NCBI RefSeq assembly: GCF_001194135.2
Contig: NC_068991.1
Span: 49,938,526-50,002,525 of the forward strand
DNA length: 64,000 nt
Reading direction: 5' to 3'
Origin: Octopus bimaculoides
Lineage: Eukaryota
Part shown: one piece after another, positions 1 through 64,000 of the stretch
How the letters are laid out: every line of letters starts with the position of its first letter
Position numbering within the stretch: the stretch's first letter is position 1
Made by a program: the position numbers and the translations under genes
The notes under the pieces: model-generated
What the model saw: the letters and a program-made list of their open reading frames with translations, nothing else
Databases searched by the model: none
Told to the model about the DNA's origin: nothing

Positions 1-787
1 TCTCATTGCTGAGATCAAGGCTCATAAGTCAAAACTATGATGTCTGTCTGGTCATTTTCTCTTCCCCTATCCTTCCTGTCCTATATCTGATTTCAGGCTC
101 CAACCATATAATAAATGATAATATCTCAACTATCACCTGAGTTTTATTGCCAATGAGGTCCCTCCATCATCTGCAACTCCACTACATCCCCTCCCCATCA
201 TAGGGTCTCAAGATGGTATCAATTACATTCTCTATTTTTCAATCCACAAAACTCCCATCTTCTACCATTAATAGAACTGCTTCTATTATTTTTATATCTG
301 GGGTTTGTTCCTTAATGGTCTCATTTCTGGTAGTATACCCTTATTTCAATTTATTGTTAACCATCAGATTCTTCTTCTTCCACTTAAACTTTTTTTCTTT
401 TAATTATTGTCCTGCTTTTATCCATCTTCATTCATTTTTATTTGTATTTTATACTGGTGATTGCCAAAACAGACAGTGAAGCCTAATGCAGTCTTCTTCC
501 TAGCCAGCTCCAGTCAAACCATCCAATCCATGCCAGCATGAAAAAAACAGACATATGATGATGATGATGATGACTGACTGCCATGTTTCTTCCTTGTATA
601 AGCAATATACAATACAATGCACAATGTTGATGCCAGTTTGAGGAAGAGCTACTTGAAAATAACCAACTACATATATTGCATAACTTTTAACATGGAGTCA
701 TTTACATGCAATGGCATTAGAAACTCAGTAATACCAAAACAGCTGTAACTGATAAGATGCTCTAAATTCATTCTTCACCTTAACTTG

Positions 788-827
<40 letters not shown>

Positions 828-1199
828 AGTTATAGATACCTTTTATCTTGAAAAGAGAATGAAAGAAATGAAGCAAGTATGCTATAATAGATGAGTAATG
901 TTAGTGTACATGAACACCAGAGTACAAAAGTGCTAAGAGAAAATTGTGCATAAGAGGAACCAATGTAGCAGAAGAGTGGAGGTTGCATTAGTTTGGCTAT
1001 ATATAATGCATATGGAGGGTGAATATTGCATAAAGAAGTGATGAAAACTCCAAGCTAATAGAACTATAGGATGAAGTGATGTAGGCTGATCTAAAGGTTT
1101 TGCATCCCACTGTGATGACAAATAACCAAATTGATGAGAAGACCCAATCACCAGCAAAACATACCATGACACAAGGATAGTGGGTTTAGAACCGGAGGT

Positions 1200-1790
1200 A
1201 GTATGTACTCTGCTAAGCATACATCTTGTTTTTGCCCCTCCTCAACTCACACTCTTTAAACCCCTTTCATCACACTATTTCTTATTTCATTCCTTCACGA
1301 GGCCTATATCAATTATCAATGTACTGGAGACTGCATTGGTCTGCTATCATCTCTTCTCACTAGGCCAACGTATATGAGACTGCATTGGACCATCCTCACA
1401 TCTTTATAATCCCATTTTTCTATTGCATTACCTTTACCCACTTCTTTACTACTAACCATCACACTTTCAACTCTCTCAACTTTCTATTGCCATTCCCTTA
1501 TCGTATCCCATCACTCACCCTTAACTTTGTCCACATCTGTTTTTGCCAATCACTTCCCACTGAATTTCACCCCATATAAACTTGCTGCTTACATCACACC
1601 ACTGCCCTTTTCTTCCATGTAGCTATCCTGATCCCTCTATAACCACTCTTCCAACTCCATCCTTGGTCATCTAAGCAAATGTACACACCCAAGTTTACGG
1701 AGTTCTCTCGGCTATTACTCTACTCACCGCCACGCTTCACCCACTTTTGGTCTCGCTCCTCTCCTATTTCCCCTCCCAGGTCGATATGTT
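1200..1790 (+). mobile_element. Highly decayed Penelope-like 3' fragment
   Basis: Weak collinear similarity to the reverse complement of 59050-59350 (CACTAGGC.., CTGAATTTCACCCCA). Confidence 0.35.
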
Positions 1791-4400
1791 TCAGCTCTGA
1801 GTGGTCTCTACAGTGACCCATGTACAAGGCACCAACCCTCCTGTGGTTCCACAACAAAGCTGACAAACCCCTCCACGCTTACAGTGGCCGGCGGGAGATA
1901 GATAAAGAGAGAGAGAGATGCTGTCGTGCTGGTACCACAAAATATAGCTAATATCCTTAGTATAGTAAAGTGGTTGGCAAATAAGCAAAGAATGATAAGA
2001 CTTACGAAGTTTCCTCTATTCATCCTCTAGTGTTGATGTTCCCCGACCACCAAAACAAACAAACAAACAAAAAAACACCCAATATACTCAGGAAAGTGGT
2101 TTGTGATAGGAAAATGTTAAATATGCAATTTGGTGCGTCTAGTTTACTCTGGTCATTAACATCAGTGGGTTTATAAAGAGAGAATTGCTGAAGGGGGTGC
2201 ACAGCCGCTGGCAAGATACAAAACAGTTGATTGCCGTTACGTTTTTGTTTTTTTTTCTTCTGTCCATGAGTATGTTGTTCGTTGACGCAATATTTACATT
2301 CATTATAACATACAATATTGGCTAAAAGAAACCCCACAGATATGTCATAAGTACAACATAGTATACATACATATATACACGTGTGTCTGTATGTATCCAA
2401 TATACGTACACATACGCACATACACGTGTGTATACGTATGCGTAAACGAATCGATTAGCGGAGTAAACTTGCATGTTAGAAATATTAACGTATAAAACGC
2501 ATTCAGACAAATAGTGAATGAGCAACACAAAAGAATAAAAAAAGCAACTGTAAATTAATGCGTTCTTTTTTTTTTTCACAAATATTAAAAGAAATAAACT
2601 GGACAGAAAAATGCAGTAATTGAACACGTACATACCCAAAATATCCATTTTTGTGACCTTTCCAACAGTTATAACATGATTCCTGGTAGTAATCTAGTTA
2701 TTACACTATTATTGTAAGTATAAACCCGGTGTTTATATTGCACTTGCTTTAAAAGAGCAACCACGATACTATAAATAATGAATAACAAACAAGAACAACA
2801 TCGACTTTGTCGAAGCTAATTAAATCGGCTGAGAGGATCCTGGTTGTAGAAAAGGTTGGGGGAAATTGCATAACTTATTTGTCGATAAGTCCGTGTCAGT
2901 AGTAATAATAAAAATAATAATTTTACATTATAACAAAAATAAATAGTAACTTGTAGACGACAGCTGGTTCAAAAATTGCTTCAGATATTCTTAACTCGAA
3001 CGACAACATAGAAGCACAACCACCTAAAGGAGGCAGACGGGGAAATTTAGAAATGAACTGACAGTCACTCAGTCAATAAATATAAATAAATGTAAATGTA
3101 AATAAATAAATAAATAAAAAGCAGTCAGATAATCGATAAGTTTAAAGTATGTCAGAAACACCTTTAACACACACTATCGACTGATGAAAGGTAAAAAAAA
3201 AAAAAAAAGATTAAAAAAAAAATCAACCTTAGCAGGGTTTGAACCCAAACTAAAAGGTCGAAACTCTGGCAAGCGCTGTATTGTTTACCAACTGAAATGA
3301 AGTGATTGTCGCAATATATTGCATGATGTTCATTAGTTAGCTCACTGGAAGGACAACAAGAGAAAACTGATCCCGAATAGTGAACTCCGCCGGCCAGGGA
3401 TCTCTCTCCAAAAATCAAGAAAATGATTTTGTTTGGCACATGACATTACTGTTTGGAAACAGGAAAATGTAGAATGCGTTGACAGACCCCTCATGCTTTA
3501 AAAATGCTCTGCCAAAACATAAATGAGGTGACATGGCTTTTAAAAGTCTTCTCTGCATGTAAGGCGCATTTCCTACACAAACAGCACCAAAAAATAATTT
3601 TTAAAATGTCAAATAAAAAAACAAATCACCTCAGGTCCTATATGCAAAGCTGAGTCGATAATTACGTGTTTTAATGAACTAGAATCTTTCTTTTTTCCCG
3701 AAATTGAAGTACCTCTAACATGCCTGCCTACCTTTTATGCCATCAAATACACTACGTGGTCTCCGTCCTTCGAAACACTTTTTCTTTTTGTTTTTACTAT
3801 ACAAAAGTTAGGTAAGAATCATAAAAAAAATTGTCACTAATTTCATAAGTAATAGAAATTTGAACAAATGATAAAGTGACCTTTTCTTTGTATTATTTGC
3901 AGAAACCGGTCGCTTAAGTACAACGAACGTGTTAGGTCTATATTGGTTAACAATATAGAAAAGACAGAGCAGTGCAACTATATAATCGAGGAGGGAAAGG
4001 AAGAACATTCAACTGAAAAAATATTTATAGTTTTTCGTCAGTAAGGTTGCCTACAATGTTTTTATATTAGCAAACTCCACGCTTATAGAACACTTGAAAG
4101 GAACTTCTGCCTGATCGTTCGCCCTTTTAGAAATATCAGCTGACTCTCAAATCATACTATTGTCTTAGAAAAGAAGGACAAATCGGATAAAGAAGTTTTG
4201 CATTCAAGTGCGTCCGGGGAAAGGAACAGAAAATTGCTCCCTGTTACCATTAGGCCAGCCCTGATCACAGACTATGACAACAATAATCGGTATTTCTTTC
4301 ATTTTATAATCAGAAAATTATGTAAATAACGAAGACACTGATCGGCAACCTCCAGGCGGATGAGTTGCTTTCTCTGTCTTTTGTTTTACCTCAAAATAAT
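1700..4400. promoter_or_regulatory. CpG-retaining, largely unique region; candidate (possibly divergent) promoter
   Basis: By eye, CG dinucleotides are much more frequent here than in the CpG-depleted flanks. It contains candidate first exons. Confidence 0.4.
2006..2207 (-). other. Candidate 5' exon of a leftward gene: UTR plus ATG at 2023 (MNRGNF, phase 0)
   Basis: Acceptor TTTTGTATCTTGCCAG| and donor TTC|GTAAGT. A further donor CCA|GTGAGC lies upstream at 3346/3345. Confidence 0.35.
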
Positions 4401-6864
4401 TTCTTCAGTTTTCTATGCTTCAACACCAAAGTTTATGCTTTTCAAATTTCAATTTCTACTCATCCTTATGTTTTTGTTAACTTTCTGCGAAATATTTTTA
4501 GGGTATTCTAATGTTAATAGCACGGGGAAAAAAATTATATTTCAATTTAACAAATGCCGATTGCTTATAATTTCCTACTTTCATTAAGTGATCATAAAAT
4601 AATATAACAAACACTACATTCTGTCAAAATGATCGTCTCTCAGTAATTTCTGAGTGATTACTTCTAGCTTCAAATCACAGAAAACTGAGCCAAAAAATTA
4701 CAAAAAGATGCATGTTGACATTTGACCTAAGGTCAACCACGCCATCTGTCAAAACTTTGGTTCCAACAACTTATAAATAAAAGAGTGTTTTGCATACAAT
4801 AATATTTAAAAGTTGAAACATTATTTTTCATGTGATTAACATGTAGGTGATTCTCCCCATTAATACATGGATTATGACTAATTGTTAATCTTATGCCTAA
4901 GTCCAAGACACAAAGGATAATCCTTTTACTTCAAAAGGTAGTGTGACAAGAGTTATTATGTTCAAACATTTCTGAAAGCTATCAATGAGATAAATGAAAA
5001 TTCTTCCCATTAGGTCACAGATTTAGTGCCCAGGAGTTTGGCCAAATCTCATACGATCTGCTAGAAATAGCAGTCAAATCTCCCTTAAATCATACCCTAT
5101 AAAAAGGGATGGACATGTTGGATAAGGTTATCGTAGTTACAATAATTTACAAGAAAAAAAAAAAAAAGACTGAATTATCCTGAGTGGAACATAACATTTT
5201 TGATGAAAGTCTACTCCATTAAGTGAACCTATCAAATTTGTTTTGATTACTTTAAAATTCTGATTAAATTGTTTTCATCCAATTTTATTTTCATTAAGAT
5301 GTAATTTATTCAATTTGGCAGTCTACTTCAAATGCCTCAGTTGAGCTGCTAGGACTTTTTCCAGACCCACCCCACACTCTCTACATTAATAATTTTCCAA
5401 ATGTTTTGTCAATCAGAAACATCCAGCAAATAATATTCCAGTGTCTTTACTATCACCCTAGATAATAAATACTCTCTAGGATGGGTCAATTCCATAAATT
5501 ATTCAAGGCACCACTGAAAACCATGTCTTGAAGAAGTTATTCAAGACAGTAAATATACTTTGCCTACACCTGGCCAACAAGGGGTTTAAGTTAAGTACTA
5601 ACAGCTAATAAAATACATGTCAACTTTGCAATGCTTTCAGCAGTTACAGTGAATTTTGCCAGTAAAAGTTGAATGTCTTAACTATGAACATAAAGCAGAA
5701 ACAATGATAGAATATCAATTTAATTTCTTTGGTGGTGGTCACAAACTATCTACACTCTTAGACTACAACTGCTAAATATGCATATTTTTTCAATCTTTGA
5801 GGAATGATAGCTAAGTTCAGATTTCTGGTGAAATTCAAAGACCAGAAAGAATAAAATTAAATACAGAGTGCTATCTCACCTGGGGCTTGTGTGTTAAACA
5901 GAAAAGTCTAGATCCTTATTTTGGTGTTGGATGCAACCACTTCATGATGACTTCGCCACCACCACTCATATCATTTCTAGCTGCTCCTATTATCCAATAG
6001 GAGCGATACCACTGGGTCACCCCAACGATCCTTATCATACTCTCTCCTGGTATTATTTCCTTTCCATGACTCCCCACCACCATTAGAATGGTCTTCTCTT
6101 ACCTTCTACCACCCTTTCACAACCATGTCTATTCCTCTCATTCACCATACACTTTAGCTCAGCTGATGCCTCCTTCTACTCTACTCCACCCCACTCCCAG
6201 AGTCGTGATGGCTCTCGAGTTTTGTGAGTTAGCAGGCAATCTCTCCAATAAAATACAATAAAATGCACCTGGTACACACTGTAACGTAACTGGCATCAGG
6301 AAGGGCATTCAGCTGTAAAAACCTTGCCAAAATGAGACACACAATATATACATGTATACACATCGGTATATGTATATGCGTGTGGGTGTGTTCACTGCTT
6401 GACAACTGAGACATGCTTGTTTAGCGATTTAGGGGGGAAATACAAAGATAAGTACCAGACTCAAAATATGTACTGTGTTGATTTACTTATCTCAACAAAA
6501 CAGTGCTCCAGCATGGCCACAGACCAACAGTTGAAAGAGTAAATAAATGATTTTACATTACATTATATATCTTAACAAACACAGCAGTTATATGTGTGCT
6601 ATGTCAAGTTTCCTGCTCCAACAATGCAGTAACTGAATAGACATAAAATGCTGAAGCAAGCATCTTATGCATAATTCCTATGGTCATTAAAATGATATCT
6701 ACCACGCATTGAACTGAGAGCTTTTTTGCTAGCCCTAATAAGCAAAGAGTATATCATATATATATGTAGTAATAATATTAGGGAATAAAAACTTATTCCA
6801 ACCTTACAGGCAAAAATCGGTATAATATTACACCGGGTTTCGTAATATATAATATATATGTATA

Positions 6865-7279
6865 TAACTAATTTAGAGACGAACCACCACTCTACAACTC
6901 AGTCGACCAAGAACCAGTCCGAAACCATGTTGTGAGGCATATACCATATCAATATTTATCTAAGATTTTAATCTAAAATTTTAATAATATATAGTATATC
7001 ATATAAAGAAACATTCATCATAAAAATATTAGTTTAAAAATCAAAATCATAAATAGGACAGTAAAAATTAATACAATAATATAATTTACTGTCCTATTTA
7101 TAATTTTGATTTTTAAACTAATATTTTTATGATGAATGTTTCTTTATATGATATACTATATATTATTAAAATTTTAGATTAAAATCTTAGATAAATATGG
7201 TATATGCCTCACTACATGGTTTTGGATGGGTTCTTGGTTGACTGAGTTGTAGAGTGGTGGTTCATCTCTAAATTAGTTA
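6865..7279. mobile_element. Foldback/palindromic element: ~200-bp inverted arms with a 19-nt loop
   Basis: 6865-7065 is the near-perfect reverse complement of 7085-7279 (e.g. GAACCACCACTCTACAACTCAGTC vs GACTGAGTTGTAGAGTGGTGGTTC). Loop 7066-7084. The right arm runs into an N gap. Confidence 0.85.
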
Positions 7280-7280
7280 C

Positions 7281-7403
7281 NNNNNNNNNNNNNNNNNNNN
7301 NNNNNNNNNNNNNNNNNNNNNNNNNNNNNNNNNNNNNNNNNNNNNNNNNNNNNNNNNNNNNNNNNNNNNNNNNNNNNNNNNNNNNNNNNNNNNNNNNNNN
7401 NNN
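7281..7403. other. Assembly gap; others at ~20703-20816, 29256-29296, 30184-30262 and 46978-46987
   Basis: Runs of N. Confidence 1.
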
Positions 7404-7545
7404 CACACACACACACACACACACGCACGCGCACACGCGCACACGCGCACACGCGCACACGCGCACACGCGCACACGCGCACACACGCACACACGCACAC
7501 ACGCACACACGCACACACACACACACATATATATATACACACACA
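7404..7545. repeat. Compound microsatellite (CA)n/(CACGCG)n/(TA)n
   Basis: Directly visible next to the gap. Confidence 0.95.
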
Positions 7546-7899
7546 CTTCAACTGCCTTTATGTACATGAAGTACCTTAGATAAATCTAGAACCAATGAGT
7601 TCATTTACATGGGAAAATATGATGATGATGGTGTTATATTTAAGTGAAAAGTGAAGCTCCAAAGTGCCAATCAATATGACAGTGTGGGTGGGGAGAAATA
7701 ACCCAACCCCTTCCCTGAACAGTCATGTTAGGCAGCAAATGAAATGTTTTGGTTTGTGAACCTTTTTTTCATTTTTTTATTTTTAGATGCAGTCAAATGT
7801 CTCAAGGTCATGTGTATAGCAACACATTTCTCAAGCAATTGTATGAAGTGTTTTCCAGTTACACAGAAGCTTAGTATTTGGATGGCAGTTTTATCTTTT

Positions 7900-8255
7900 G
7901 TTTCATCATTAGATTGCAGCCATGCTGGGGCACTGCCTTGAAGAATTTTTAATTGAATGAATTGACCCCAATATTTTTTTCTTTAAAGCCTGGTTTCTTA
8001 TTCTATCAATCCTTTTTGCCAAACTGCTAAGTTACAGGGATGTAAACACACTAACATTAGTTGTCAAGCCAAAGTAGGGGACAAACACAGACACACATAT
8101 GTAGACATATATATACACACACACACACACACACAGGCTTCTTTCAGCTTCTGTCTACCAAAGCCATGCAAGGCTTAGGTCAACCCAAGGTACCAGGTAG
8201 TGGGACTGAACCCAGAACCATGTGGTTGGGAAGCAAGCTTCTTGCCACACAGCAG
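7900..8255 (-). mobile_element. tRNA-derived SINE, family A (diverged)
   Basis: Collinear with 17155-17530. Confidence 0.8.
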
Positions 8256-8694
8256 GCAATATTATTATCACATATCGTAAGGTCACTATGAGGATGTGGA
8301 GCTTAGTATCTGTAGTGACTGTTTAATTGTATTGTTCAGGTATAGAGATATGTGATACAGGACCATTTTCTTTATATGTGATACAAACCATGTCTTGGCA
8401 TTATTGAAGGAGACTGTATTATCATGACTCAGTTGAGGCATGTTTCTGATGTCTCTAAGGGAAGCAGCAGGTCTGGCATTGAATATTTAGTTGGCACATG
8501 TATAATGCCTAGGCACCGAAGATTTAGAAGTAAAATGTATTATCGGCCTAAATGCATGTTTAAGATAGCCTTGGTCCTTTGAGATAGTTTTCAAGCAAAA
8601 TGAAGACAACAATAAGTGAACATACTAAATAACAGTTTTATGCAGTTTTACATTTTTTCATATTTCATCTAAAATTGTCAATTTTTGAGTTCAG

Positions 8695-8768
8695 AGTCCA
8701 TTGCAACCAGAAAGCATACCCTTGCAATATTTAACTGGGCTAACAACAGGAACCACACTCATTTCATG
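8695..8768 (+). other. Candidate 74-nt plus-strand exon, two frames open
   Basis: Acceptor TTTTTGAGTTCAG| and donor ATG|GTAAAG. Confidence 0.25.
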
Positions 8769-10103
8769 GTAAAGTGATTAGCATTATAAAATTCATCCAG
8801 CTATAAAAACAAATATACCAACAGTTGAAGGCGAGGTAAAATTGTACATTATGAAGAAAGTAAGAATATTTGGCAACTCTCTTCTCCGGTGATACATAAG
8901 AAAAATATAAACTCACACTGACAGAATATACCGAAAATAAAGTGACACTTAACAGATGGTAGCTATTTTGGTCGATACAATTTTAAATAAAAAGAAACAA
9001 TAACTTAGACACTAATTCCTGAACATTTCTATTTGGAGCTTGACCTATTTGATTATAATAATATGAAGACAGGCTAGATAAACAGATGCAGTGAGCAGAC
9101 CAGATCAGGACACACTACCAGGGAAGAGTACAAAGACATGAGCAAAGCCAGCACAGAAAGATCATCTACTGACCAAGAAAGTTTGCCCAGAGAGAGAAAG
9201 CATTGACATGGGAGCTGAATGCATGCTACTTGTCTCTAAATTATAAAATTTTTTTTTTTTTTTTTTTTTTGTAAAATTATAAGAATCCTTTTCCACACCA
9301 TTCTTAATAGTGACAAAAACTCAAATGAATTTCTTTCATTATAGTAACGTTTATGTTAAGAGCTAACCTGGTTAATTCGAGTCACAGGACAATGCTTCCT
9401 GTAACACCTAAAACGTTTTGCCACACAACACAACCCAGTGTACAGACCAAACAGCTTTTTATTCTTATCAGGTCACAGCCATTACTGATAAGACACTGTC
9501 ACTGCAGTGAGGTCATTGGTCCTGCAAGATTTCTCATGTCAATCCTACAATGAATACACCCATTGCACTTTCACAGTAGTGTCTAGAAAGGGTATCTTGT
9601 AATAAGATTTCAACCATATGAAATAAGTAGGACACAGATGTTACTGATGATGTTCAGAGAAAAACATTACCATGCAGTTAGAGCAGTGATTAGAAATACA
9701 ACTTAAAGATATTTCTTTCCTTTTGCTAGTTTGAAGAATATTAAGGTGATTGTGACAAGTCTTTCACGGGTCAACTCTGAGACAAGATCATTGATATATA
9801 AGAGAAAGCGTAAAATATGTCTAAGACATTTTTTAACTTGTGTGTATAGGGGAAGCACTAAGTAATAATATCCTTGACATTTGAAAATATTAATGATAGT
9901 CTCATCAGCTGACTGCTTGTCATTGTAGTGAATCTGATAACCTAGCTATCAAAAAAACCTATATCCTGGCAAAGTATATTCTATATTTCTAAAAGAATCT
10001 GAACAGCATGCTAACACAGTTATTCATTAGTTGAATACTAATTCCTACTGCTTCGAGTACTTAGTCATTCTTATAGCTATACCCAGGCTCCAACTGCTTA
10101 GAG

Positions 10104-10354
10104 TAGTAGTTCTCAACCATTTTTTATCTATGGACTCCTTTGATTCTTATTTCACTCAGGTGGATCCTTATAGCCATTCAAGGTTTAAAAAATCCTATTA
10201 TATTCTTATAATTAAATATTATTAGGAATTATATAAAAAGAAATTTAAATATTTCATGTATTGGAAAACTACAACCAATTTATTGCACAAATTTTAACAG
10301 TAAAATCTTAAATGGAGCCCCAAAGTTCATAAGGAGCCTGGTTGAGAACCACTA
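10104..10354. mobile_element. hAT-type MITE
   Basis: TIRs TAGTAGTTCTCAACCA / TGGTTGAGAACCACTA. 8-bp TSD GCTTAGAG / GCTTAAAG (7/8). Confidence 0.8.
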
Positions 10355-10778
10355 GCTTAAAGTATTGAGAAGTTCTTATAACTACAGTCTGAGAGACTGA
10401 GGTGTCTTTGCTATAGGTACAGTTCTACCAAAGGTAGAAACATTAGACTCAATCAAATACTTCCCTATTTTGCTTTGAAAGCAGACAAGAAACCAATGTG
10501 GATGGGTGCAGAACAACGTCTGAGTTGTAATTCTAGTCTAGAAACCAATTATAATACAAATTATTAATTAAAATAAAATCTTTATTCAAGTTAGAGAAAC
10601 ATCATTGATTTGTTTTCTGAATTTTATAAAAATAAATTCAGCATCTTTAATTACTGAAAAGCTAAAATGGTTTTCCCCCTGCAATTATGAACACAATTGC
10701 TTTTACTTTCTGGTGCTGAATTACTCTCTGCAATTACTAGAACACATTCAACATTTCATATTTGCCAACATCTACATA

Positions 10779-11000
10779 AGCTGGCAGAATCGTTAGCACA
10801 CCGGGCGAAATGCTTAGCGGTATTTCGGCTGCCGTTATGTTCTGAGTTCAAATTCCACTGAGGTCAATTTTGCCTTTCATACTTTCGGGGTCAATTAAAT
10901 AAGTACCAGTTAGGCACTGGGGTCAATGTAATCAACAATCCCTTTGTCTGTCCTTGTTTGTCCCCTCTATGTTTAGCCTCCTGTGGGCAATAAAGAAATA
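10779..11000 (+). mobile_element. tRNA-derived SINE, family B
   Basis: AGCTGGCAGAATCGTTAGC (A box)...GAGTTCAAATTCC (B box)...TAAGTACCAG. Other copies lie at ~3170-3290(-), 16130-16331(-), 40468-40625(+) and 49100-49240(-). Confidence 0.85.
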
Positions 11001-11953
11001 AACATCTACATAATTCTTGAAGTATTTCAAAAAGAACACCTTGGAACCAAATTAGTTTGGGATAATTTATTTTAAGAGATTTTAATTTGAAATAAAATAA
11101 AGTGGAGATTACAATTAATGAGAATGAGAGCATACATTCAACAGATGGAAGACCACAATTTTGAACTTATTTTTTGACAAAACTAAATATTCTTATACAC
11201 AAATTTAATTATCATCATTTTACATCTGCTTTTCATGCTGGTATGGATTAGTCAAGTCAGTTCTCATTCAAAGTTACTGTCCAAGGTAAGCCAGAGGACA
11301 ATATATCACTTGCATGTTTATTTTTGGTATAGCATCCATAACTGAATGCTTTTACCCAACCACATTACTGAGTGTGCTAAGAGCATCTTTTCATAGCACC
11401 AGCACAAGTGAGGTTACCTTATATTCAACAAGAAAAAAAAAGTCTCCACTACTCAATGTCTGCATTCATTTAGAGAGCAACATGACTAATAAAATTAATG
11501 AGAGCAATTTCAGTAGAGAGAGTGTGTGTGATGGGTGAAACAAACTGATTGGAGTGACTGTGGGAAAGGGAAGAGAGGAATGAAATAGACAGTGCCAGGA
11601 GTAGTGGCAAGGCGTAATGTGAGAGAGACTAATTGAAGTTACATATTTGCTGGTAAGAGAAAAAACAGTACTGTCAAAGAAATGATCTAGGATGGGAGGG
11701 TGTAATGGATGTTAAAAGCAAGTGACTTGAGGGAGAGGTGGCCAGCAGAAAAAGGAGGGTAAAGTTGGCTGGTAAGAGAGAATATGTATGATGAATACTC
11801 AAGATTGTAATAAGACAGTAGTGAATGACTATAAAAGAGTAACCTGAAGGAGAGGAAAAGGGTGTATCAGATAACAACAAGTCCAATATAATCCTTCATA
11901 ACTCAAACACCAAGATGGTAGAGAGAGGAGAAAAGTGCAGGTGATAGTATGGA

Positions 11954-12082
11954 GAAACTGTATGGACGGATCTAATGTTTTTTCCACATTACATGGGCCA
12001 CATGGTACAGTGAATGTGGGGAAACTGTATGGACAGAGCTAATGTTTTCCCACATTACATGGGCCACATGGTACAGTGAATG
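11954..12082. repeat. Tandem duplication, 67-bp period
   Basis: GAAACTGTATGGAC..CTAATGTTTT..CCACATTACATGGGCCACATGGTACAGTGAATG at 11954 and 12021. Confidence 0.9.
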
Positions 12083-12229
12083 GGAAAGAGTATGATAGAG
12101 AGATGAGGTGGTATGGAATATGTAAGAGGGGGAAGAAGATGCTAACTTAGACAATACAAAGTCAGAGACATGCCAAGGTGCAACATAACATTATATATTC
12201 CAGCTTCCATCATTATTCTCATTTTAACA

Positions 12230-13610
12230 TATTTTACCAAGTTTGCATGAGTGAGTAGGTCTTTAACATGCATCACCAATTATCACTGTTCTGCCATTTC
12301 CTTTGTGAGTCGCAACCAAGGCCATACTAACACAGTTCTATCCCTTCCACAAATCTCGCTCCTATGTCCACATTTTCTTTTAGCTCTTTTGGACTATGTT
12401 GTTCATGCACACTAACATTACACAACAAATCATACTTCATTGTTTTTCTTTGTCTTCATTTTATTTAAGGCCTAGATCATGCTACCATATAGTGCTGCAC
12501 TTCATACACTAGTAAGCATTATGCATGCAATTTGCCTTTCACTCTGAGGAAAGCCCCTTTCTTGTCAGCAGAGGTAATAGCTCCCTGAATTTTACCAACT
12601 TTTTTCTTACACTGGTTTCTATGCTTTCAGGATGCTCACCTCAACAGCTAATTAGGTCACTCACACAAAACTACTAGTTTCTTATGGGGAACCTTCTAGA
12701 TATTTGAGAGAATGTTTCCCCATGAGTTTTTAGTGCTTAATATATATGTGCATTTGCCACATATGAAGTGTGCCCACTATATTTCTTGTACATCCATAGT
12801 TTATACTGAGTATGCTGTCAGGAAATTTCATTCCTTTCTCAGCCCATCAAGTAAGGCCATTTTCTGATGGTTGCAGGGTATTATCTCTCCCATTTACTTA
12901 AAACATTAGTCATTGCTAAATTTACTTTGGGACCTCTATTCCAAATTTTACTTCCATATCCAAAATTTCTCTTATTCAACTATATATTTAGCTGCTAGAA
13001 CTTAGTAATCAGTATATAGGAGTGTCCAAGCACAATGTCTTAAACTCCCATGTCACAGCCTGAAGGACTATAATGAACAAAGTGGTTTTCAGGACTGTGG
13101 CTCAGCTGGCACACTAAACTTGCTGTATTTATTTCTATCACTTTGTTGCAACTTTGTATATAGGATGTACATCCCTGAAAAACCTTTCAGCTACACTTAA
13201 TTTCCACCAAATTACTGAGCATGGAATTCTGTCAAAGGCTTTCTCCAAGTCAACAAATGCTAAGTACATTAACCCACTCATAGCCGAGTGCTTTTTCTGC
13301 AGTTGTTTCACCAGGAAAAGGGTCATCAGTAGCACCTATTCTTGGAACAAAGCTGAAATGCACCTTATCTCAGTTAATTCTCTTCTGAATCAGTTGTACT
13401 ATAAATCTTTCAGTGACTTTTATAACTTGGCCAGTCTATTTGATATATATGTAGTTTCTTCTTTCAAAAGCATAAATTTGTTAGGGAGTGATTTGCATAG
13501 TTTTTATTCAGTTATTTCCCTGATTTCAGGGACCAAACTGTAGCCATCTGGGTCACTACCTTTAAGGGATGAAGATAGGAGTGTTGGCATCATTGTATTG
13601 GAATTAGTTT
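12230..13610 (-). mobile_element. Degenerate RTE-clade LINE reverse-transcriptase fragment
   Basis: ORF 13138-13335 contains YLAFVDLEKAFDRIP..VIWW (RT motif). The rest resembles the reverse complement of the 32090-33200 copy. Confidence 0.85.
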
Positions 13611-14329
13611 TCATCTAGAAATATTTTTGAGAAGTATTAAAGAATCTTACAGATATCCCTTGCTAAAAAAAGATCCCTTAATTTAGAATACTTAACATAT
13701 TCCCATGTTTAATACTTCATTCACCCCATACATCTCTCACTGAAATTATCTATTCCAGCTTTTGCTTTAAGCTTTCAACCTGAATTCATTCTGAAGTGAA
13801 AACAGCAAAATCATAGTTGCTGATGCTACACAGGTTGAATATTGTGGACACAATCTCCTTGAAGTGCAAACAAAAATTGATTTCTTCTTCTACCATTTCT
13901 AATTTATGAATGAATTTCAGCATGGTTTAATTGTATTTTAAATTAACATATCATAGCCTTGGCAAGTTAACTTGTTTATATATGAGAGAGGAATGTGCAG
14001 AACCTGAGAGTTGACACAATACTGGAAGATAACCAATTTGAAGGAGGTTCGGAAGAGAAGTGCAAACTATTGAGAGAGATGTTTAAATGTTGAAAGAAAT
14101 TTAGGTGAGCTTGTAAACCTTGAAATAAAACCAAATCAACAACATACAAAATGTTGAAGACACTAGGCTTTTTTTTTCAGGGATAAAAATAAACATAAAA
14201 AATTTACTTCATTTAGACCAAATATAAACTCTCCTATTTGAAAGTATCATAAATAGTTGATCTTGCCAACAAAAAGTTTTAATTTATTTTTTTGCCTTGT
14301 TTAAAATCAGTACTTTTAATTTTCCACAG

Positions 14330-14432
14330 ATCTCAAAACTGGTGGGTGAAAGGAAGGACTTATCCTAAAACCTTAATCAGGATGTATGCAACAGAGCTAA
14401 CTCTGTTAAAGGCACTTACAACTCAGAGATAA
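14330..14432 (+). other. Candidate plus-strand exon (ISKLVGERKDLS* in phase 0, or SQNWWVKGRTYPKTLIRMYATELTLLKALTTQR* in phase 2)
   Basis: Strong acceptor TACTTTTAATTTTCCACAG|. Frame unresolved. Confidence 0.3.
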
Positions 14433-14937
14433 TTTTGCTAAAGTAGATGAAGCATTAAGTCTACCTCCCAAAATTGAATGTGCTTATGGTACCTAGGTTT
14501 CTGATGTGGCCACCCATTTTAATAATAACTTAGATTCAATATTGTTTAAATTTGATGAGAACAAATTTTCTGATGAGAACAAGTGTTTTCACTGTGATAA
14601 GGCTAAAAAACAGATTTAGATACTTTACAATTAAAAATAAAAACTCAAGACTTAAACCCACTTCTTATTAGAATTCAAAATGGCTGAAATATAAGCTACT
14701 TTGAACTCAATTTTTAATATTTTTTTTATACTTTAACTGTATCTCTGACATTAATAAGGTAGGATTGACAAACAAAAATTAAAGTAGATTTTATTTGTTG
14801 ACTTGACAGATAACATTGTCATAATGGGCATTACTAGTTTATAGTGTACCTATTATATAATATATATAGACTGTTCTTCTCTTCATTCACATGTAACATC
14901 ATAAAAATAACTACCAAAACAATAACAGAAAACTCAC

Positions 14938-15042
14938 CAACATCAGGACTGGTTGCATTAACAGGTAAGTCACCACAACCCACTTCTGCATCAGTTAAAA
15001 CCTCATTTCTTGGTAAATCCATTTCCACCTCTTCACCAGTAG
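14938..15042 (-). CDS. Candidate internal coding exon, phase 1-1, 105 nt: (A)TGEEVEMDLPRNEVLTDAEVGCGDLPVNATSPDV; product unknown
   Basis: Acceptor TTTTATTTTGCAG| and donor TTG|GTGAGT. The length is a multiple of 3, and the frame is open and acidic in an otherwise AT-rich flank. Confidence 0.6.
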
Positions 15043-17154
15043 CTGCAAAATAAAATGCAGAGTATGTCCTATATTAAAAAATAGATAAAACAAAACACTG
15101 ACAGAAACAAGACCCTTTAGTTATGTTTAACCCTATAATTTACTGTTCAGACTTGTTGGCTTTACATAATGACCAGGAAACAATCGGCTAGGGATGGGAC
15201 AGGTCATTGAGACACCAGTGAATGTGTCATCATTATGTAGTCTATGTAGAGCAAGTCAGGTTAAAACCCAAAATTTGAAGGAAATGGATTAATTCTTGCC
15301 AACACAAAATGCCACCAGAGGAGAATATGTTGAGTCAAGTTCTTTCCATAAAGTCAAAGAAATCAATTTGCCCCATTCTTTCCAAAACAATACTCAAAAG
15401 AGAATTTGAACTCAGCACTTAAAATTCTGCATCAATTACACTGTAACAACATTTTTCATTCATTTATTGTTTTTGTCTTTGGTCAGTAAGTGTTATTTCC
15501 TATTTGCTTTTATGAAGAAATCAAAGGAAATGATAATTCCCTTCAAACTTTACTTTTGCGACCTGGACGTCAATGTTCTGAAACTGACCTATTTTCCATT
15601 ACATTTCAGACAGATTCAGCACTGAGCAGCTGAAGCAGAAATATTATTATAGTAAATATTCTGCTCAATACCACAGATTTGTTTGTCTGTAGCTTGATCA
15701 TAACCATTTGAGCATGTCCCTTGGTGGTTGACAATATGTGCATCACTGATCATGAATAAGATTAGCAAGAGGCTTAGCATATCCATGTGTTGAGAGGGAT
15801 TCTTTGGAGTTTGAATAAATGTAAGAAAAGCAGAGATTGAAGGAAATATTAGCTATTTTCATTAGTTTATAAGGGTAAGCAAATAGGAAAAACCAGTTGC
15901 TACCCAAGGATAAAAATCATCACATTGTTAAACAAAGTTCTCAATGCTTGCAACAATTACTTTGTACCTTTTATTGGATCTATTTTTTTTTAACAAAATT
16001 GACTGGGTAAGTGAAAGCAAAATCTCTTGGTTGTCAATGACATATTAATGACAATTTTTTTATTATTAGAAGCTGCTCTCCACCAACACAACTGAAAGAA
16101 GAACATCAAGAGAAACATGTAAATTAGTTTCAAAGTTTGGCACAAGGCCAGCAATTTTAGGGAAGGGGACTTGATTACATCACCCCCAGTGTTCAACTGC
16201 TACTTATTTTATACATCCCAAAAGGATAAAAGGCAAACTTGACCTAAGTGGAATTTGAACTCAGAATGTAAAGATGGAAGTACTGCTAGTAAGTATTTTG
16301 CCTGGCATGCTAGCAATTCTGCCAACTTGCCACTTTAATCAAGAGAATCGTGTAAATTACTTAGAAAATGTCTACACTGAAAATTGTTAATTAACCCTTT
16401 GGAAATAGAACCTCCTTTGGAGTTTCAGTACCAAGAAGACGGAGCCCTTTTCACAAGCCCTACAGAGGGCATACACTTATTTAAAAAAAAAAATAAAGTA
16501 ATTTACATATATAAAACTATATGCATTCTTGCAAAAAATTGAATGAACTAATAGAATTTTCATTATTCAATTGATAGATTGGTTCTGTCATCTAAGAGAT
16601 AAGACTTTTTAAGTTATTTTACTACACCTATTGATGTTAAATCTGTATACAACAAACATTTACATAATGAAATGCCATAGTTGATAAGGAGCAGGATAAA
16701 AAAAAAGGATATAACATTACTAAAAAATTGTTTAATTTTAATTTTTTCTTTTTAAATTTTGATTGTTAGTATTTTGATAAAAATGAAAAGAAATAATGAA
16801 GAGAAAAAGTAAATTTTGAAAAGATTTGTGGGGTAAAATGTACAGTTCTAATTATCATTTTCATGTGTAATTCAACATCTGTTCCCAAACTTTTTATAAA
16901 TAAAACCTATGCAAGGTCAATTTCTGTTGTCCTCAGTATTTATTAACAAAAAGTACACTTCAATGAAAGCTTTTGATATCATAATTTTTTAACATAAGAG
17001 TTTTTAATTAGTGTTGTGAGTTCTCAAAGAATTTATATTCACATCATTAGAAAATTATGAAAATGCCTTTAACTCAACTTCTAATGTCACAGAGACAGAA
17101 AATACAAATAACTAAAAAAAAAATTTTAAAAGAACATACTCTTTACTCTTTTTT

Positions 17155-17530
17155 TTACTTGTTTCAGTCATTTGACTGCGGCCATGCTGGAGCACCGCCT
17201 TTAGTCGAGAAATTCGACCTCAGGACTTATTCTTTGTAAGCCTGGTACTTATTCTATCAGTCTCTTTGCCGAACCACTAAGTTACGGGGACGTAAACACA
17301 CCAGCATCGGTTGTCAAGCGATGGTGGGGGGACAAACACACATACATATATATATATATATACATATATACAACAGGCTTCTTTCAGTTTCCGTCTACTA
17401 AATCCACTCACAAGGCTTCGGTTGGCCCGAAGCTATAGTAGACACTTGCCCAAGGTGCCACGCAGTGGGAATGAACCCCGAACCATGTGGTTGGTAAGCA
17501 AGCTACTTACCACACAGCCACTCCTATGCC
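17155..17530 (-). mobile_element. Full-length tRNA-derived SINE, family A (young, CpG-retaining copy)
   Basis: The minus strand reads GGAGTGGCTGTGTGGTAAG (A box)...GGGTTCATTCCC (B box)...CTTGGGCAAGTGTC...central (TA)/(TG) tract...GACTGAAACAAGTAAAA tail. Confidence 0.9.
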
Positions 17531-17974
17531 TACGACATGTAAAGAATTTTTTTTTTTTTTTTAAATATAGCTTAAAATAAACGCTACACTATTATTACAA
17601 GATCTGCAGAGTAATCAGTTTGCCAGACCAATATGCCTGTTTTGAGAGAAAAGGTTAAAGACAGATTAATACAAAAGTGAATCAGAAAGAGCTCAGTATT
17701 AAATCCATTTTAAGCAATAACTAAATCAGCAATCAAGAATAGGATAATAAAATTTGTCTATATCCTATTATACATTTTATCACTGAAGATATATAAGAGC
17801 AAAAGACTAGGATAATGCCATGAGATCAGTAGGAGAGAAAGCAAAGAAGTAGAAAGATATACAAAAACTAGGAAGAGAGAAATTAAAATAGTATATTTCA
17901 TCACATACTTTTACCTCATTTAATACTGGATAATTATTGGGTCTTACAAGTATACTTTTGTAAACTGTACTCAC

Positions 17975-18076
17975 AACAGAATTTTAATTCAGTCATGTTA
18001 GTCAAGGAAATAATCTTGACAATTACAGAGTGGATGTATTGCACTACACTGATTTACTATACTGTACTATACTGTA
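17975..18076 (-). CDS. Candidate upstream exon with UTR and start codon (ATG at 17996: MTELKFC, phase 1)
   Basis: Acceptor TACTCTACCTTACAG| and donor GTT|GTGAGT. It joins 15042-14938 in frame, which has a 1-in-3 chance by itself. Confidence 0.25.
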
Positions 18077-18591
18077 CTGTAAGGTAGAGTAAATTAGCAG
18101 AGTTAAATGTTTTGGCCATTAATATAATGCAATGCCAAGATATCAAATAGAAATTCAAGCAGATCAGCTGAGGACAAAAAAACCCCCAAAAAAACTAGGA
18201 TGATCATGACATGAACAACAACTACAGCTGTTCTTGTCATTGCTGATATAAAACTGAAGACTGATTAACCCCAAACCAAAAGTGTTAAATTGGAAGTAGG
18301 TAGCCATAAAAAAAAAAGACAAGATATGATTTAAGGGAGAAACCAATAAAAGGCTGACAACATCTTCAGTGAAATCTGCAAGGCATGCTTTATTAAGACA
18401 GAAACCAATGAGAGAGTGACAATAAAAAAAGAAATCAGATTATTTCAGGAGATCAGACATTACAAAGTTACAAGATTCTTTGGAATTGAAATATCACATT
18501 TCTATAAGAAACAAACTAATGTAATTTTAAGATTTTATTTAAAGCAAATCCAGGTAGTAACTCCTATGAAGGGACAAGATTTCAGATTCTT

Positions 18592-18806
18592 TTAACCTTT
18601 TAACATTTATGCCGGCTATATGTAGCCCAAATATTCTACCTGTCTTATGTTCAAATCGGACAGATCTGGACTGTCTTACCTATCTTACAATGTCATTTTT
18701 TAAATATACAATCACAAAATTTCAAAGCTATGAGATAATGTATGATGAATTCAAAACAATGTGAATAAATAAGCAATACAAAATAATCTGAATGCTAAAG
18801 GGTTAA
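18592..18806. mobile_element. piggyBac-type MITE
   Basis: TTAA at both ends, with degenerate CCCTTTAGCATT-type TIRs (TTAACCTTTTAACATT ... AATGCTAAAGGGTTAA). Confidence 0.6.
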
Positions 18807-19739
18807 TCAAATTTTAAAGCTAGATCACTCATATTATAATGGCTCTGAGTTACAATTTTGAAACAATATCTTGATTCCATAGCAGAAAACTAAAAATGTA
18901 ATTTATCATTTGATATTTATTTTGTAATTATTTTATATTTTCTTAAATCAGGTCTTCAAAAGCCTTGAGAGGTTCCTAAGGGTTTAGTTCTAATTTTATG
19001 GTGTTCAGTGAATGAAAAATAAATCTCCCTATGGATAAAACATCTTCCTGATCAAATACATATTCTTAATTAACAGCTAGTTAAATTGAGGCATGAACAC
19101 AGGCTAAATACACATTAACTATACATACATACAGAACTAGACACAAATATACACCTACAACCATTTGAACTTAAAATCAAAGCATTTAATGAAGATCACA
19201 GAATATCAATAAAACATTAGGTCAATTAAACAAACTAGTTCAAAAAAAGAAGTCAGTTTAACATTTCTAAGATTAAAAATCAGCAGAGTGATCTTTATGT
19301 CACCTGAGGCTTGAGATTGCCTCAAACTATTAATGGCACAGAAAAAAATGTTTTTTTTAACTGATGAAGCTACATAAAAAAATTCATTCAACTTCCATAA
19401 TGTTATAGAGAATAATCGTATAATAAATTTCAAAAAGTGTTATAATTTCATGCCACATCCAATATATCTCATCTAATATATTTAACTTATTCTTTCTTTT
19501 AGTATGAAGGTAAAAATCTACTTTGCTTCTATTTTTAAAGTTATTGCTGTACAATGTCTGTAAAAAGATTTATAATATTTAATACCTAATAATTATGTGT
19601 GCTAAATTACTTTGACTTCGGGCACATGACATTCCAGTATCATCATGATCTGTTTGCATTCATGGCAAAATACACTCTCCATACTAATCTTATGTATTCT
19701 GAATTAAGCATTTTCCCCCCACCCATGTAAATTGTTACT

Positions 19740-20560
19740 TTCAGTTCCTCCTGTTAATCTTTGCAAGATGATCCTTGTACAACCTCCCTTTCTTTTTCTC
19801 TCTGGACCCCAGTCTAAGGCTTGCCTTATCAAAAACCCTTTTGTCCCTGTAACATCTGATTTACTAATCCCGATTAATGCCTTCCTATTTGTTGGTTGAG
19901 GGGTTTCAGCTTGGTTTTGGTTGAGAGGCCTTTGTTCATATTTTTTAGTATCTGATGTTTAAGATATTTCTGAGGCACCTGTTCATGAATGCTTCTCATA
20001 TTTGTATTCCTTTGTTATGGCTCAGCATCAGGTATCAGAACAGGTTTGACATTGCAACCAAAAATCCTCAAATTACAGTTTGGACAAAGCCCTTCCTTTC
20101 CAGACAATCTTTAAAATGCTGAAGGCTTGACTCATTTTCTTAAGTCATACTTCATCATCCTCCACTAAAACTCCAACACCATATTTCCAAGATACATTAA
20201 ACGCTTCTCTTTAGTCAACATGATTATTGACCATATCAACAGTCAAGATCACCACTGAATTTTCATGTCTCTCCAAAGTTAAATCTGGTTTTTACTGCAA
20301 TCTCTGTTAGCTTTGTCTTTTTCTGCATATCATGAATATTCTAGAACATTACATAAATGTTGTCCACCAAGTCTAGATCCTCTTGCACCTGCTTTTGTGC
20401 CCACCACCCCATAACCATTGTACTGGCCTGTGCAAATATATCATCCAGTCAGTCACCACCAACAAGATCATCAGTATTAATACACATCTGTTTCACTTCA
20501 GTTTTCACTTCCAAAGATTTTGACAATCTCCATCATTTGACAAAAAGTGTCTTTGTTTAG
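19740..20560 (-). mobile_element. Degenerate RTE (RTE-X-like) LINE RT fragment
   Basis: Minus-strand translation gives EVKTEVKQ.., EDLDLVDNI (cf. EDLDFADDI) and IRQALDWGPERKRKGG (cf. RQALDWNPQGKRKRGRP). Confidence 0.75.
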
Positions 20561-23500
20561 CAGTTGACTGACATTAATGAATAAGGAATTCTGTAGTGAC
20601 AGAACAAACTCTATATTGGTGGTTCCCAAAGTAGATGGTACTTTCCACCTGGAGGTGGTGGAAAGATCCAGGAGGGGGTGTTGAAGAAAAGTGGGGTGAT
20701 AANNNNNNNNNNNNNNNNNNNNNNNNNNNNNNNNNNNNNNNNNNNNNNNNNNNNNNNNNNNNNNNNNNNNNNNNNNNNNNNNNNNNNNNNNNNNNNNNNN
20801 NNNNNNNNNNNNNNNNGGGGGGGGGGGCTAGGAAAGTAACTTGGGTGCCAAAGGTGCGGCAGCCTGAAAAAGTCTGGAAATCACTATATCATTTTCTTAT
20901 TAACAATATAACATGAAATATTACTTCAGAAACTATTATTTCATTGCATGCACATTCTTTAAAGTTTAAGAAAATTATTATTTAGCAATTCTACCAGTTT
21001 ACAAAAATATTCTTTCCAAATATTTAACATTTTCAAATTTAATTAAGAAACCACATGATTTTATGGGACCAACTTATAGATATGTGATTTTACTTAATTT
21101 TCAGAAAAGCCTTATAGCAAAGTGAAAGTAGGGTATATAGAATTAACTGTCCAGCCCAGAACTGCAATGGATTACCTGCAGTTCATATTCCAGTGCTATA
21201 CTTATTCAACTACTTTATCCTAACCAATTTGTAGCATCAGCTACAAAGCTGATCAAGAAACTAAAGAATTAAGAACAATAATTAAATGCTAATTGTGCTA
21301 AAATAACTATTAACATAACTGTTGGCTGACATCAAACTTCACAGTATAAAAAGTGAAGAAGCATCTACTTATTTGATATTTGATTAGTGTAACAAGTACA
21401 ACTTCCTCACCTAAACCTCTGATGTCTTACAATTGAGGATCACGCTTTTTAAAGACATAAATTTAGTAAGCATCATATTAATTGTTCACCTATTATACTG
21501 CTAATCAGTATTTCATGTTCAACTCAAACCAACATGTTGCGTGTTCAGAGTGCTGGTCTTGTATGTCGTCGTTAAATAGTTGATAATATATCTCCATACT
21601 TTTATTATACCCAATCGCATCTAGTTTTAATCATCACTTTGATTTGGTCAGTTCTCTTTGAAATTTTCCTGTTGTCAATTGATAAAACTATACCAGTTGT
21701 GAGAATGTTAATTATTATGGCAACAATAAATGATGACTATTTGAAGTAATAAAACTTGATTACCAATAAATGTTTTTGCTACTGTACTTTGTGCTTACAA
21801 TTGTCATGGCAACCAATTTAGCTAATATCACATCATATGGATCTAAAAAAATTCCCTTTGTAAGTTTATAAAATACTCTCAATGCAGTGGAGGTTAGCAA
21901 TTACAATGAATTTCCCTTTCAGATAAATTTCTGAAATGGTTTGATTTTAATAACATCATCATGATCTATTTGGTAGAAAGCATTAATATTATGCAAGACT
22001 ATTTCATACCAACTACAGTTCAACTCATTGCAATCAAAGATTACCACTGCTTCTCATACCAAACCAAAAAACCAGGTTGCTCAACCTGCTGAGAATAGTA
22101 GCCAATTGTCCTCAAAACATAACCCTACCGTCTTTGATCAAGTTTGTTCAATCAGGGCTAACTCAGACTGTAGTTGACTCATTGAGCTTAATATGTAGTA
22201 GTAGCTGAGTCTCTCTATAAACATGTTTTCTTTCATTATAGAGGATAAAAAATAAAAAACAGTTGTATCTTAGCATGCACACATGCATTAGCAGACACAC
22301 AGACACATGTACATATACAAACACACAAACATACACATAGATACACATGTAATTGTCTTAGAATTTGCCTTATTGGTTTAGCAGCTCATCCAGGTAAATC
22401 TACATCTCAAACAACAGCCACTTATTGTCACTTGTTACTGCCAAATGACATCTTAAAGCCAGTGCAAGAGTGTAGATCTCTGAAGCTATGATCCATGCAA
22501 GTTCTTCTTTGATAAATCTTAGCTATGTCTTCAGTTACCCACTATAATGTCATTGTCAACAAATTGGATTAATAATGTAGATAACTGCTTCTAAAGGATA
22601 TCAATATTTACAGCTGGTTCACCAAAAGTATTCTATACTGATGACATGTGTAGTGATGTTTAAGTTGCCAACATCAAATAGTTTCAAGTAAAAGATTCTC
22701 AGATCATGAAATCCAAATTTCTCAATCATACCAAAACTGGAAACCCATACACTTTTGCAGAGTTTTATTGTCATTTACACGATATTCATGTTATTAAGAA
22801 AGCATTTATGCTTTTTGGACTGCCTAGTTTGAAGGAATGAACATTTCAAAACTTTCTCCAATATTTCCATAGAATGGTTTCAGTATGCAATTCCAAGAAC
22901 TCCAGATACTAAAAGTGTTTAACGAAATTAGTGCATAATCAATTTACTATTGCATTGAAGAAAAAGATTAGGATATTTTCACTGAATAATATGGAATTAA
23001 CCAGTACTGTCATATTGAGCAATATCTTGAGGATTACACACATGCAATGTCCCTTACTTATCATTTCTCAACTAGTAATTAACAGCAGTCATCAACAAAC
23101 TTTATATAAGAGAGGCCTAAATAGATCAAATTGGCTTAGTTTTGTCATGTAATTCAAAACTAAACTAAATGCACAAAAAAATTGTATTAGATAAAAAGGA
23201 TTCGTACAAATCTCTCCCCCTCTCCCTCTCTCTCTCCCATACTGATCTTGGACTAAAGATGAAGTATGCCACAAATTGAAAGATGAGGTCACATGTTTGC
23301 TCTCATAATTGATGAAAAATGGAAGCTGAAATCACTATTAGATTCTAATTGCTAAACTAAGCATGAAGTTGGTGATGGCCTATTGAAAGAACTGGCTAAA
23401 CAACTGTAATGAACATACATAATGAAACAACATTGCCATGTTTGTATTTTTCTTCTTTTTTTTTGCTTTGTTTTCTTTGTAACCCTTTTGTTGTCAATAA

Positions 23501-23589
23501 CAATGTTATCAATAAAGTGCCATAAATATTAAATGTTACAAAAATATGTAGATTTGAAGGTCAATTCTCACTGTTTTTTTCTTTTACAG

Positions 23590-23705
23590 TTCACTGGTGC
23601 TGGGACTTAAATATATGTATAAATACATACACACACACACACATTTATGTACATAATTGGCATGCAAAGTAGCATTGTGAAATAAAACTTTTCAATCAGT
23701 TCAAA
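23590..23705 (+). other. Candidate terminal exon (FTGAGT* in phase 0, or non-coding)
   Basis: Very strong acceptor with branch point (TTCTCACTGTTTTTTTCTTTTACAG|) and AATAAA at 23681. Confidence 0.45.
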
Positions 23706-24189
23706 TGTTTCAGACATATCTGACCTGTAAAAAAGGCTATATTCACTGTGGTTTGCCAAAAGTCATTTCAGAGCTGCCCCTATGAACTAATATAAGCATT
23801 TTAAGCTCTTTATGCACTCATCAGTATTAGACACCAAGTGAAAGAATTCTTCACTTCCTTATAAAATATCAGTAGGAATAGATATATATCATGTGACCAA
23901 CCAGATTATCAGATGTTGTTATACATTGGTGGTCACAATGCATTTTTGCATTGCTTTAGCCTTGAAATGACGCCACTCTGCTGGCCAGGCGAGCAAGCCA
24001 ACATTCCCACCTGATTGAAAGGGGGGCAGGAGCAATGTGAAATAAAGTGTTTTGCTCAAGAACACAATGTGCTGCCCGATGAGGGAATTGAACTCATGAT
24101 CTAGTAATCATGAGTCCAACAACCTAACCACTAGGTCCTGCATCTTCACACACACGTGCGTGCGTGCGTGCGTGTGTGCGTGCGTGAGA

Positions 24190-24530
24190 GAGAGAGATAA
24201 GAAGCTTGTTTCCCAATCACAGTTCCAGTCCTATTGTGTGGCACCATGGGGAAGTGTCTTCTACTATCGCCTTGGGCTGACCAAAGCCTTGTGAATGGAT
24301 TTAGTATATAGAAATTGAAAGAAGCCAGTTGTGTGAGAGAGAGAGAGAGAGACACCAATGCTTGACAACCAATGTTGGTATGTTTACATCCCCATGGGTT
24401 AACGCTTCAGCAAAAGACTTTATTAAGCCTGGTGCTTATTCTATCAAAGTCCTGGGGTCAACTTATTTGACTAAAAAACCCTTCAAGGCAGTACCCTAAC
24501 ATGGGCACAGTCAAATGACTGAAACAGGAT
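24190..24530 (+). mobile_element. SINE family A (diverged) inside a SINE cluster
   Basis: GCACCATGGGGAAGTGTC...AAGCCTTGTGAATGG...GACTGAAACAG. Confidence 0.7.
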
Positions 24531-24798
24531 ATATATATGGACTCTCCCATCATTAGACAGCATATAAGGGTTCAGCCATTTCTTGCTGAACAACCACACA
24601 CGTAAGCTCACACCCTCCATCAAATTGACATTACTTGTACAGGTGCACCATGCGCCACATGTCAAATGATGAAGTGATTGCAAAGCAATGTGAAATGAAG
24701 TGCTTTGCTCAAGAATACAAGGCAACGCCCAATTTGAGAATTGAACCCACGATCTCACAATTGTGAGTGCAATACCCTAACTACTAAGTCATGCACCT

Positions 24799-24861
<63 letters not shown>

Positions 24862-25955
24862 CTACATACATACATACATACATACATACACACAGATATC
24901 ATCATCATCATTCAATGTCCATGTTCCATTCTGGCACAGATTGCATGGTTTAACAGAATCCAATGTGTCAGAGAACTACATTGTTCTCCAGCATCTGCTT
25001 TGACATGGTTTTTGTGCTTGGAGACCCCTCCAAATGCTAACCATTCTAGAGTGCACTATATGCTTTTGTCACACTCCTAGTACTAGCGAGGTTGCCATGA
25101 TGTTTGCAAGGCTACAAACCTCATGAGAGGAGTGGCTGCTTTATGCAAGGGGATGAGTTAAAGGACAATAGAAGCAGTCAGAAAAGAACAGACTCCTTTC
25201 TGTAGAAGAGCTGCATGACTACTCACATCTTAGAAGCGAGGGTGGGAATGATCAACTGGCGCTGAAAAAAAGATTAAAATGGCTGTGATGCAATGTCTGG
25301 GGTACACACAAATTGAGCTTCCAAAACCTTTCTTTCACCAAGATGGTCCCCAACCTAGACAGGATCCATATATTCAGTTTGCTGATTGATTGTTTGCTTA
25401 TTCTTTCCACTAACTGCAACATTTACCATCACCCCAATTACTACTACAGTCAGAACTAGGTCAAAACAGTTGTACTTATTTTCCACTTTCCTATAATTTC
25501 TCTTTCAATTTATTTTATTTTTTTTTTGTCTGTTGAACTCATTCCCGCCCCCATTGACCTTGTTTTCCTTCATTCACAATTTCCTTCACATTTTCACACA
25601 TGTATTGATGCACACACAATCATGTGTATTAATGCAAACACACACATATGCACGTATATGGACATACATGTATACATGTATTGACACACATCCACACATG
25701 CGTACTGATAATGGCCGCAGCTCAATTTTGAGAAATGCCATCACTTGACTGTTCTCTTAAACATGAGAACACAGATGTGGCTTTTCAGTCTTGCTGAGGA
25801 CTTACACTCCTTTTCACAGTTATGGCAATGATAAGCACCTCTTTCAACCAGTATTAAGAGCTTAACACCCACACCGACACATGCCTTCATTCCATCATAG
25901 AATTTTTCATTGAGTTCTCAGCCTTTTTTGACTGACCAACCATAGTATACAACAT

Positions 25956-26315
25956 AGGCACAGGCATAGCTGTGTGGTAAGAGGCTTGCTCCCCAACCAC
26001 AGTGTTCCAGGCTCAGTCCCATTGCAAGGCACCTTGGACAAGTGTCTACTAAAGCCTCAGGCTGACCAAAGCCTTATGAGTGGAATTGGTACATGGAAAC
26101 TGAAAGAAGCTCATATGTGTGTGTGTGTCTCACACCACTGCTTGACAACCAGTGTTTGGTGTTTACATCTTCGTAACTGAGCAGTTTAGCAAGAAATACC
26201 TAGAATAAGTAGCAGGTTTTTAAAAAAAAGTTGTGAGGTTAATTCATTTGACTAAAGCTCTTCAAGGCGGTGCCCCAGCATGGCCACAGTCTAATGACTG
26301 AAACCAATAGAAAAT
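25956..26315 (+). mobile_element. tRNA-derived SINE, family A
   Basis: Collinear with 38896-39348. Confidence 0.85.
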
Positions 26316-27233
26316 TAAAACACAGATATTAACAGACATTAAAAATCAAGCAATGCTTGTGCCTGAAGGACTTTTTTAATGAGAAAAGGCCTTGCACAAG
26401 TTCAGTCCCACTTCGAACTATGTATTCATTTTCCCTAAAAGAACTAGTCTACAGAATTGGATGTTGTAGGTTCTATATTAGTGTTTTCCTTCTAGTGAAA
26501 TGTCTAAAGATTTGTTGGATGACCATCGACTCTACTGAGTTCATACATACTTTCACATTTTGTTTTACTTCTTGCAGGGTAACTGATGAAAACCACTCCT
26601 CTTATCAAGCAAACTTGGCAAGGTTGTTAATTTACTAACTGATGGCCCAACTATGCAACAGGATGCACTCAGTTACATGTTACTAATAGCACAAAAAAAA
26701 TGACCTGACATATAAATATAGATATACATATAAATACACACACACATAGTTTATAGAAAAACCAAGATGAAGACAGGTGTAGGAACAACAAGCAAGTGTT
26801 TTAGTTTGACGCTCAGGAAAAATGGAAAAGTATTTTCCTTTTCAAGCATACACTCTTTGACAGAAAGGAATAAGAGGAAATAGAGAGCGAGAATGAAAAA
26901 AAATGTGTTGAGTTCAATGGTTTAACATGACAGTACATATGTGTGTTTATCTTTCACAAATACAATAAGAGATCCAAATATTTTTTAGAGATATTTGATT
27001 ATATACAAGTACTTATAGAATATTTTTTTTAAAATATACACAGTAACCCTGCTCTTTTTATAATGTCTTATATATGTTTATCTGTGTGTGTGTATATGTT
27101 TACAAAATTCTTAATGTGAAACTTAAAACATTCTAATTTAGAACAGTCATTTAGCCAATAAAATTATATAAAGAGTAAGCAACCATCCCAATGAAGAACA
27201 CACACACTAAAGCATGTATATAAATAATTATGA

Positions 27234-27284
<51 letters not shown>

Positions 27285-28061
27285 GGTGAGAGTTAAATAC
27301 ACTGATGAATTTATATGCATTAACTCTATACACATATCTATATCTCTTAGTGTGTGTGTGTGTACATGTGAGTGGTGGATGTATATGTTTTCATTTTCCT
27401 ACTTTATTTGCACATATGTGTGGGCATGTATGTATGTGTACATAAGTGTATGTATGTGTGTATACATGTATGATGGGTGTGTATAGGAACGTGTATGGAC
27501 TAGTAATGGTTCATGACAATATTTTGCCCACAAAAAAAATCCCTCGATACAAAATCCTCTAATATCAGATTTTGGTTCAAATCATTTCACCCCCAGTCAA
27601 CTGATAAACTCCGTTTTAATAATTTCTTTCCCACATGCTTTTGTCTTTTTTTTTTTTTTTTGCTCCTTTGGCAACCAATTTCCTAATGATATACACAACC
27701 AGAGACATTTCTTGCCTAGGTATGCTTGTACATATATTATCATGTGTATGCCTTTGTATTAGTGAGCATGCATGCGTAGATATTTAAACATCAGTACTGG
27801 TTGTAAATTTTGATTTAAAACAAATTCTCAGTGTTGTATGACTTGAGTGACATGAGATTTCTCAAACAACTAGAGAAGGATGTAATCACCTGACCCTAAA
27901 AGCAGAGACAATGATTGGCTATCCAGTACTAGACAGCCATACAAAAACAAAATAAACTAATGTATCAAATATTTTATATCACTGGAGATAAAGAAATAAA
28001 GATACTTCCATTCTCAGATTCATTTCTTCTATCATTATTGATATAACACACACGCACGCAA

Positions 28062-28065
<4 letters not shown>

Positions 28066-28151
<86 letters not shown>

Positions 28152-28179
28152 AGAGAGAGAGAGAAAGAGAGAGAGAGAA

Positions 28180-28218
<39 letters not shown>
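28066..28218. repeat. (GA)n microsatellite; other long tracts at 24803-24893 (TA/TACA), 27234-27281 (CA), 30277-30331, 37859-37912 (TA), 36819-36850 (A) and 46867-47077 (CA/GA)
   Basis: Directly visible. Confidence 0.95.
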
Positions 28219-28220
<2 letters not shown>

Positions 28221-28569
28221 TAGAGAGGACACAAACACATTAATCAAAGTATATAGTATTATAGATTCATTTCAGCCAATCTTACCAATTGGTTTAGTAC
28301 AAGGTGGTTACCTAAATATGTGATTTTCAGAAATGGCAGGAATGGGGAAAATGTAGTGACTTGTTTGTGGCTACTGTAAAAAAAAAAAAAGAGGAAACAA
28401 AGTCGCAGGGGACAATTGAATGAGGGAATTATCAAGAGTTATGTCCCTTAGCCTGTACAAAACCCAAGTAAACTGAAGCAGCACGAGTTTGGTAGTTGAA
28501 AATATGATTGGGTAAGAAGTTGGTACATATGCATGGGTTGAAGGGGACTGAACAGGTATCTGAACCTCT

Positions 28570-28642
28570 TATGTTTAGGCACATATGCATAAGTGTTAAT
28601 GTGTTAATATGTTTAGGTACATATGCATAAGTGTTGATGTGT
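28570..28642. repeat. Tandem duplication, 38-bp period
   Basis: TATGTTTAGG(C/T)ACATATGCATAAGTGTT(A/G)ATGTGT occurs twice. Confidence 0.85.
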
Positions 28643-28859
28643 GTATGGTTTGATTACAGACTTTGCTGGGTTCTCAGGATGTTATGGTGAAAGGACTGAT
28701 GGTAGAGAATCTAATGATTATAATAATGATGGCACCTATAGGTAAGATATACCTACTCATTTCTGCAGTTTAGGAAGATGTACAGGTGATAAGTTTTTAA
28801 CAATTCTTTTCGTGGTTTAACATAATCTGCATTTTCTGCTGCTATTAAAATGTTACAAT

Positions 28860-29115
28860 CTGTGATGTTTTCCTTTAACAATCAGACATGTCTAGCCAGA
28901 GCTGTGACATTGTGTCTTATGGATACTAAAGGAAGACTTATGGTTGTTGAATCTGGTCCTGAGAGGACACACTTCCACACATTTGACTGCCCATTGCAGC
29001 CCTTTAACATTACTTCTACCTCGTACATGACTGTCTCCATGTAGCATTGGCCATTAAAGGACATGGAGTTGTCCCTGCATGAGCATCCTGGCCTCAGGTG
29101 TGGGCATACTTACTA
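28860..29115 (-). mobile_element. Penelope-like GIY-YIG endonuclease remnant (different subfamily)
   Basis: CSCRDNSMSFNGQCYMETVMYEVEV, RFNNHKSSF and NVTALARHV*LLKEN (cf. CPLNG.CL...VVY.A.V, RYNNHKSSF, T.LSK.IW.LKE). Confidence 0.75.
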
Positions 29116-29394
29116 GGATTTTCTTTACACAAGGTGCACAGCTAAAAAGGAACATTTAAGGTGTGTCTAATAAAAACTGGCTTCTGTTGAGACCTTGAAC
29201 CCTCGAGAATTCCTAGCATAGATGGGATCCTTCCCCCCCCCCCAACACACACACCNNNNNNNNNNNNNNNNNNNNNNNNNNNNNNNNNNNNNNNNNACAC
29301 ACCCCCACCCCCACCCCCACACACACACTTTATTTTGGTTGGAATAGAATCTTTCTCCTGTGGGTACACAGGTCCTTCAGGCAAGTTATAAATG

Positions 29395-29650
29395 CACAGG
29401 CATGGCTGTGTTAAGCTTACTTTGCAACACCATAGCTTTGGGTTCAATCCCACAGCCCAGCATCTTGGGCAAGTGTGCCCTACGTCAACTTATGCCTTGT
29501 GGCTAAATTTCGTCAATGAAAGCTGTGAAAGCCTCATATGTGTGTGTGTGTTTTTCAACTGTGTGACAACTGGTAATCGGTTTGTTTACATCCCAGTAAC
29601 TTAGTAGCTTGTTGAAAGACTGAAAGAATAAGTACCAGACATAGAAAACA
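29395..29650 (+). mobile_element. SINE family A, partial
   Basis: CAGGCATGGCTGTG...GGGTTCAATCCC...CTTGGGCAAGTGTG...GAATAAGTACCAG. Confidence 0.7.
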
Positions 29651-29873
29651 GTGCTGTAGGAGTGTACGCAGCACATGTACTACAGCAGTACTATGCGGAG
29701 CTTAAATATTGAGATTAAATGCAGAAGCAAATTATGCCTGCCTAATCTACAAAAGAATTAAATATTTTGCTTTTTATGCATAATAATCAGAGTTACCTTC
29801 ATAATTTATTGAACTAGGTACATATTTTTCCATAAAAGGAAAATGTTGCTATTGATCTATTTTATTTAAGGTT

Positions 29874-30183
29874 GTTGTTGTTGGCACTCCGTCGCTTACA
29901 ACGTCGAGGGTTCCAGTTGATCCGATCAACGGAGCGGCCTGCTCGTGAAATTAACGTGCAAGTGGCTGAGCATTCCACAGACACGTGTACCCTTAATGTA
30001 GTTCTCAGGGATATTCAGCGTGACACAATGTGACAAGGCTGACCCTTTGAATTACAGGCACAACAGAAACAGGAAGTAAGAGTGAGAGAAAGTTGTGGTG
30101 AAAGAGTACAGCAGGGTTCGCCACCATCCCCTGCCGGAGCCTCATGGAGCTTTAGGTGTTTTCGCTCAATAAACACTCACAAC
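29874..30183 (-). mobile_element. SINE family C body and tail (head falls in the N gap)
   Basis: TTGGCACTCCGTCGCTTACAACGTCGAGGGTTCCAGTTGATCCGATCAACGG... recurs at ~46750-46860 and ~52690-52870. Confidence 0.8.
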
Positions 30184-30272
30184 NNNNNNNNNNNNNNNNN
30201 NNNNNNNNNNNNNNNNNNNNNNNNNNNNNNNNNNNNNNNNNNNNNNNNNNNNNNNNNNNNNNGCATGTCCTT

Positions 30273-30319
<47 letters not shown>

Positions 30320-30994
30320 AGAGAGAGAGAGATAAGAAAAATTCAAATATTTGGCAAAGAATTCTGAAGTACAAATATTTTCAATTGCTTTAGCATACAA
30401 ACATAGGTTTCCTGTAAGAACATTCATTCTTCCTATTTCTTCTTCGCAAAGCTGGATACTCTTCCTACTACTAAACATGCATCCATGAAGTGGGAGGTGG
30501 GGACAGTTGTCAACTGGCAAACTTCAGAAAATAGAGTTATATGAAAACTGTTGCCCTTATAACTGTATTCCTCATTTTGTGATGATCACAGCAATGCAAC
30601 ACTTTAAATCTGACCACTTTTGTGTCTTCATGATGTGTATGTTATTTCCTAAACAACAACAAAAACATACAAATGTATAATTATCAAGTTAATTTTGAAA
30701 TTTTAACATTTCATCATATAAGAAATGCTTGCCTAGATAACGATAATAATTATCATTCAACAGCGATATTTATAAGAAAGACGTCAGTGTGTAGTAATTC
30801 TACTAATTTGATGATTTTTATCAAATGACATCATTAAACATATAAATCTTTTAAATGATAGCAATAAATAGAGTGTGATCAGATAAAGAGTGAATAAAAA
30901 AATATATGCCAAATGAAATTTATTTTAATCAAATTAGTAAAATATTGGACAACATCCAAGTTAAACTGTTAGTGCAAGTGGCACTCTAGTTAAC

Positions 30995-31350
30995 TTTTAC
31001 TTGTTTCAGTCATTAGATTGTGTCCATACTGGGGCACCACCTTGAAGAATTTTTAGTTGAATGTATTTTTAAGTCAGGTACTTATTCTATCAGTCTCTTA
31101 TCAAACTGCTAAGTTACAGGGATATAAACACACCAACACAGGTTGTCTAGGTGAGGGTGGGGAATATATACACATGCATACACACACATAAACAGGCTTC
31201 TTTCAGTTTCCACCAACTAAATCCATTCACAAGGCTTTAGTCGAACCAAGGCTGTAGTAGAAGACACTTGCCCAAGGTGCCACACAGTGGGACTGAACCC
31301 AGAACCATGTGATTGGGAAGCAAGCTTCTTACTATACTGTCGTCCCTGTG
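30995..31350 (-). mobile_element. tRNA-derived SINE, family A (diverged)
   Basis: Collinear with 17155-17530. Confidence 0.8.
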
Positions 31351-32089
31351 TCTTCACACAGCCACGAAATAATTTCAATACTTCGTTAACTAAACATAAG
31401 TCTCATAGAAAAGAAATTAACTTTCAATAAAAGAAAACTAATTTCAATTAGAGACAAGAAAAGTTATTAAAATCTGAAAGGGTTGATAAGTTGTTTCAGG
31501 CTACAACAAGAAAAGTCAGTATCTGAGAGACATCTATACAATTAAAAAAATATGACCTATTTTATCTTGTCCATGTTATTGTAGACATTTGATTTTGAAC
31601 TGTCACCATCAGGGAACTTGTAAAAATAACAACTGACAGTTTACAAATGCCACAACAAGTTCTTTAAAAGATTAGCAGCAGTATTAGAAACCTTTCTCAT
31701 TTAACCCTTTCACTTTCATACCAGCAATGATGTTAAATAAGTTGTTGCATTCCTATAAAAATGTTGAAACTAAAAAAGATGTGATCATTTGTGATTTAAT
31801 CAAATTTTTCTTCAATCAGTGGTAATGTTTCATCAAGGCAGTCTGCCTCTCAATAAATTCAGTTGTATGTTGTATATTTTAATGGTAAAAAAGGGTAATT
31901 TCATAATAAAATTAAATTGAATTAAGTTTTGGTATATTACTGGTTACTCATCACATTTTCATGGAGATGAAAGTCGAAGCTCACTCCAGGAGGATTTGAA
32001 CTCAAATACTAGTGTTGAAATGAAAAACATTTAATGACATTCTAAACTTTCTATTATAACAAATTCAGCTTAAAATAAAGGATGCAGTC

Positions 32090-33655
32090 AGTAAGGTGAG
32101 AGTTGGCAATGAGTATAGCGATGAATTCAGGGTACAAGTAGGGGTTCACCAAGGATCAATCCTCAGCCCCTTTCTGTTCATTATAGTCCCCCAGGCAATA
32201 ACAGAGAAATTAAAGATGGGCTGCCCTTGGAAGCTCCTCTAAACCGATCTTGTTTTTATAGCTGAATCACTACCAGAACTAGAAGAAATTTCAGGTCTAG
32301 AATCGAAGAGCCTTAGAGTTAACCTAACAAAAACCAAAGTCTTAGTAAGTAGGAAAGGTGACAAATCACAAATCCTTTCAGGTAGATAGCCCTGCTTGAT
32401 CTGTAGGAAAGGCATAGGTAGAAATTCCATAAAATGTACCTGGTGCAAGCTATGGACACATACGAGATGCAGCAATATCAGAGGTAGGTTAACTGGGAAA
32501 ATAGATTTTGTGTGGAAGGTGCACAGGTACAATAAATACTAGAAATGTACAGAAAATAGACTGTCAAATGCCAGTAGGGTAAGCTAAAGGTACTTGATAG
32601 CTTCTGTTAGCTAGGTGACCAAGTGAGTAGTGAAGGTAGATGCTCAGAGTGTAGCTGCATAAATAAGAATCGGCTGGGCAAAGTTCAGAGAGCTCCTACC
32701 TCTGCTGGCAACAGAGGGCCTCTCCCTCAGAGTGAAAGGCAAACTGTTTGATGCTTCTGTGTGAACAGCTATGCTACACAGTCGTGAAACATAGGCTGTG
32801 ACTGCTGAGGACATGCATAGGCTTGAAAGAAATGAAGCTAGCATGCTTTGCTGGATTGCAGTGTCAGTGTGTATGTACAACCGAGTGTAAATGGCTTGAG
32901 AGAAAAGTTGGGCATCAGATGTAGTGTGCAAGAGAGACAACTGTGCTGGTATGGTTATGTGATGCGTATGGATGAGGATAGCTGCGTAAAGAAGTACCAG
33001 CCTCTAACTGTGAAGGGAACCTGTGGAAGAGATAGACCCAGGAAGACATGGGATGAGGTGGTGCAGCATGATCTTCGAGCATTGGGCTTCACAGAGGCAA
33101 TAACAAGTGACCAAGACTTTTGGCAATATGCCATGCTCGAGAAGACCCATCAAACCAAGTGAAATCATAGTTATGGCTGATGCTGGTGTCATGTAACTGG
33201 CATCCATGCCAGTGGCATATAAAAACCATCTTTCAAGCATTGGATCTCACAGAGAAAATCTGGCTTATGCCAGTGTCACGTAACTATCACCTGTGCCAGT
33301 GTAGCACAACGAACACTTGTGCCAGCGACATGTAAAAAGCACTTTTGAGCGTTCAGCCTTACACAAGCAATGACAAATGACCAAAACCTTCGGCAATATG
33401 CCACGCTCAAGTAGAAAACCCATCAAACCATTGTAGCTGAAATTGTACTGGTGTCATGTAACTGGCACTCATGCTAGTTACACAGAAAAGCACCCATTAC
33501 ACTGTTGGAGTGGTTGGTGTTAGGAAGGGTATCCAGTCGTAGAAACCATACCAAATCAGACTGGAATATGGTCCAGTCCCTCAACCTGCCAACCCTGGTT
33601 AAACCATCCAACCCTTGCCAGCATAGACAACAGACATTAAACGTTGATAATTGAT
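32090..33655 (+). mobile_element. 5'-truncated, degenerate RTE-clade LINE: RT C-terminal half plus 3' UTR/tail
   Basis: Translates to KVRVGNEYSDEFRVQVGVHQGSILSPFLF and QLCWYGYVMRMDEDSCVKK...GRDRPRKTWDEVV. It has frameshifts and stops, and ends in a degenerate GAT tail. Confidence 0.9.
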
Positions 33656-36600
33656 GAAAGAAGAATATAGGAAATTGTGTCAATAATTGGAAGTGAATGA
33701 ACAATTTTATAGAATAAAGTACTTAACAAATAAAATGCTTGGATTAAAAATAAACCAAACTGGTTCTGTAAAAATAAATTCCAAGAGAACAAAAATGTTC
33801 AAATATACTCATTAAAAAACTGGCAAAATATATCCCAAGTGTATTTGTTTGTAATATATATATTAACACCCACCCCTGCCCCCGAAAGAATAAGCTCTAG
33901 TTCAATCATATGGAAACAAATTTTTGTTGACTAGGCACAAGGCCAAATATTGTTGGGTTGAGAATAGTTGAAAGATTGGCTCCCCGCATAGAACTAGAAC
34001 ATACATTTTCTTCTCCAAATTAACATTAATTCTCAAGGTAAGACTTTTCTTCCCTGAATCATTTGTATGTTTATCCCTCTTCAGTACAGATGGGTGTGCG
34101 TGCGTGCGTGTGTGCGCGCGCGTGCATACACACAATATATCTTTAACACTCTTGTATATATGGGTGTGTGTGTGTGTATGCATGCAAATGATGTAATACC
34201 TAACTATGATATATAACAAGCAGCTGTAAATAAATGGAATAAATATCTATTCTCTCACCTCACTTCTCTTATCTGTTCTATTTATAACGTGTGCGTGTGT
34301 GCGTGCGTAGATGTGTGGTAAGAAGATTGCTTCACAACCACATGGTTTTAAGTTCAATTTCACTGCATGGCACTTTGGCCAAGTGTCTTCCACTATAGTC
34401 CCAGGACAACCAAAGCCTTGCAAATGGATTTGGCAGAAAGAAACAGGAAGAATCCTATTGGTGTTGGGGGGAGTTTACAGTCTTTTTGACATTGTGTGAT
34501 GTCTGGTAGTGGGGAAATATTAGCTTGCCTGGAAATACATGATGGTTGGCAACAGGGAGGGCATACACCTCAAAGAAATTCTGTCAGCCCCATGCCAGAA
34601 AGGAAAAGTGAACATTAAACCAATGATTGCTATATATATATATATATATATAAAATCTAAGAACAGATGAACCTAATGTAGGCTTTGTTAAAGCATATCT
34701 CTAGAAAGTCATTCTGATATAAAACCAGATACACAGGGAACAGAACTGAACATTTTGGGGAACTTTCGCTTACACTTGAGATCATGGTGCTTCCACATTC
34801 CTAGCCTGCAACCCAGATTGGTACTGGGTATATTGCCCTGGTTTGCCTCTGGATCATATCAGAGTGGAGAGTGTTTGTGAAGTCCAGTGCAAGCCTTACT
34901 GGACCTAAAATTTTTAGACAGTGCTGTAGCAAGCATGGAAGCCACAGACAAGCACCCAGGTGAAGCTGACTGCTGGTGTAATAACCTCATGCATGGGTAT
35001 TACAGGCATTTTGCATGAGCAATGATCAGTTATGGTCTTCCTCAGTCAGAGGTAAACAGCCATCATACAGTAAATTATCATAGTGCAGCTGAGAGAAATT
35101 ATTCATACACCCTTGACAAACAAATCCAGACATGGTCTAACTAGATCTCTAGAAAACCAAGTTCACCAAGCTAAGACTAGAATATATTCAAAGCTATCAT
35201 ATAGCTTATCCAAAATAATTAAATGTATCATATGTCACTAAACAAATACTGTCTTTTTTTCATAATTATATTTTCTAATAACCTCGTTTAAATGCTTACT
35301 GCATTAAATATGTTCATACTCAGTTTAACATTCAACACTGACTAGTCTATTGATGCCGCTCAGTCCATCCATCCATTTACTTTCAGTGTAAGCCAGTCAG
35401 TATCATCAGTCTTTCACTATCTTGACTGATTTCAGTTTTTGCAGCAATAGGGTACAGAATGAAATGTGTAACAAAATATTACAAGAAAAAAAAAAAAACA
35501 CCTCTATCAAAGCATTTCTGTAAAATGAAACATTCACATGTTTAACACACACAAGGACCATTATTTTATGTGGTAATTATAAAACAGTTTTAAAAGTGAC
35601 AATGTTTCAAACAAACACACAATACATGACTAAAAATGATAGATTTACAGTCACTTCATTCCAAAAGAAAGAAAAAAAACTATTACAGGACAATAAAAAT
35701 GGCGAGACTATCAAAATAATTGATTGGTGTAACACTAAAGTGAAGATATAGTAAAAATCTATATCATCTCGCAAATCTCTTGAAATAGCATTAACTAAAT
35801 GACAACTGAAAAATTTGTTTACATGTTGGTACTAAGATAAAAAAAACTAAATTTGATAACATTTTGTTGCATTGTTTTCAAATTTGATGTATTTCTGAAC
35901 TATAGATAAATATGGCTCTGAGTCATCCAAAAAATCAAGTCCAGCAGTTATGAATGTTACAAAGAGATAAACAGTAATACTAAATCTTGTATATTTTACT
36001 TGTTAATGGAGAATAGGTCATCCAGGATGGAGGGAGTGGGGATACAAGCTTGTAGAGAATTATAGACACACAGGTAAGAATAACTTAAAACATAATATTT
36101 AGTTATATTAATCCCTTTTGATACCAACCAGCCCAAGATTGCCCTCACTTCTATGCTACAAACTATCTATATAAAATGATCTAAATTAAATTGGCAAGGA
36201 ATTTTAATGAGAAATTTTATGTTCCAATTAACAGCTTAGTAATGACCAAGCATCACCTTCATACTACAAAGTTACTCAAAAAAACACAATATATCATCTG
36301 GTTCAGAAATGTACACACACACACACATAAAGCTGAAAAGTGAAGAGAACAACATTCTACAAGTCAGCAGTGAACTCCACAGGAAACACTCTTTTCCAGA
36401 CAACCTCCCATATAATCTCAAAACAGATGGACTAACATACCTCAAAAGACAACATGGAGGTGAAGTGCTCAGCATACCAAAAAGACTATATATGGGTAAG
36501 TTTCCCAAACACTTGAAGTGATACCCACATGTGACATGAAGTGCAGACTCTTTTGGGTTCACGACCACTACATCACATCATACTTTGAAGATTACGCATT

Positions 36601-36765
36601 TGCAATCCAAAAACAGGAGATTGCTATGAAATACTTAGTAATCAAAAGAGACGGTGAAACACTTTGGAGCTGCAAGATGCAACCAAAAATGTAGATTGTC
36701 GTATTTCTGTGAAAGACATCACATGCTTAACACCTTAACAGCTGCCCAAAAATTTCATCAAGTTA

Positions 36766-36815
36766 CTACTTCCCTATGTAACATGACAATGTTACTGAAA
36801 GAATATATGATGTCA

Positions 36816-36816
<1 letters not shown>
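36766..36816 (-). CDS. Candidate terminal coding exon (MTSYILSVTLSCYIGK* if phase 0) followed by a UTR-like stretch
   Basis: Acceptor formed by a (T)~32 tract followed by AG. Downstream non-repetitive sequence runs to ~35500. Confidence 0.3.
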
Positions 36817-36853
<37 letters not shown>

Positions 36854-37639
36854 ATCCTGGAATACAGAGAATACCCCCACCCCATCCATTAATAAAAACA
36901 AACATACATAAATATTACAAGGATTTTTGGTGGAAAATTCCCATCGAAACTGTCAAATGTAAATGGGCCTGAGATTGTAACATAATTTGTAAGTGGAACA
37001 GTAAAAATGTGCAAGACTTTTTACAAGTTTAAAATGTGAATTTGTTTTTGTTATCTAGATGCCAATGATGGAGCTTTATATCTTGGTTAGAAACTAGCTC
37101 TTTTTTTTACAAGAAAACTTCAAATAATTAAAAACATAAGAGACACACACATTTACATGCATTTATATACATATACACACATACAGGCACCTATACACAC
37201 ATCTATATATGTGTACATACACAAATATATACCCATGTATACACACACTCTTGCATATACAAACACATACATTTCATATTCACACATACACACACACACC
37301 TGCGTGTGGTGTGTGTAACTGCTGTATTTTGGTGGAGAAATCCTTTTGCTACCTTTTAAGAATAGTGTAGTTGTGGAAATAGGAAAATACCCTCGAAGTC
37401 CCAGTGTTGTCTTTAATAAAAGACCATAGCTGTAAATATATTGTCTGTGAAAATAAAATGGCTGATAATACCTGGAATACCTTTGATCACAAGTCTGTTT
37501 AATCAGGCTGACTACAGGCTAAATTACATGTCAGGATAAGGTTAGGATTAATGTTCAAACTTAAAAACAAAAAATATTGACAGCTCTTCTAATTTCTGAC
37601 CACATAATCACTACAATTATTCAAACAAAATATCCTTAC

Positions 37640-37744
37640 CTTATGAGGGTCATGTTCCTGTGATAAAAAAACCTTTAAAGATGATCTTACACACTCCAGA
37701 GCTGAAGCAGCACTAAAAAAACTGTTTGCTTTACAACAGCTATA
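37640..37744 (-). CDS. Candidate coding exon, phase 0-0, 105 nt: YSCCKANSFFSAASALECVRSSLKVFLSQEHDPHK
   Basis: Strong donor AAG|GTAAGG and a moderate acceptor ATTATCTAG|. The frame is open. Confidence 0.45.
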
Positions 37745-37857
37745 CTAGATAATCTTTTAATGAGATATGAAGATTAAATTTTTTTTTATCATGATAGACA
37801 GATGGCCAGAGAAAGGCAGATGGAAACATGGATTTTCAGGTAGGTAGGTAGGTAGGT

Positions 37858-37919
<62 letters not shown>

Positions 37920-38895
37920 TGCATAGGTAAGGCAGCATTTAAAGATGCTTTATATGTGAAAACCTAACAGTTATATGTGCAATTTGTTACATAAATAAGA
38001 ATTCTAGTTACAACAATGAGGTTAAAGCTTCAATTAATGAAAGATCACTAATTAATGATGTGGAAGCCTAACTGTCAAATAGTGTGGTAGCTTGTCTGTC
38101 AGGAGTGAGAAATAGGTTGGGGTAGATTAAAGCATCTTTTGTCCCAGACAGAATAAAAATTCAGTTCGCTCAATGTTAGACTTCTTCACATATTAAGACA
38201 CTTCATAGACACAAAGATATCATTAGACGTATCAAAATAATTATATCCTAACACCTGCTAAACATGAGCAAACTATTATGACCAAGATCCTAGCAATCAC
38301 ATTTCTTCAACATAGAGAAGCCAACATCAAAGACTGGCCCTCTTTTTTAAAGTCAGAAAATAAATAAGCTGCCATCCTTTATATAAGTAAACCACAACAA
38401 AACTCAAATGAATACCACCCCCTCATGAAACAGTGTTGTAGCTGTTGCTACATACTAGACTATATCCAAAACAAAGTCACTTGAGTGATTGAAATGAAAT
38501 TGCTCATCACTCCAACCTCTGACTCACAGATGTTATATCTTTACCTTACCTTTTCTACAGGAACTACAATGGCTTCTGTTCCTTGGAACTGGTTGGTTCC
38601 ATGCCATTTTCATTTAGGCACTCACAACTCACTCATCTCCTTATCCATATTGTGTCCCATCATAGTCACCTTCCCTAACTACTATTTATCCAGTCTTTCA
38701 ATCCTAAAAAGTCACTCCTCTTGAATTTGCTCCTTGTTCATGTTTTTCCTGTAACCAACAACTTGTGACTATTCAAGTAAAACATTAACCACATTGTGCT
38801 TTCTCAGCAGGAAAACAACACTGACTTGTAGAGAAGTCCATCCTGGCAAACAGGAGTATTTAAAAGCACTGGTTTCTTTATGGTTAGAAGTTAAA

Positions 38896-39066
38896 GACAT
38901 GGGAGTGGCTGTGTGGTAAGTAGCTTGCTTACGAACCACATGGTTCCGGGTTCAGTCCCACTGCGTGGCACCTTGGGCAAGTGTCTTGTATTATAGCCTC
39001 AGGCCGACCAAAGCCTTGTGAGTGGATTGAGTAGACAGAAACTGAAAGAAGCTTGTTGTATATATG

Positions 39067-39099
<33 letters not shown>

Positions 39100-39348
39100 T
39101 TGTGCATCTGTGTTTGTCATATGTATATATATATATATATATGTGCGTGTGTGTGTGTGTGTTTGTCTCCCAACATCGCTTGACAACCGATGGTGGTGTG
39201 TTTACGTCCCCGTAACTTAGCAGTTTGGCAAAAGAGACCGATAGAATAAGTACTAGGCTTCCAAAGAATAAGTCCTGGGGTCAATTTGCTCGACTAAAGG
39301 TGGTGCTCCAGCATGGCCACAGTTAAATGACTGAAACAAGTAAAAGAG
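38896..39348 (+). mobile_element. Full-length tRNA-derived SINE, family A
   Basis: GGAGTGGCTGTGTGGTAAG...GGGTTCAGTCCCACTGCGTGGCACCTTGGGCAAGTGTC...GACTGAAACAAGTAAAAGAG. Confidence 0.9.
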
Positions 39349-40841
39349 AAAATTATACTTTCAAAATGGACATTTGTAAATTCAAATTAGTTTCATCTCA
39401 CTTAAAACCAAATCCCAACCTCAATTCCTAATACAGTTTCCACTACACTTATTATTTTGTTTATTCTACAACTGTTTTCTAAGCTGTCATGGGTGGAATG
39501 GTTTTTCTTTGAGTAGCTATTTTTAAATCTGAAGTTCCAACTGCTAACTATTCAACTATGAAATAAGGGTTTCTAAATATGCAAGGAGATTTCTTTTGTC
39601 AATAATTGACAAAAGTAAAGAAACATCAGAGAGGTTTAACTACAAGCAGAAGTATCTTAAACATGTTGCAAGATTTTCTCTTGAAGGTGACTAAAGCATT
39701 GTTTCGTATAATTCTGATCTTCAGCAAATACCTAAGAATCACAAGCATTTTAGCCCTTAACTTATATACTTCACCTGAGTGAAGTAATGATTGTGAACTG
39801 ACAATGTGATCAGTAAAGGTTTGGGTTAAAAAAAAAGATACTATTGATGTATCACAAGAAAACAAGCATTTTGGATACAAAATCTCAGTCCAGCATTATA
39901 ACTCTATAGCCATCAAAATTTCTTCCTAAAAATGACCAATTTCAGAAAAAATATATACATTCTGATATATCTTTTGCTTATTTATTCATCATATCTTAAT
40001 TTCATCCAATTTAGTAATAACTGATTAGGAAATCCTCTTAGCAATCTAATACTAAAGAGATACTCTCAAAGAAAGATACACCTAGAAGATAATTCTGCCG
40101 ATTTGATAAGTTTTATCAAACACCATGATTAAGTACTTCAATCTGTTCATCACCAAAACAGGAAGTAAAATAAGAATTTTATCTTCATGTTTTCACTAAC
40201 AGTTTGAGGGGAAATAGTTAACAGGCAAAATATTTTATATTTAGGGGATGAAAAATGTGATACGATGGTACTACTGTCATATATTATGGGCATCAGATGT
40301 AGAAAAAGAAGAGTAAGTCACAATGCAACAAAATAATTTCTAGTAACTTTAAGAAAAAAAAAAACCCAAAAATTTTTTAAGGAAGGATACACTTTAATTC
40401 ATTCCCATTACTTTCTCCAAGCTCTTTAAGTCAGAACTGCAATACTAAAAGCATATACTAAGGCAACAAACTGGCAGAATTGTTAGCATGCCAGGCAAAA
40501 TGCTTAGAATTTCAGTCTATGTTCTGAGTTCAAATTCTCCCAAGGTTGATTTTGCCTTTTGTACTTTCGGGGTTGATAAAATAAGTACCAAATTACTGAA
40601 CCTGTGCCAGAATTTGAAACCAGTATTAAAGCATACGCTTCAAGTGAACTGTCCCTACCTCTTGGTACTTATTTATAACAAGACTGTGTTAGTGCAAGTT
40701 ATGTTGCAACCATAGATATTTCACTTTGACAATGTCTGAATATAAGCTATCATTTCTGCTGCTGATAATCTTGAGTTAGTTAGGTGACATTAAGGAATGT
40801 AAAAGAACTAAAATGGTTACAAACATGAAAAGCTTTAGATA

Positions 40842-40979
40842 AAACATGACTTTACCTCTTGCTCATCAACATTTGGCATATTATATTTCTCTAGTGGTGT
40901 GTAGATAATTCAATAATCAAGGTATCCAGATTTGATCCAAGAAACAAGCCTCATTGATTATTTAAATGTATGAAGGGCG
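40842..40979 (-). repeat. 138-bp inverted copy of 44224-44361 (interior of the 3' LTR)
   Basis: Direct base-by-base comparison gives about 5 mismatches in 138 nt. Confidence 0.9.
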
Positions 40980-42801
40980 GGTTTACACTATTGGATTAAA
41001 TTTTCCTCTATATAGATAATCACTATATCCACTCAGTTTTTACAAAACAGTGTATTATCTCCACCATCACCATCAGTCTCATTTTTCACAAATTTAAATC
41101 TTGTTAATTAAGCTGGTTTCACACAAACAAAACTCCATTATTGTCAAAAGTCAATTTTGCTTTTCTTGTTGAAACTATTGTTACTACATTTAGTAATAGT
41201 CCAGTTGTTGTGGCTACTAAACACAAATAACAATAAAATTGTTGTCTTTGCCATTGTTTTGTCTTGGTATTTTAGTTACTGTGGTTATGTAAAATAATTA
41301 CAAATGGCCACTGACAGCTGTAAATTTTTTTTTTCTTTAACCCCTGATCCATGGAGGTTGTTAAGTTAGTGAAATAATGGATTAGGTAGGCTACTTGTGT
41401 GCATTGACTGGAATAGTGACATGACTAATGAAAACCATGACTGTGAATGAAGAGAAGATTAAAATAGGGTTACTAAGTCCAAACATAAACCAGGAAATTA
41501 ATACCTCCAAAGTATTTTCTAATTTTATATTTTATCCAGCCATATGAACGTAAAGAGTTGATAGTTATTGTCACAGATGACTGGTCAGGTAAAAATATGA
41601 ACCTACATGTCAAATGATGGACAGCAGTTTATAGCCACTATTGGTACCATGGTTATGACCATAACTAAAACATTTAAAACTAGTTGACAGTCCACATAGT
41701 TCTAAAAAGAAAATATTTTAAAGGGCTAATGAAAGGAAAAATTACAGCACGAGAGACCATTGTCAGAATCTCCAAGGTTGACAAGATGCAGGGTGCAGGT
41801 TATCCTGATACCAGAAACTTAGCACAAATGCCTGAAAGTGAGTGGACTCCACTAAAAAAAACTAGATGAAGGTGTTAAATTGAATGACCACTCAAAAATA
41901 GGAATGACCTTGGTTTCTGCCAAACAAATTTCACTCACAAGTTTTTATCCAATCTTAGGCTATGACAGCAAAGACATCTGCTGAAGATGTACAGTAGGAT
42001 AAAACTTCAAACAATATACAAAGTGTACCACATGATTAATTCAACTAGCATCCCTTTAGTTTGCATTGCTGCACTTAAATTCTTCTGTCGGCCAAGAAAT
42101 TAACAGAAGAAAGTCACTGAAATATTTAGCTTTAGACCAGAGTCTTCAAATGAACTCACTCCCCATTGAAACCATTGTATTTAGATTATACAGCATTTTA
42201 TATGGCATTTAAATTGAACAAGTATCCACTACCAATGGATACCTTGATTGATTAAAAACGCTTCCACAATAGTAGTAACAATAATTTCACTATCTAATAT
42301 AATAAATGCGAAAACTAATTTCTGTGTGTCACACTTAGACCCCCTCTCTCACTATTCAATGGCACTCCTACTATTAATCATGATGGGGTGAGCGTAATAG
42401 TAGACAGAGACAGTGAGGGTGGTGGCGAAGACTGAGCGAGAGAAAGAAAAAGAGAGGGAGAGAAAGAGAGAAAGAAATTGAGGGAGAGTTGATGTTTTAT
42501 TAAAAGTGGTAGTGTTGATGGTGGCAATGATAATAAAAGAGGGAGATAATGTACAACTTGGTTTAACCATGTCTCTTTGACAAATTCCAGTCGCCAACAT
42601 ACTGAACACTATCATTTTTGTTTTATTTTTGTTTTCTTTAATACACACACACACATATATATATATAAAATACACTTTAATTGAAATAAAGTTTCCCCAA
42701 AATTAAACAAATCTAATATAATAAATGTGAATGTCAAAGGGTCAATACTTTTTCAACTTTATTCCTAGAGGCCGTTGCCCAACATATACCATTTTGGAAT
42801 C

Positions 42802-43097
42802 AGGCTGACTGTGAGTAAATTAAAAATATTCCCGGCCAAATCTGGACCCACAATCCTGAAATTTTGGATTCCGAAGTTTTCATTTCTGTGATTGCATTCA
42901 GCGATTTTTTTACATGACTTTTTGCGACAAATTTTTTTGTACGATACTTTTTATAATCTAAAGGCTAACTCTGTGAGTAAATTAAAAACATTCAGGGCCA
43001 AATCTGGACCTACAATCCTGAAATTTTGGATTCCTACGTTTTCATTACTGCAATTGTCTTCAACAATTTCTTTTTTTTTACATGATGTTTTGCAATG
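42802..43097. repeat. Diverged tandem duplication, ~160-bp period
   Basis: AGGCTGACTGTGAGTAAATTAAAAA..GGCCAAATCTGGACC.ACAATCCTGAAATTTTGGATTCC at 42802 and again at 42962. Confidence 0.9.
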
Positions 43098-43190
43098 AAT
43101 ATGATCATCATTGGGATATGACTCTGGAGGAAGCAATTGCAACAAATTCTCCAAAACAAGTCAGAGATCTGTTTGCAGATCTTCCCATCC
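43096..43190 (+). mobile_element. Helitron Rep/helicase remnant
   Basis: EYDHHWDMTLEEAIATNSPKQVRDLFADL matches the Helitron segment D..W..TL.EA....SP.Q.R.LF. Short match only. Confidence 0.55.
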
Positions 43191-43554
43191 GGGAGTCAGT
43201 TGCTTAAAAGCTATATACTAGCTTAAAAGCCACCCTATTGGGAAGCTTTTAAACTAGTCCTTTAATGATAACTAAAATATACTGAAATTATTGTCTCCAT
43301 TATTGGACTGTTGCTTCAAAACTTTCAGAATAAATTCATCTTGGATTGTGAAAAATAAATAGCTTATAAACCTGATAGTTCTACCATCAGCAAATATAAC
43401 TTTTATTCACAGAGTAAATATATCATTAAGAAAAAAGAAAAAGGTTTTAACTAAATTGAGAAAAAGATTGAGACAAAATTTTTAAATAATTACAAGAAAT
43501 AGAATTTGTAATTTACAAACAACAATATAAGATGGCCATAAATGCAATTAACTT

Positions 43555-44954
43555 TGTAGCGTAGACTCTATATGTGCATTCGAACGTAGCAGGGACCAAC
43601 TGGCCTTTGGCCGCTCTTCAATTATATATTTATTGTATCGACTGTGTGATGTACTAAAGAGCTATTCTCGTCACCTCACATTGCACAGTCGCTACAAATT
43701 GGTAACCCCGATTTAGAACACGCATTGTTTTCCATAGTTCAGTGCCATTTTTCATATTACTTTAAAGATTAACCATTCTTTCTAATTTCATATCTTCACT
43801 ACAAATATATTTTCTTTTTATTGTTTATTTTGTCTCCAACAAAATGACTGGTGAGTGGCTATATGTAGCATAGACTATATGTACATTCGAATGAAGTAGA
43901 GACCAACTGGCCTTCGGCTGCTATTCGTATCCTGTTGTGTCAACTACTCTGATTGGTTGGTATTGGTGCAATTTGTCTCCTACTCTGTTGTGTCAGCTGA
44001 CCGCAGATAGCCAATCAGAGACTTTACATAGTATCATGTGAACAACCTTTTTCAAACCCTATTTCGAGCCAACTACTTTCTATAAAAATCCTGGCTTTTC
44101 TTCAATACACATCTTTGGTTCCTGACCTTTTATGGTCAAGCCACTGACCACATAGACACAGCCAGTTCCAGTGACAACACCACAGCAGCTACTCAGACTT
44201 ACCAACTTCATCCAACAGCATTACGCCCTTCATACATTTAAATAATCAATGAGGCTTGTTTCTTGGATCAAATCTGGATACCTTGATTACTGAATTATCT
44301 ACACACCGCTACAGAAATATAATATGTCAAACGTTGATGAGCAAGAGGTAAAGTCATGTTTGCCACAATCATCATCTTAACGTTGTCAACATCATCTCTC
44401 TATGTACACAGCTCAGCAAGCAATTCACCCAGGTTCCAACACTGCACTGTTTGTGCACAGATCAACAACGACTATACAACCTGCATGAACTCCTGTATCA
44501 CGTGAACCAGGCAGCAGCATCACAGCCACAACTTCACATACGACATGTACCTGTAACCATCTCCGCATCATGACTAACTTCTTGATACAGTATTTCAACT
44601 ACCCTGTACTAGTGACTATGAACTGGTATTATTGATCTTTTCACTTCTCTCTATAGACTCTTTCACTGTCAACTTAACATCCTTAAACACACACACACAC
44701 ACACACCCATGCCTATACACACATACACGCATAAACTTTCTTCTCACAACAGCCTGTCAATTTATTTCTGTATCCATGATGCACACACACACAAACACAA
44801 ACATTATATCAATAAATCTCTTAATCATTCTACACGGTTGTGTCTTTTTCCCTCTGGCAAATATAAGTAGCATTCAAATCCATATATTTATTGTATCAAC
44901 CATGAGATGTACTAAAGAGCCATTCTTGTCACCTCACATTGCACGGTCTCTACA
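43555..44954 (+). mobile_element. Non-autonomous LTR retroelement (TRIM-like, Gypsy-type signals): 5' LTR 43555-43696, internal 43697-43863, long 3' LTR 43864-44954
   Basis: Both repeats start TGTAGC and end CTACA. They share ~65 bp at the 5' end and ~75 bp at the 3' end. PBS TGGTAACCCCGA at 43700-43711 resembles the complement of the tRNA-Trp 3' end. A purine-rich GGTGAGTGG lies just before the 3' LTR. ACTT flanks both ends (43551-43554, 44955-44958). No gag/pol coding sequence. Confidence 0.8.
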
Positions 44955-45146
44955 ACTTCATAAGACACAGATTCAAGTAAAAACAAAAACAAAAGAAATT
45001 GGAAATTCAAATAAAAAGGACACTTTTAAACCTGAAGAAAATCATACTAAAATTAAAAGTTAGGAGCACTGCCTCTTAAGTATTTTACATTATATTCATT
45101 GTTGATAGATTGATTTCTTAGAGACTATCATTATATTTCTTTTCAG

Positions 45147-45276
45147 AGCATGGATTTTATTCAATATACAAATAAAGTTTGATCATATATTTAATCTGCA
45201 AATTTACAGACGGCAAATTTACAGATTGACTGATGATGGATTTACAACAGAATGTATTCAACAGTCAGAATTACAG
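45147..45276 (+). CDS. Candidate coding exon, phase 2-0: AWILFNIQIKFDHIFNLQIYRRQIYRLTDDGFTTECIQQSELQ
   Basis: Acceptor ATTTCTTTTCAG| and donor CAG|GTAATA. 43 open codons; the other two frames are closed. Confidence 0.45.
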
Positions 45277-45839
45277 GTAATATACTTATAGCTATGTAAT
45301 TATCTGTGATGAATCTACCACAATGGAAGGACATTCTCTCTCTAAAAGTACATTTGTTAATCTAACAGCAAAGTGAATGAAAAATTAATAGCATTATTAA
45401 GACTTCCATCAATTTAACTTAAATAGCATAATTTAAAGATTTAAAAAAATTATTTAGTCTGAGGAGGGAACCCAGTGCTTATAACTTCTTGAATAGGGTT
45501 CAGTTTGGACTCTTACACGGTAGTATTTATTCCAGCAAAGATGATAAACAAAGAGAGGTCAGAAGGATGGCTCCAAAGAAGAAAGACTGCAAAGTGTTTA
45601 GTGTCAGAGATGATGAATTACATAATCAGAAGGCAGTTAAGTAAAATAACAAAGACAGTATAATAATAGACTACATCTGCAAGCAGCAGCATTCTATAGA
45701 ATGCCACTAACAATAGAGAATGTAAGGCTACTCCAATATTCCAGGAACTCAGAGTGGAAAAAACATCAGGTTAGAAAATAATGATCAATATTGATCTGAT
45801 CAATAACCATAACCACAATGCAGTAACCAACATTACTGC

Positions 45840-46250
45840 TGAATGAACAAAATTCTGAAGTGGACAATTTCAAATGCCTTGGATTCACTCAGAGCAACAA
45901 CAATAAAGGAGATAAAAGAAAACATTTGGCCTAAACTGCCTTGATGAAACTGAATGTCATAAAAGCAATTTCATCAAATTTTCAACAAGCTTCAAACTAC
46001 ACAACTCCTTGGTGAATGATCTTCTGGTATGGATACAAAAGCTGGAGGGTTACAAATGAGATGGAAGGTAGCATTCAGGCATTCAATTTCAAATGTTTCA
46101 AAAAGCTGCTTTGCATCTTGTACAAAAGGCACAAGACAAAAAGCTCTGTCAGACAGTAAGTTGCCAAACATGTTGGCAAGCAAGAATTACTTATTACCAT
46201 ATGAAAATGACAAAAGTCCACCAGCTCTGGCCATACATTCCAACATGATA
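45840..46250 (+). mobile_element. Degenerate RTE (BovB-like) LINE RT C-terminal fragment
   Basis: SEVDNFKCLG and GYKSWRVTNEMEGSIQAFNFKCFKKLLCILYKRHKTK (cf. GCESWTL..ERRIQAFE.KC.RKLL.I.Y.EHKTN). Confidence 0.7.
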
Positions 46251-46720
46251 TCCAGTCCAAAACTAATTTTCCATGTGTGTACGTGTGTGCACATGCGCGT
46301 GTGTGTACGAGTGAGCACGTGTACATGCGTGTACGTGTACGAGTGTGTGCGTGCATGCACAAGTGTGTGTGTGTGCGAATGTGCATGTACGAGTGTTTAT
46401 GTGTGTGCGTGTTTCTGCATTAGGTACATTATTAAACACACACACATCTACACGCAACAGCTGACATGCGAGAATGTATGTCTGTATGCGTCTCTCTTAC
46501 TATATGTGTATGACTGTATGTGACAGTATGTACAAATTCATTCTGCACAACACCTGGAGCTGCTTTCAGACATGACCCATCCCTTTCTTATAAAAATGAT
46601 AACTGTCCAAATTGGTGTGCTAAACTCAAATTGTCGTTTATGCAAAGCTTTAAAATTTACTCCTCAAACATTGTCATTATTACTGCACTTTCCAGTATCA
46701 CCTGTTTCGACATAACTGTA

Positions 46721-46756
<36 letters not shown>

Positions 46757-46925
46757 GCACTGTCGCTTACGACGTCGAGGGTTCTAGTTGATCTGATCAA
46801 CGGAACAGCTTGCTCATGAAATTAATGTGCAAGTGGCTGAGCACTCCAGACACGTATACCCTACATATAACACACACACACACACATACATATAACACAC
46901 ACACACACACATATACATATAACAC

Positions 46926-46977
<52 letters not shown>

Positions 46978-46998
46978 NNNNNNNNNNACATATAACAC

Positions 46999-47077
<79 letters not shown>

Positions 47078-48509
47078 CACATAGTATCCTTTGCCCTTTA
47101 AACTTCCATACACAGGTCAACATACAACCTAAATATGTCAACTAGGTCTCCATAAACAAATCTCAATGAGGATGTGGCAACCCAGTTCTCAACATCAGCA
47201 ATAAAGACAATAGCTATACAAAGGAAACAGACATGTGGTGCACCACTCACTCCTATACACAGCTAAAAAAACCCTCTCAAATCACACCTGCTGAGGTTCA
47301 CAATATTTGATAATCTCTAATAGTGACTACAAAACAAAGATATTTTCAGAACTGGTGGTTAATTGGCAAAAATATGACAATCCCCAAATACAACAATGAC
47401 AATAGAGTACTTAACTGAATAGTTGCTAACTTTCAGCAAGTGTGACTCACACCATACTTAGGACAGTGTAGGAGGACATCTACACAAACCACAAACATCC
47501 TAGACTGTATCTAAAGGTAATTTAACTGAATGACAAAAATTTATTCTCTGACTCCCAACAACTACTAGCCCACAAGCGTTTTTTTTTTTTTATCTTGCTT
47601 TCAGTTCTTCTGAAAATACATACTACAACCATTACTTATCTAATTCTAACTGCACCATTTTCATGCGTTTCCATCAACCTCCTCAAACTCTGTACTTAAA
47701 TCTTGGCTCAATCCTTTCTTTCAATAACTACAGCCTTTTGGAACTTCATTTTCTCTATAGACAGTCTACAAAAGTTCAAATTAAATAACTACATCAACAT
47801 AACCATGCTTGGAAAATCACGTTCATCCAACAACACTGATATAATGATTCAATATGAGTGGCTTCCATTGCTTTCAAACTTAGTTTTTCTACAGTCACAT
47901 ATCAAAAATAATAGTTTTTCACCAACCAAATATCTTTTTCTACACTTGAACTTATTTCTACTCTGGAATTGAAAGTGTAACTTAAAGGATAGAAAGGTTG
48001 TTAATATGTCTTCTAAGGTTACTTGTCCCTTTATCTCAGAAATAGAATACTATTACATAATCACTAGATAGTACCTCTCAGTCCAACAAATTCCAGGCTT
48101 CTGTACAACTTTCATATCAGATAACATTTTTTTAAAGCCACTTTACTCAATTCACACTTTGCTCTCAACAAAAATTTATTAAAAAAAAAAAAAAAAAAAA
48201 AAAAAATCAACATAATATTCTTTGTCTTTGTAAATATGTAATCTTCTGCCTAAGTACAATATAATTATGGAGATGATGGAAACGGAAATGTTCAATAGTC
48301 ATAATACCAGTGAGTTCAAATAGCCATCATTTCATTTGTTTAATCAATAAAACAAATGGTCATTCTCTCTCTCACCGGGTAACAATGTACCTCGTCTACA
48401 GCAAGATACCTGTTTCTGTCTCTGTCACACTAACTTTTCATCATTTGGGAGAAGATCACCTCCTCCAATGCCCCCTCTCCTCTCAAATGGTCTTTGTCTT
48501 GCATGTTAC

Positions 48510-48730
48510 TTGGTGACGCTGCCGGAGCTGGTGCCATGTAAAAAGCACTCAGTTCACTCTGTGAGGTGGTTAGTGTTAGGAAGGGTATCCAGCTGTAAAA
48601 AAAAAAAAAAAAAAAAAAACATGCCAAAACAGACACTGAAGCCTGGTGCAGTCTTCTGCCTTGCCAGCTCCTGTCAAACCATCTAACCCATGCCAGCATG
48701 GAAAGCAGGCATTAATTGATGAATGATGAT
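48510..48730 (+). mobile_element. Stand-alone RTE 3'-tail repeat (family E)
   Basis: AAAAAGCAC..GTGGTTAGTGTTAGGAAGGGTATCCAGCTGTAAAA..AACCCATGCCAGCATGGAAA..GATGAATGATGAT. It matches 33480-33655. Other copies lie at ~470-572, ~6230-6340, ~55745-55910(-) and ~63200-63360. Confidence 0.75.
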
Positions 48731-51700
48731 ACTGGAAGGATTCAACCACATTGTGCACAATAAAAGAAATGCTTAATTTCTAAGTTCTCAGCAAATATTT
48801 TGGAATATTCATGCATATCATTTATTCTTACTTATAAATCTTTTTTTTTTTAAATTATTTTTAGCATTCATTTATGATAATAATTCATAGATTCTAATTT
48901 GCATGTTTTTTGGCAACAGTTTTCCCCAAGTAACAGCTATGACTAGTACACAGGACATGAATTATCTTGGTTTTGTATGTGAGAGACACTAATGAAGCTT
49001 CCGTTTGGAGATGGGCACATCCCTACTCATTGAAAGCATGTTGCAATAAGTTTTAAGGTCACAAATTTAGAAAGATGGAGGTTAGTCTATTAAATCAACT
49101 CCTGTATTTTATTTTATCAATTCCAGAAGGACAAACAGTACAGTTGACTTCAGCAGGATTTGAACTCGGAACATAAAAGCTAGAACAAATACTAGAAGGC
49201 ATTTTGTCTAATGCTCTCATGGTTCTGCCAATCCATCCCTCTAGTTTATAGTAACAATAATAGCAATATAACAATAAGAACAGTTGTGACAATGTTGAAA
49301 GGCTAGAGTGCCAACATAAATAAGGACATAGGTTTTGAAAGTAAGGCAGTTAAGAGATAAATAGAAAAGGCTAAAACTGTGTTTATGTGTATGTGTGCAT
49401 GTATGACTACATGTGTACAAAATTGAAAGAGGTAAAACAGAAGCAGTATAGATAGGCAAAACATAAATAATAACTTAAGACTAGTTTCTAAAAATAAAAT
49501 AATTTCTGAAAACAGAGAAAGCAGAGAGGAAGCAGTTTGGAATTTGATACCAAGATTACATGAATATAGGTCAAACAATATGGACTAGAATTATAGAAAT
49601 GTCCTAATTATTTCAATTGCATATCATATGTGCAAAGACAAAAAAAACTGTAGCAACAGTGAATTCCACAGAATTATAAGATTATCTTTTAACCCAAAAG
49701 GATCAAGAGCAATGTTAAATTCCAGCATTAAACAGAAGAAACAAATCCATTTCTAGGCCAAAAAAAAAAAAAATTAAATTAAATAAATAAAAACTGGTCT
49801 GATGCAAGTAAATTTGCCCACAAAGAAATGAAACAAAATTCAGATATTTATTTTTCCATATCAAAGTAAACTAAGTCAATGTAGAATTGTGTCTCACAGT
49901 CAGAAGTACAAAGTTCCTGCTGTGGATGCGCATGCCTTTCACCATTTGCAAAAAGAGATTTCTGAAGTAGTTTAGCTTTGTATAAAGTGTAAACAAATAT
50001 TTAATAAATAACTAATCAACCCCTAAACTTCAACGAAAAAAATTTTGATAAATTGTCTAAATCATTCAAACATCAAAAGACCTACAGTATTTAGTCACAA
50101 CCATTTATGTCCTGAGTTCAAATCATCCTGATACCATCTTTAGCTTTCATCTTTCTGAAGTTGATAAAGTACCAATCAAGTACTGGGGCATGGGGTGATT
50201 CCTATAATGTTTTCAAAATGTGAATGGAATTATAATAGACAATTTTTACAATGGAAATTTATGTCAAATGTAAATGTGAGAGGAACATTTTCAAACTCAC
50301 AATCATCACAACTCTTTTTACCTTTCAGACATGGATAAAGATGCAGAATCCTCTTTTATCAGTTTTATAAGTCCACCTTGGCAATTCATCAGAAAAGCAG
50401 ATTATCAGCCAAAAGGTCAAAGATTCATCTCCAATGACTGTATAATTTACAAAGACAATTTTCATTGACCCAGTTCTTCAAGCTGGAAATAGTTACAGTC
50501 AGCTGTGGTATAGCAGAATTGACAAGCAAGCACAATAGTAGACAGGCACAGCCAGCCAAAAAAGATGCCCTTTGACTGCTTAACAATATGGAAATTGAAC
50601 TATGCTCCAAGATATATCATTATTGTCTGTGCAGGACATCTGATGGAGTGAGCTGAACAAGTATTTATTATGGTATATTGACTCCTTACATTTGACTGGT
50701 GTCTTGTCTGGGTTCTACTCTTCCACACATCTACTGACACTAAAAAAATTTCATCTAACTTGGAGATTACTGAATCACAGGAAATAAACTCAATTTTATC
50801 TAAGTATACCCTAATTAATTTCTGCAGTCTGCACTAAACCATCCCTCCACCACTTTTACTATGCACATGTTCACCTTACTAAAAAGAAGAATGTATTTAT
50901 AATAGATATTTAATATTTTCTGTTACAGTAAGCACAGTATATTGCAGGACAAAAAATAATTTATGAGCAAACTACATGTGTACAATACACAATGTAGTTT
51001 ACGTTAGAACCCAGTTTAACATAACATTTCGAAAACATCTTTATTTCTGACAGGTAAGAGATGTGAAATAAATGCAACTGTCCTATTAGCCAAGCACACA
51101 AATGTTTGTAGCAAACTTGGAATCAAAATAAGTCCAATAGACATCTATTCCGTTATTTTCCTAGACAGTAAGATAATAATATAGGTTACAGCAATCAAGT
51201 AATACAAACATCAAACTTGTTACATGTCACCTTATTAATGTTTTTGGTATTTTTCATCATCCATAATTATTCTAGGTAAAATAAAATGAGTGAAAGATGG
51301 TGAAATATATATCTGCATATATTATAGAAAAATGAAAAAAAAAAAGGAGTGCCAGAGAACAAAAGTAAGCTTCTTTTATGATAAGCTTGACTTTGTTTCT
51401 CAGTTGGAACTAAAGATGTTAAGCTATTTCTTCAATCCATTTATATGGTTTTCTATTGAATGTTCTAGAAAATTTTAAAATAAGCACAAACTTATTTAAA
51501 CAAAAGTAGAATAGATTGATCTCTAGGTATTGTATTCATTTATTGGTTGCTCTCTGACAGGTTTGTGATCAAGTCTGTGACAGTGGGGATCTCCAGGGAC
51601 CTGGGCCCCGCTGCCAGACAACATCCTTGCTCACTACTATTGAGGTGGAAATGGCTATCTGCAAGTGCAAGCTCCATGAGTTAGAGTGACTGCTCCAGCG

Positions 51701-52007
51701 CTTCTCCCTCACCATCCTCCAGAACAACACTTTTTCCATTTTTCTACTAAGACCATGATGCAAACTGACAAGCCTTTTTAGATATTTCTTTGCTGTGAGG
51801 AAAAGGAAAGATATGATGATCTGGGCAGGGCCTGCCATCAGATTTAGAAAACTATTTCAGAACATACTACGAGACAAATATCTTTGCTCATTTGTCTATT
51901 GAATAAGGTTCATCCAGAGTAACTATTATTAGTAAGAGAGATTCATCTGTTCAGAAATTACTCCAATAATTTACAAGTAAATATCCATATTTACACACCA
52001 TCAAATC

Positions 52008-52255
52008 CAGTGGCACTCAACCATTTTTTGCCCATGGACCCTTTTGATTACTATTTTGTTCTACCAGACTGCCATAGTCATTCAAGGTGTATAAAAACAT
52101 TTTGCTGTATTTTTTATAATTACATATTAGGATTAGTCTTTAAAAAATTTAAATATTTTGTGTTGTAGAAGTATAAGCAATTTATTGCACATAAATATTA
52201 ACAAAATCTTATATTGACTTCTAAAGGCCAAATGAACTCCAGTTGAGAATTACTG
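52008..52255. mobile_element. hAT-type MITE, same family as 10104-10354
   Basis: Ends CAGTGGCACTCAACC / AGTTGAGAATTACTG. Interior is collinear with the 10104 copy. The TSD is degenerate (ATCAAATC/ATCTAATT). Confidence 0.7.
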
Positions 52256-52474
52256 ATCTAATTATTTGTTAAAAAGAAAAGTATTTTTCCATGATTTATT
52301 CATAAGTAGTAGCCTGATCAGCTAGCACTTCAAAATATGATTGAGATTTAGTTTGAATATCTAGTCTATGTCTACAGTAAAAAAAAAATTGCTGGCAGGA
52401 AAGGAATTAGAAACAGAATCCAGCTATACAAAGTGTGATGGTGACATGTCAAAACACCAGAAATGAGCTGTTAC

Positions 52475-52671
52475 TTAACCCTTTCATTACTGTATTTATT
52501 TTGAGATGCTGTGTTTCTCTCAATTATTTTAGATATAGGAATTTAGTAAAATAACAGTTATCATTAAGCTTGTGACTAAGGTTTGGTGGAAGATTTTAAT
52601 TCAAAACTTATGAAAACAAGACATTTGTACTACAGAGCCGGTTTCAGCCAGGTTGGTAACAAAAGAGTTAA
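52475..52671. mobile_element. piggyBac-type MITE (second family)
   Basis: TTAACCCTTTCATTAC ... GTAACAAAAGAGTTAA. Confidence 0.6.
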
Positions 52672-52689
52672 GATAATTTTCTAGACAGA

Positions 52690-52995
52690 TATGGCACTTC
52701 GTCGGTAACAATGACGGAAGTTCCAGCTGATCTGATCAACAAAGCAGCCTGCTCATGAAATTATCATGCAAGTGGCTGAGCACACCACAGACATGCATAC
52801 CCTTGACATAGTTCTCAGGGAGATTCAACGTGGTGCAGAATGTGACAAGGCTTGTCCTTTGAAATACAGGTACTAATCATTTTTGCCAGCTGAGTGGACT
52901 GAAGCAACATGAAATTAAGTGTCTTGCTCAAGGACAAAACACACCACTGGTAATCAAACTCACAACCTTATAAGCATGATCCAAATATTCTAGCC
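52690..52995 (-). mobile_element. SINE with tRNA-like head and family C tail
   Basis: Contains the conserved GTGTCTTGCTCAAGGACA core plus the family C tail. Similar heads occur at 23890-24145(-), 24560-24800(-) and 54700-54960(+). Confidence 0.7.
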
Positions 52996-53402
52996 ATTAA
53001 CCCCACATGCCTTCACTGGACAGATGTAATTTAAAAATAAAACAAAAAAAACTAAGCTTTTGAATCAAATATTATTGTATCAGAATAATTTCTGAGGCAC
53101 ATTACATTAATAGTTGTTCAGTTCCAAGATGAAGTAACTTGAGCAAAAAATTCTTTTAATGTATAACATGTATTTCCCTGAATAAAAGACTTTAGATTCT
53201 TTCTACCTGGAAAATAGGACAACATTCTGAGGTGTTTTGCAAAGTAATACAGAATGAGAAATGGATTTTGTAAATTAAAAATTCAAACACACACATGCAC
53301 CCAATATGCATGGCAACTTGTTATTTTTGCCAACTTTTACAAGACTATTTCACCAAGAAAATATTTAAATAAAAATAACTGAATAATTAGATGTATCTTT
53401 AG

Positions 53403-53495
53403 TGTGATTCACGTACAGTGGACAGAGAAACAGTTTCTGGTACAACAGTTCAGAAATCAATTGAACCATTAACAGAAACAAGAAAAAAAATCTGA
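53403..53495 (+). CDS. Candidate terminal coding exon, phase 0: CDSRTVDRETVSGTTVQKSIEPLTETRKKI*
   Basis: Acceptor TATCTTTAG|, open frame, AATAAA at 53573. Confidence 0.35.
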   Translation, partial: CDSRTVDRETVSGTTVQKSIEPLTETRKKI

Positions 53496-55149
53496 AAGTG
53501 CTTGGTGCTATGCATGGCTGGTGTTAATTTTGTAAGTAGCATTATTTATGATTGTTTCATCTAATATTAATGAATAAAAAAAAAATAAGTACAGTAAAGG
53601 CCTCATAGTTCAAAAGGAGAGGATGAAAAACTATATAGAGGAGCAAAGAAGCCTGTCCTTTTAAATGTGAATAAACAATTTCAAGATAATTTAAGGGGTT
53701 TTATTTCTATTTTCTAAGCATCTGCTTTTCTTGTTACTTGAAAAAATCTCAGCCAAATAATAACCTCGTGTTTTGCAAAATAATTCAACTAGAATTAGAA
53801 AAGGCCTAGAAACAATATCCTCTGTATTCCAGCTGTTCAATTCGCAACAAAAATTAATTAAAATAACAAGGCAGAAGTAATTGTAATAGAAATAATGAAC
53901 TACTAAACAAAAGTTAATTTGCAAACTCAACAGTTGCTTGACAATTTAGACATCAATTAGCATATCAATTAGATGATATGATCAACAGTGTGTAACCCAA
54001 AGAGAAAATTATGGTAATTTTTAACAATAGCTATGTAAGAGCATCTGAAATTTGAATGAATGAAATTAAATGTAAAATATTTTTCCACAAAAAAGAAAAG
54101 ACAAATAGACTATTCAATTACTCACTAAAATAGCATATGTCAATGAAAGTGTACATAAGAATATGAAGCAGATTTGCCTGTGTCAATAGAGCATTAGACC
54201 ACAACTCAATTTACCAAAATGTAAATAGATACCACAAGTAGTTATAGCTCAAAACTATAAAGAGTAGCAACACAGAAAAAGAATGAATCTGTTAAAATAG
54301 ACTTGTAGAAATTGAAGAACACAATATAAAGCTATCACAGAACTTATAATCTTTCAATCCACATTTTCCATGCATTACTTTACTAGATTCAGACAATACA
54401 CATTCATATTATAGATTGTAGTTGATGTCAAGTCATACAAACAGCAACTACCAGTTTTACATCAAACCAATAATGTGTATATCTACACATATACACAAAT
54501 ATATAAGGCACAGGCATGGCTGTATGTACATTAGGAATTTCACTCATAGATGGACACATTTTTTAACAACTTGCTTCATTATCATTATACTTTTTTATGC
54601 TTTTGGGGTCAATGAACTAAATACCAGTTGAGCACGTGGGTTAAAGTAATTGACTTACCTCCTCCCCTAAAATTTCTGGACTTGTACCAAAATCTGAAAT
54701 CATTGTAAATGTTACACTCATGATTGAGAGATCATGGTTTCAATTCCTAGACTGTGTAGTATGTTGTGTTCTTGACCAAAACACTTCATCTCACATTGCT
54801 CTGCGATCACTCTTACATGCGATGCATGGCACACTGTGCATTTGTTCAGACAACATCAATTTGATGGAGGGAGTGAGCTAATGTACAGCACATACATTTG
54901 ATCACTAAAAACAAACCGTTTGTGCCAGTCGTTCAGCAAAAGCTGAACACTCAGGTTATCTTCAATGGGAGAGTCCATCATCATCATTATTATTATTACA
55001 TGTATTTAATACAGCATTCAGAAGCAATCAATTTAGAAAGACTGCTGAATAAAAGCTAGAGGAGGAGGAACCATTCCCACCAAATGAGTGGTCAAAATTT
55101 TAAATCAGCATGAATTTGAATCATTGCAAACTGAACCATCTTAAAATGA

Positions 55150-55620
55150 GGGCACCTTGTGAGTATAATTGTATGTGGTTATTGACAAGGTAGAACCTAA
55201 TAACAAGAGGCCAGATATAGTTTTGGGGTCTGAAAAGGCAATAAAAGTAATCTTGATCAAACTTACAGTCTCATGGGAAAAAGAGTGTGACCAAGGCTTT
55301 GAACAGAAACATGCAAAGTATGAGCCTTCTGCAGGAAGATTCTCAAACTGTAAGACTGCAGAGAGAAGGGATGACAGTCATGGTTTTTCCCCAGTCAAGG
55401 CTAGCTATAGAGGATTCTCTGCTCAGTCAGTAAAGAGGATGCTTACAAACACTGGAATGAGGAAAGAAGCAAAGGGTGGCTGTGCACAGGATGGGAGAGG
55501 CAGCTGAAAAGAGCATTTTGCTGGTTGTGGAGCAAAAGAGAAGAGTTAAGCTGGAAGCCAGGAAGACATGATGAGCAATGATTTGGCCACCTCTGCTGAC
55601 CCACCATTGGGATGGTTCAG
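55150..55620 (+). mobile_element. 3' fragment of an R2-superfamily (HERO/NeSL-like) non-LTR retrotransposon, restriction-like endonuclease domain
   Basis: KRPDIVLGSEKAIKVILIKLTVSWEKECDQGFEQKHAKY...VKASYRGF matches the RPDIV..ELTVPWE..KY..VEVGCRGF signature. It is followed by AEK...CWLWSKRE. Confidence 0.8.
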
Positions 55621-55910
55621 TGTCAAAATACCTAATAATCATAGGATATTGTTTGATGACTTCAGCTCTTCCTGGCTATGGCTCCATTCACCTTGGTGAA
55701 TGGGACCTTTTATGTATTATCTAATATGTGCGTGTACAAATACACATATATGTCATCATCATTTAACGTCTTTTTCATGCTGGCATGGGTTGGACAGTTT
55801 GACAGGAGTTGACCAGGTTGGCTGCTGTACCAGACTCCATTGTCTGTTTCGGTATGGCCTCTACAGCAGGATGCTCTTCCTAATGCCAACAACTTAAAAG
55901 AGTGTACTGG

Positions 55911-56065
55911 GTCCTCTCCATGCGACACCAGCACTAGTCCTCTCCATGCGACTCCAGCACTAGTCCTCTCCATGCGACACCAGCACTAGTCCTCTCCATG
56001 CGACACCAGCACTAGTCCTCTCCATGCGACACCAGCACTAGTCCTCTCCATGCGACACAAGCACT
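55911..56065. repeat. 26-bp minisatellite, 6 copies (GTCCTCTCCATGCGACACCAGCACTA)
   Basis: Units start at 55911, 55937, 55963, 55989, 56015 and 56041, with only 2-3 substitutions in total. Confidence 0.95.
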
Positions 56066-56879
56066 GACAGAGTCACTATGTACTTTGCAGAACAAAATGA
56101 AGCAAAAACCCCTCAACTGGGAGGAGTGAATAGTGTTGAGGTATGGTGGCTTTGTGCCAGTTGAGAGATTAAAGGTATAAAGGGACAGAGATAGGTGTCT
56201 TGCGGTAGATACACAGACACCCCAGATGGAAAGGAGAGGAGAGTGAATTATATTTATTATCATTGTTTTTTGACAACTACTTTTCCATGCTCACAAGGGT
56301 AAATTTTCTACAGCTTGATGCCCTTCTTATCACCAACCCTTACCTGTTCCCAAATTAGGTAATATTTTCCCATGGCCTGACATTTGAATGGAAGATTGGA
56401 AACTATCAACACTGCTTGTATATCAGTGATGCTCGTTCGCAACTATCATGCAATGTCAAATCAAGACGCAAACACACCCACCCACACAATGCATGTGCAC
56501 ACATACATCCCACATGTGCATATTTTTTTCCTGGCTCACTTTTTGTTTTGTGTATCTGCTTTCTTTTCCTCCCAGGTTTGCCTAGACTTTTCTCTGGTGT
56601 CTGAAGAAGAATTACGTCTGACACATAATACTCCATCACTTGAACATCAAACTAATAACCTTGACTGTGAAAGTCTCTTGTACTTTTGTTGTTTTCATTG
56701 TATGATAGGTTTTCAATTTCCATCTACCAAATTCACTCACAAGGTTTTGATCAATCTGGGGCTGTAGTGGAAGATACTTACCCACAGTGTCATGTAGTGG
56801 GACTGAACTGGAAACCATGAGGTTTAGGAAGCAAACTTCTTAACCACACAGAAAGTAGTCTTGTTTGATGTGCAGGAAA

Positions 56880-57360
56880 GGACTAGGTATATTCCATACA
56901 CTGTACTCAGAGTAAACTATGGTCAAACATGAAATATAGTGGACTCATAGGCAGACTCAACAGAGAAGGTAAGCTTGTGTCAGAACTGTAATGCTGCATG
57001 GTAATAAGACATGGACCAAAGACCAGAAATAAATGAAACTAGCATGTTCTAGTGGCAGTTTAATGTTAGCATGCATGAACACCTGAGTACAAATGAGGCG
57101 AGAGAAAAACTGGTCCTAAGAGAAATCAGGTGTAGTGTATAAGAGAGAAGGCTGCACTAATACAGGTATGTGATGTTTATGGAGGATGATTGCTACGTAA
57201 GGAAGTAGAGTACTCCATGTTGGTGGAACTTGTGGAAGAGGAAGGCCAAGGAAGGCTTGGGATGAAGTTGTGAAGGCTGAACATGCTATATCTGATGGAG
57301 AAGATGAAACAAGAGTGTGCTGTCTGATGACATGTGGTGCTACAAAAGACCTGTCCATCC
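56880..57360 (+). mobile_element. RTE LINE 3'-end fragment
   Basis: Similar to 32700-33130 (GAGAAAAACTGG..ATCAGGTGTAGTGT..GGAAGGCCAAGGAAGGCTTGGGATGAAGTTGTGA). Confidence 0.7.
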
Positions 57361-57419
57361 ATAGTTAAATGCTCATTAACTCAAGAGTCATGATTAAGAA
57401 GCTGTAACACACACACTTG

Positions 57420-58020
57420 CTCACTGAAGCCTACCTTACTGTCTCCACTTCGCCTCCATACTTCCCATCTCTGTCAGTCACATCACACTTTCAGATAGGT
57501 AACCCTTATTGCCACTAAACACCTCTTCTTATCCTATCCCCTCTAAGATGCCTTCTGCCCTTCCTTTCCATCACTGCACTCACTCTTCCTCCCACCTATC
57601 CTCTCTCCCCAATGCTTCCCCACCTGGGAAGCACTGCAGCATTTATATTTTGCACTTCTCCTCCTCCTCCCACCTCTAAAGTACCTTGCAGTGACTATTT
57701 GCTCCACTGCTCTCATACACCCACTGCCATTTTCCCACAGCTTCCCCCTTCTCATCGTGGGATGAGAGTATTAGGAGAATATGTTGTAGGGGAAGAGATT
57801 TGACACGGTCAAAGAGTGTGCAGGTAGGTTTATGAGGACATAAGGGAAGGGAATACAATAGGTGATGAGTCCCAATGGGGGTGAAGGGGGAGGCATTGAA
57901 AGATGGTGGGGAGTAAAGACCATCAGAGGATAGACTGTGTGTAGGAGGTGAGAAGCATAGACAAAAAAGACCTGCCTTTATGGCCACAATTGTACTTAGC
58001 AGGGACAGGTCATCTCAAGT
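57420..58020. mobile_element. Penelope-like fragments, apparently in opposite orientations
   Basis: The minus strand of ~57780-58020 resembles the 3' end of the 59040-59300 GIY-YIG region. 57420-57780 is a pyrimidine-rich plus-strand fragment of similar character. Confidence 0.45.
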
Positions 58021-58379
58021 AAAGTAGATCACCAGTTATCCTGGTTGTCATCTCTTTTGTGAGGATATATACAGACACACATCAATATATACATAAGTGT
58101 GCGTGTGTGTGAGAGAGAGTATATATAAATATATATAGTTCAAATTTACAAAAGACAAAGACAAGTGAGGGAACAACAAACAGCTGTATTAGTTTGACAA
58201 AAAGGTCTTTGATGTTTTGAGCCTATACCCTTCAACAGAAAGGGTTGAAAGGATAAAAATGGAGAGAAAATGAAAACATGGAGAGATAAAAAAAAAAATG
58301 TGTAGGGAATTAATGGTTCAAAATGATGAAATGACCAGAAGAAAGAGGATGAGTGAAGGGGAGATAACAGTGACATGAC

Positions 58380-58530
58380 TAAATTAGGGTGTGCAAGAAC
58401 GTGTGTATGAAAGAATGAAGTAGGTGAGTGTGTATGTGTGAATGGGAGCAAGCACGTGTGCGAGCTTAAAATTATGTGAGCATGTGTATAAGTAACCCAA
58501 TGCATGTATTGTGTAGAGTGATGTGCATCA

Positions 58531-58561
<31 letters not shown>

Positions 58562-59000
58562 ATGGGAGTGCATGTGAGGCTGCATATAGTGTATGTGCAA
58601 ACATTTGCATGTAGCAGTTAATGTGTGCTTGTTTGAATGGTGTGTGCACATGTGTGACCCTATACTGTTTGTGTTTATGTGTGAAAGTTGTATGTGTTTA
58701 TGTGTTGTATGCATGTGTATATTGTGTTTCTGCATGCGTGCATATGCATTATGTGTGATCTTAGGAGTGGATACTGTGTTGTGGGTGAATACGTGGAGGT
58801 GCAAGGTGGGATAAGGGTGACGAGAGTTAGGAGTTGGGTGGTATTGGGTGCTAGTGTGTGTGGGGTGGGAAGGTGTGAGAGTGTACATAATGGTGCGAGG
58901 TGTGGGTACAGGGAAGTATTGGGTGCTAGTGTGTGTGTGTGTGTGTGTGTGTGATGTGAGTAGAGTTGAATGGTGTGCATGGGTATTTATTTAGTGGTGT
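58380..59000. repeat. Degenerate (GT)-rich low-complexity tract
   Basis: Decayed TG/TGTA repeats account for the many overlapping His/Thr- or Cys/Val-rich ORFs. Confidence 0.85.
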
Positions 59001-59039
59001 ATGTGTGGTGAGAGTAATGAGTTAAGCAGTGTACAAGTG

Positions 59040-59710
59040 TGGGGTGGAGGGGAAGAGCAGTTAAAGGTGTGAGATGTGTGAGGTTGGTTTTAAATGAAGT
59101 GTGGTGGCGAATTAAGGTCATAAGGAGCAAAGGAAAAAAGAGAGATCAATTCCTGTTCACAGCAGAGGTGGGAGTCCGGGTGGCCTCTGTGGAAAGACGG
59201 TCTGAACACAGACAAATGTTGTAGCAAATGACTGGTTGCACAGAAGTAGTATGAGAGCAGGGAGTCATTGCCTAGTGATGTCTTGGAGGAGGTCAGTGAA
59301 CCGGTCAGCCAAGTGGTATCTTGTTTGACCAACATACAGAAAACGACACAGAGCAACAGATGTCATTGCTAGAGGTGTAGGTAAAGGAGTTAGTGATATG
59401 GCAGGGGCAGTGGTAGGTGCCAATGAGGATAATGATGTTGGTGAGGTAGGGGCAAGAGCAACGGCATGGGTGAGAGCAAGGGAAAGAGCCAGGCATAAGG
59501 AAGAAACTATAGACCAGAAGGTCACGCAAATTACAGCTGCGTTTGAAGGAGAGAAGGGGTGGGTTAGGGTAGATGAGGGAGGTGAAGTTAGAGAAGACGG
59601 AAGGGTCAGACCGGAGTTAATGAAAGGCTTGGATAATGGTATGTTAGAAGGGTGGCAGATGAGGGGAAAAGGGAGGCAGGTAAAAGTGGGGCAGGTGCAG
59701 TGAGAGAGAG
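59040..59710 (-). mobile_element. Penelope-like element remnant (RT tail plus GIY-YIG endonuclease)
   Basis: PPLLSFKRSCNLRDLLV, LYVGQTRYHLADRFTDLLQDI and HLLQHLSVFRPSFHRGHPDSHLCCEQELI. Confidence 0.8.
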
Positions 59711-59769
59711 AGCATCAGCGACCCACACCTACACTCATACAGCTGGGGGGGGGGGTGTACATACGCGCG

Positions 59770-59976
59770 CGAAGGGATGCTGAAAAGTTCCTGGCTTTAG
59801 GTAAAAGAAAATACAGGAGGAGCAGTTTCTGATTTTATTCAACATATTCTCTTCTCAGATTCACACACTTATTGCAGCAGTCCTTCAATTTTTCTAAGCC
59901 CTGTAAAATAGGTTGGGCCTCCAACTAGGCCTTTTGTGATGCCCTTAAAAGCCAGGAACTTTCCAGCATCTCCTCA
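59770..59976. mobile_element. Tc1/mariner-type MITE
   Basis: ~29-bp TIRs GAAGGGATGCTGAAAAGTTCCTGGCTTT / AAAGCCAGGAACTTTCCAGCATCTCCTC, with TA after the right end. Confidence 0.75.
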
Positions 59977-60469
59977 TACACACACATACACACACAACCT
60001 CACCAGCCATGGATCTAAAGTCACTCAAGTCCCTTTCCAAGTCAACCCAAACTGAAAGGCACCACCAGCTTCCTGTTGAGTCCTGAAATACGATTTCACT
60101 TTTAATAATCCCATGCAATTTATCTCAACCAATAGCAGTCCAGTTTACAGTAGCCATCTTGAACTTCCTGCACCTCTCCATTCAGCTGCCAGGGTCAGAC
60201 GAGTTAAGTTTCTGTAAGAAACCTACAAACCTAAGTTGCATGGGACAGAATCAAACTGTTTTAAATAATATTTATATCTGTGTATCTTTTATCTTTCATG
60301 GACCAGCCATCTGAGTTGACAGCAGTATGATAGATAAAGCAATCAAGAATTACTCCATCTGTCATACATAAAAGACAGAAATCCCCTGGTCCATCAGGAA
60401 TTACAACCAAAATATTTAAAATATTTGGCAGTGGGATGTGGCCTTGTCACCTGTACAGTTAATCAGGTT

Positions 60470-61800
60470 GTACTGAAAGGGTACGCTACCCAACAACTGA
60501 TATGGCAGCATTATAGTCAACAGCTACAAAGGTAAAGCAGCTATCTTAGAAGTAATTACAGAAGCATCAAATTGCTGGACCAGGTGAAAGTTACTGAAAG
60601 AATTGTAGTTCAATTAAACTGGAAGAGAATTAACCTCAATGAGATGAAGCTTGGTTTTGTGCCAGAGAGAAGTACTACTGCTGTTCTCTTTCTAGTAAGG
60701 CAAATACAGAAATATTTAGCCAAAAATAATAAACTGTTGTACTTGGCATTCATCAACCTAAACAAAGCCTTCAACAGGATCACTCACTCCCTGATTTAGT
60801 GATCACTGCAGAAGCTAGGAATAGACAAATGGCTGGAGTGAGCCATTCAGCCATAAACAAAATGCCATCAATAAGGTGAGAATTAGTAGTAAGTCTAGCA
60901 ATGAATTCAATATTGTTCCCCATGCTATAACAGAGGAGTTTCAGATTAATTGCCTATTGAAACTACTCTATGATGAAGACTGTTCCTAAACCTGAATCTG
61001 TAGTATAATCAGGAAAGAAATTCCAAGCATGGAAACCAAACCTGGAATCAAAGACGTTATAGTTAACTCAGCAAAGATCAAAGTTCTTGTAAGCAGGAAA
61101 ATTGACAGGCTGCTACTCCCTTCAAGAAAATGGCCTTGTTCAATATGTATAGAAGTCAGAGGTGGAAATTCCATATAATGTAGACAGTATAAGCTTTGGG
61201 CATATAAGAGGTGCAATTGAATCACAGGAAGGTTAACAGAGAACAGACTTTGTAGCAGATGCATCAGAGCAATATTAAGAACACATGGGAAATAGAGTTT
61301 CTTTTTAATGCCTAAAAGAATCCTGGTAATAGAAACTATCTACAGATAGTTTTGGTTATCAAGGTGATCTAATTAGCAGTGAAGGATGTTCTCAACATAT
61401 AATTACTTAAAAAGAACCAGCTGGAGAAAGCTCAGGAAGCTGTTACCTCTGTTGGTAATAAAAGTGTTCTCTCTAGGAGTGAAAGACATATTGTACGAGG
61501 CAGTGTATGAACAGCAATGTTACATATTAGGGAGACATAGGCCATGAGTACAGAAGACTAGACATCTAGACATACAAAGACTAGACAGAAGCTAGCATGC
61601 TACATTAGATGTGCAAAATCAGTGTGCATGTATGACAAGGTGTAAGTGTGTTGAGAGAAAAACTAGGCATAAGAGGTATCAGATGTGGTGTGCAAGAGAC
61701 AACTGTGCTGGTATGGCCATGTGATGTATATTGTGAAAACAGACCGTGGATGTTGAGCCTGATGGAGGAGATGTCAATTTGACAATTTGCTGTGCTCAAG
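60470..61800 (+). mobile_element. Degenerate RTE-clade LINE reverse-transcriptase fragment
   Basis: GFVPERSTTAVLFLVRQIQKYLAKNNKLLYLAFINLNKAFNRI. Downstream sequence parallels the 32090-33000 copy. Confidence 0.85.
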
Positions 61801-63379
61801 ATCATCCTTCTTGCCAAACTGAAGCTCTAAAAAGATTGTTTATATGTAATTGTATAGTAAGTATATAAACAGAACAAATTTAGTTGTTCCTCTGTAGACA
61901 GAAAACAAAAAACCTTAATTTTCAAACCTTGCTGAGTTTATCAGGTGTCTACATGAATTTTACCAATACCAGAGAAACAAGCAACCAATCTGTTTACATA
62001 ACTTACAGTAGCTACAAAGAATTGGACCTCAGTGTTTTACTTATTATCAGGGGCCTACCAACAGAGATCTCAGTGCACACAGTTTGAAGGCATGATATAT
62101 GTAACCTATGTGGTAGGAATTTAAACAGGGCAAATTTAGCTATTTCTCCATAGACTGAAAAGTGAGGAACAACCTTAATCGCTTTTTTACTTGGCACCTT
62201 ACTAGGGTCTCATCAGATGCATCTACATCAATTTGACTAACCCCAGAGAAAGAAGAAACCAATCTGTTTATGACAACACCACCTCTGCACCTAATCTGTC
62301 CCTGTCAAGCCTTCCCTAAATCTCATCCCCCTGACACCTATCCTACCATCACGTTTCTAACTACAGTACTATTCATTAAACTGCTCTAATTCTCAGAGCA
62401 GAACTGCACATATTTCATACCCTTTTGAGCTACTAGTATATCTTTCTCCTTGGAATTGCTTTCTTTTGTCACCAATCACACAGCTTCAGTATCATCCTTT
62501 CTTACTTTATTTTTCACAACCTTTTCCCATTAGCTACATCATATGACCGCTGTCTCATATTTAAACACCTCACATTTTCCAGTAGCTGCAATCATTCTCA
62601 AAACCCTCTCATATCTACCATCAGTGACCACCCCACACCTTTGTTTGGCACTATATCAATCATTTTCAATATCTAACCTCCATCTCTATCACTGCACCTC
62701 CCTCTCTCCCTATTTTTCATCTATTGCTTACTATACTGCAGCTCTCCTCCACCCCCATTTTTCTACTGCTACATCCTCCTCCCTGGTCTACTATTTCTTT
62801 CACCTTACCCTAAAACTGAGATTCGCCATTGACCACACCTCTCCCTTTCTGTTCACCATTCACTGAGTTCTCCAGTCCCTCCCCTCATAATCATCTGTAA
62901 CTTTCCTTTTGCACTAACAAACTTAAACACCTACCCTTTCCCGATACTCTGTCCCTATTTCCTTATATTCACACTTTTATACCTTGAGGGTATGCCCTAA
63001 CACCTTGTCTCTACCATCTTATTCTCTCTTGCAGTAACTACATATTTCCTCCACAGCAAGAGACTATCTCCTGTCCCCTCTATCATACTTTAGCGTCTCA
63101 ACACTTAGTGAAAGTGGAGAAGGAGGTGATATAAAACCACCTCCTCCTCCACTCGGTAGAAGGGGACTTGTTTTATGAGTTACTTGGTGACCTCACTCCT
63201 GCCACAAAAAAGCACCCAATACAATCTGTAAAGAAGTTGGCATTAGTAAGAGCATCCAGACTTAGAAACCAGGCCAAGCAGACATTGATACTTGATGCAG
63301 TCCTCTGGTACATCAGATCGTGTCAAACCATTCAACCCATGGCAGAATGGAAAAAGGACATTATATGAATGTATGTATA

Positions 63380-63730
63380 AGCATAGCTGCATGGTAAGAA
63401 GTTTGCTTCCCAACCACGTGGTTCCAGGTACTGTCCTACTGCGTGGCATCTTGGGCAAGTGTCTTCTGCTATAGCCTTGAGCTGACCAAAGCCTTGTGAC
63501 AGAAGCCTGTTGTATATATGTGTGTTTGTGTGTGTGTGTGTTCCCCCCCACCATTGCTTGACAACCGATCTTGGTGTGTTTACATCCCCGTAACTTAGCA
63601 GCTTGGGAAAAGAACCAACAGAATAAATACTAGGTTTGCAAAGAATAAGTCCCGGGGTCAAATTGTCCGACTAAAGGTGGTGCTCCAGCATGGCCAAAGT
63701 CAAATGACTGAAACAAGTAAAAGAATAAAT
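63380..63730 (+). mobile_element. tRNA-derived SINE, family A
   Basis: Collinear with 38896-39348. Confidence 0.85.
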
Positions 63731-64000
63731 AAATATACATACTCACACAAGCTTCCATACTGCTTCTGTTGACCAAATTTCACTCAAAGAATCATCTCAA
63801 CACTATTGTAAAAGACATTTTCCCAAAATACTATGTAGTGGCACCAAACCAAGAACTTGGTTACAGAGCAAACTGTTTACCCACACAATCACACCTGTAC
63901 CTATGTTATGGATAAGTATTTTGGAAACCCCACAGCTATTATACCATTCTCTAAGATTGCTTTCGAGTCTAGTCACATTAGCTTTTCCTTTAATGAAAAT

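What the first reader, a model, noticed from the sequence alone, without database searches (positions are those of the whole stretch)
43551..44958. Complete miniature LTR retroelement (TRIM-like) with a tRNA-Trp primer site and strongly asymmetric LTRs
All integration hallmarks are present in 1.4 kb with no coding capacity. Seen directly: ACTT TSD, TGTAGCG...CGCTACA termini on a 142-bp 5' repeat, AAT spacer, PBS TGGTAACCCCGAT, a 167-bp internal region, a purine-rich tract, and a 1091-bp 3' repeat with the same two ends. Established: eukaryotic tRNA-Trp ends ...GUCGGGGUCACCA, whose complement TGGTGACCCCGAC matches 11/13. The long LTR contains CCAAT boxes (~43952, ~44011) and AATAAA (44811), as expected for a full U3-R-U5. 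Because LTRs are identical at insertion, either the 5' LTR lost ~950 bp or the 3' LTR gained it afterwards. I am not aware of a described cephalopod TRIM family of this kind, but cannot check databases.
Basis: partly seen in the sequence, partly recalled or inferred. Interest (0 to 1): 0.75.

Follow-up and report, generated by a model that had tools for sequence, protein, structure and literature searches.

The report
Decayed gene-less LTR retrotransposon in octopus
This is an old, dead copy of a small gene-less LTR retrotransposon in an octopus-type genome, with one end repeat shortened: an ordinary genomic fossil, apart from an unexplained, recently duplicated 138-base piece.

Summary
These are the ACTT target-site duplication, a 142-bp 5' LTR (TGTAGCG...CGCTACA), an AAT spacer, a primer-binding site (PBS), a 167-bp internal region and a 1091-bp 3' LTR. 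The PBS matches the 3' end of tRNA-Trp at 11/13 positions. After a 4-nt gap the match continues into the tRNA T-arm (23/25 aligned; 0 of 2000 shuffles score as well). No reading frame holds a protein domain. The polypurine tract is weak.

The short LTR is the long LTR minus about 950 bp (43927-44881). That stretch is bounded by a short direct repeat (GCTATTC / GCATTC). It holds the only CCAAT boxes, TATAAA and AATAAA of the LTR. I therefore favour a deletion in the 5' LTR over an insertion in the 3' LTR.

The LTRs differ by 12.5%, so the insertion is old. Inside the extra part, 138 bp are 96% identical to an inverted copy 3.2 kb upstream (40842-40979). This piece looks like a first exon and is unexplained.

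Shared SINE and LINE families place the window in an octopod. I could not test whether this is a true multi-copy TRIM family, because no cephalopod genome was searchable. It is a new member of a known kind, of low interest.

The parts
43551..43554 (.). Left target-site duplication, ACTT
   Evidence: Identical 4-mer directly flanks both LTR outer ends. Chance about 1/256 given boundaries fixed by homology.
43555..43696 (+). 5' LTR, 142 bp, internally deleted form (TGTAGCG...CGCTACA, 7-bp terminal inverted repeat)
   Evidence: Two homology blocks to the 3' LTR. Has a TATATA at 43623 but no CCAAT, TATAAA or AATAAA.
43700..43724 (+). Primer-binding site for tRNA-Trp. Core is 43700-43712 (11/13). 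After a 4-nt gap the match continues to the T-arm complement (TTAGAACACGCA, 11/12).
   Evidence: Alignment to the tRNA-Trp reverse complement printed in bioRxiv 10.1101/400127. 0 of 2000 shuffles reach the score. Only hit for the core pattern in the window.
43697..43863 (+). Internal domain, 167 bp, T-rich and non-coding
43841..43858 (+). Degenerate polypurine tract (AAAATGACTGGTGAGTGG, 13/18 purines), ending 5 nt before the 3' LTR
   Evidence: All of the most purine-rich 12-mers of the internal region lie here. Weak.
43864..44954 (+). 3' LTR, 1091 bp (TGTAGCA...TCTCTACA), probably close to the original LTR
43927..44881 (+). About 950 bp present only in the 3' LTR. Bounded by the imperfect direct repeat GCTATTCGTATCC (43920-43932) / GCATTCAAATCC (44871-44882). 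Contains a 53-bp tandem pair with CCAAT boxes (43925-44030), TATAAA at 44081, (AC)n tracts and AATAAA at 44811.
   Evidence: (repeat D7). C-over-G skew.
44224..44361 (+). 138-bp segment that looks like a first exon: 14-codon upstream ORF, ATG at 44324, 8 codons (MSNVDEQE), GTAAAG donor at 44348. It is 96.4% identical to 40842-40979 on the minus strand.
40842..40979 (-). Inverted twin of the 138-bp segment (MPNVDEQE + GTAAAG). A TATA-like CTATATAG lies about 25-35 bp upstream of where the identity begins.
44955..44958 (.). Right target-site duplication, ACTT

Best explanation
This is a fossil copy of a non-autonomous LTR retrotransposon in an octopod genome.

Shown:
- One integration event produced LTR - AAT - PBS - 167-bp non-coding internal domain - weak PPT - LTR, flanked by a 4-bp duplication of ACTT.
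- The PBS is complementary to the 3' end of tRNA-Trp. A second stretch is complementary to the tRNA T-arm.
- Nothing in the element encodes a protein domain.
- The two LTRs have since diverged by 12.5%.

Inferred:
- The RNA was reverse-transcribed from a tRNA-Trp primer and integrated by the proteins of an unidentified autonomous element. A Gypsy-type partner is the best guess, given the 4-bp TSD and a tRNA-Trp PBS as in animal Gypsy families.
- The element moved in trans as a gene-less, TRIM-like unit.
- At insertion both LTRs were of the long form (about 1.1 kb): U3 with two CCAAT boxes and TATAAA, and a poly(A) signal 144 bp from the end.
- The 5' LTR later lost about 950 bp by a deletion between the short direct repeats GCTATTC and GCATTC. 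That removed its promoter-like part and poly(A) signal and killed the copy.
- The 138-bp segment in the 3' LTR was exchanged with, or copied to or from, the locus 3.2 kb upstream much later.
For: - Structure and boundaries.
- TSD ACTT on both sides.
- PBS: the only match in the window, 3 nt after the LTR. The alignment to tRNA-Trp is 23/25 with one 4-nt gap, and 0 of 2000 shuffles reach its score.
- No coding capacity.
- The internal domain length (167 bp) is within the TRIM range. Animal TRIMs with 4-bp TSDs, and Gypsy partners using tRNA-Trp, are documented (PMC10886601).
- Long form ancestral: every canonical pol II signal of the LTR (CCAAT, TATAAA, AATAAA) lies in the part missing from the 5' LTR, at the positions expected for U3 and for the R/U5 boundary.
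- Deletion rather than insertion: the extra part is bounded by a 6-7 bp (loosely 12-13 bp) direct repeat, and the 5' LTR keeps a single hybrid copy of it. This is the usual signature of illegitimate-recombination deletions in LTR elements (established knowledge). The extra part has no transposon ends, no poly(A) tail and no terminal inverted repeat.
- Host: an Octopus vulgaris RT protein is the best named hit for a LINE in the window. A 20-kb O. vulgaris locus shares the window's SINE at 86-91% and its LINE at 74-77%.
Against: - Only one copy is available. No family, solo LTR or partner element was seen, so movement in trans is inferred, not shown.
- A copy that has demonstrably suffered one large deletion could equally have lost its coding region after insertion.
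- If TATAAA at 44081 and AATAAA at 44811 are the real signals, R would be about 700 bp, which is unusually long.
- 138 bp of the extra part are far younger than the LTR pair: 3.6% against 12.5% divergence, Fisher p = 0.007. So at least part of the long LTR was changed after insertion.
- A flanking direct repeat is also what an insertion with a target duplication would leave.
- The PPT is weak.
Confidence: 0.45

Rival explanations
1. A canonical miniature TRIM (142-bp LTRs, about 450 bp in total) whose 3' LTR later received about 950 bp of foreign DNA. The 3' LTR gained sequence; the 5' LTR did not lose it.
For: - The short form has exactly TRIM dimensions (PMC10886601; biv-TRIM LTRs are 202-218 bp).
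- The extra DNA is bounded by a direct repeat that could be a 6-7 bp target duplication.
- 138 bp of it are only 3.6% diverged from a nearby locus, so they are younger than the LTR pair.
- An unrelated insertion into a TRIM terminal repeat has been reported in a bivalve.
- The short LTR has a TATATA motif.
Against: - The extra DNA has no hallmark of any transposon class: no TG..CA ends, no terminal inverted repeat, no poly(A) or simple-repeat tail.
- Only 138-161 of its 950 bp have a source in the window.
- It would by coincidence supply CCAAT boxes, TATAAA and AATAAA in the order and positions expected of a native LTR.
- The short LTR has no poly(A) signal.
Confidence: 0.22
2. The remnant of an ordinary autonomous LTR retrotransposon (1.1-kb LTRs) that lost its gag-pol region and most of its 5' LTR in two separate deletions after insertion. 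On this reading it is not a TRIM family at all.
For: - The copy is old (12.5% LTR divergence) and has at least one large deletion.
- 1.1-kb LTRs are typical of autonomous animal elements (established knowledge).
- No second copy supports a non-autonomous family.
Against: - It needs a deletion whose two breakpoints fall within about 100 bp of the PBS and of the PPT, removing every trace of coding sequence while sparing both priming sites.
- The 167-bp internal domain is within the normal TRIM range.
Confidence: 0.27
3. The asymmetry arose during reverse transcription. A template jump between the GCTATTC and GCATTC repeats while plus-strand strong-stop DNA was made would give a shortened 5' LTR and a full 3' LTR already at integration.
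For: - Mechanistically possible, because the 5' LTR is copied from plus-strand strong-stop DNA (established model, inference).
- Both integration ends are intact, and there is microhomology at the junction.
Against: There is no direct evidence. The outcome cannot be told apart from a later genomic deletion with this single copy.
Confidence: 0.03
4. An artefact: an assembly collapse inside the 5' LTR of a gapped draft assembly, or a chance arrangement that is not a retroelement.
For: The window contains several N gaps (367 N). The 8-mer TCTTCAAT at the 5' LTR junction also occurs at 44099 in the long LTR.
Against: - There is no N within 43300-45200.
- The two LTRs are 12.5% diverged, so they would not be collapsed onto each other.
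- TSD, terminal inverted repeat, PBS position and LTR homology together are far beyond chance.
Confidence: 0.03

Closest known systems
TRIMs (terminal-repeat retrotransposons in miniature): plants, Hymenoptera, cestodes, bivalves (biv-TRIM)
   Same: Two terminal direct repeats with TG..CA ends, a short (167 bp) non-coding internal domain bounded by a PBS and a PPT, a short TSD, and no proteins (definitions in PMC10886601 and PMC6934838).
   Different: Total length is 1400 bp against <1000 bp. One LTR is 1091 bp against about 100-320 bp. Only one copy is known, so neither family status nor mobilisation in trans is shown. No sequence relationship to any described TRIM could be tested.
[quoted passage not shown]
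   Same: Non-autonomous LTR elements. Animal Helenus make 4-bp TSDs, and some use tRNA-Trp as primer.
   Different: There is no tRNA-like or 5S-like sequence in either LTR (ARAGORN; Rfam). The tRNA similarity here is the antisense PBS in the internal domain, not a promoter in the LTR. The long LTR has pol II-type signals instead.
Autonomous Gypsy-type LTR retrotransposons with a tRNA-Trp PBS (for example Gypsy-32_NVi, cited in PMC10886601)
   Same: tRNA-Trp primer, 4-bp TSD, TG..CA LTR ends, and an LTR size (about 1.1 kb) within the usual range.
   Different: No gag, protease, RT, RNase H or integrase remnant in any frame. The partner element itself was not found.
Extended primer-genome contacts beyond the PBS (yeast Ty1 boxes and Ty3 bipartite PBS with the initiator tRNA-Met T and D arms; recalled from memory)
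   Same: A second stretch just downstream of the PBS is complementary to the T-arm of the primer tRNA (11/12).
   Different: Different tRNA and host. Here it may equally be a once-continuous 29-nt complement broken by a 4-nt deletion. Function is untested. T-arm-like 12-mers also occur elsewhere in the window.
LARDs (large retrotransposon derivatives)
   Same: Non-coding LTR elements mobilised in trans.
   Different: LARDs are several kb long with a long internal domain. Here the internal domain is 167 bp.

Membership tests
LTR retrotransposon (integration product) | Direct terminal repeats ending TG...CA with short inverted termini | tested here: met
   TGTAGCG...CGCTACA and TGTAGCA...TCTCTACA. 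Homology blocks have E-values of 5e-11 and 8e-21.
LTR retrotransposon (integration product) | 4-6 bp target-site duplication | tested here: met
   ACTT / ACTT.
LTR retrotransposon (integration product) | PBS complementary to a tRNA 3' end, just downstream of the 5' LTR | tested here: met
   11/13 to tRNA-Trp, 3 nt after the LTR, extended to 23/25 with one gap.
LTR retrotransposon (integration product) | Polypurine tract immediately upstream of the 3' LTR | tested here: inconclusive
   Only 13/18 purines, though this is the most purine-rich part of the internal domain.
LTR retrotransposon (integration product) | Two LTRs of equal length and sequence | tested here: not met
   142 against 1091 bp, and 12.5% divergence in the shared parts. 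Explained by age and a later rearrangement.
TRIM | Total length below 1000 bp with LTRs of roughly 100-320 bp (PMC10886601) | tested here: not met
   1400 bp, with a 3' LTR of 1091 bp. It would be met only if the 950 bp are a later insertion.
TRIM | Short non-coding internal domain with a PBS and a PPT at its ends | tested here: met
   167 bp, no Pfam hit, PBS present, PPT weak.
TRIM | Multi-copy family mobilised in trans by an autonomous partner sharing LTR ends and PBS | not testable with these tools
   No other copy in the window or in 20 kb of O. vulgaris. Metagenome and viral collections are empty. No cephalopod genome, Repbase or Dfam was available.
Helenus / Cassandra / Ajax (TRIMp3) | tRNA-derived or 5S-derived pol III promoter inside the LTR | tested here: not met
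   ARAGORN finds no tRNA in the window. No Rfam tRNA or 5S match in 43300-45200 at E <= 10.
Autonomous Gypsy / BEL / Copia element | gag and pol (protease, RT, RNase H, integrase) coding sequence | tested here: not met
   No domain in six-frame translations of 43555-44954.

The most novel reading that the evidence does not exclude
The long LTR carries, or has donated, a working gene start. Downstream of its CCAAT boxes and TATAAA lie a short upstream ORF, an ATG, eight codons and a consensus splice donor. The same 138 bp, 96% identical, sit inverted 3.2 kb away behind their own TATA-like motif. This could be an LTR that captured the first exon of a host gene. It could equally be a host gene or lncRNA whose promoter-proximal exon derives from this LTR family, kept similar by selection or gene conversion. 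Either would be a case of LTR-host exon exchange in a cephalopod.
Probability: 0.12. Interest if true: 0.45.

Novelty: new member of a known kind. Interest (0 to 1): 0.2.

Why it matters
It matters little on its own. Non-autonomous LTR elements (TRIMs and their relatives) are known from plants, fungi and several animal phyla, including bivalve molluscs. A decayed copy in an octopus extends the list rather than the concept.

It is useful in three practical ways:
- As an annotation, and as a dated insertion marker (12.5% LTR divergence) for comparing octopod genomes.
- As a seed for finding the family and its tRNA-Trp-primed autonomous partner in cephalopods, whose LTR elements are poorly described.
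- As a worked example showing that unequal LTRs can be read from junction microhomology.

The 138-bp near-identical inverted duplicate is the only part that could lead somewhere new, such as exon capture or LTR-derived gene starts.

Tried and rejected
1. Other copies in the window. BLAST of the element and of the whole window against itself, motif searches with mismatches and local alignments at the two near-hits found none.

2. Copies elsewhere.
- Exact-pattern scans of the JGI metagenome contigs with an LTR-end 27-mer and a 30-mer of the 138-bp piece found nothing.
- Scans of IMG/VR with LTR-end and LTR-start patterns found nothing.
- These collections are not expected to hold cephalopod DNA.

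3. Exact look-up of 10 ORFs of the element and window in the protein collection. None is present, so I did not run protein-based searches for paralogous LTR copies.

4. Small-RNA origin of the LTRs or of the 138-bp piece. ARAGORN, Rfam at E <= 10 and RNA folding (z-scores +0.4 to +1.5) were all negative.

5. Coding remnants. Pfam on all six frames of the element gave only two sub-threshold chance hits.

6. A head-to-head pair of paralogous genes explaining the inverted 138-bp twins. tblastx of the left flank against the right flank found only shared interspersed repeats.

7. A host gene in the window, to fetch the orthologous Octopus vulgaris locus. I judged a second whole-database protein search with these ORFs too unlikely to succeed to justify its cost.

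8. The 20-kb O. vulgaris locus L001 holds no copy of the LTR, only the shared SINE and LINE families.

9. Rejected readings: solo LTR (two LTRs plus a PBS are present), Helenus or Cassandra type (no small-RNA module), LARD (too small), and opposite orientation (no TGG-type PBS next to the long LTR on the minus strand).

Full report
**What is there.**
- ACTT at 43551-43554.
- A 142-bp repeat at 43555-43696 that starts TGTAGCG and ends CGCTACA, a perfect 7-bp inverted terminus.
- AAT, then TGGTAACCCCGAT at 43700-43712.
- An internal stretch of 167 bp (43697-43863).
- A 1091-bp repeat at 43864-44954, starting TGTAGCA and ending TCTCTACA.
- ACTT again at 44955-44958.

The two repeats share only their ends. 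Block 43555-43619 matches 43864-43926, and block 43624-43696 matches 44882-44954. Within-window BLAST E-values are 5e-11 and 8e-21. In 136 ungapped aligned positions there are 17 differences (12.5%), 14 of them transitions, and about half lie at CpG sites. Joining the flanks gives an empty site AATTAACTT|CATAAGAC with a single ACTT. The TSD could formally be read as AACTT if the LTR ended in AC, but the canonical CA end favours 4 bp.

**The primer-binding site.** The reverse complement of human tRNA-Trp is printed in bioRxiv 10.1101/400127. The same 18-mer is listed as 'complementary to tRNA Trp' in PMC4635179.
- The element matches its first 13 bases at 11 positions. One of the two mismatches would be a G-U wobble in an RNA duplex.
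- A local alignment continues after a 4-nt gap: TGGTAACCCCGA--T--TTAGAACACGCA against TGGTGACCCCGACGTGATTTGAACACGCA. The second stretch is complementary to the T-arm.
- None of 2000 shuffles reach the total score. The downstream part alone is reached by 10 of 2000.
- The 13-mer with up to 2 mismatches occurs only here in both strands of the window.
- As a caution, T-arm-like 12-17-mers also occur near 21540 and 55730, probably in tRNA-derived SINEs. Their adjacency to the PBS, not their mere existence, is what is significant.
- There is no TGG-type PBS next to the long repeat on the other strand, so the orientation is settled.
- The polypurine tract is weak: AAAATGACTGGTGAGTGG, 13/18 purines. 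It is nevertheless the most purine-rich spot of a 40%-purine internal region, and it ends 5 nt before the 3' LTR.

**No genes, no small-RNA module.**
- ORFs in the element are short or encoded by (AC)n tracts.
- Six-frame translations give no Pfam domain above noise.
- ARAGORN finds no tRNA in the window.
- Rfam finds nothing in 43300-45200, even at E <= 10.

The element is therefore not an autonomous copy with recognisable remnants. It is also not a Helenus, Cassandra or Ajax type TRIM, whose LTRs carry tRNA-derived or 5S-derived promoters (PMC10886601).

**Host.** An RTE-like LINE fragment at 32080-33162 was used as a query. Its best named hit is an Octopus vulgaris reverse-transcriptase protein at 57% identity; named hits from other phyla are below 42%. 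The 20-kb O. vulgaris locus around that gene (L001) shares the window's roughly 350-bp SINE at 86-91% and its LINE at 74-77%. The window therefore comes from an octopod. The exact species was not determined; the frequent short N gaps suggest a draft short-read assembly.

**Which LTR changed?** The extra DNA of the 3' LTR is 43927-44881.
- It begins with two 53-bp tandem units (repeat D7) carrying an inverted and a direct CCAAT box within the palindromic pair CTCTGATTGG / CCAATCAGAG.
- TATAAA follows at 44081, and AATAAA lies at 44811, 144 bp before the LTR end.
- That is the order and spacing expected for U3, R and U5. The 5' LTR has none of these signals apart from a TATATA.
- The extra DNA is bounded by GCTATTC(GTATCC) on the left and GCATTC(AAATCC) on the right. 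The 5' LTR has one hybrid copy, GCTCTTCAATT.
- The extra DNA has no TG..CA ends, no terminal inverted repeat and no tail, so it does not look like a nested transposon.

Deletion between short direct repeats is the common way LTR elements lose sequence (established knowledge). I therefore favour loss of about 950 bp from the 5' LTR. The counter-arguments are real:
- A direct repeat is also what a target duplication would leave.
- R would be about 700 bp long.
- Part of the extra DNA is demonstrably young, as described next.

**The 138-bp twin.** Segment 44224-44361 is 96.4% identical to 40842-40979 on the minus strand: 5 differences, or 91% over 161 bp if a weak 20-bp extension is included. This is significantly less diverged than the LTR pair (3.6% against 12.5%, Fisher p = 0.007). 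The exchange therefore post-dates the insertion, or else the segment is under constraint.

Both copies contain the same 14-codon upstream ORF (their one difference in it is synonymous). It is followed by ATG, eight codons (MSNVDEQE / MPNVDEQE) and GTAAAG. At the 40.9-kb copy a TATA-like CTATATAG sits 25-35 bp upstream of where the identity begins.

I found no support for real genes:
- No paralogous downstream exons.
- No Pfam domain in 95 non-repeat ORFs of the window.
- No RNA structure and no Rfam hit.

The segment remains unexplained. Candidates are local templated repair or gene conversion, two copies of an unrecognised repeat, and exon capture or donation.

**What kind of element?** By structure it works like a TRIM: terminal repeats, PBS, a tiny non-coding internal domain and a PPT, moved by another element's proteins. 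Membership is a different matter.
- It fails the size criterion used by Kojima: <1000 bp, with LTRs up to about 320 bp.
- The family-level criteria could not be tested. There is no second copy in the window or in L001.
- The searchable DNA collections hold no match.
- The element's ORFs are not in the protein collection.

Three readings remain:
- A non-autonomous element with roughly 1.1-kb LTRs and a deleted 5' LTR (my choice, 0.45).
- A remnant of an autonomous element after two deletions (0.27).
- A true 450-bp TRIM with an insertion in its 3' LTR (0.22).

A reverse-transcription error or an assembly artefact take the rest.

**Novelty and verdict.** TRIMs are described in plants, Hymenoptera, cestodes and bivalves. 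My literature searches found none described for cephalopods, but Repbase and Dfam could not be consulted. This is a new member of a known kind at most, and a dead one. Interest is low (0.2). The most novel reading left open is LTR-host exon exchange through the 138-bp twin (probability about 0.12).

Noticed in passing
window 40842-40979 (-) and 44224-44361 (+): A 138-bp inverted duplicate, 96.4% identical, with sharp boundaries. It looks like a first exon: upstream ORF, ATG, 8 codons and a GTAAAG donor. It is far less diverged than the LTR pair that contains one copy.
   Followed up: partly
window 43712-43724: Complementarity to tRNA-Trp resumes in the T-arm (TTAGAACACGCA, 11/12) after a 4-nt gap downstream of the PBS. 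This is either a bipartite primer contact or a broken 29-nt complement.
   Followed up: partly
window 7898-8253, 17142-17532, 25956-26318, 30994-31335, 38908-39345, 63386-63733 (plus partial copies at 24198-24330, 34312-34460, 56711-56851): A SINE-like repeat of about 350 bp, present in at least 8 copies at 65-90% mutual identity. The same family occurs in Octopus vulgaris (L001:1151-1527) at 86-91%.
   Followed up: partly
window 32080-33162 (+) and 60372-61730: Degenerate RTE-like LINE fragments with an RT domain and a zinc-finger/PHD-like tail. The best named protein hit is from Octopus vulgaris (57% aa). Three related copies lie in L001.
   Followed up: partly
window 6865-7279: A 415-bp stretch that is its own reverse complement at 91% (a long palindrome), directly next to an N gap. 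It could be a foldback element or an assembly artefact.
   Followed up: no
window ~21540 (-) and ~55730 (-): Exact or near-exact 12-17-mers matching the tRNA-Trp T-arm complement (TGAACACGCAAC). They are probably heads of tRNA-derived SINEs; the second lies in a repeat also present at 462-576 and 48620-48734.
   Followed up: no
window 42809-42925 / 42971-43093: A local tandem duplication of about 115 bp (83-86% identity), 0.5 kb upstream of the element.
   Followed up: no
window 1-64000: No Pfam domain in 95 non-repeat ORFs of at least 40 aa, and no tRNA genes. There are many (AC)n and (AG)n microsatellites and 367 N in several short gaps. The window looks like gene-poor intergenic or intronic DNA from a draft assembly.
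   Followed up: partly
window 55169-55507 (+): A 112-aa ORF with an 'RPDIVL...KY' type motif that I recall from the C-terminal regions of some animal retroelements. It has no Pfam hit.
   Followed up: partly
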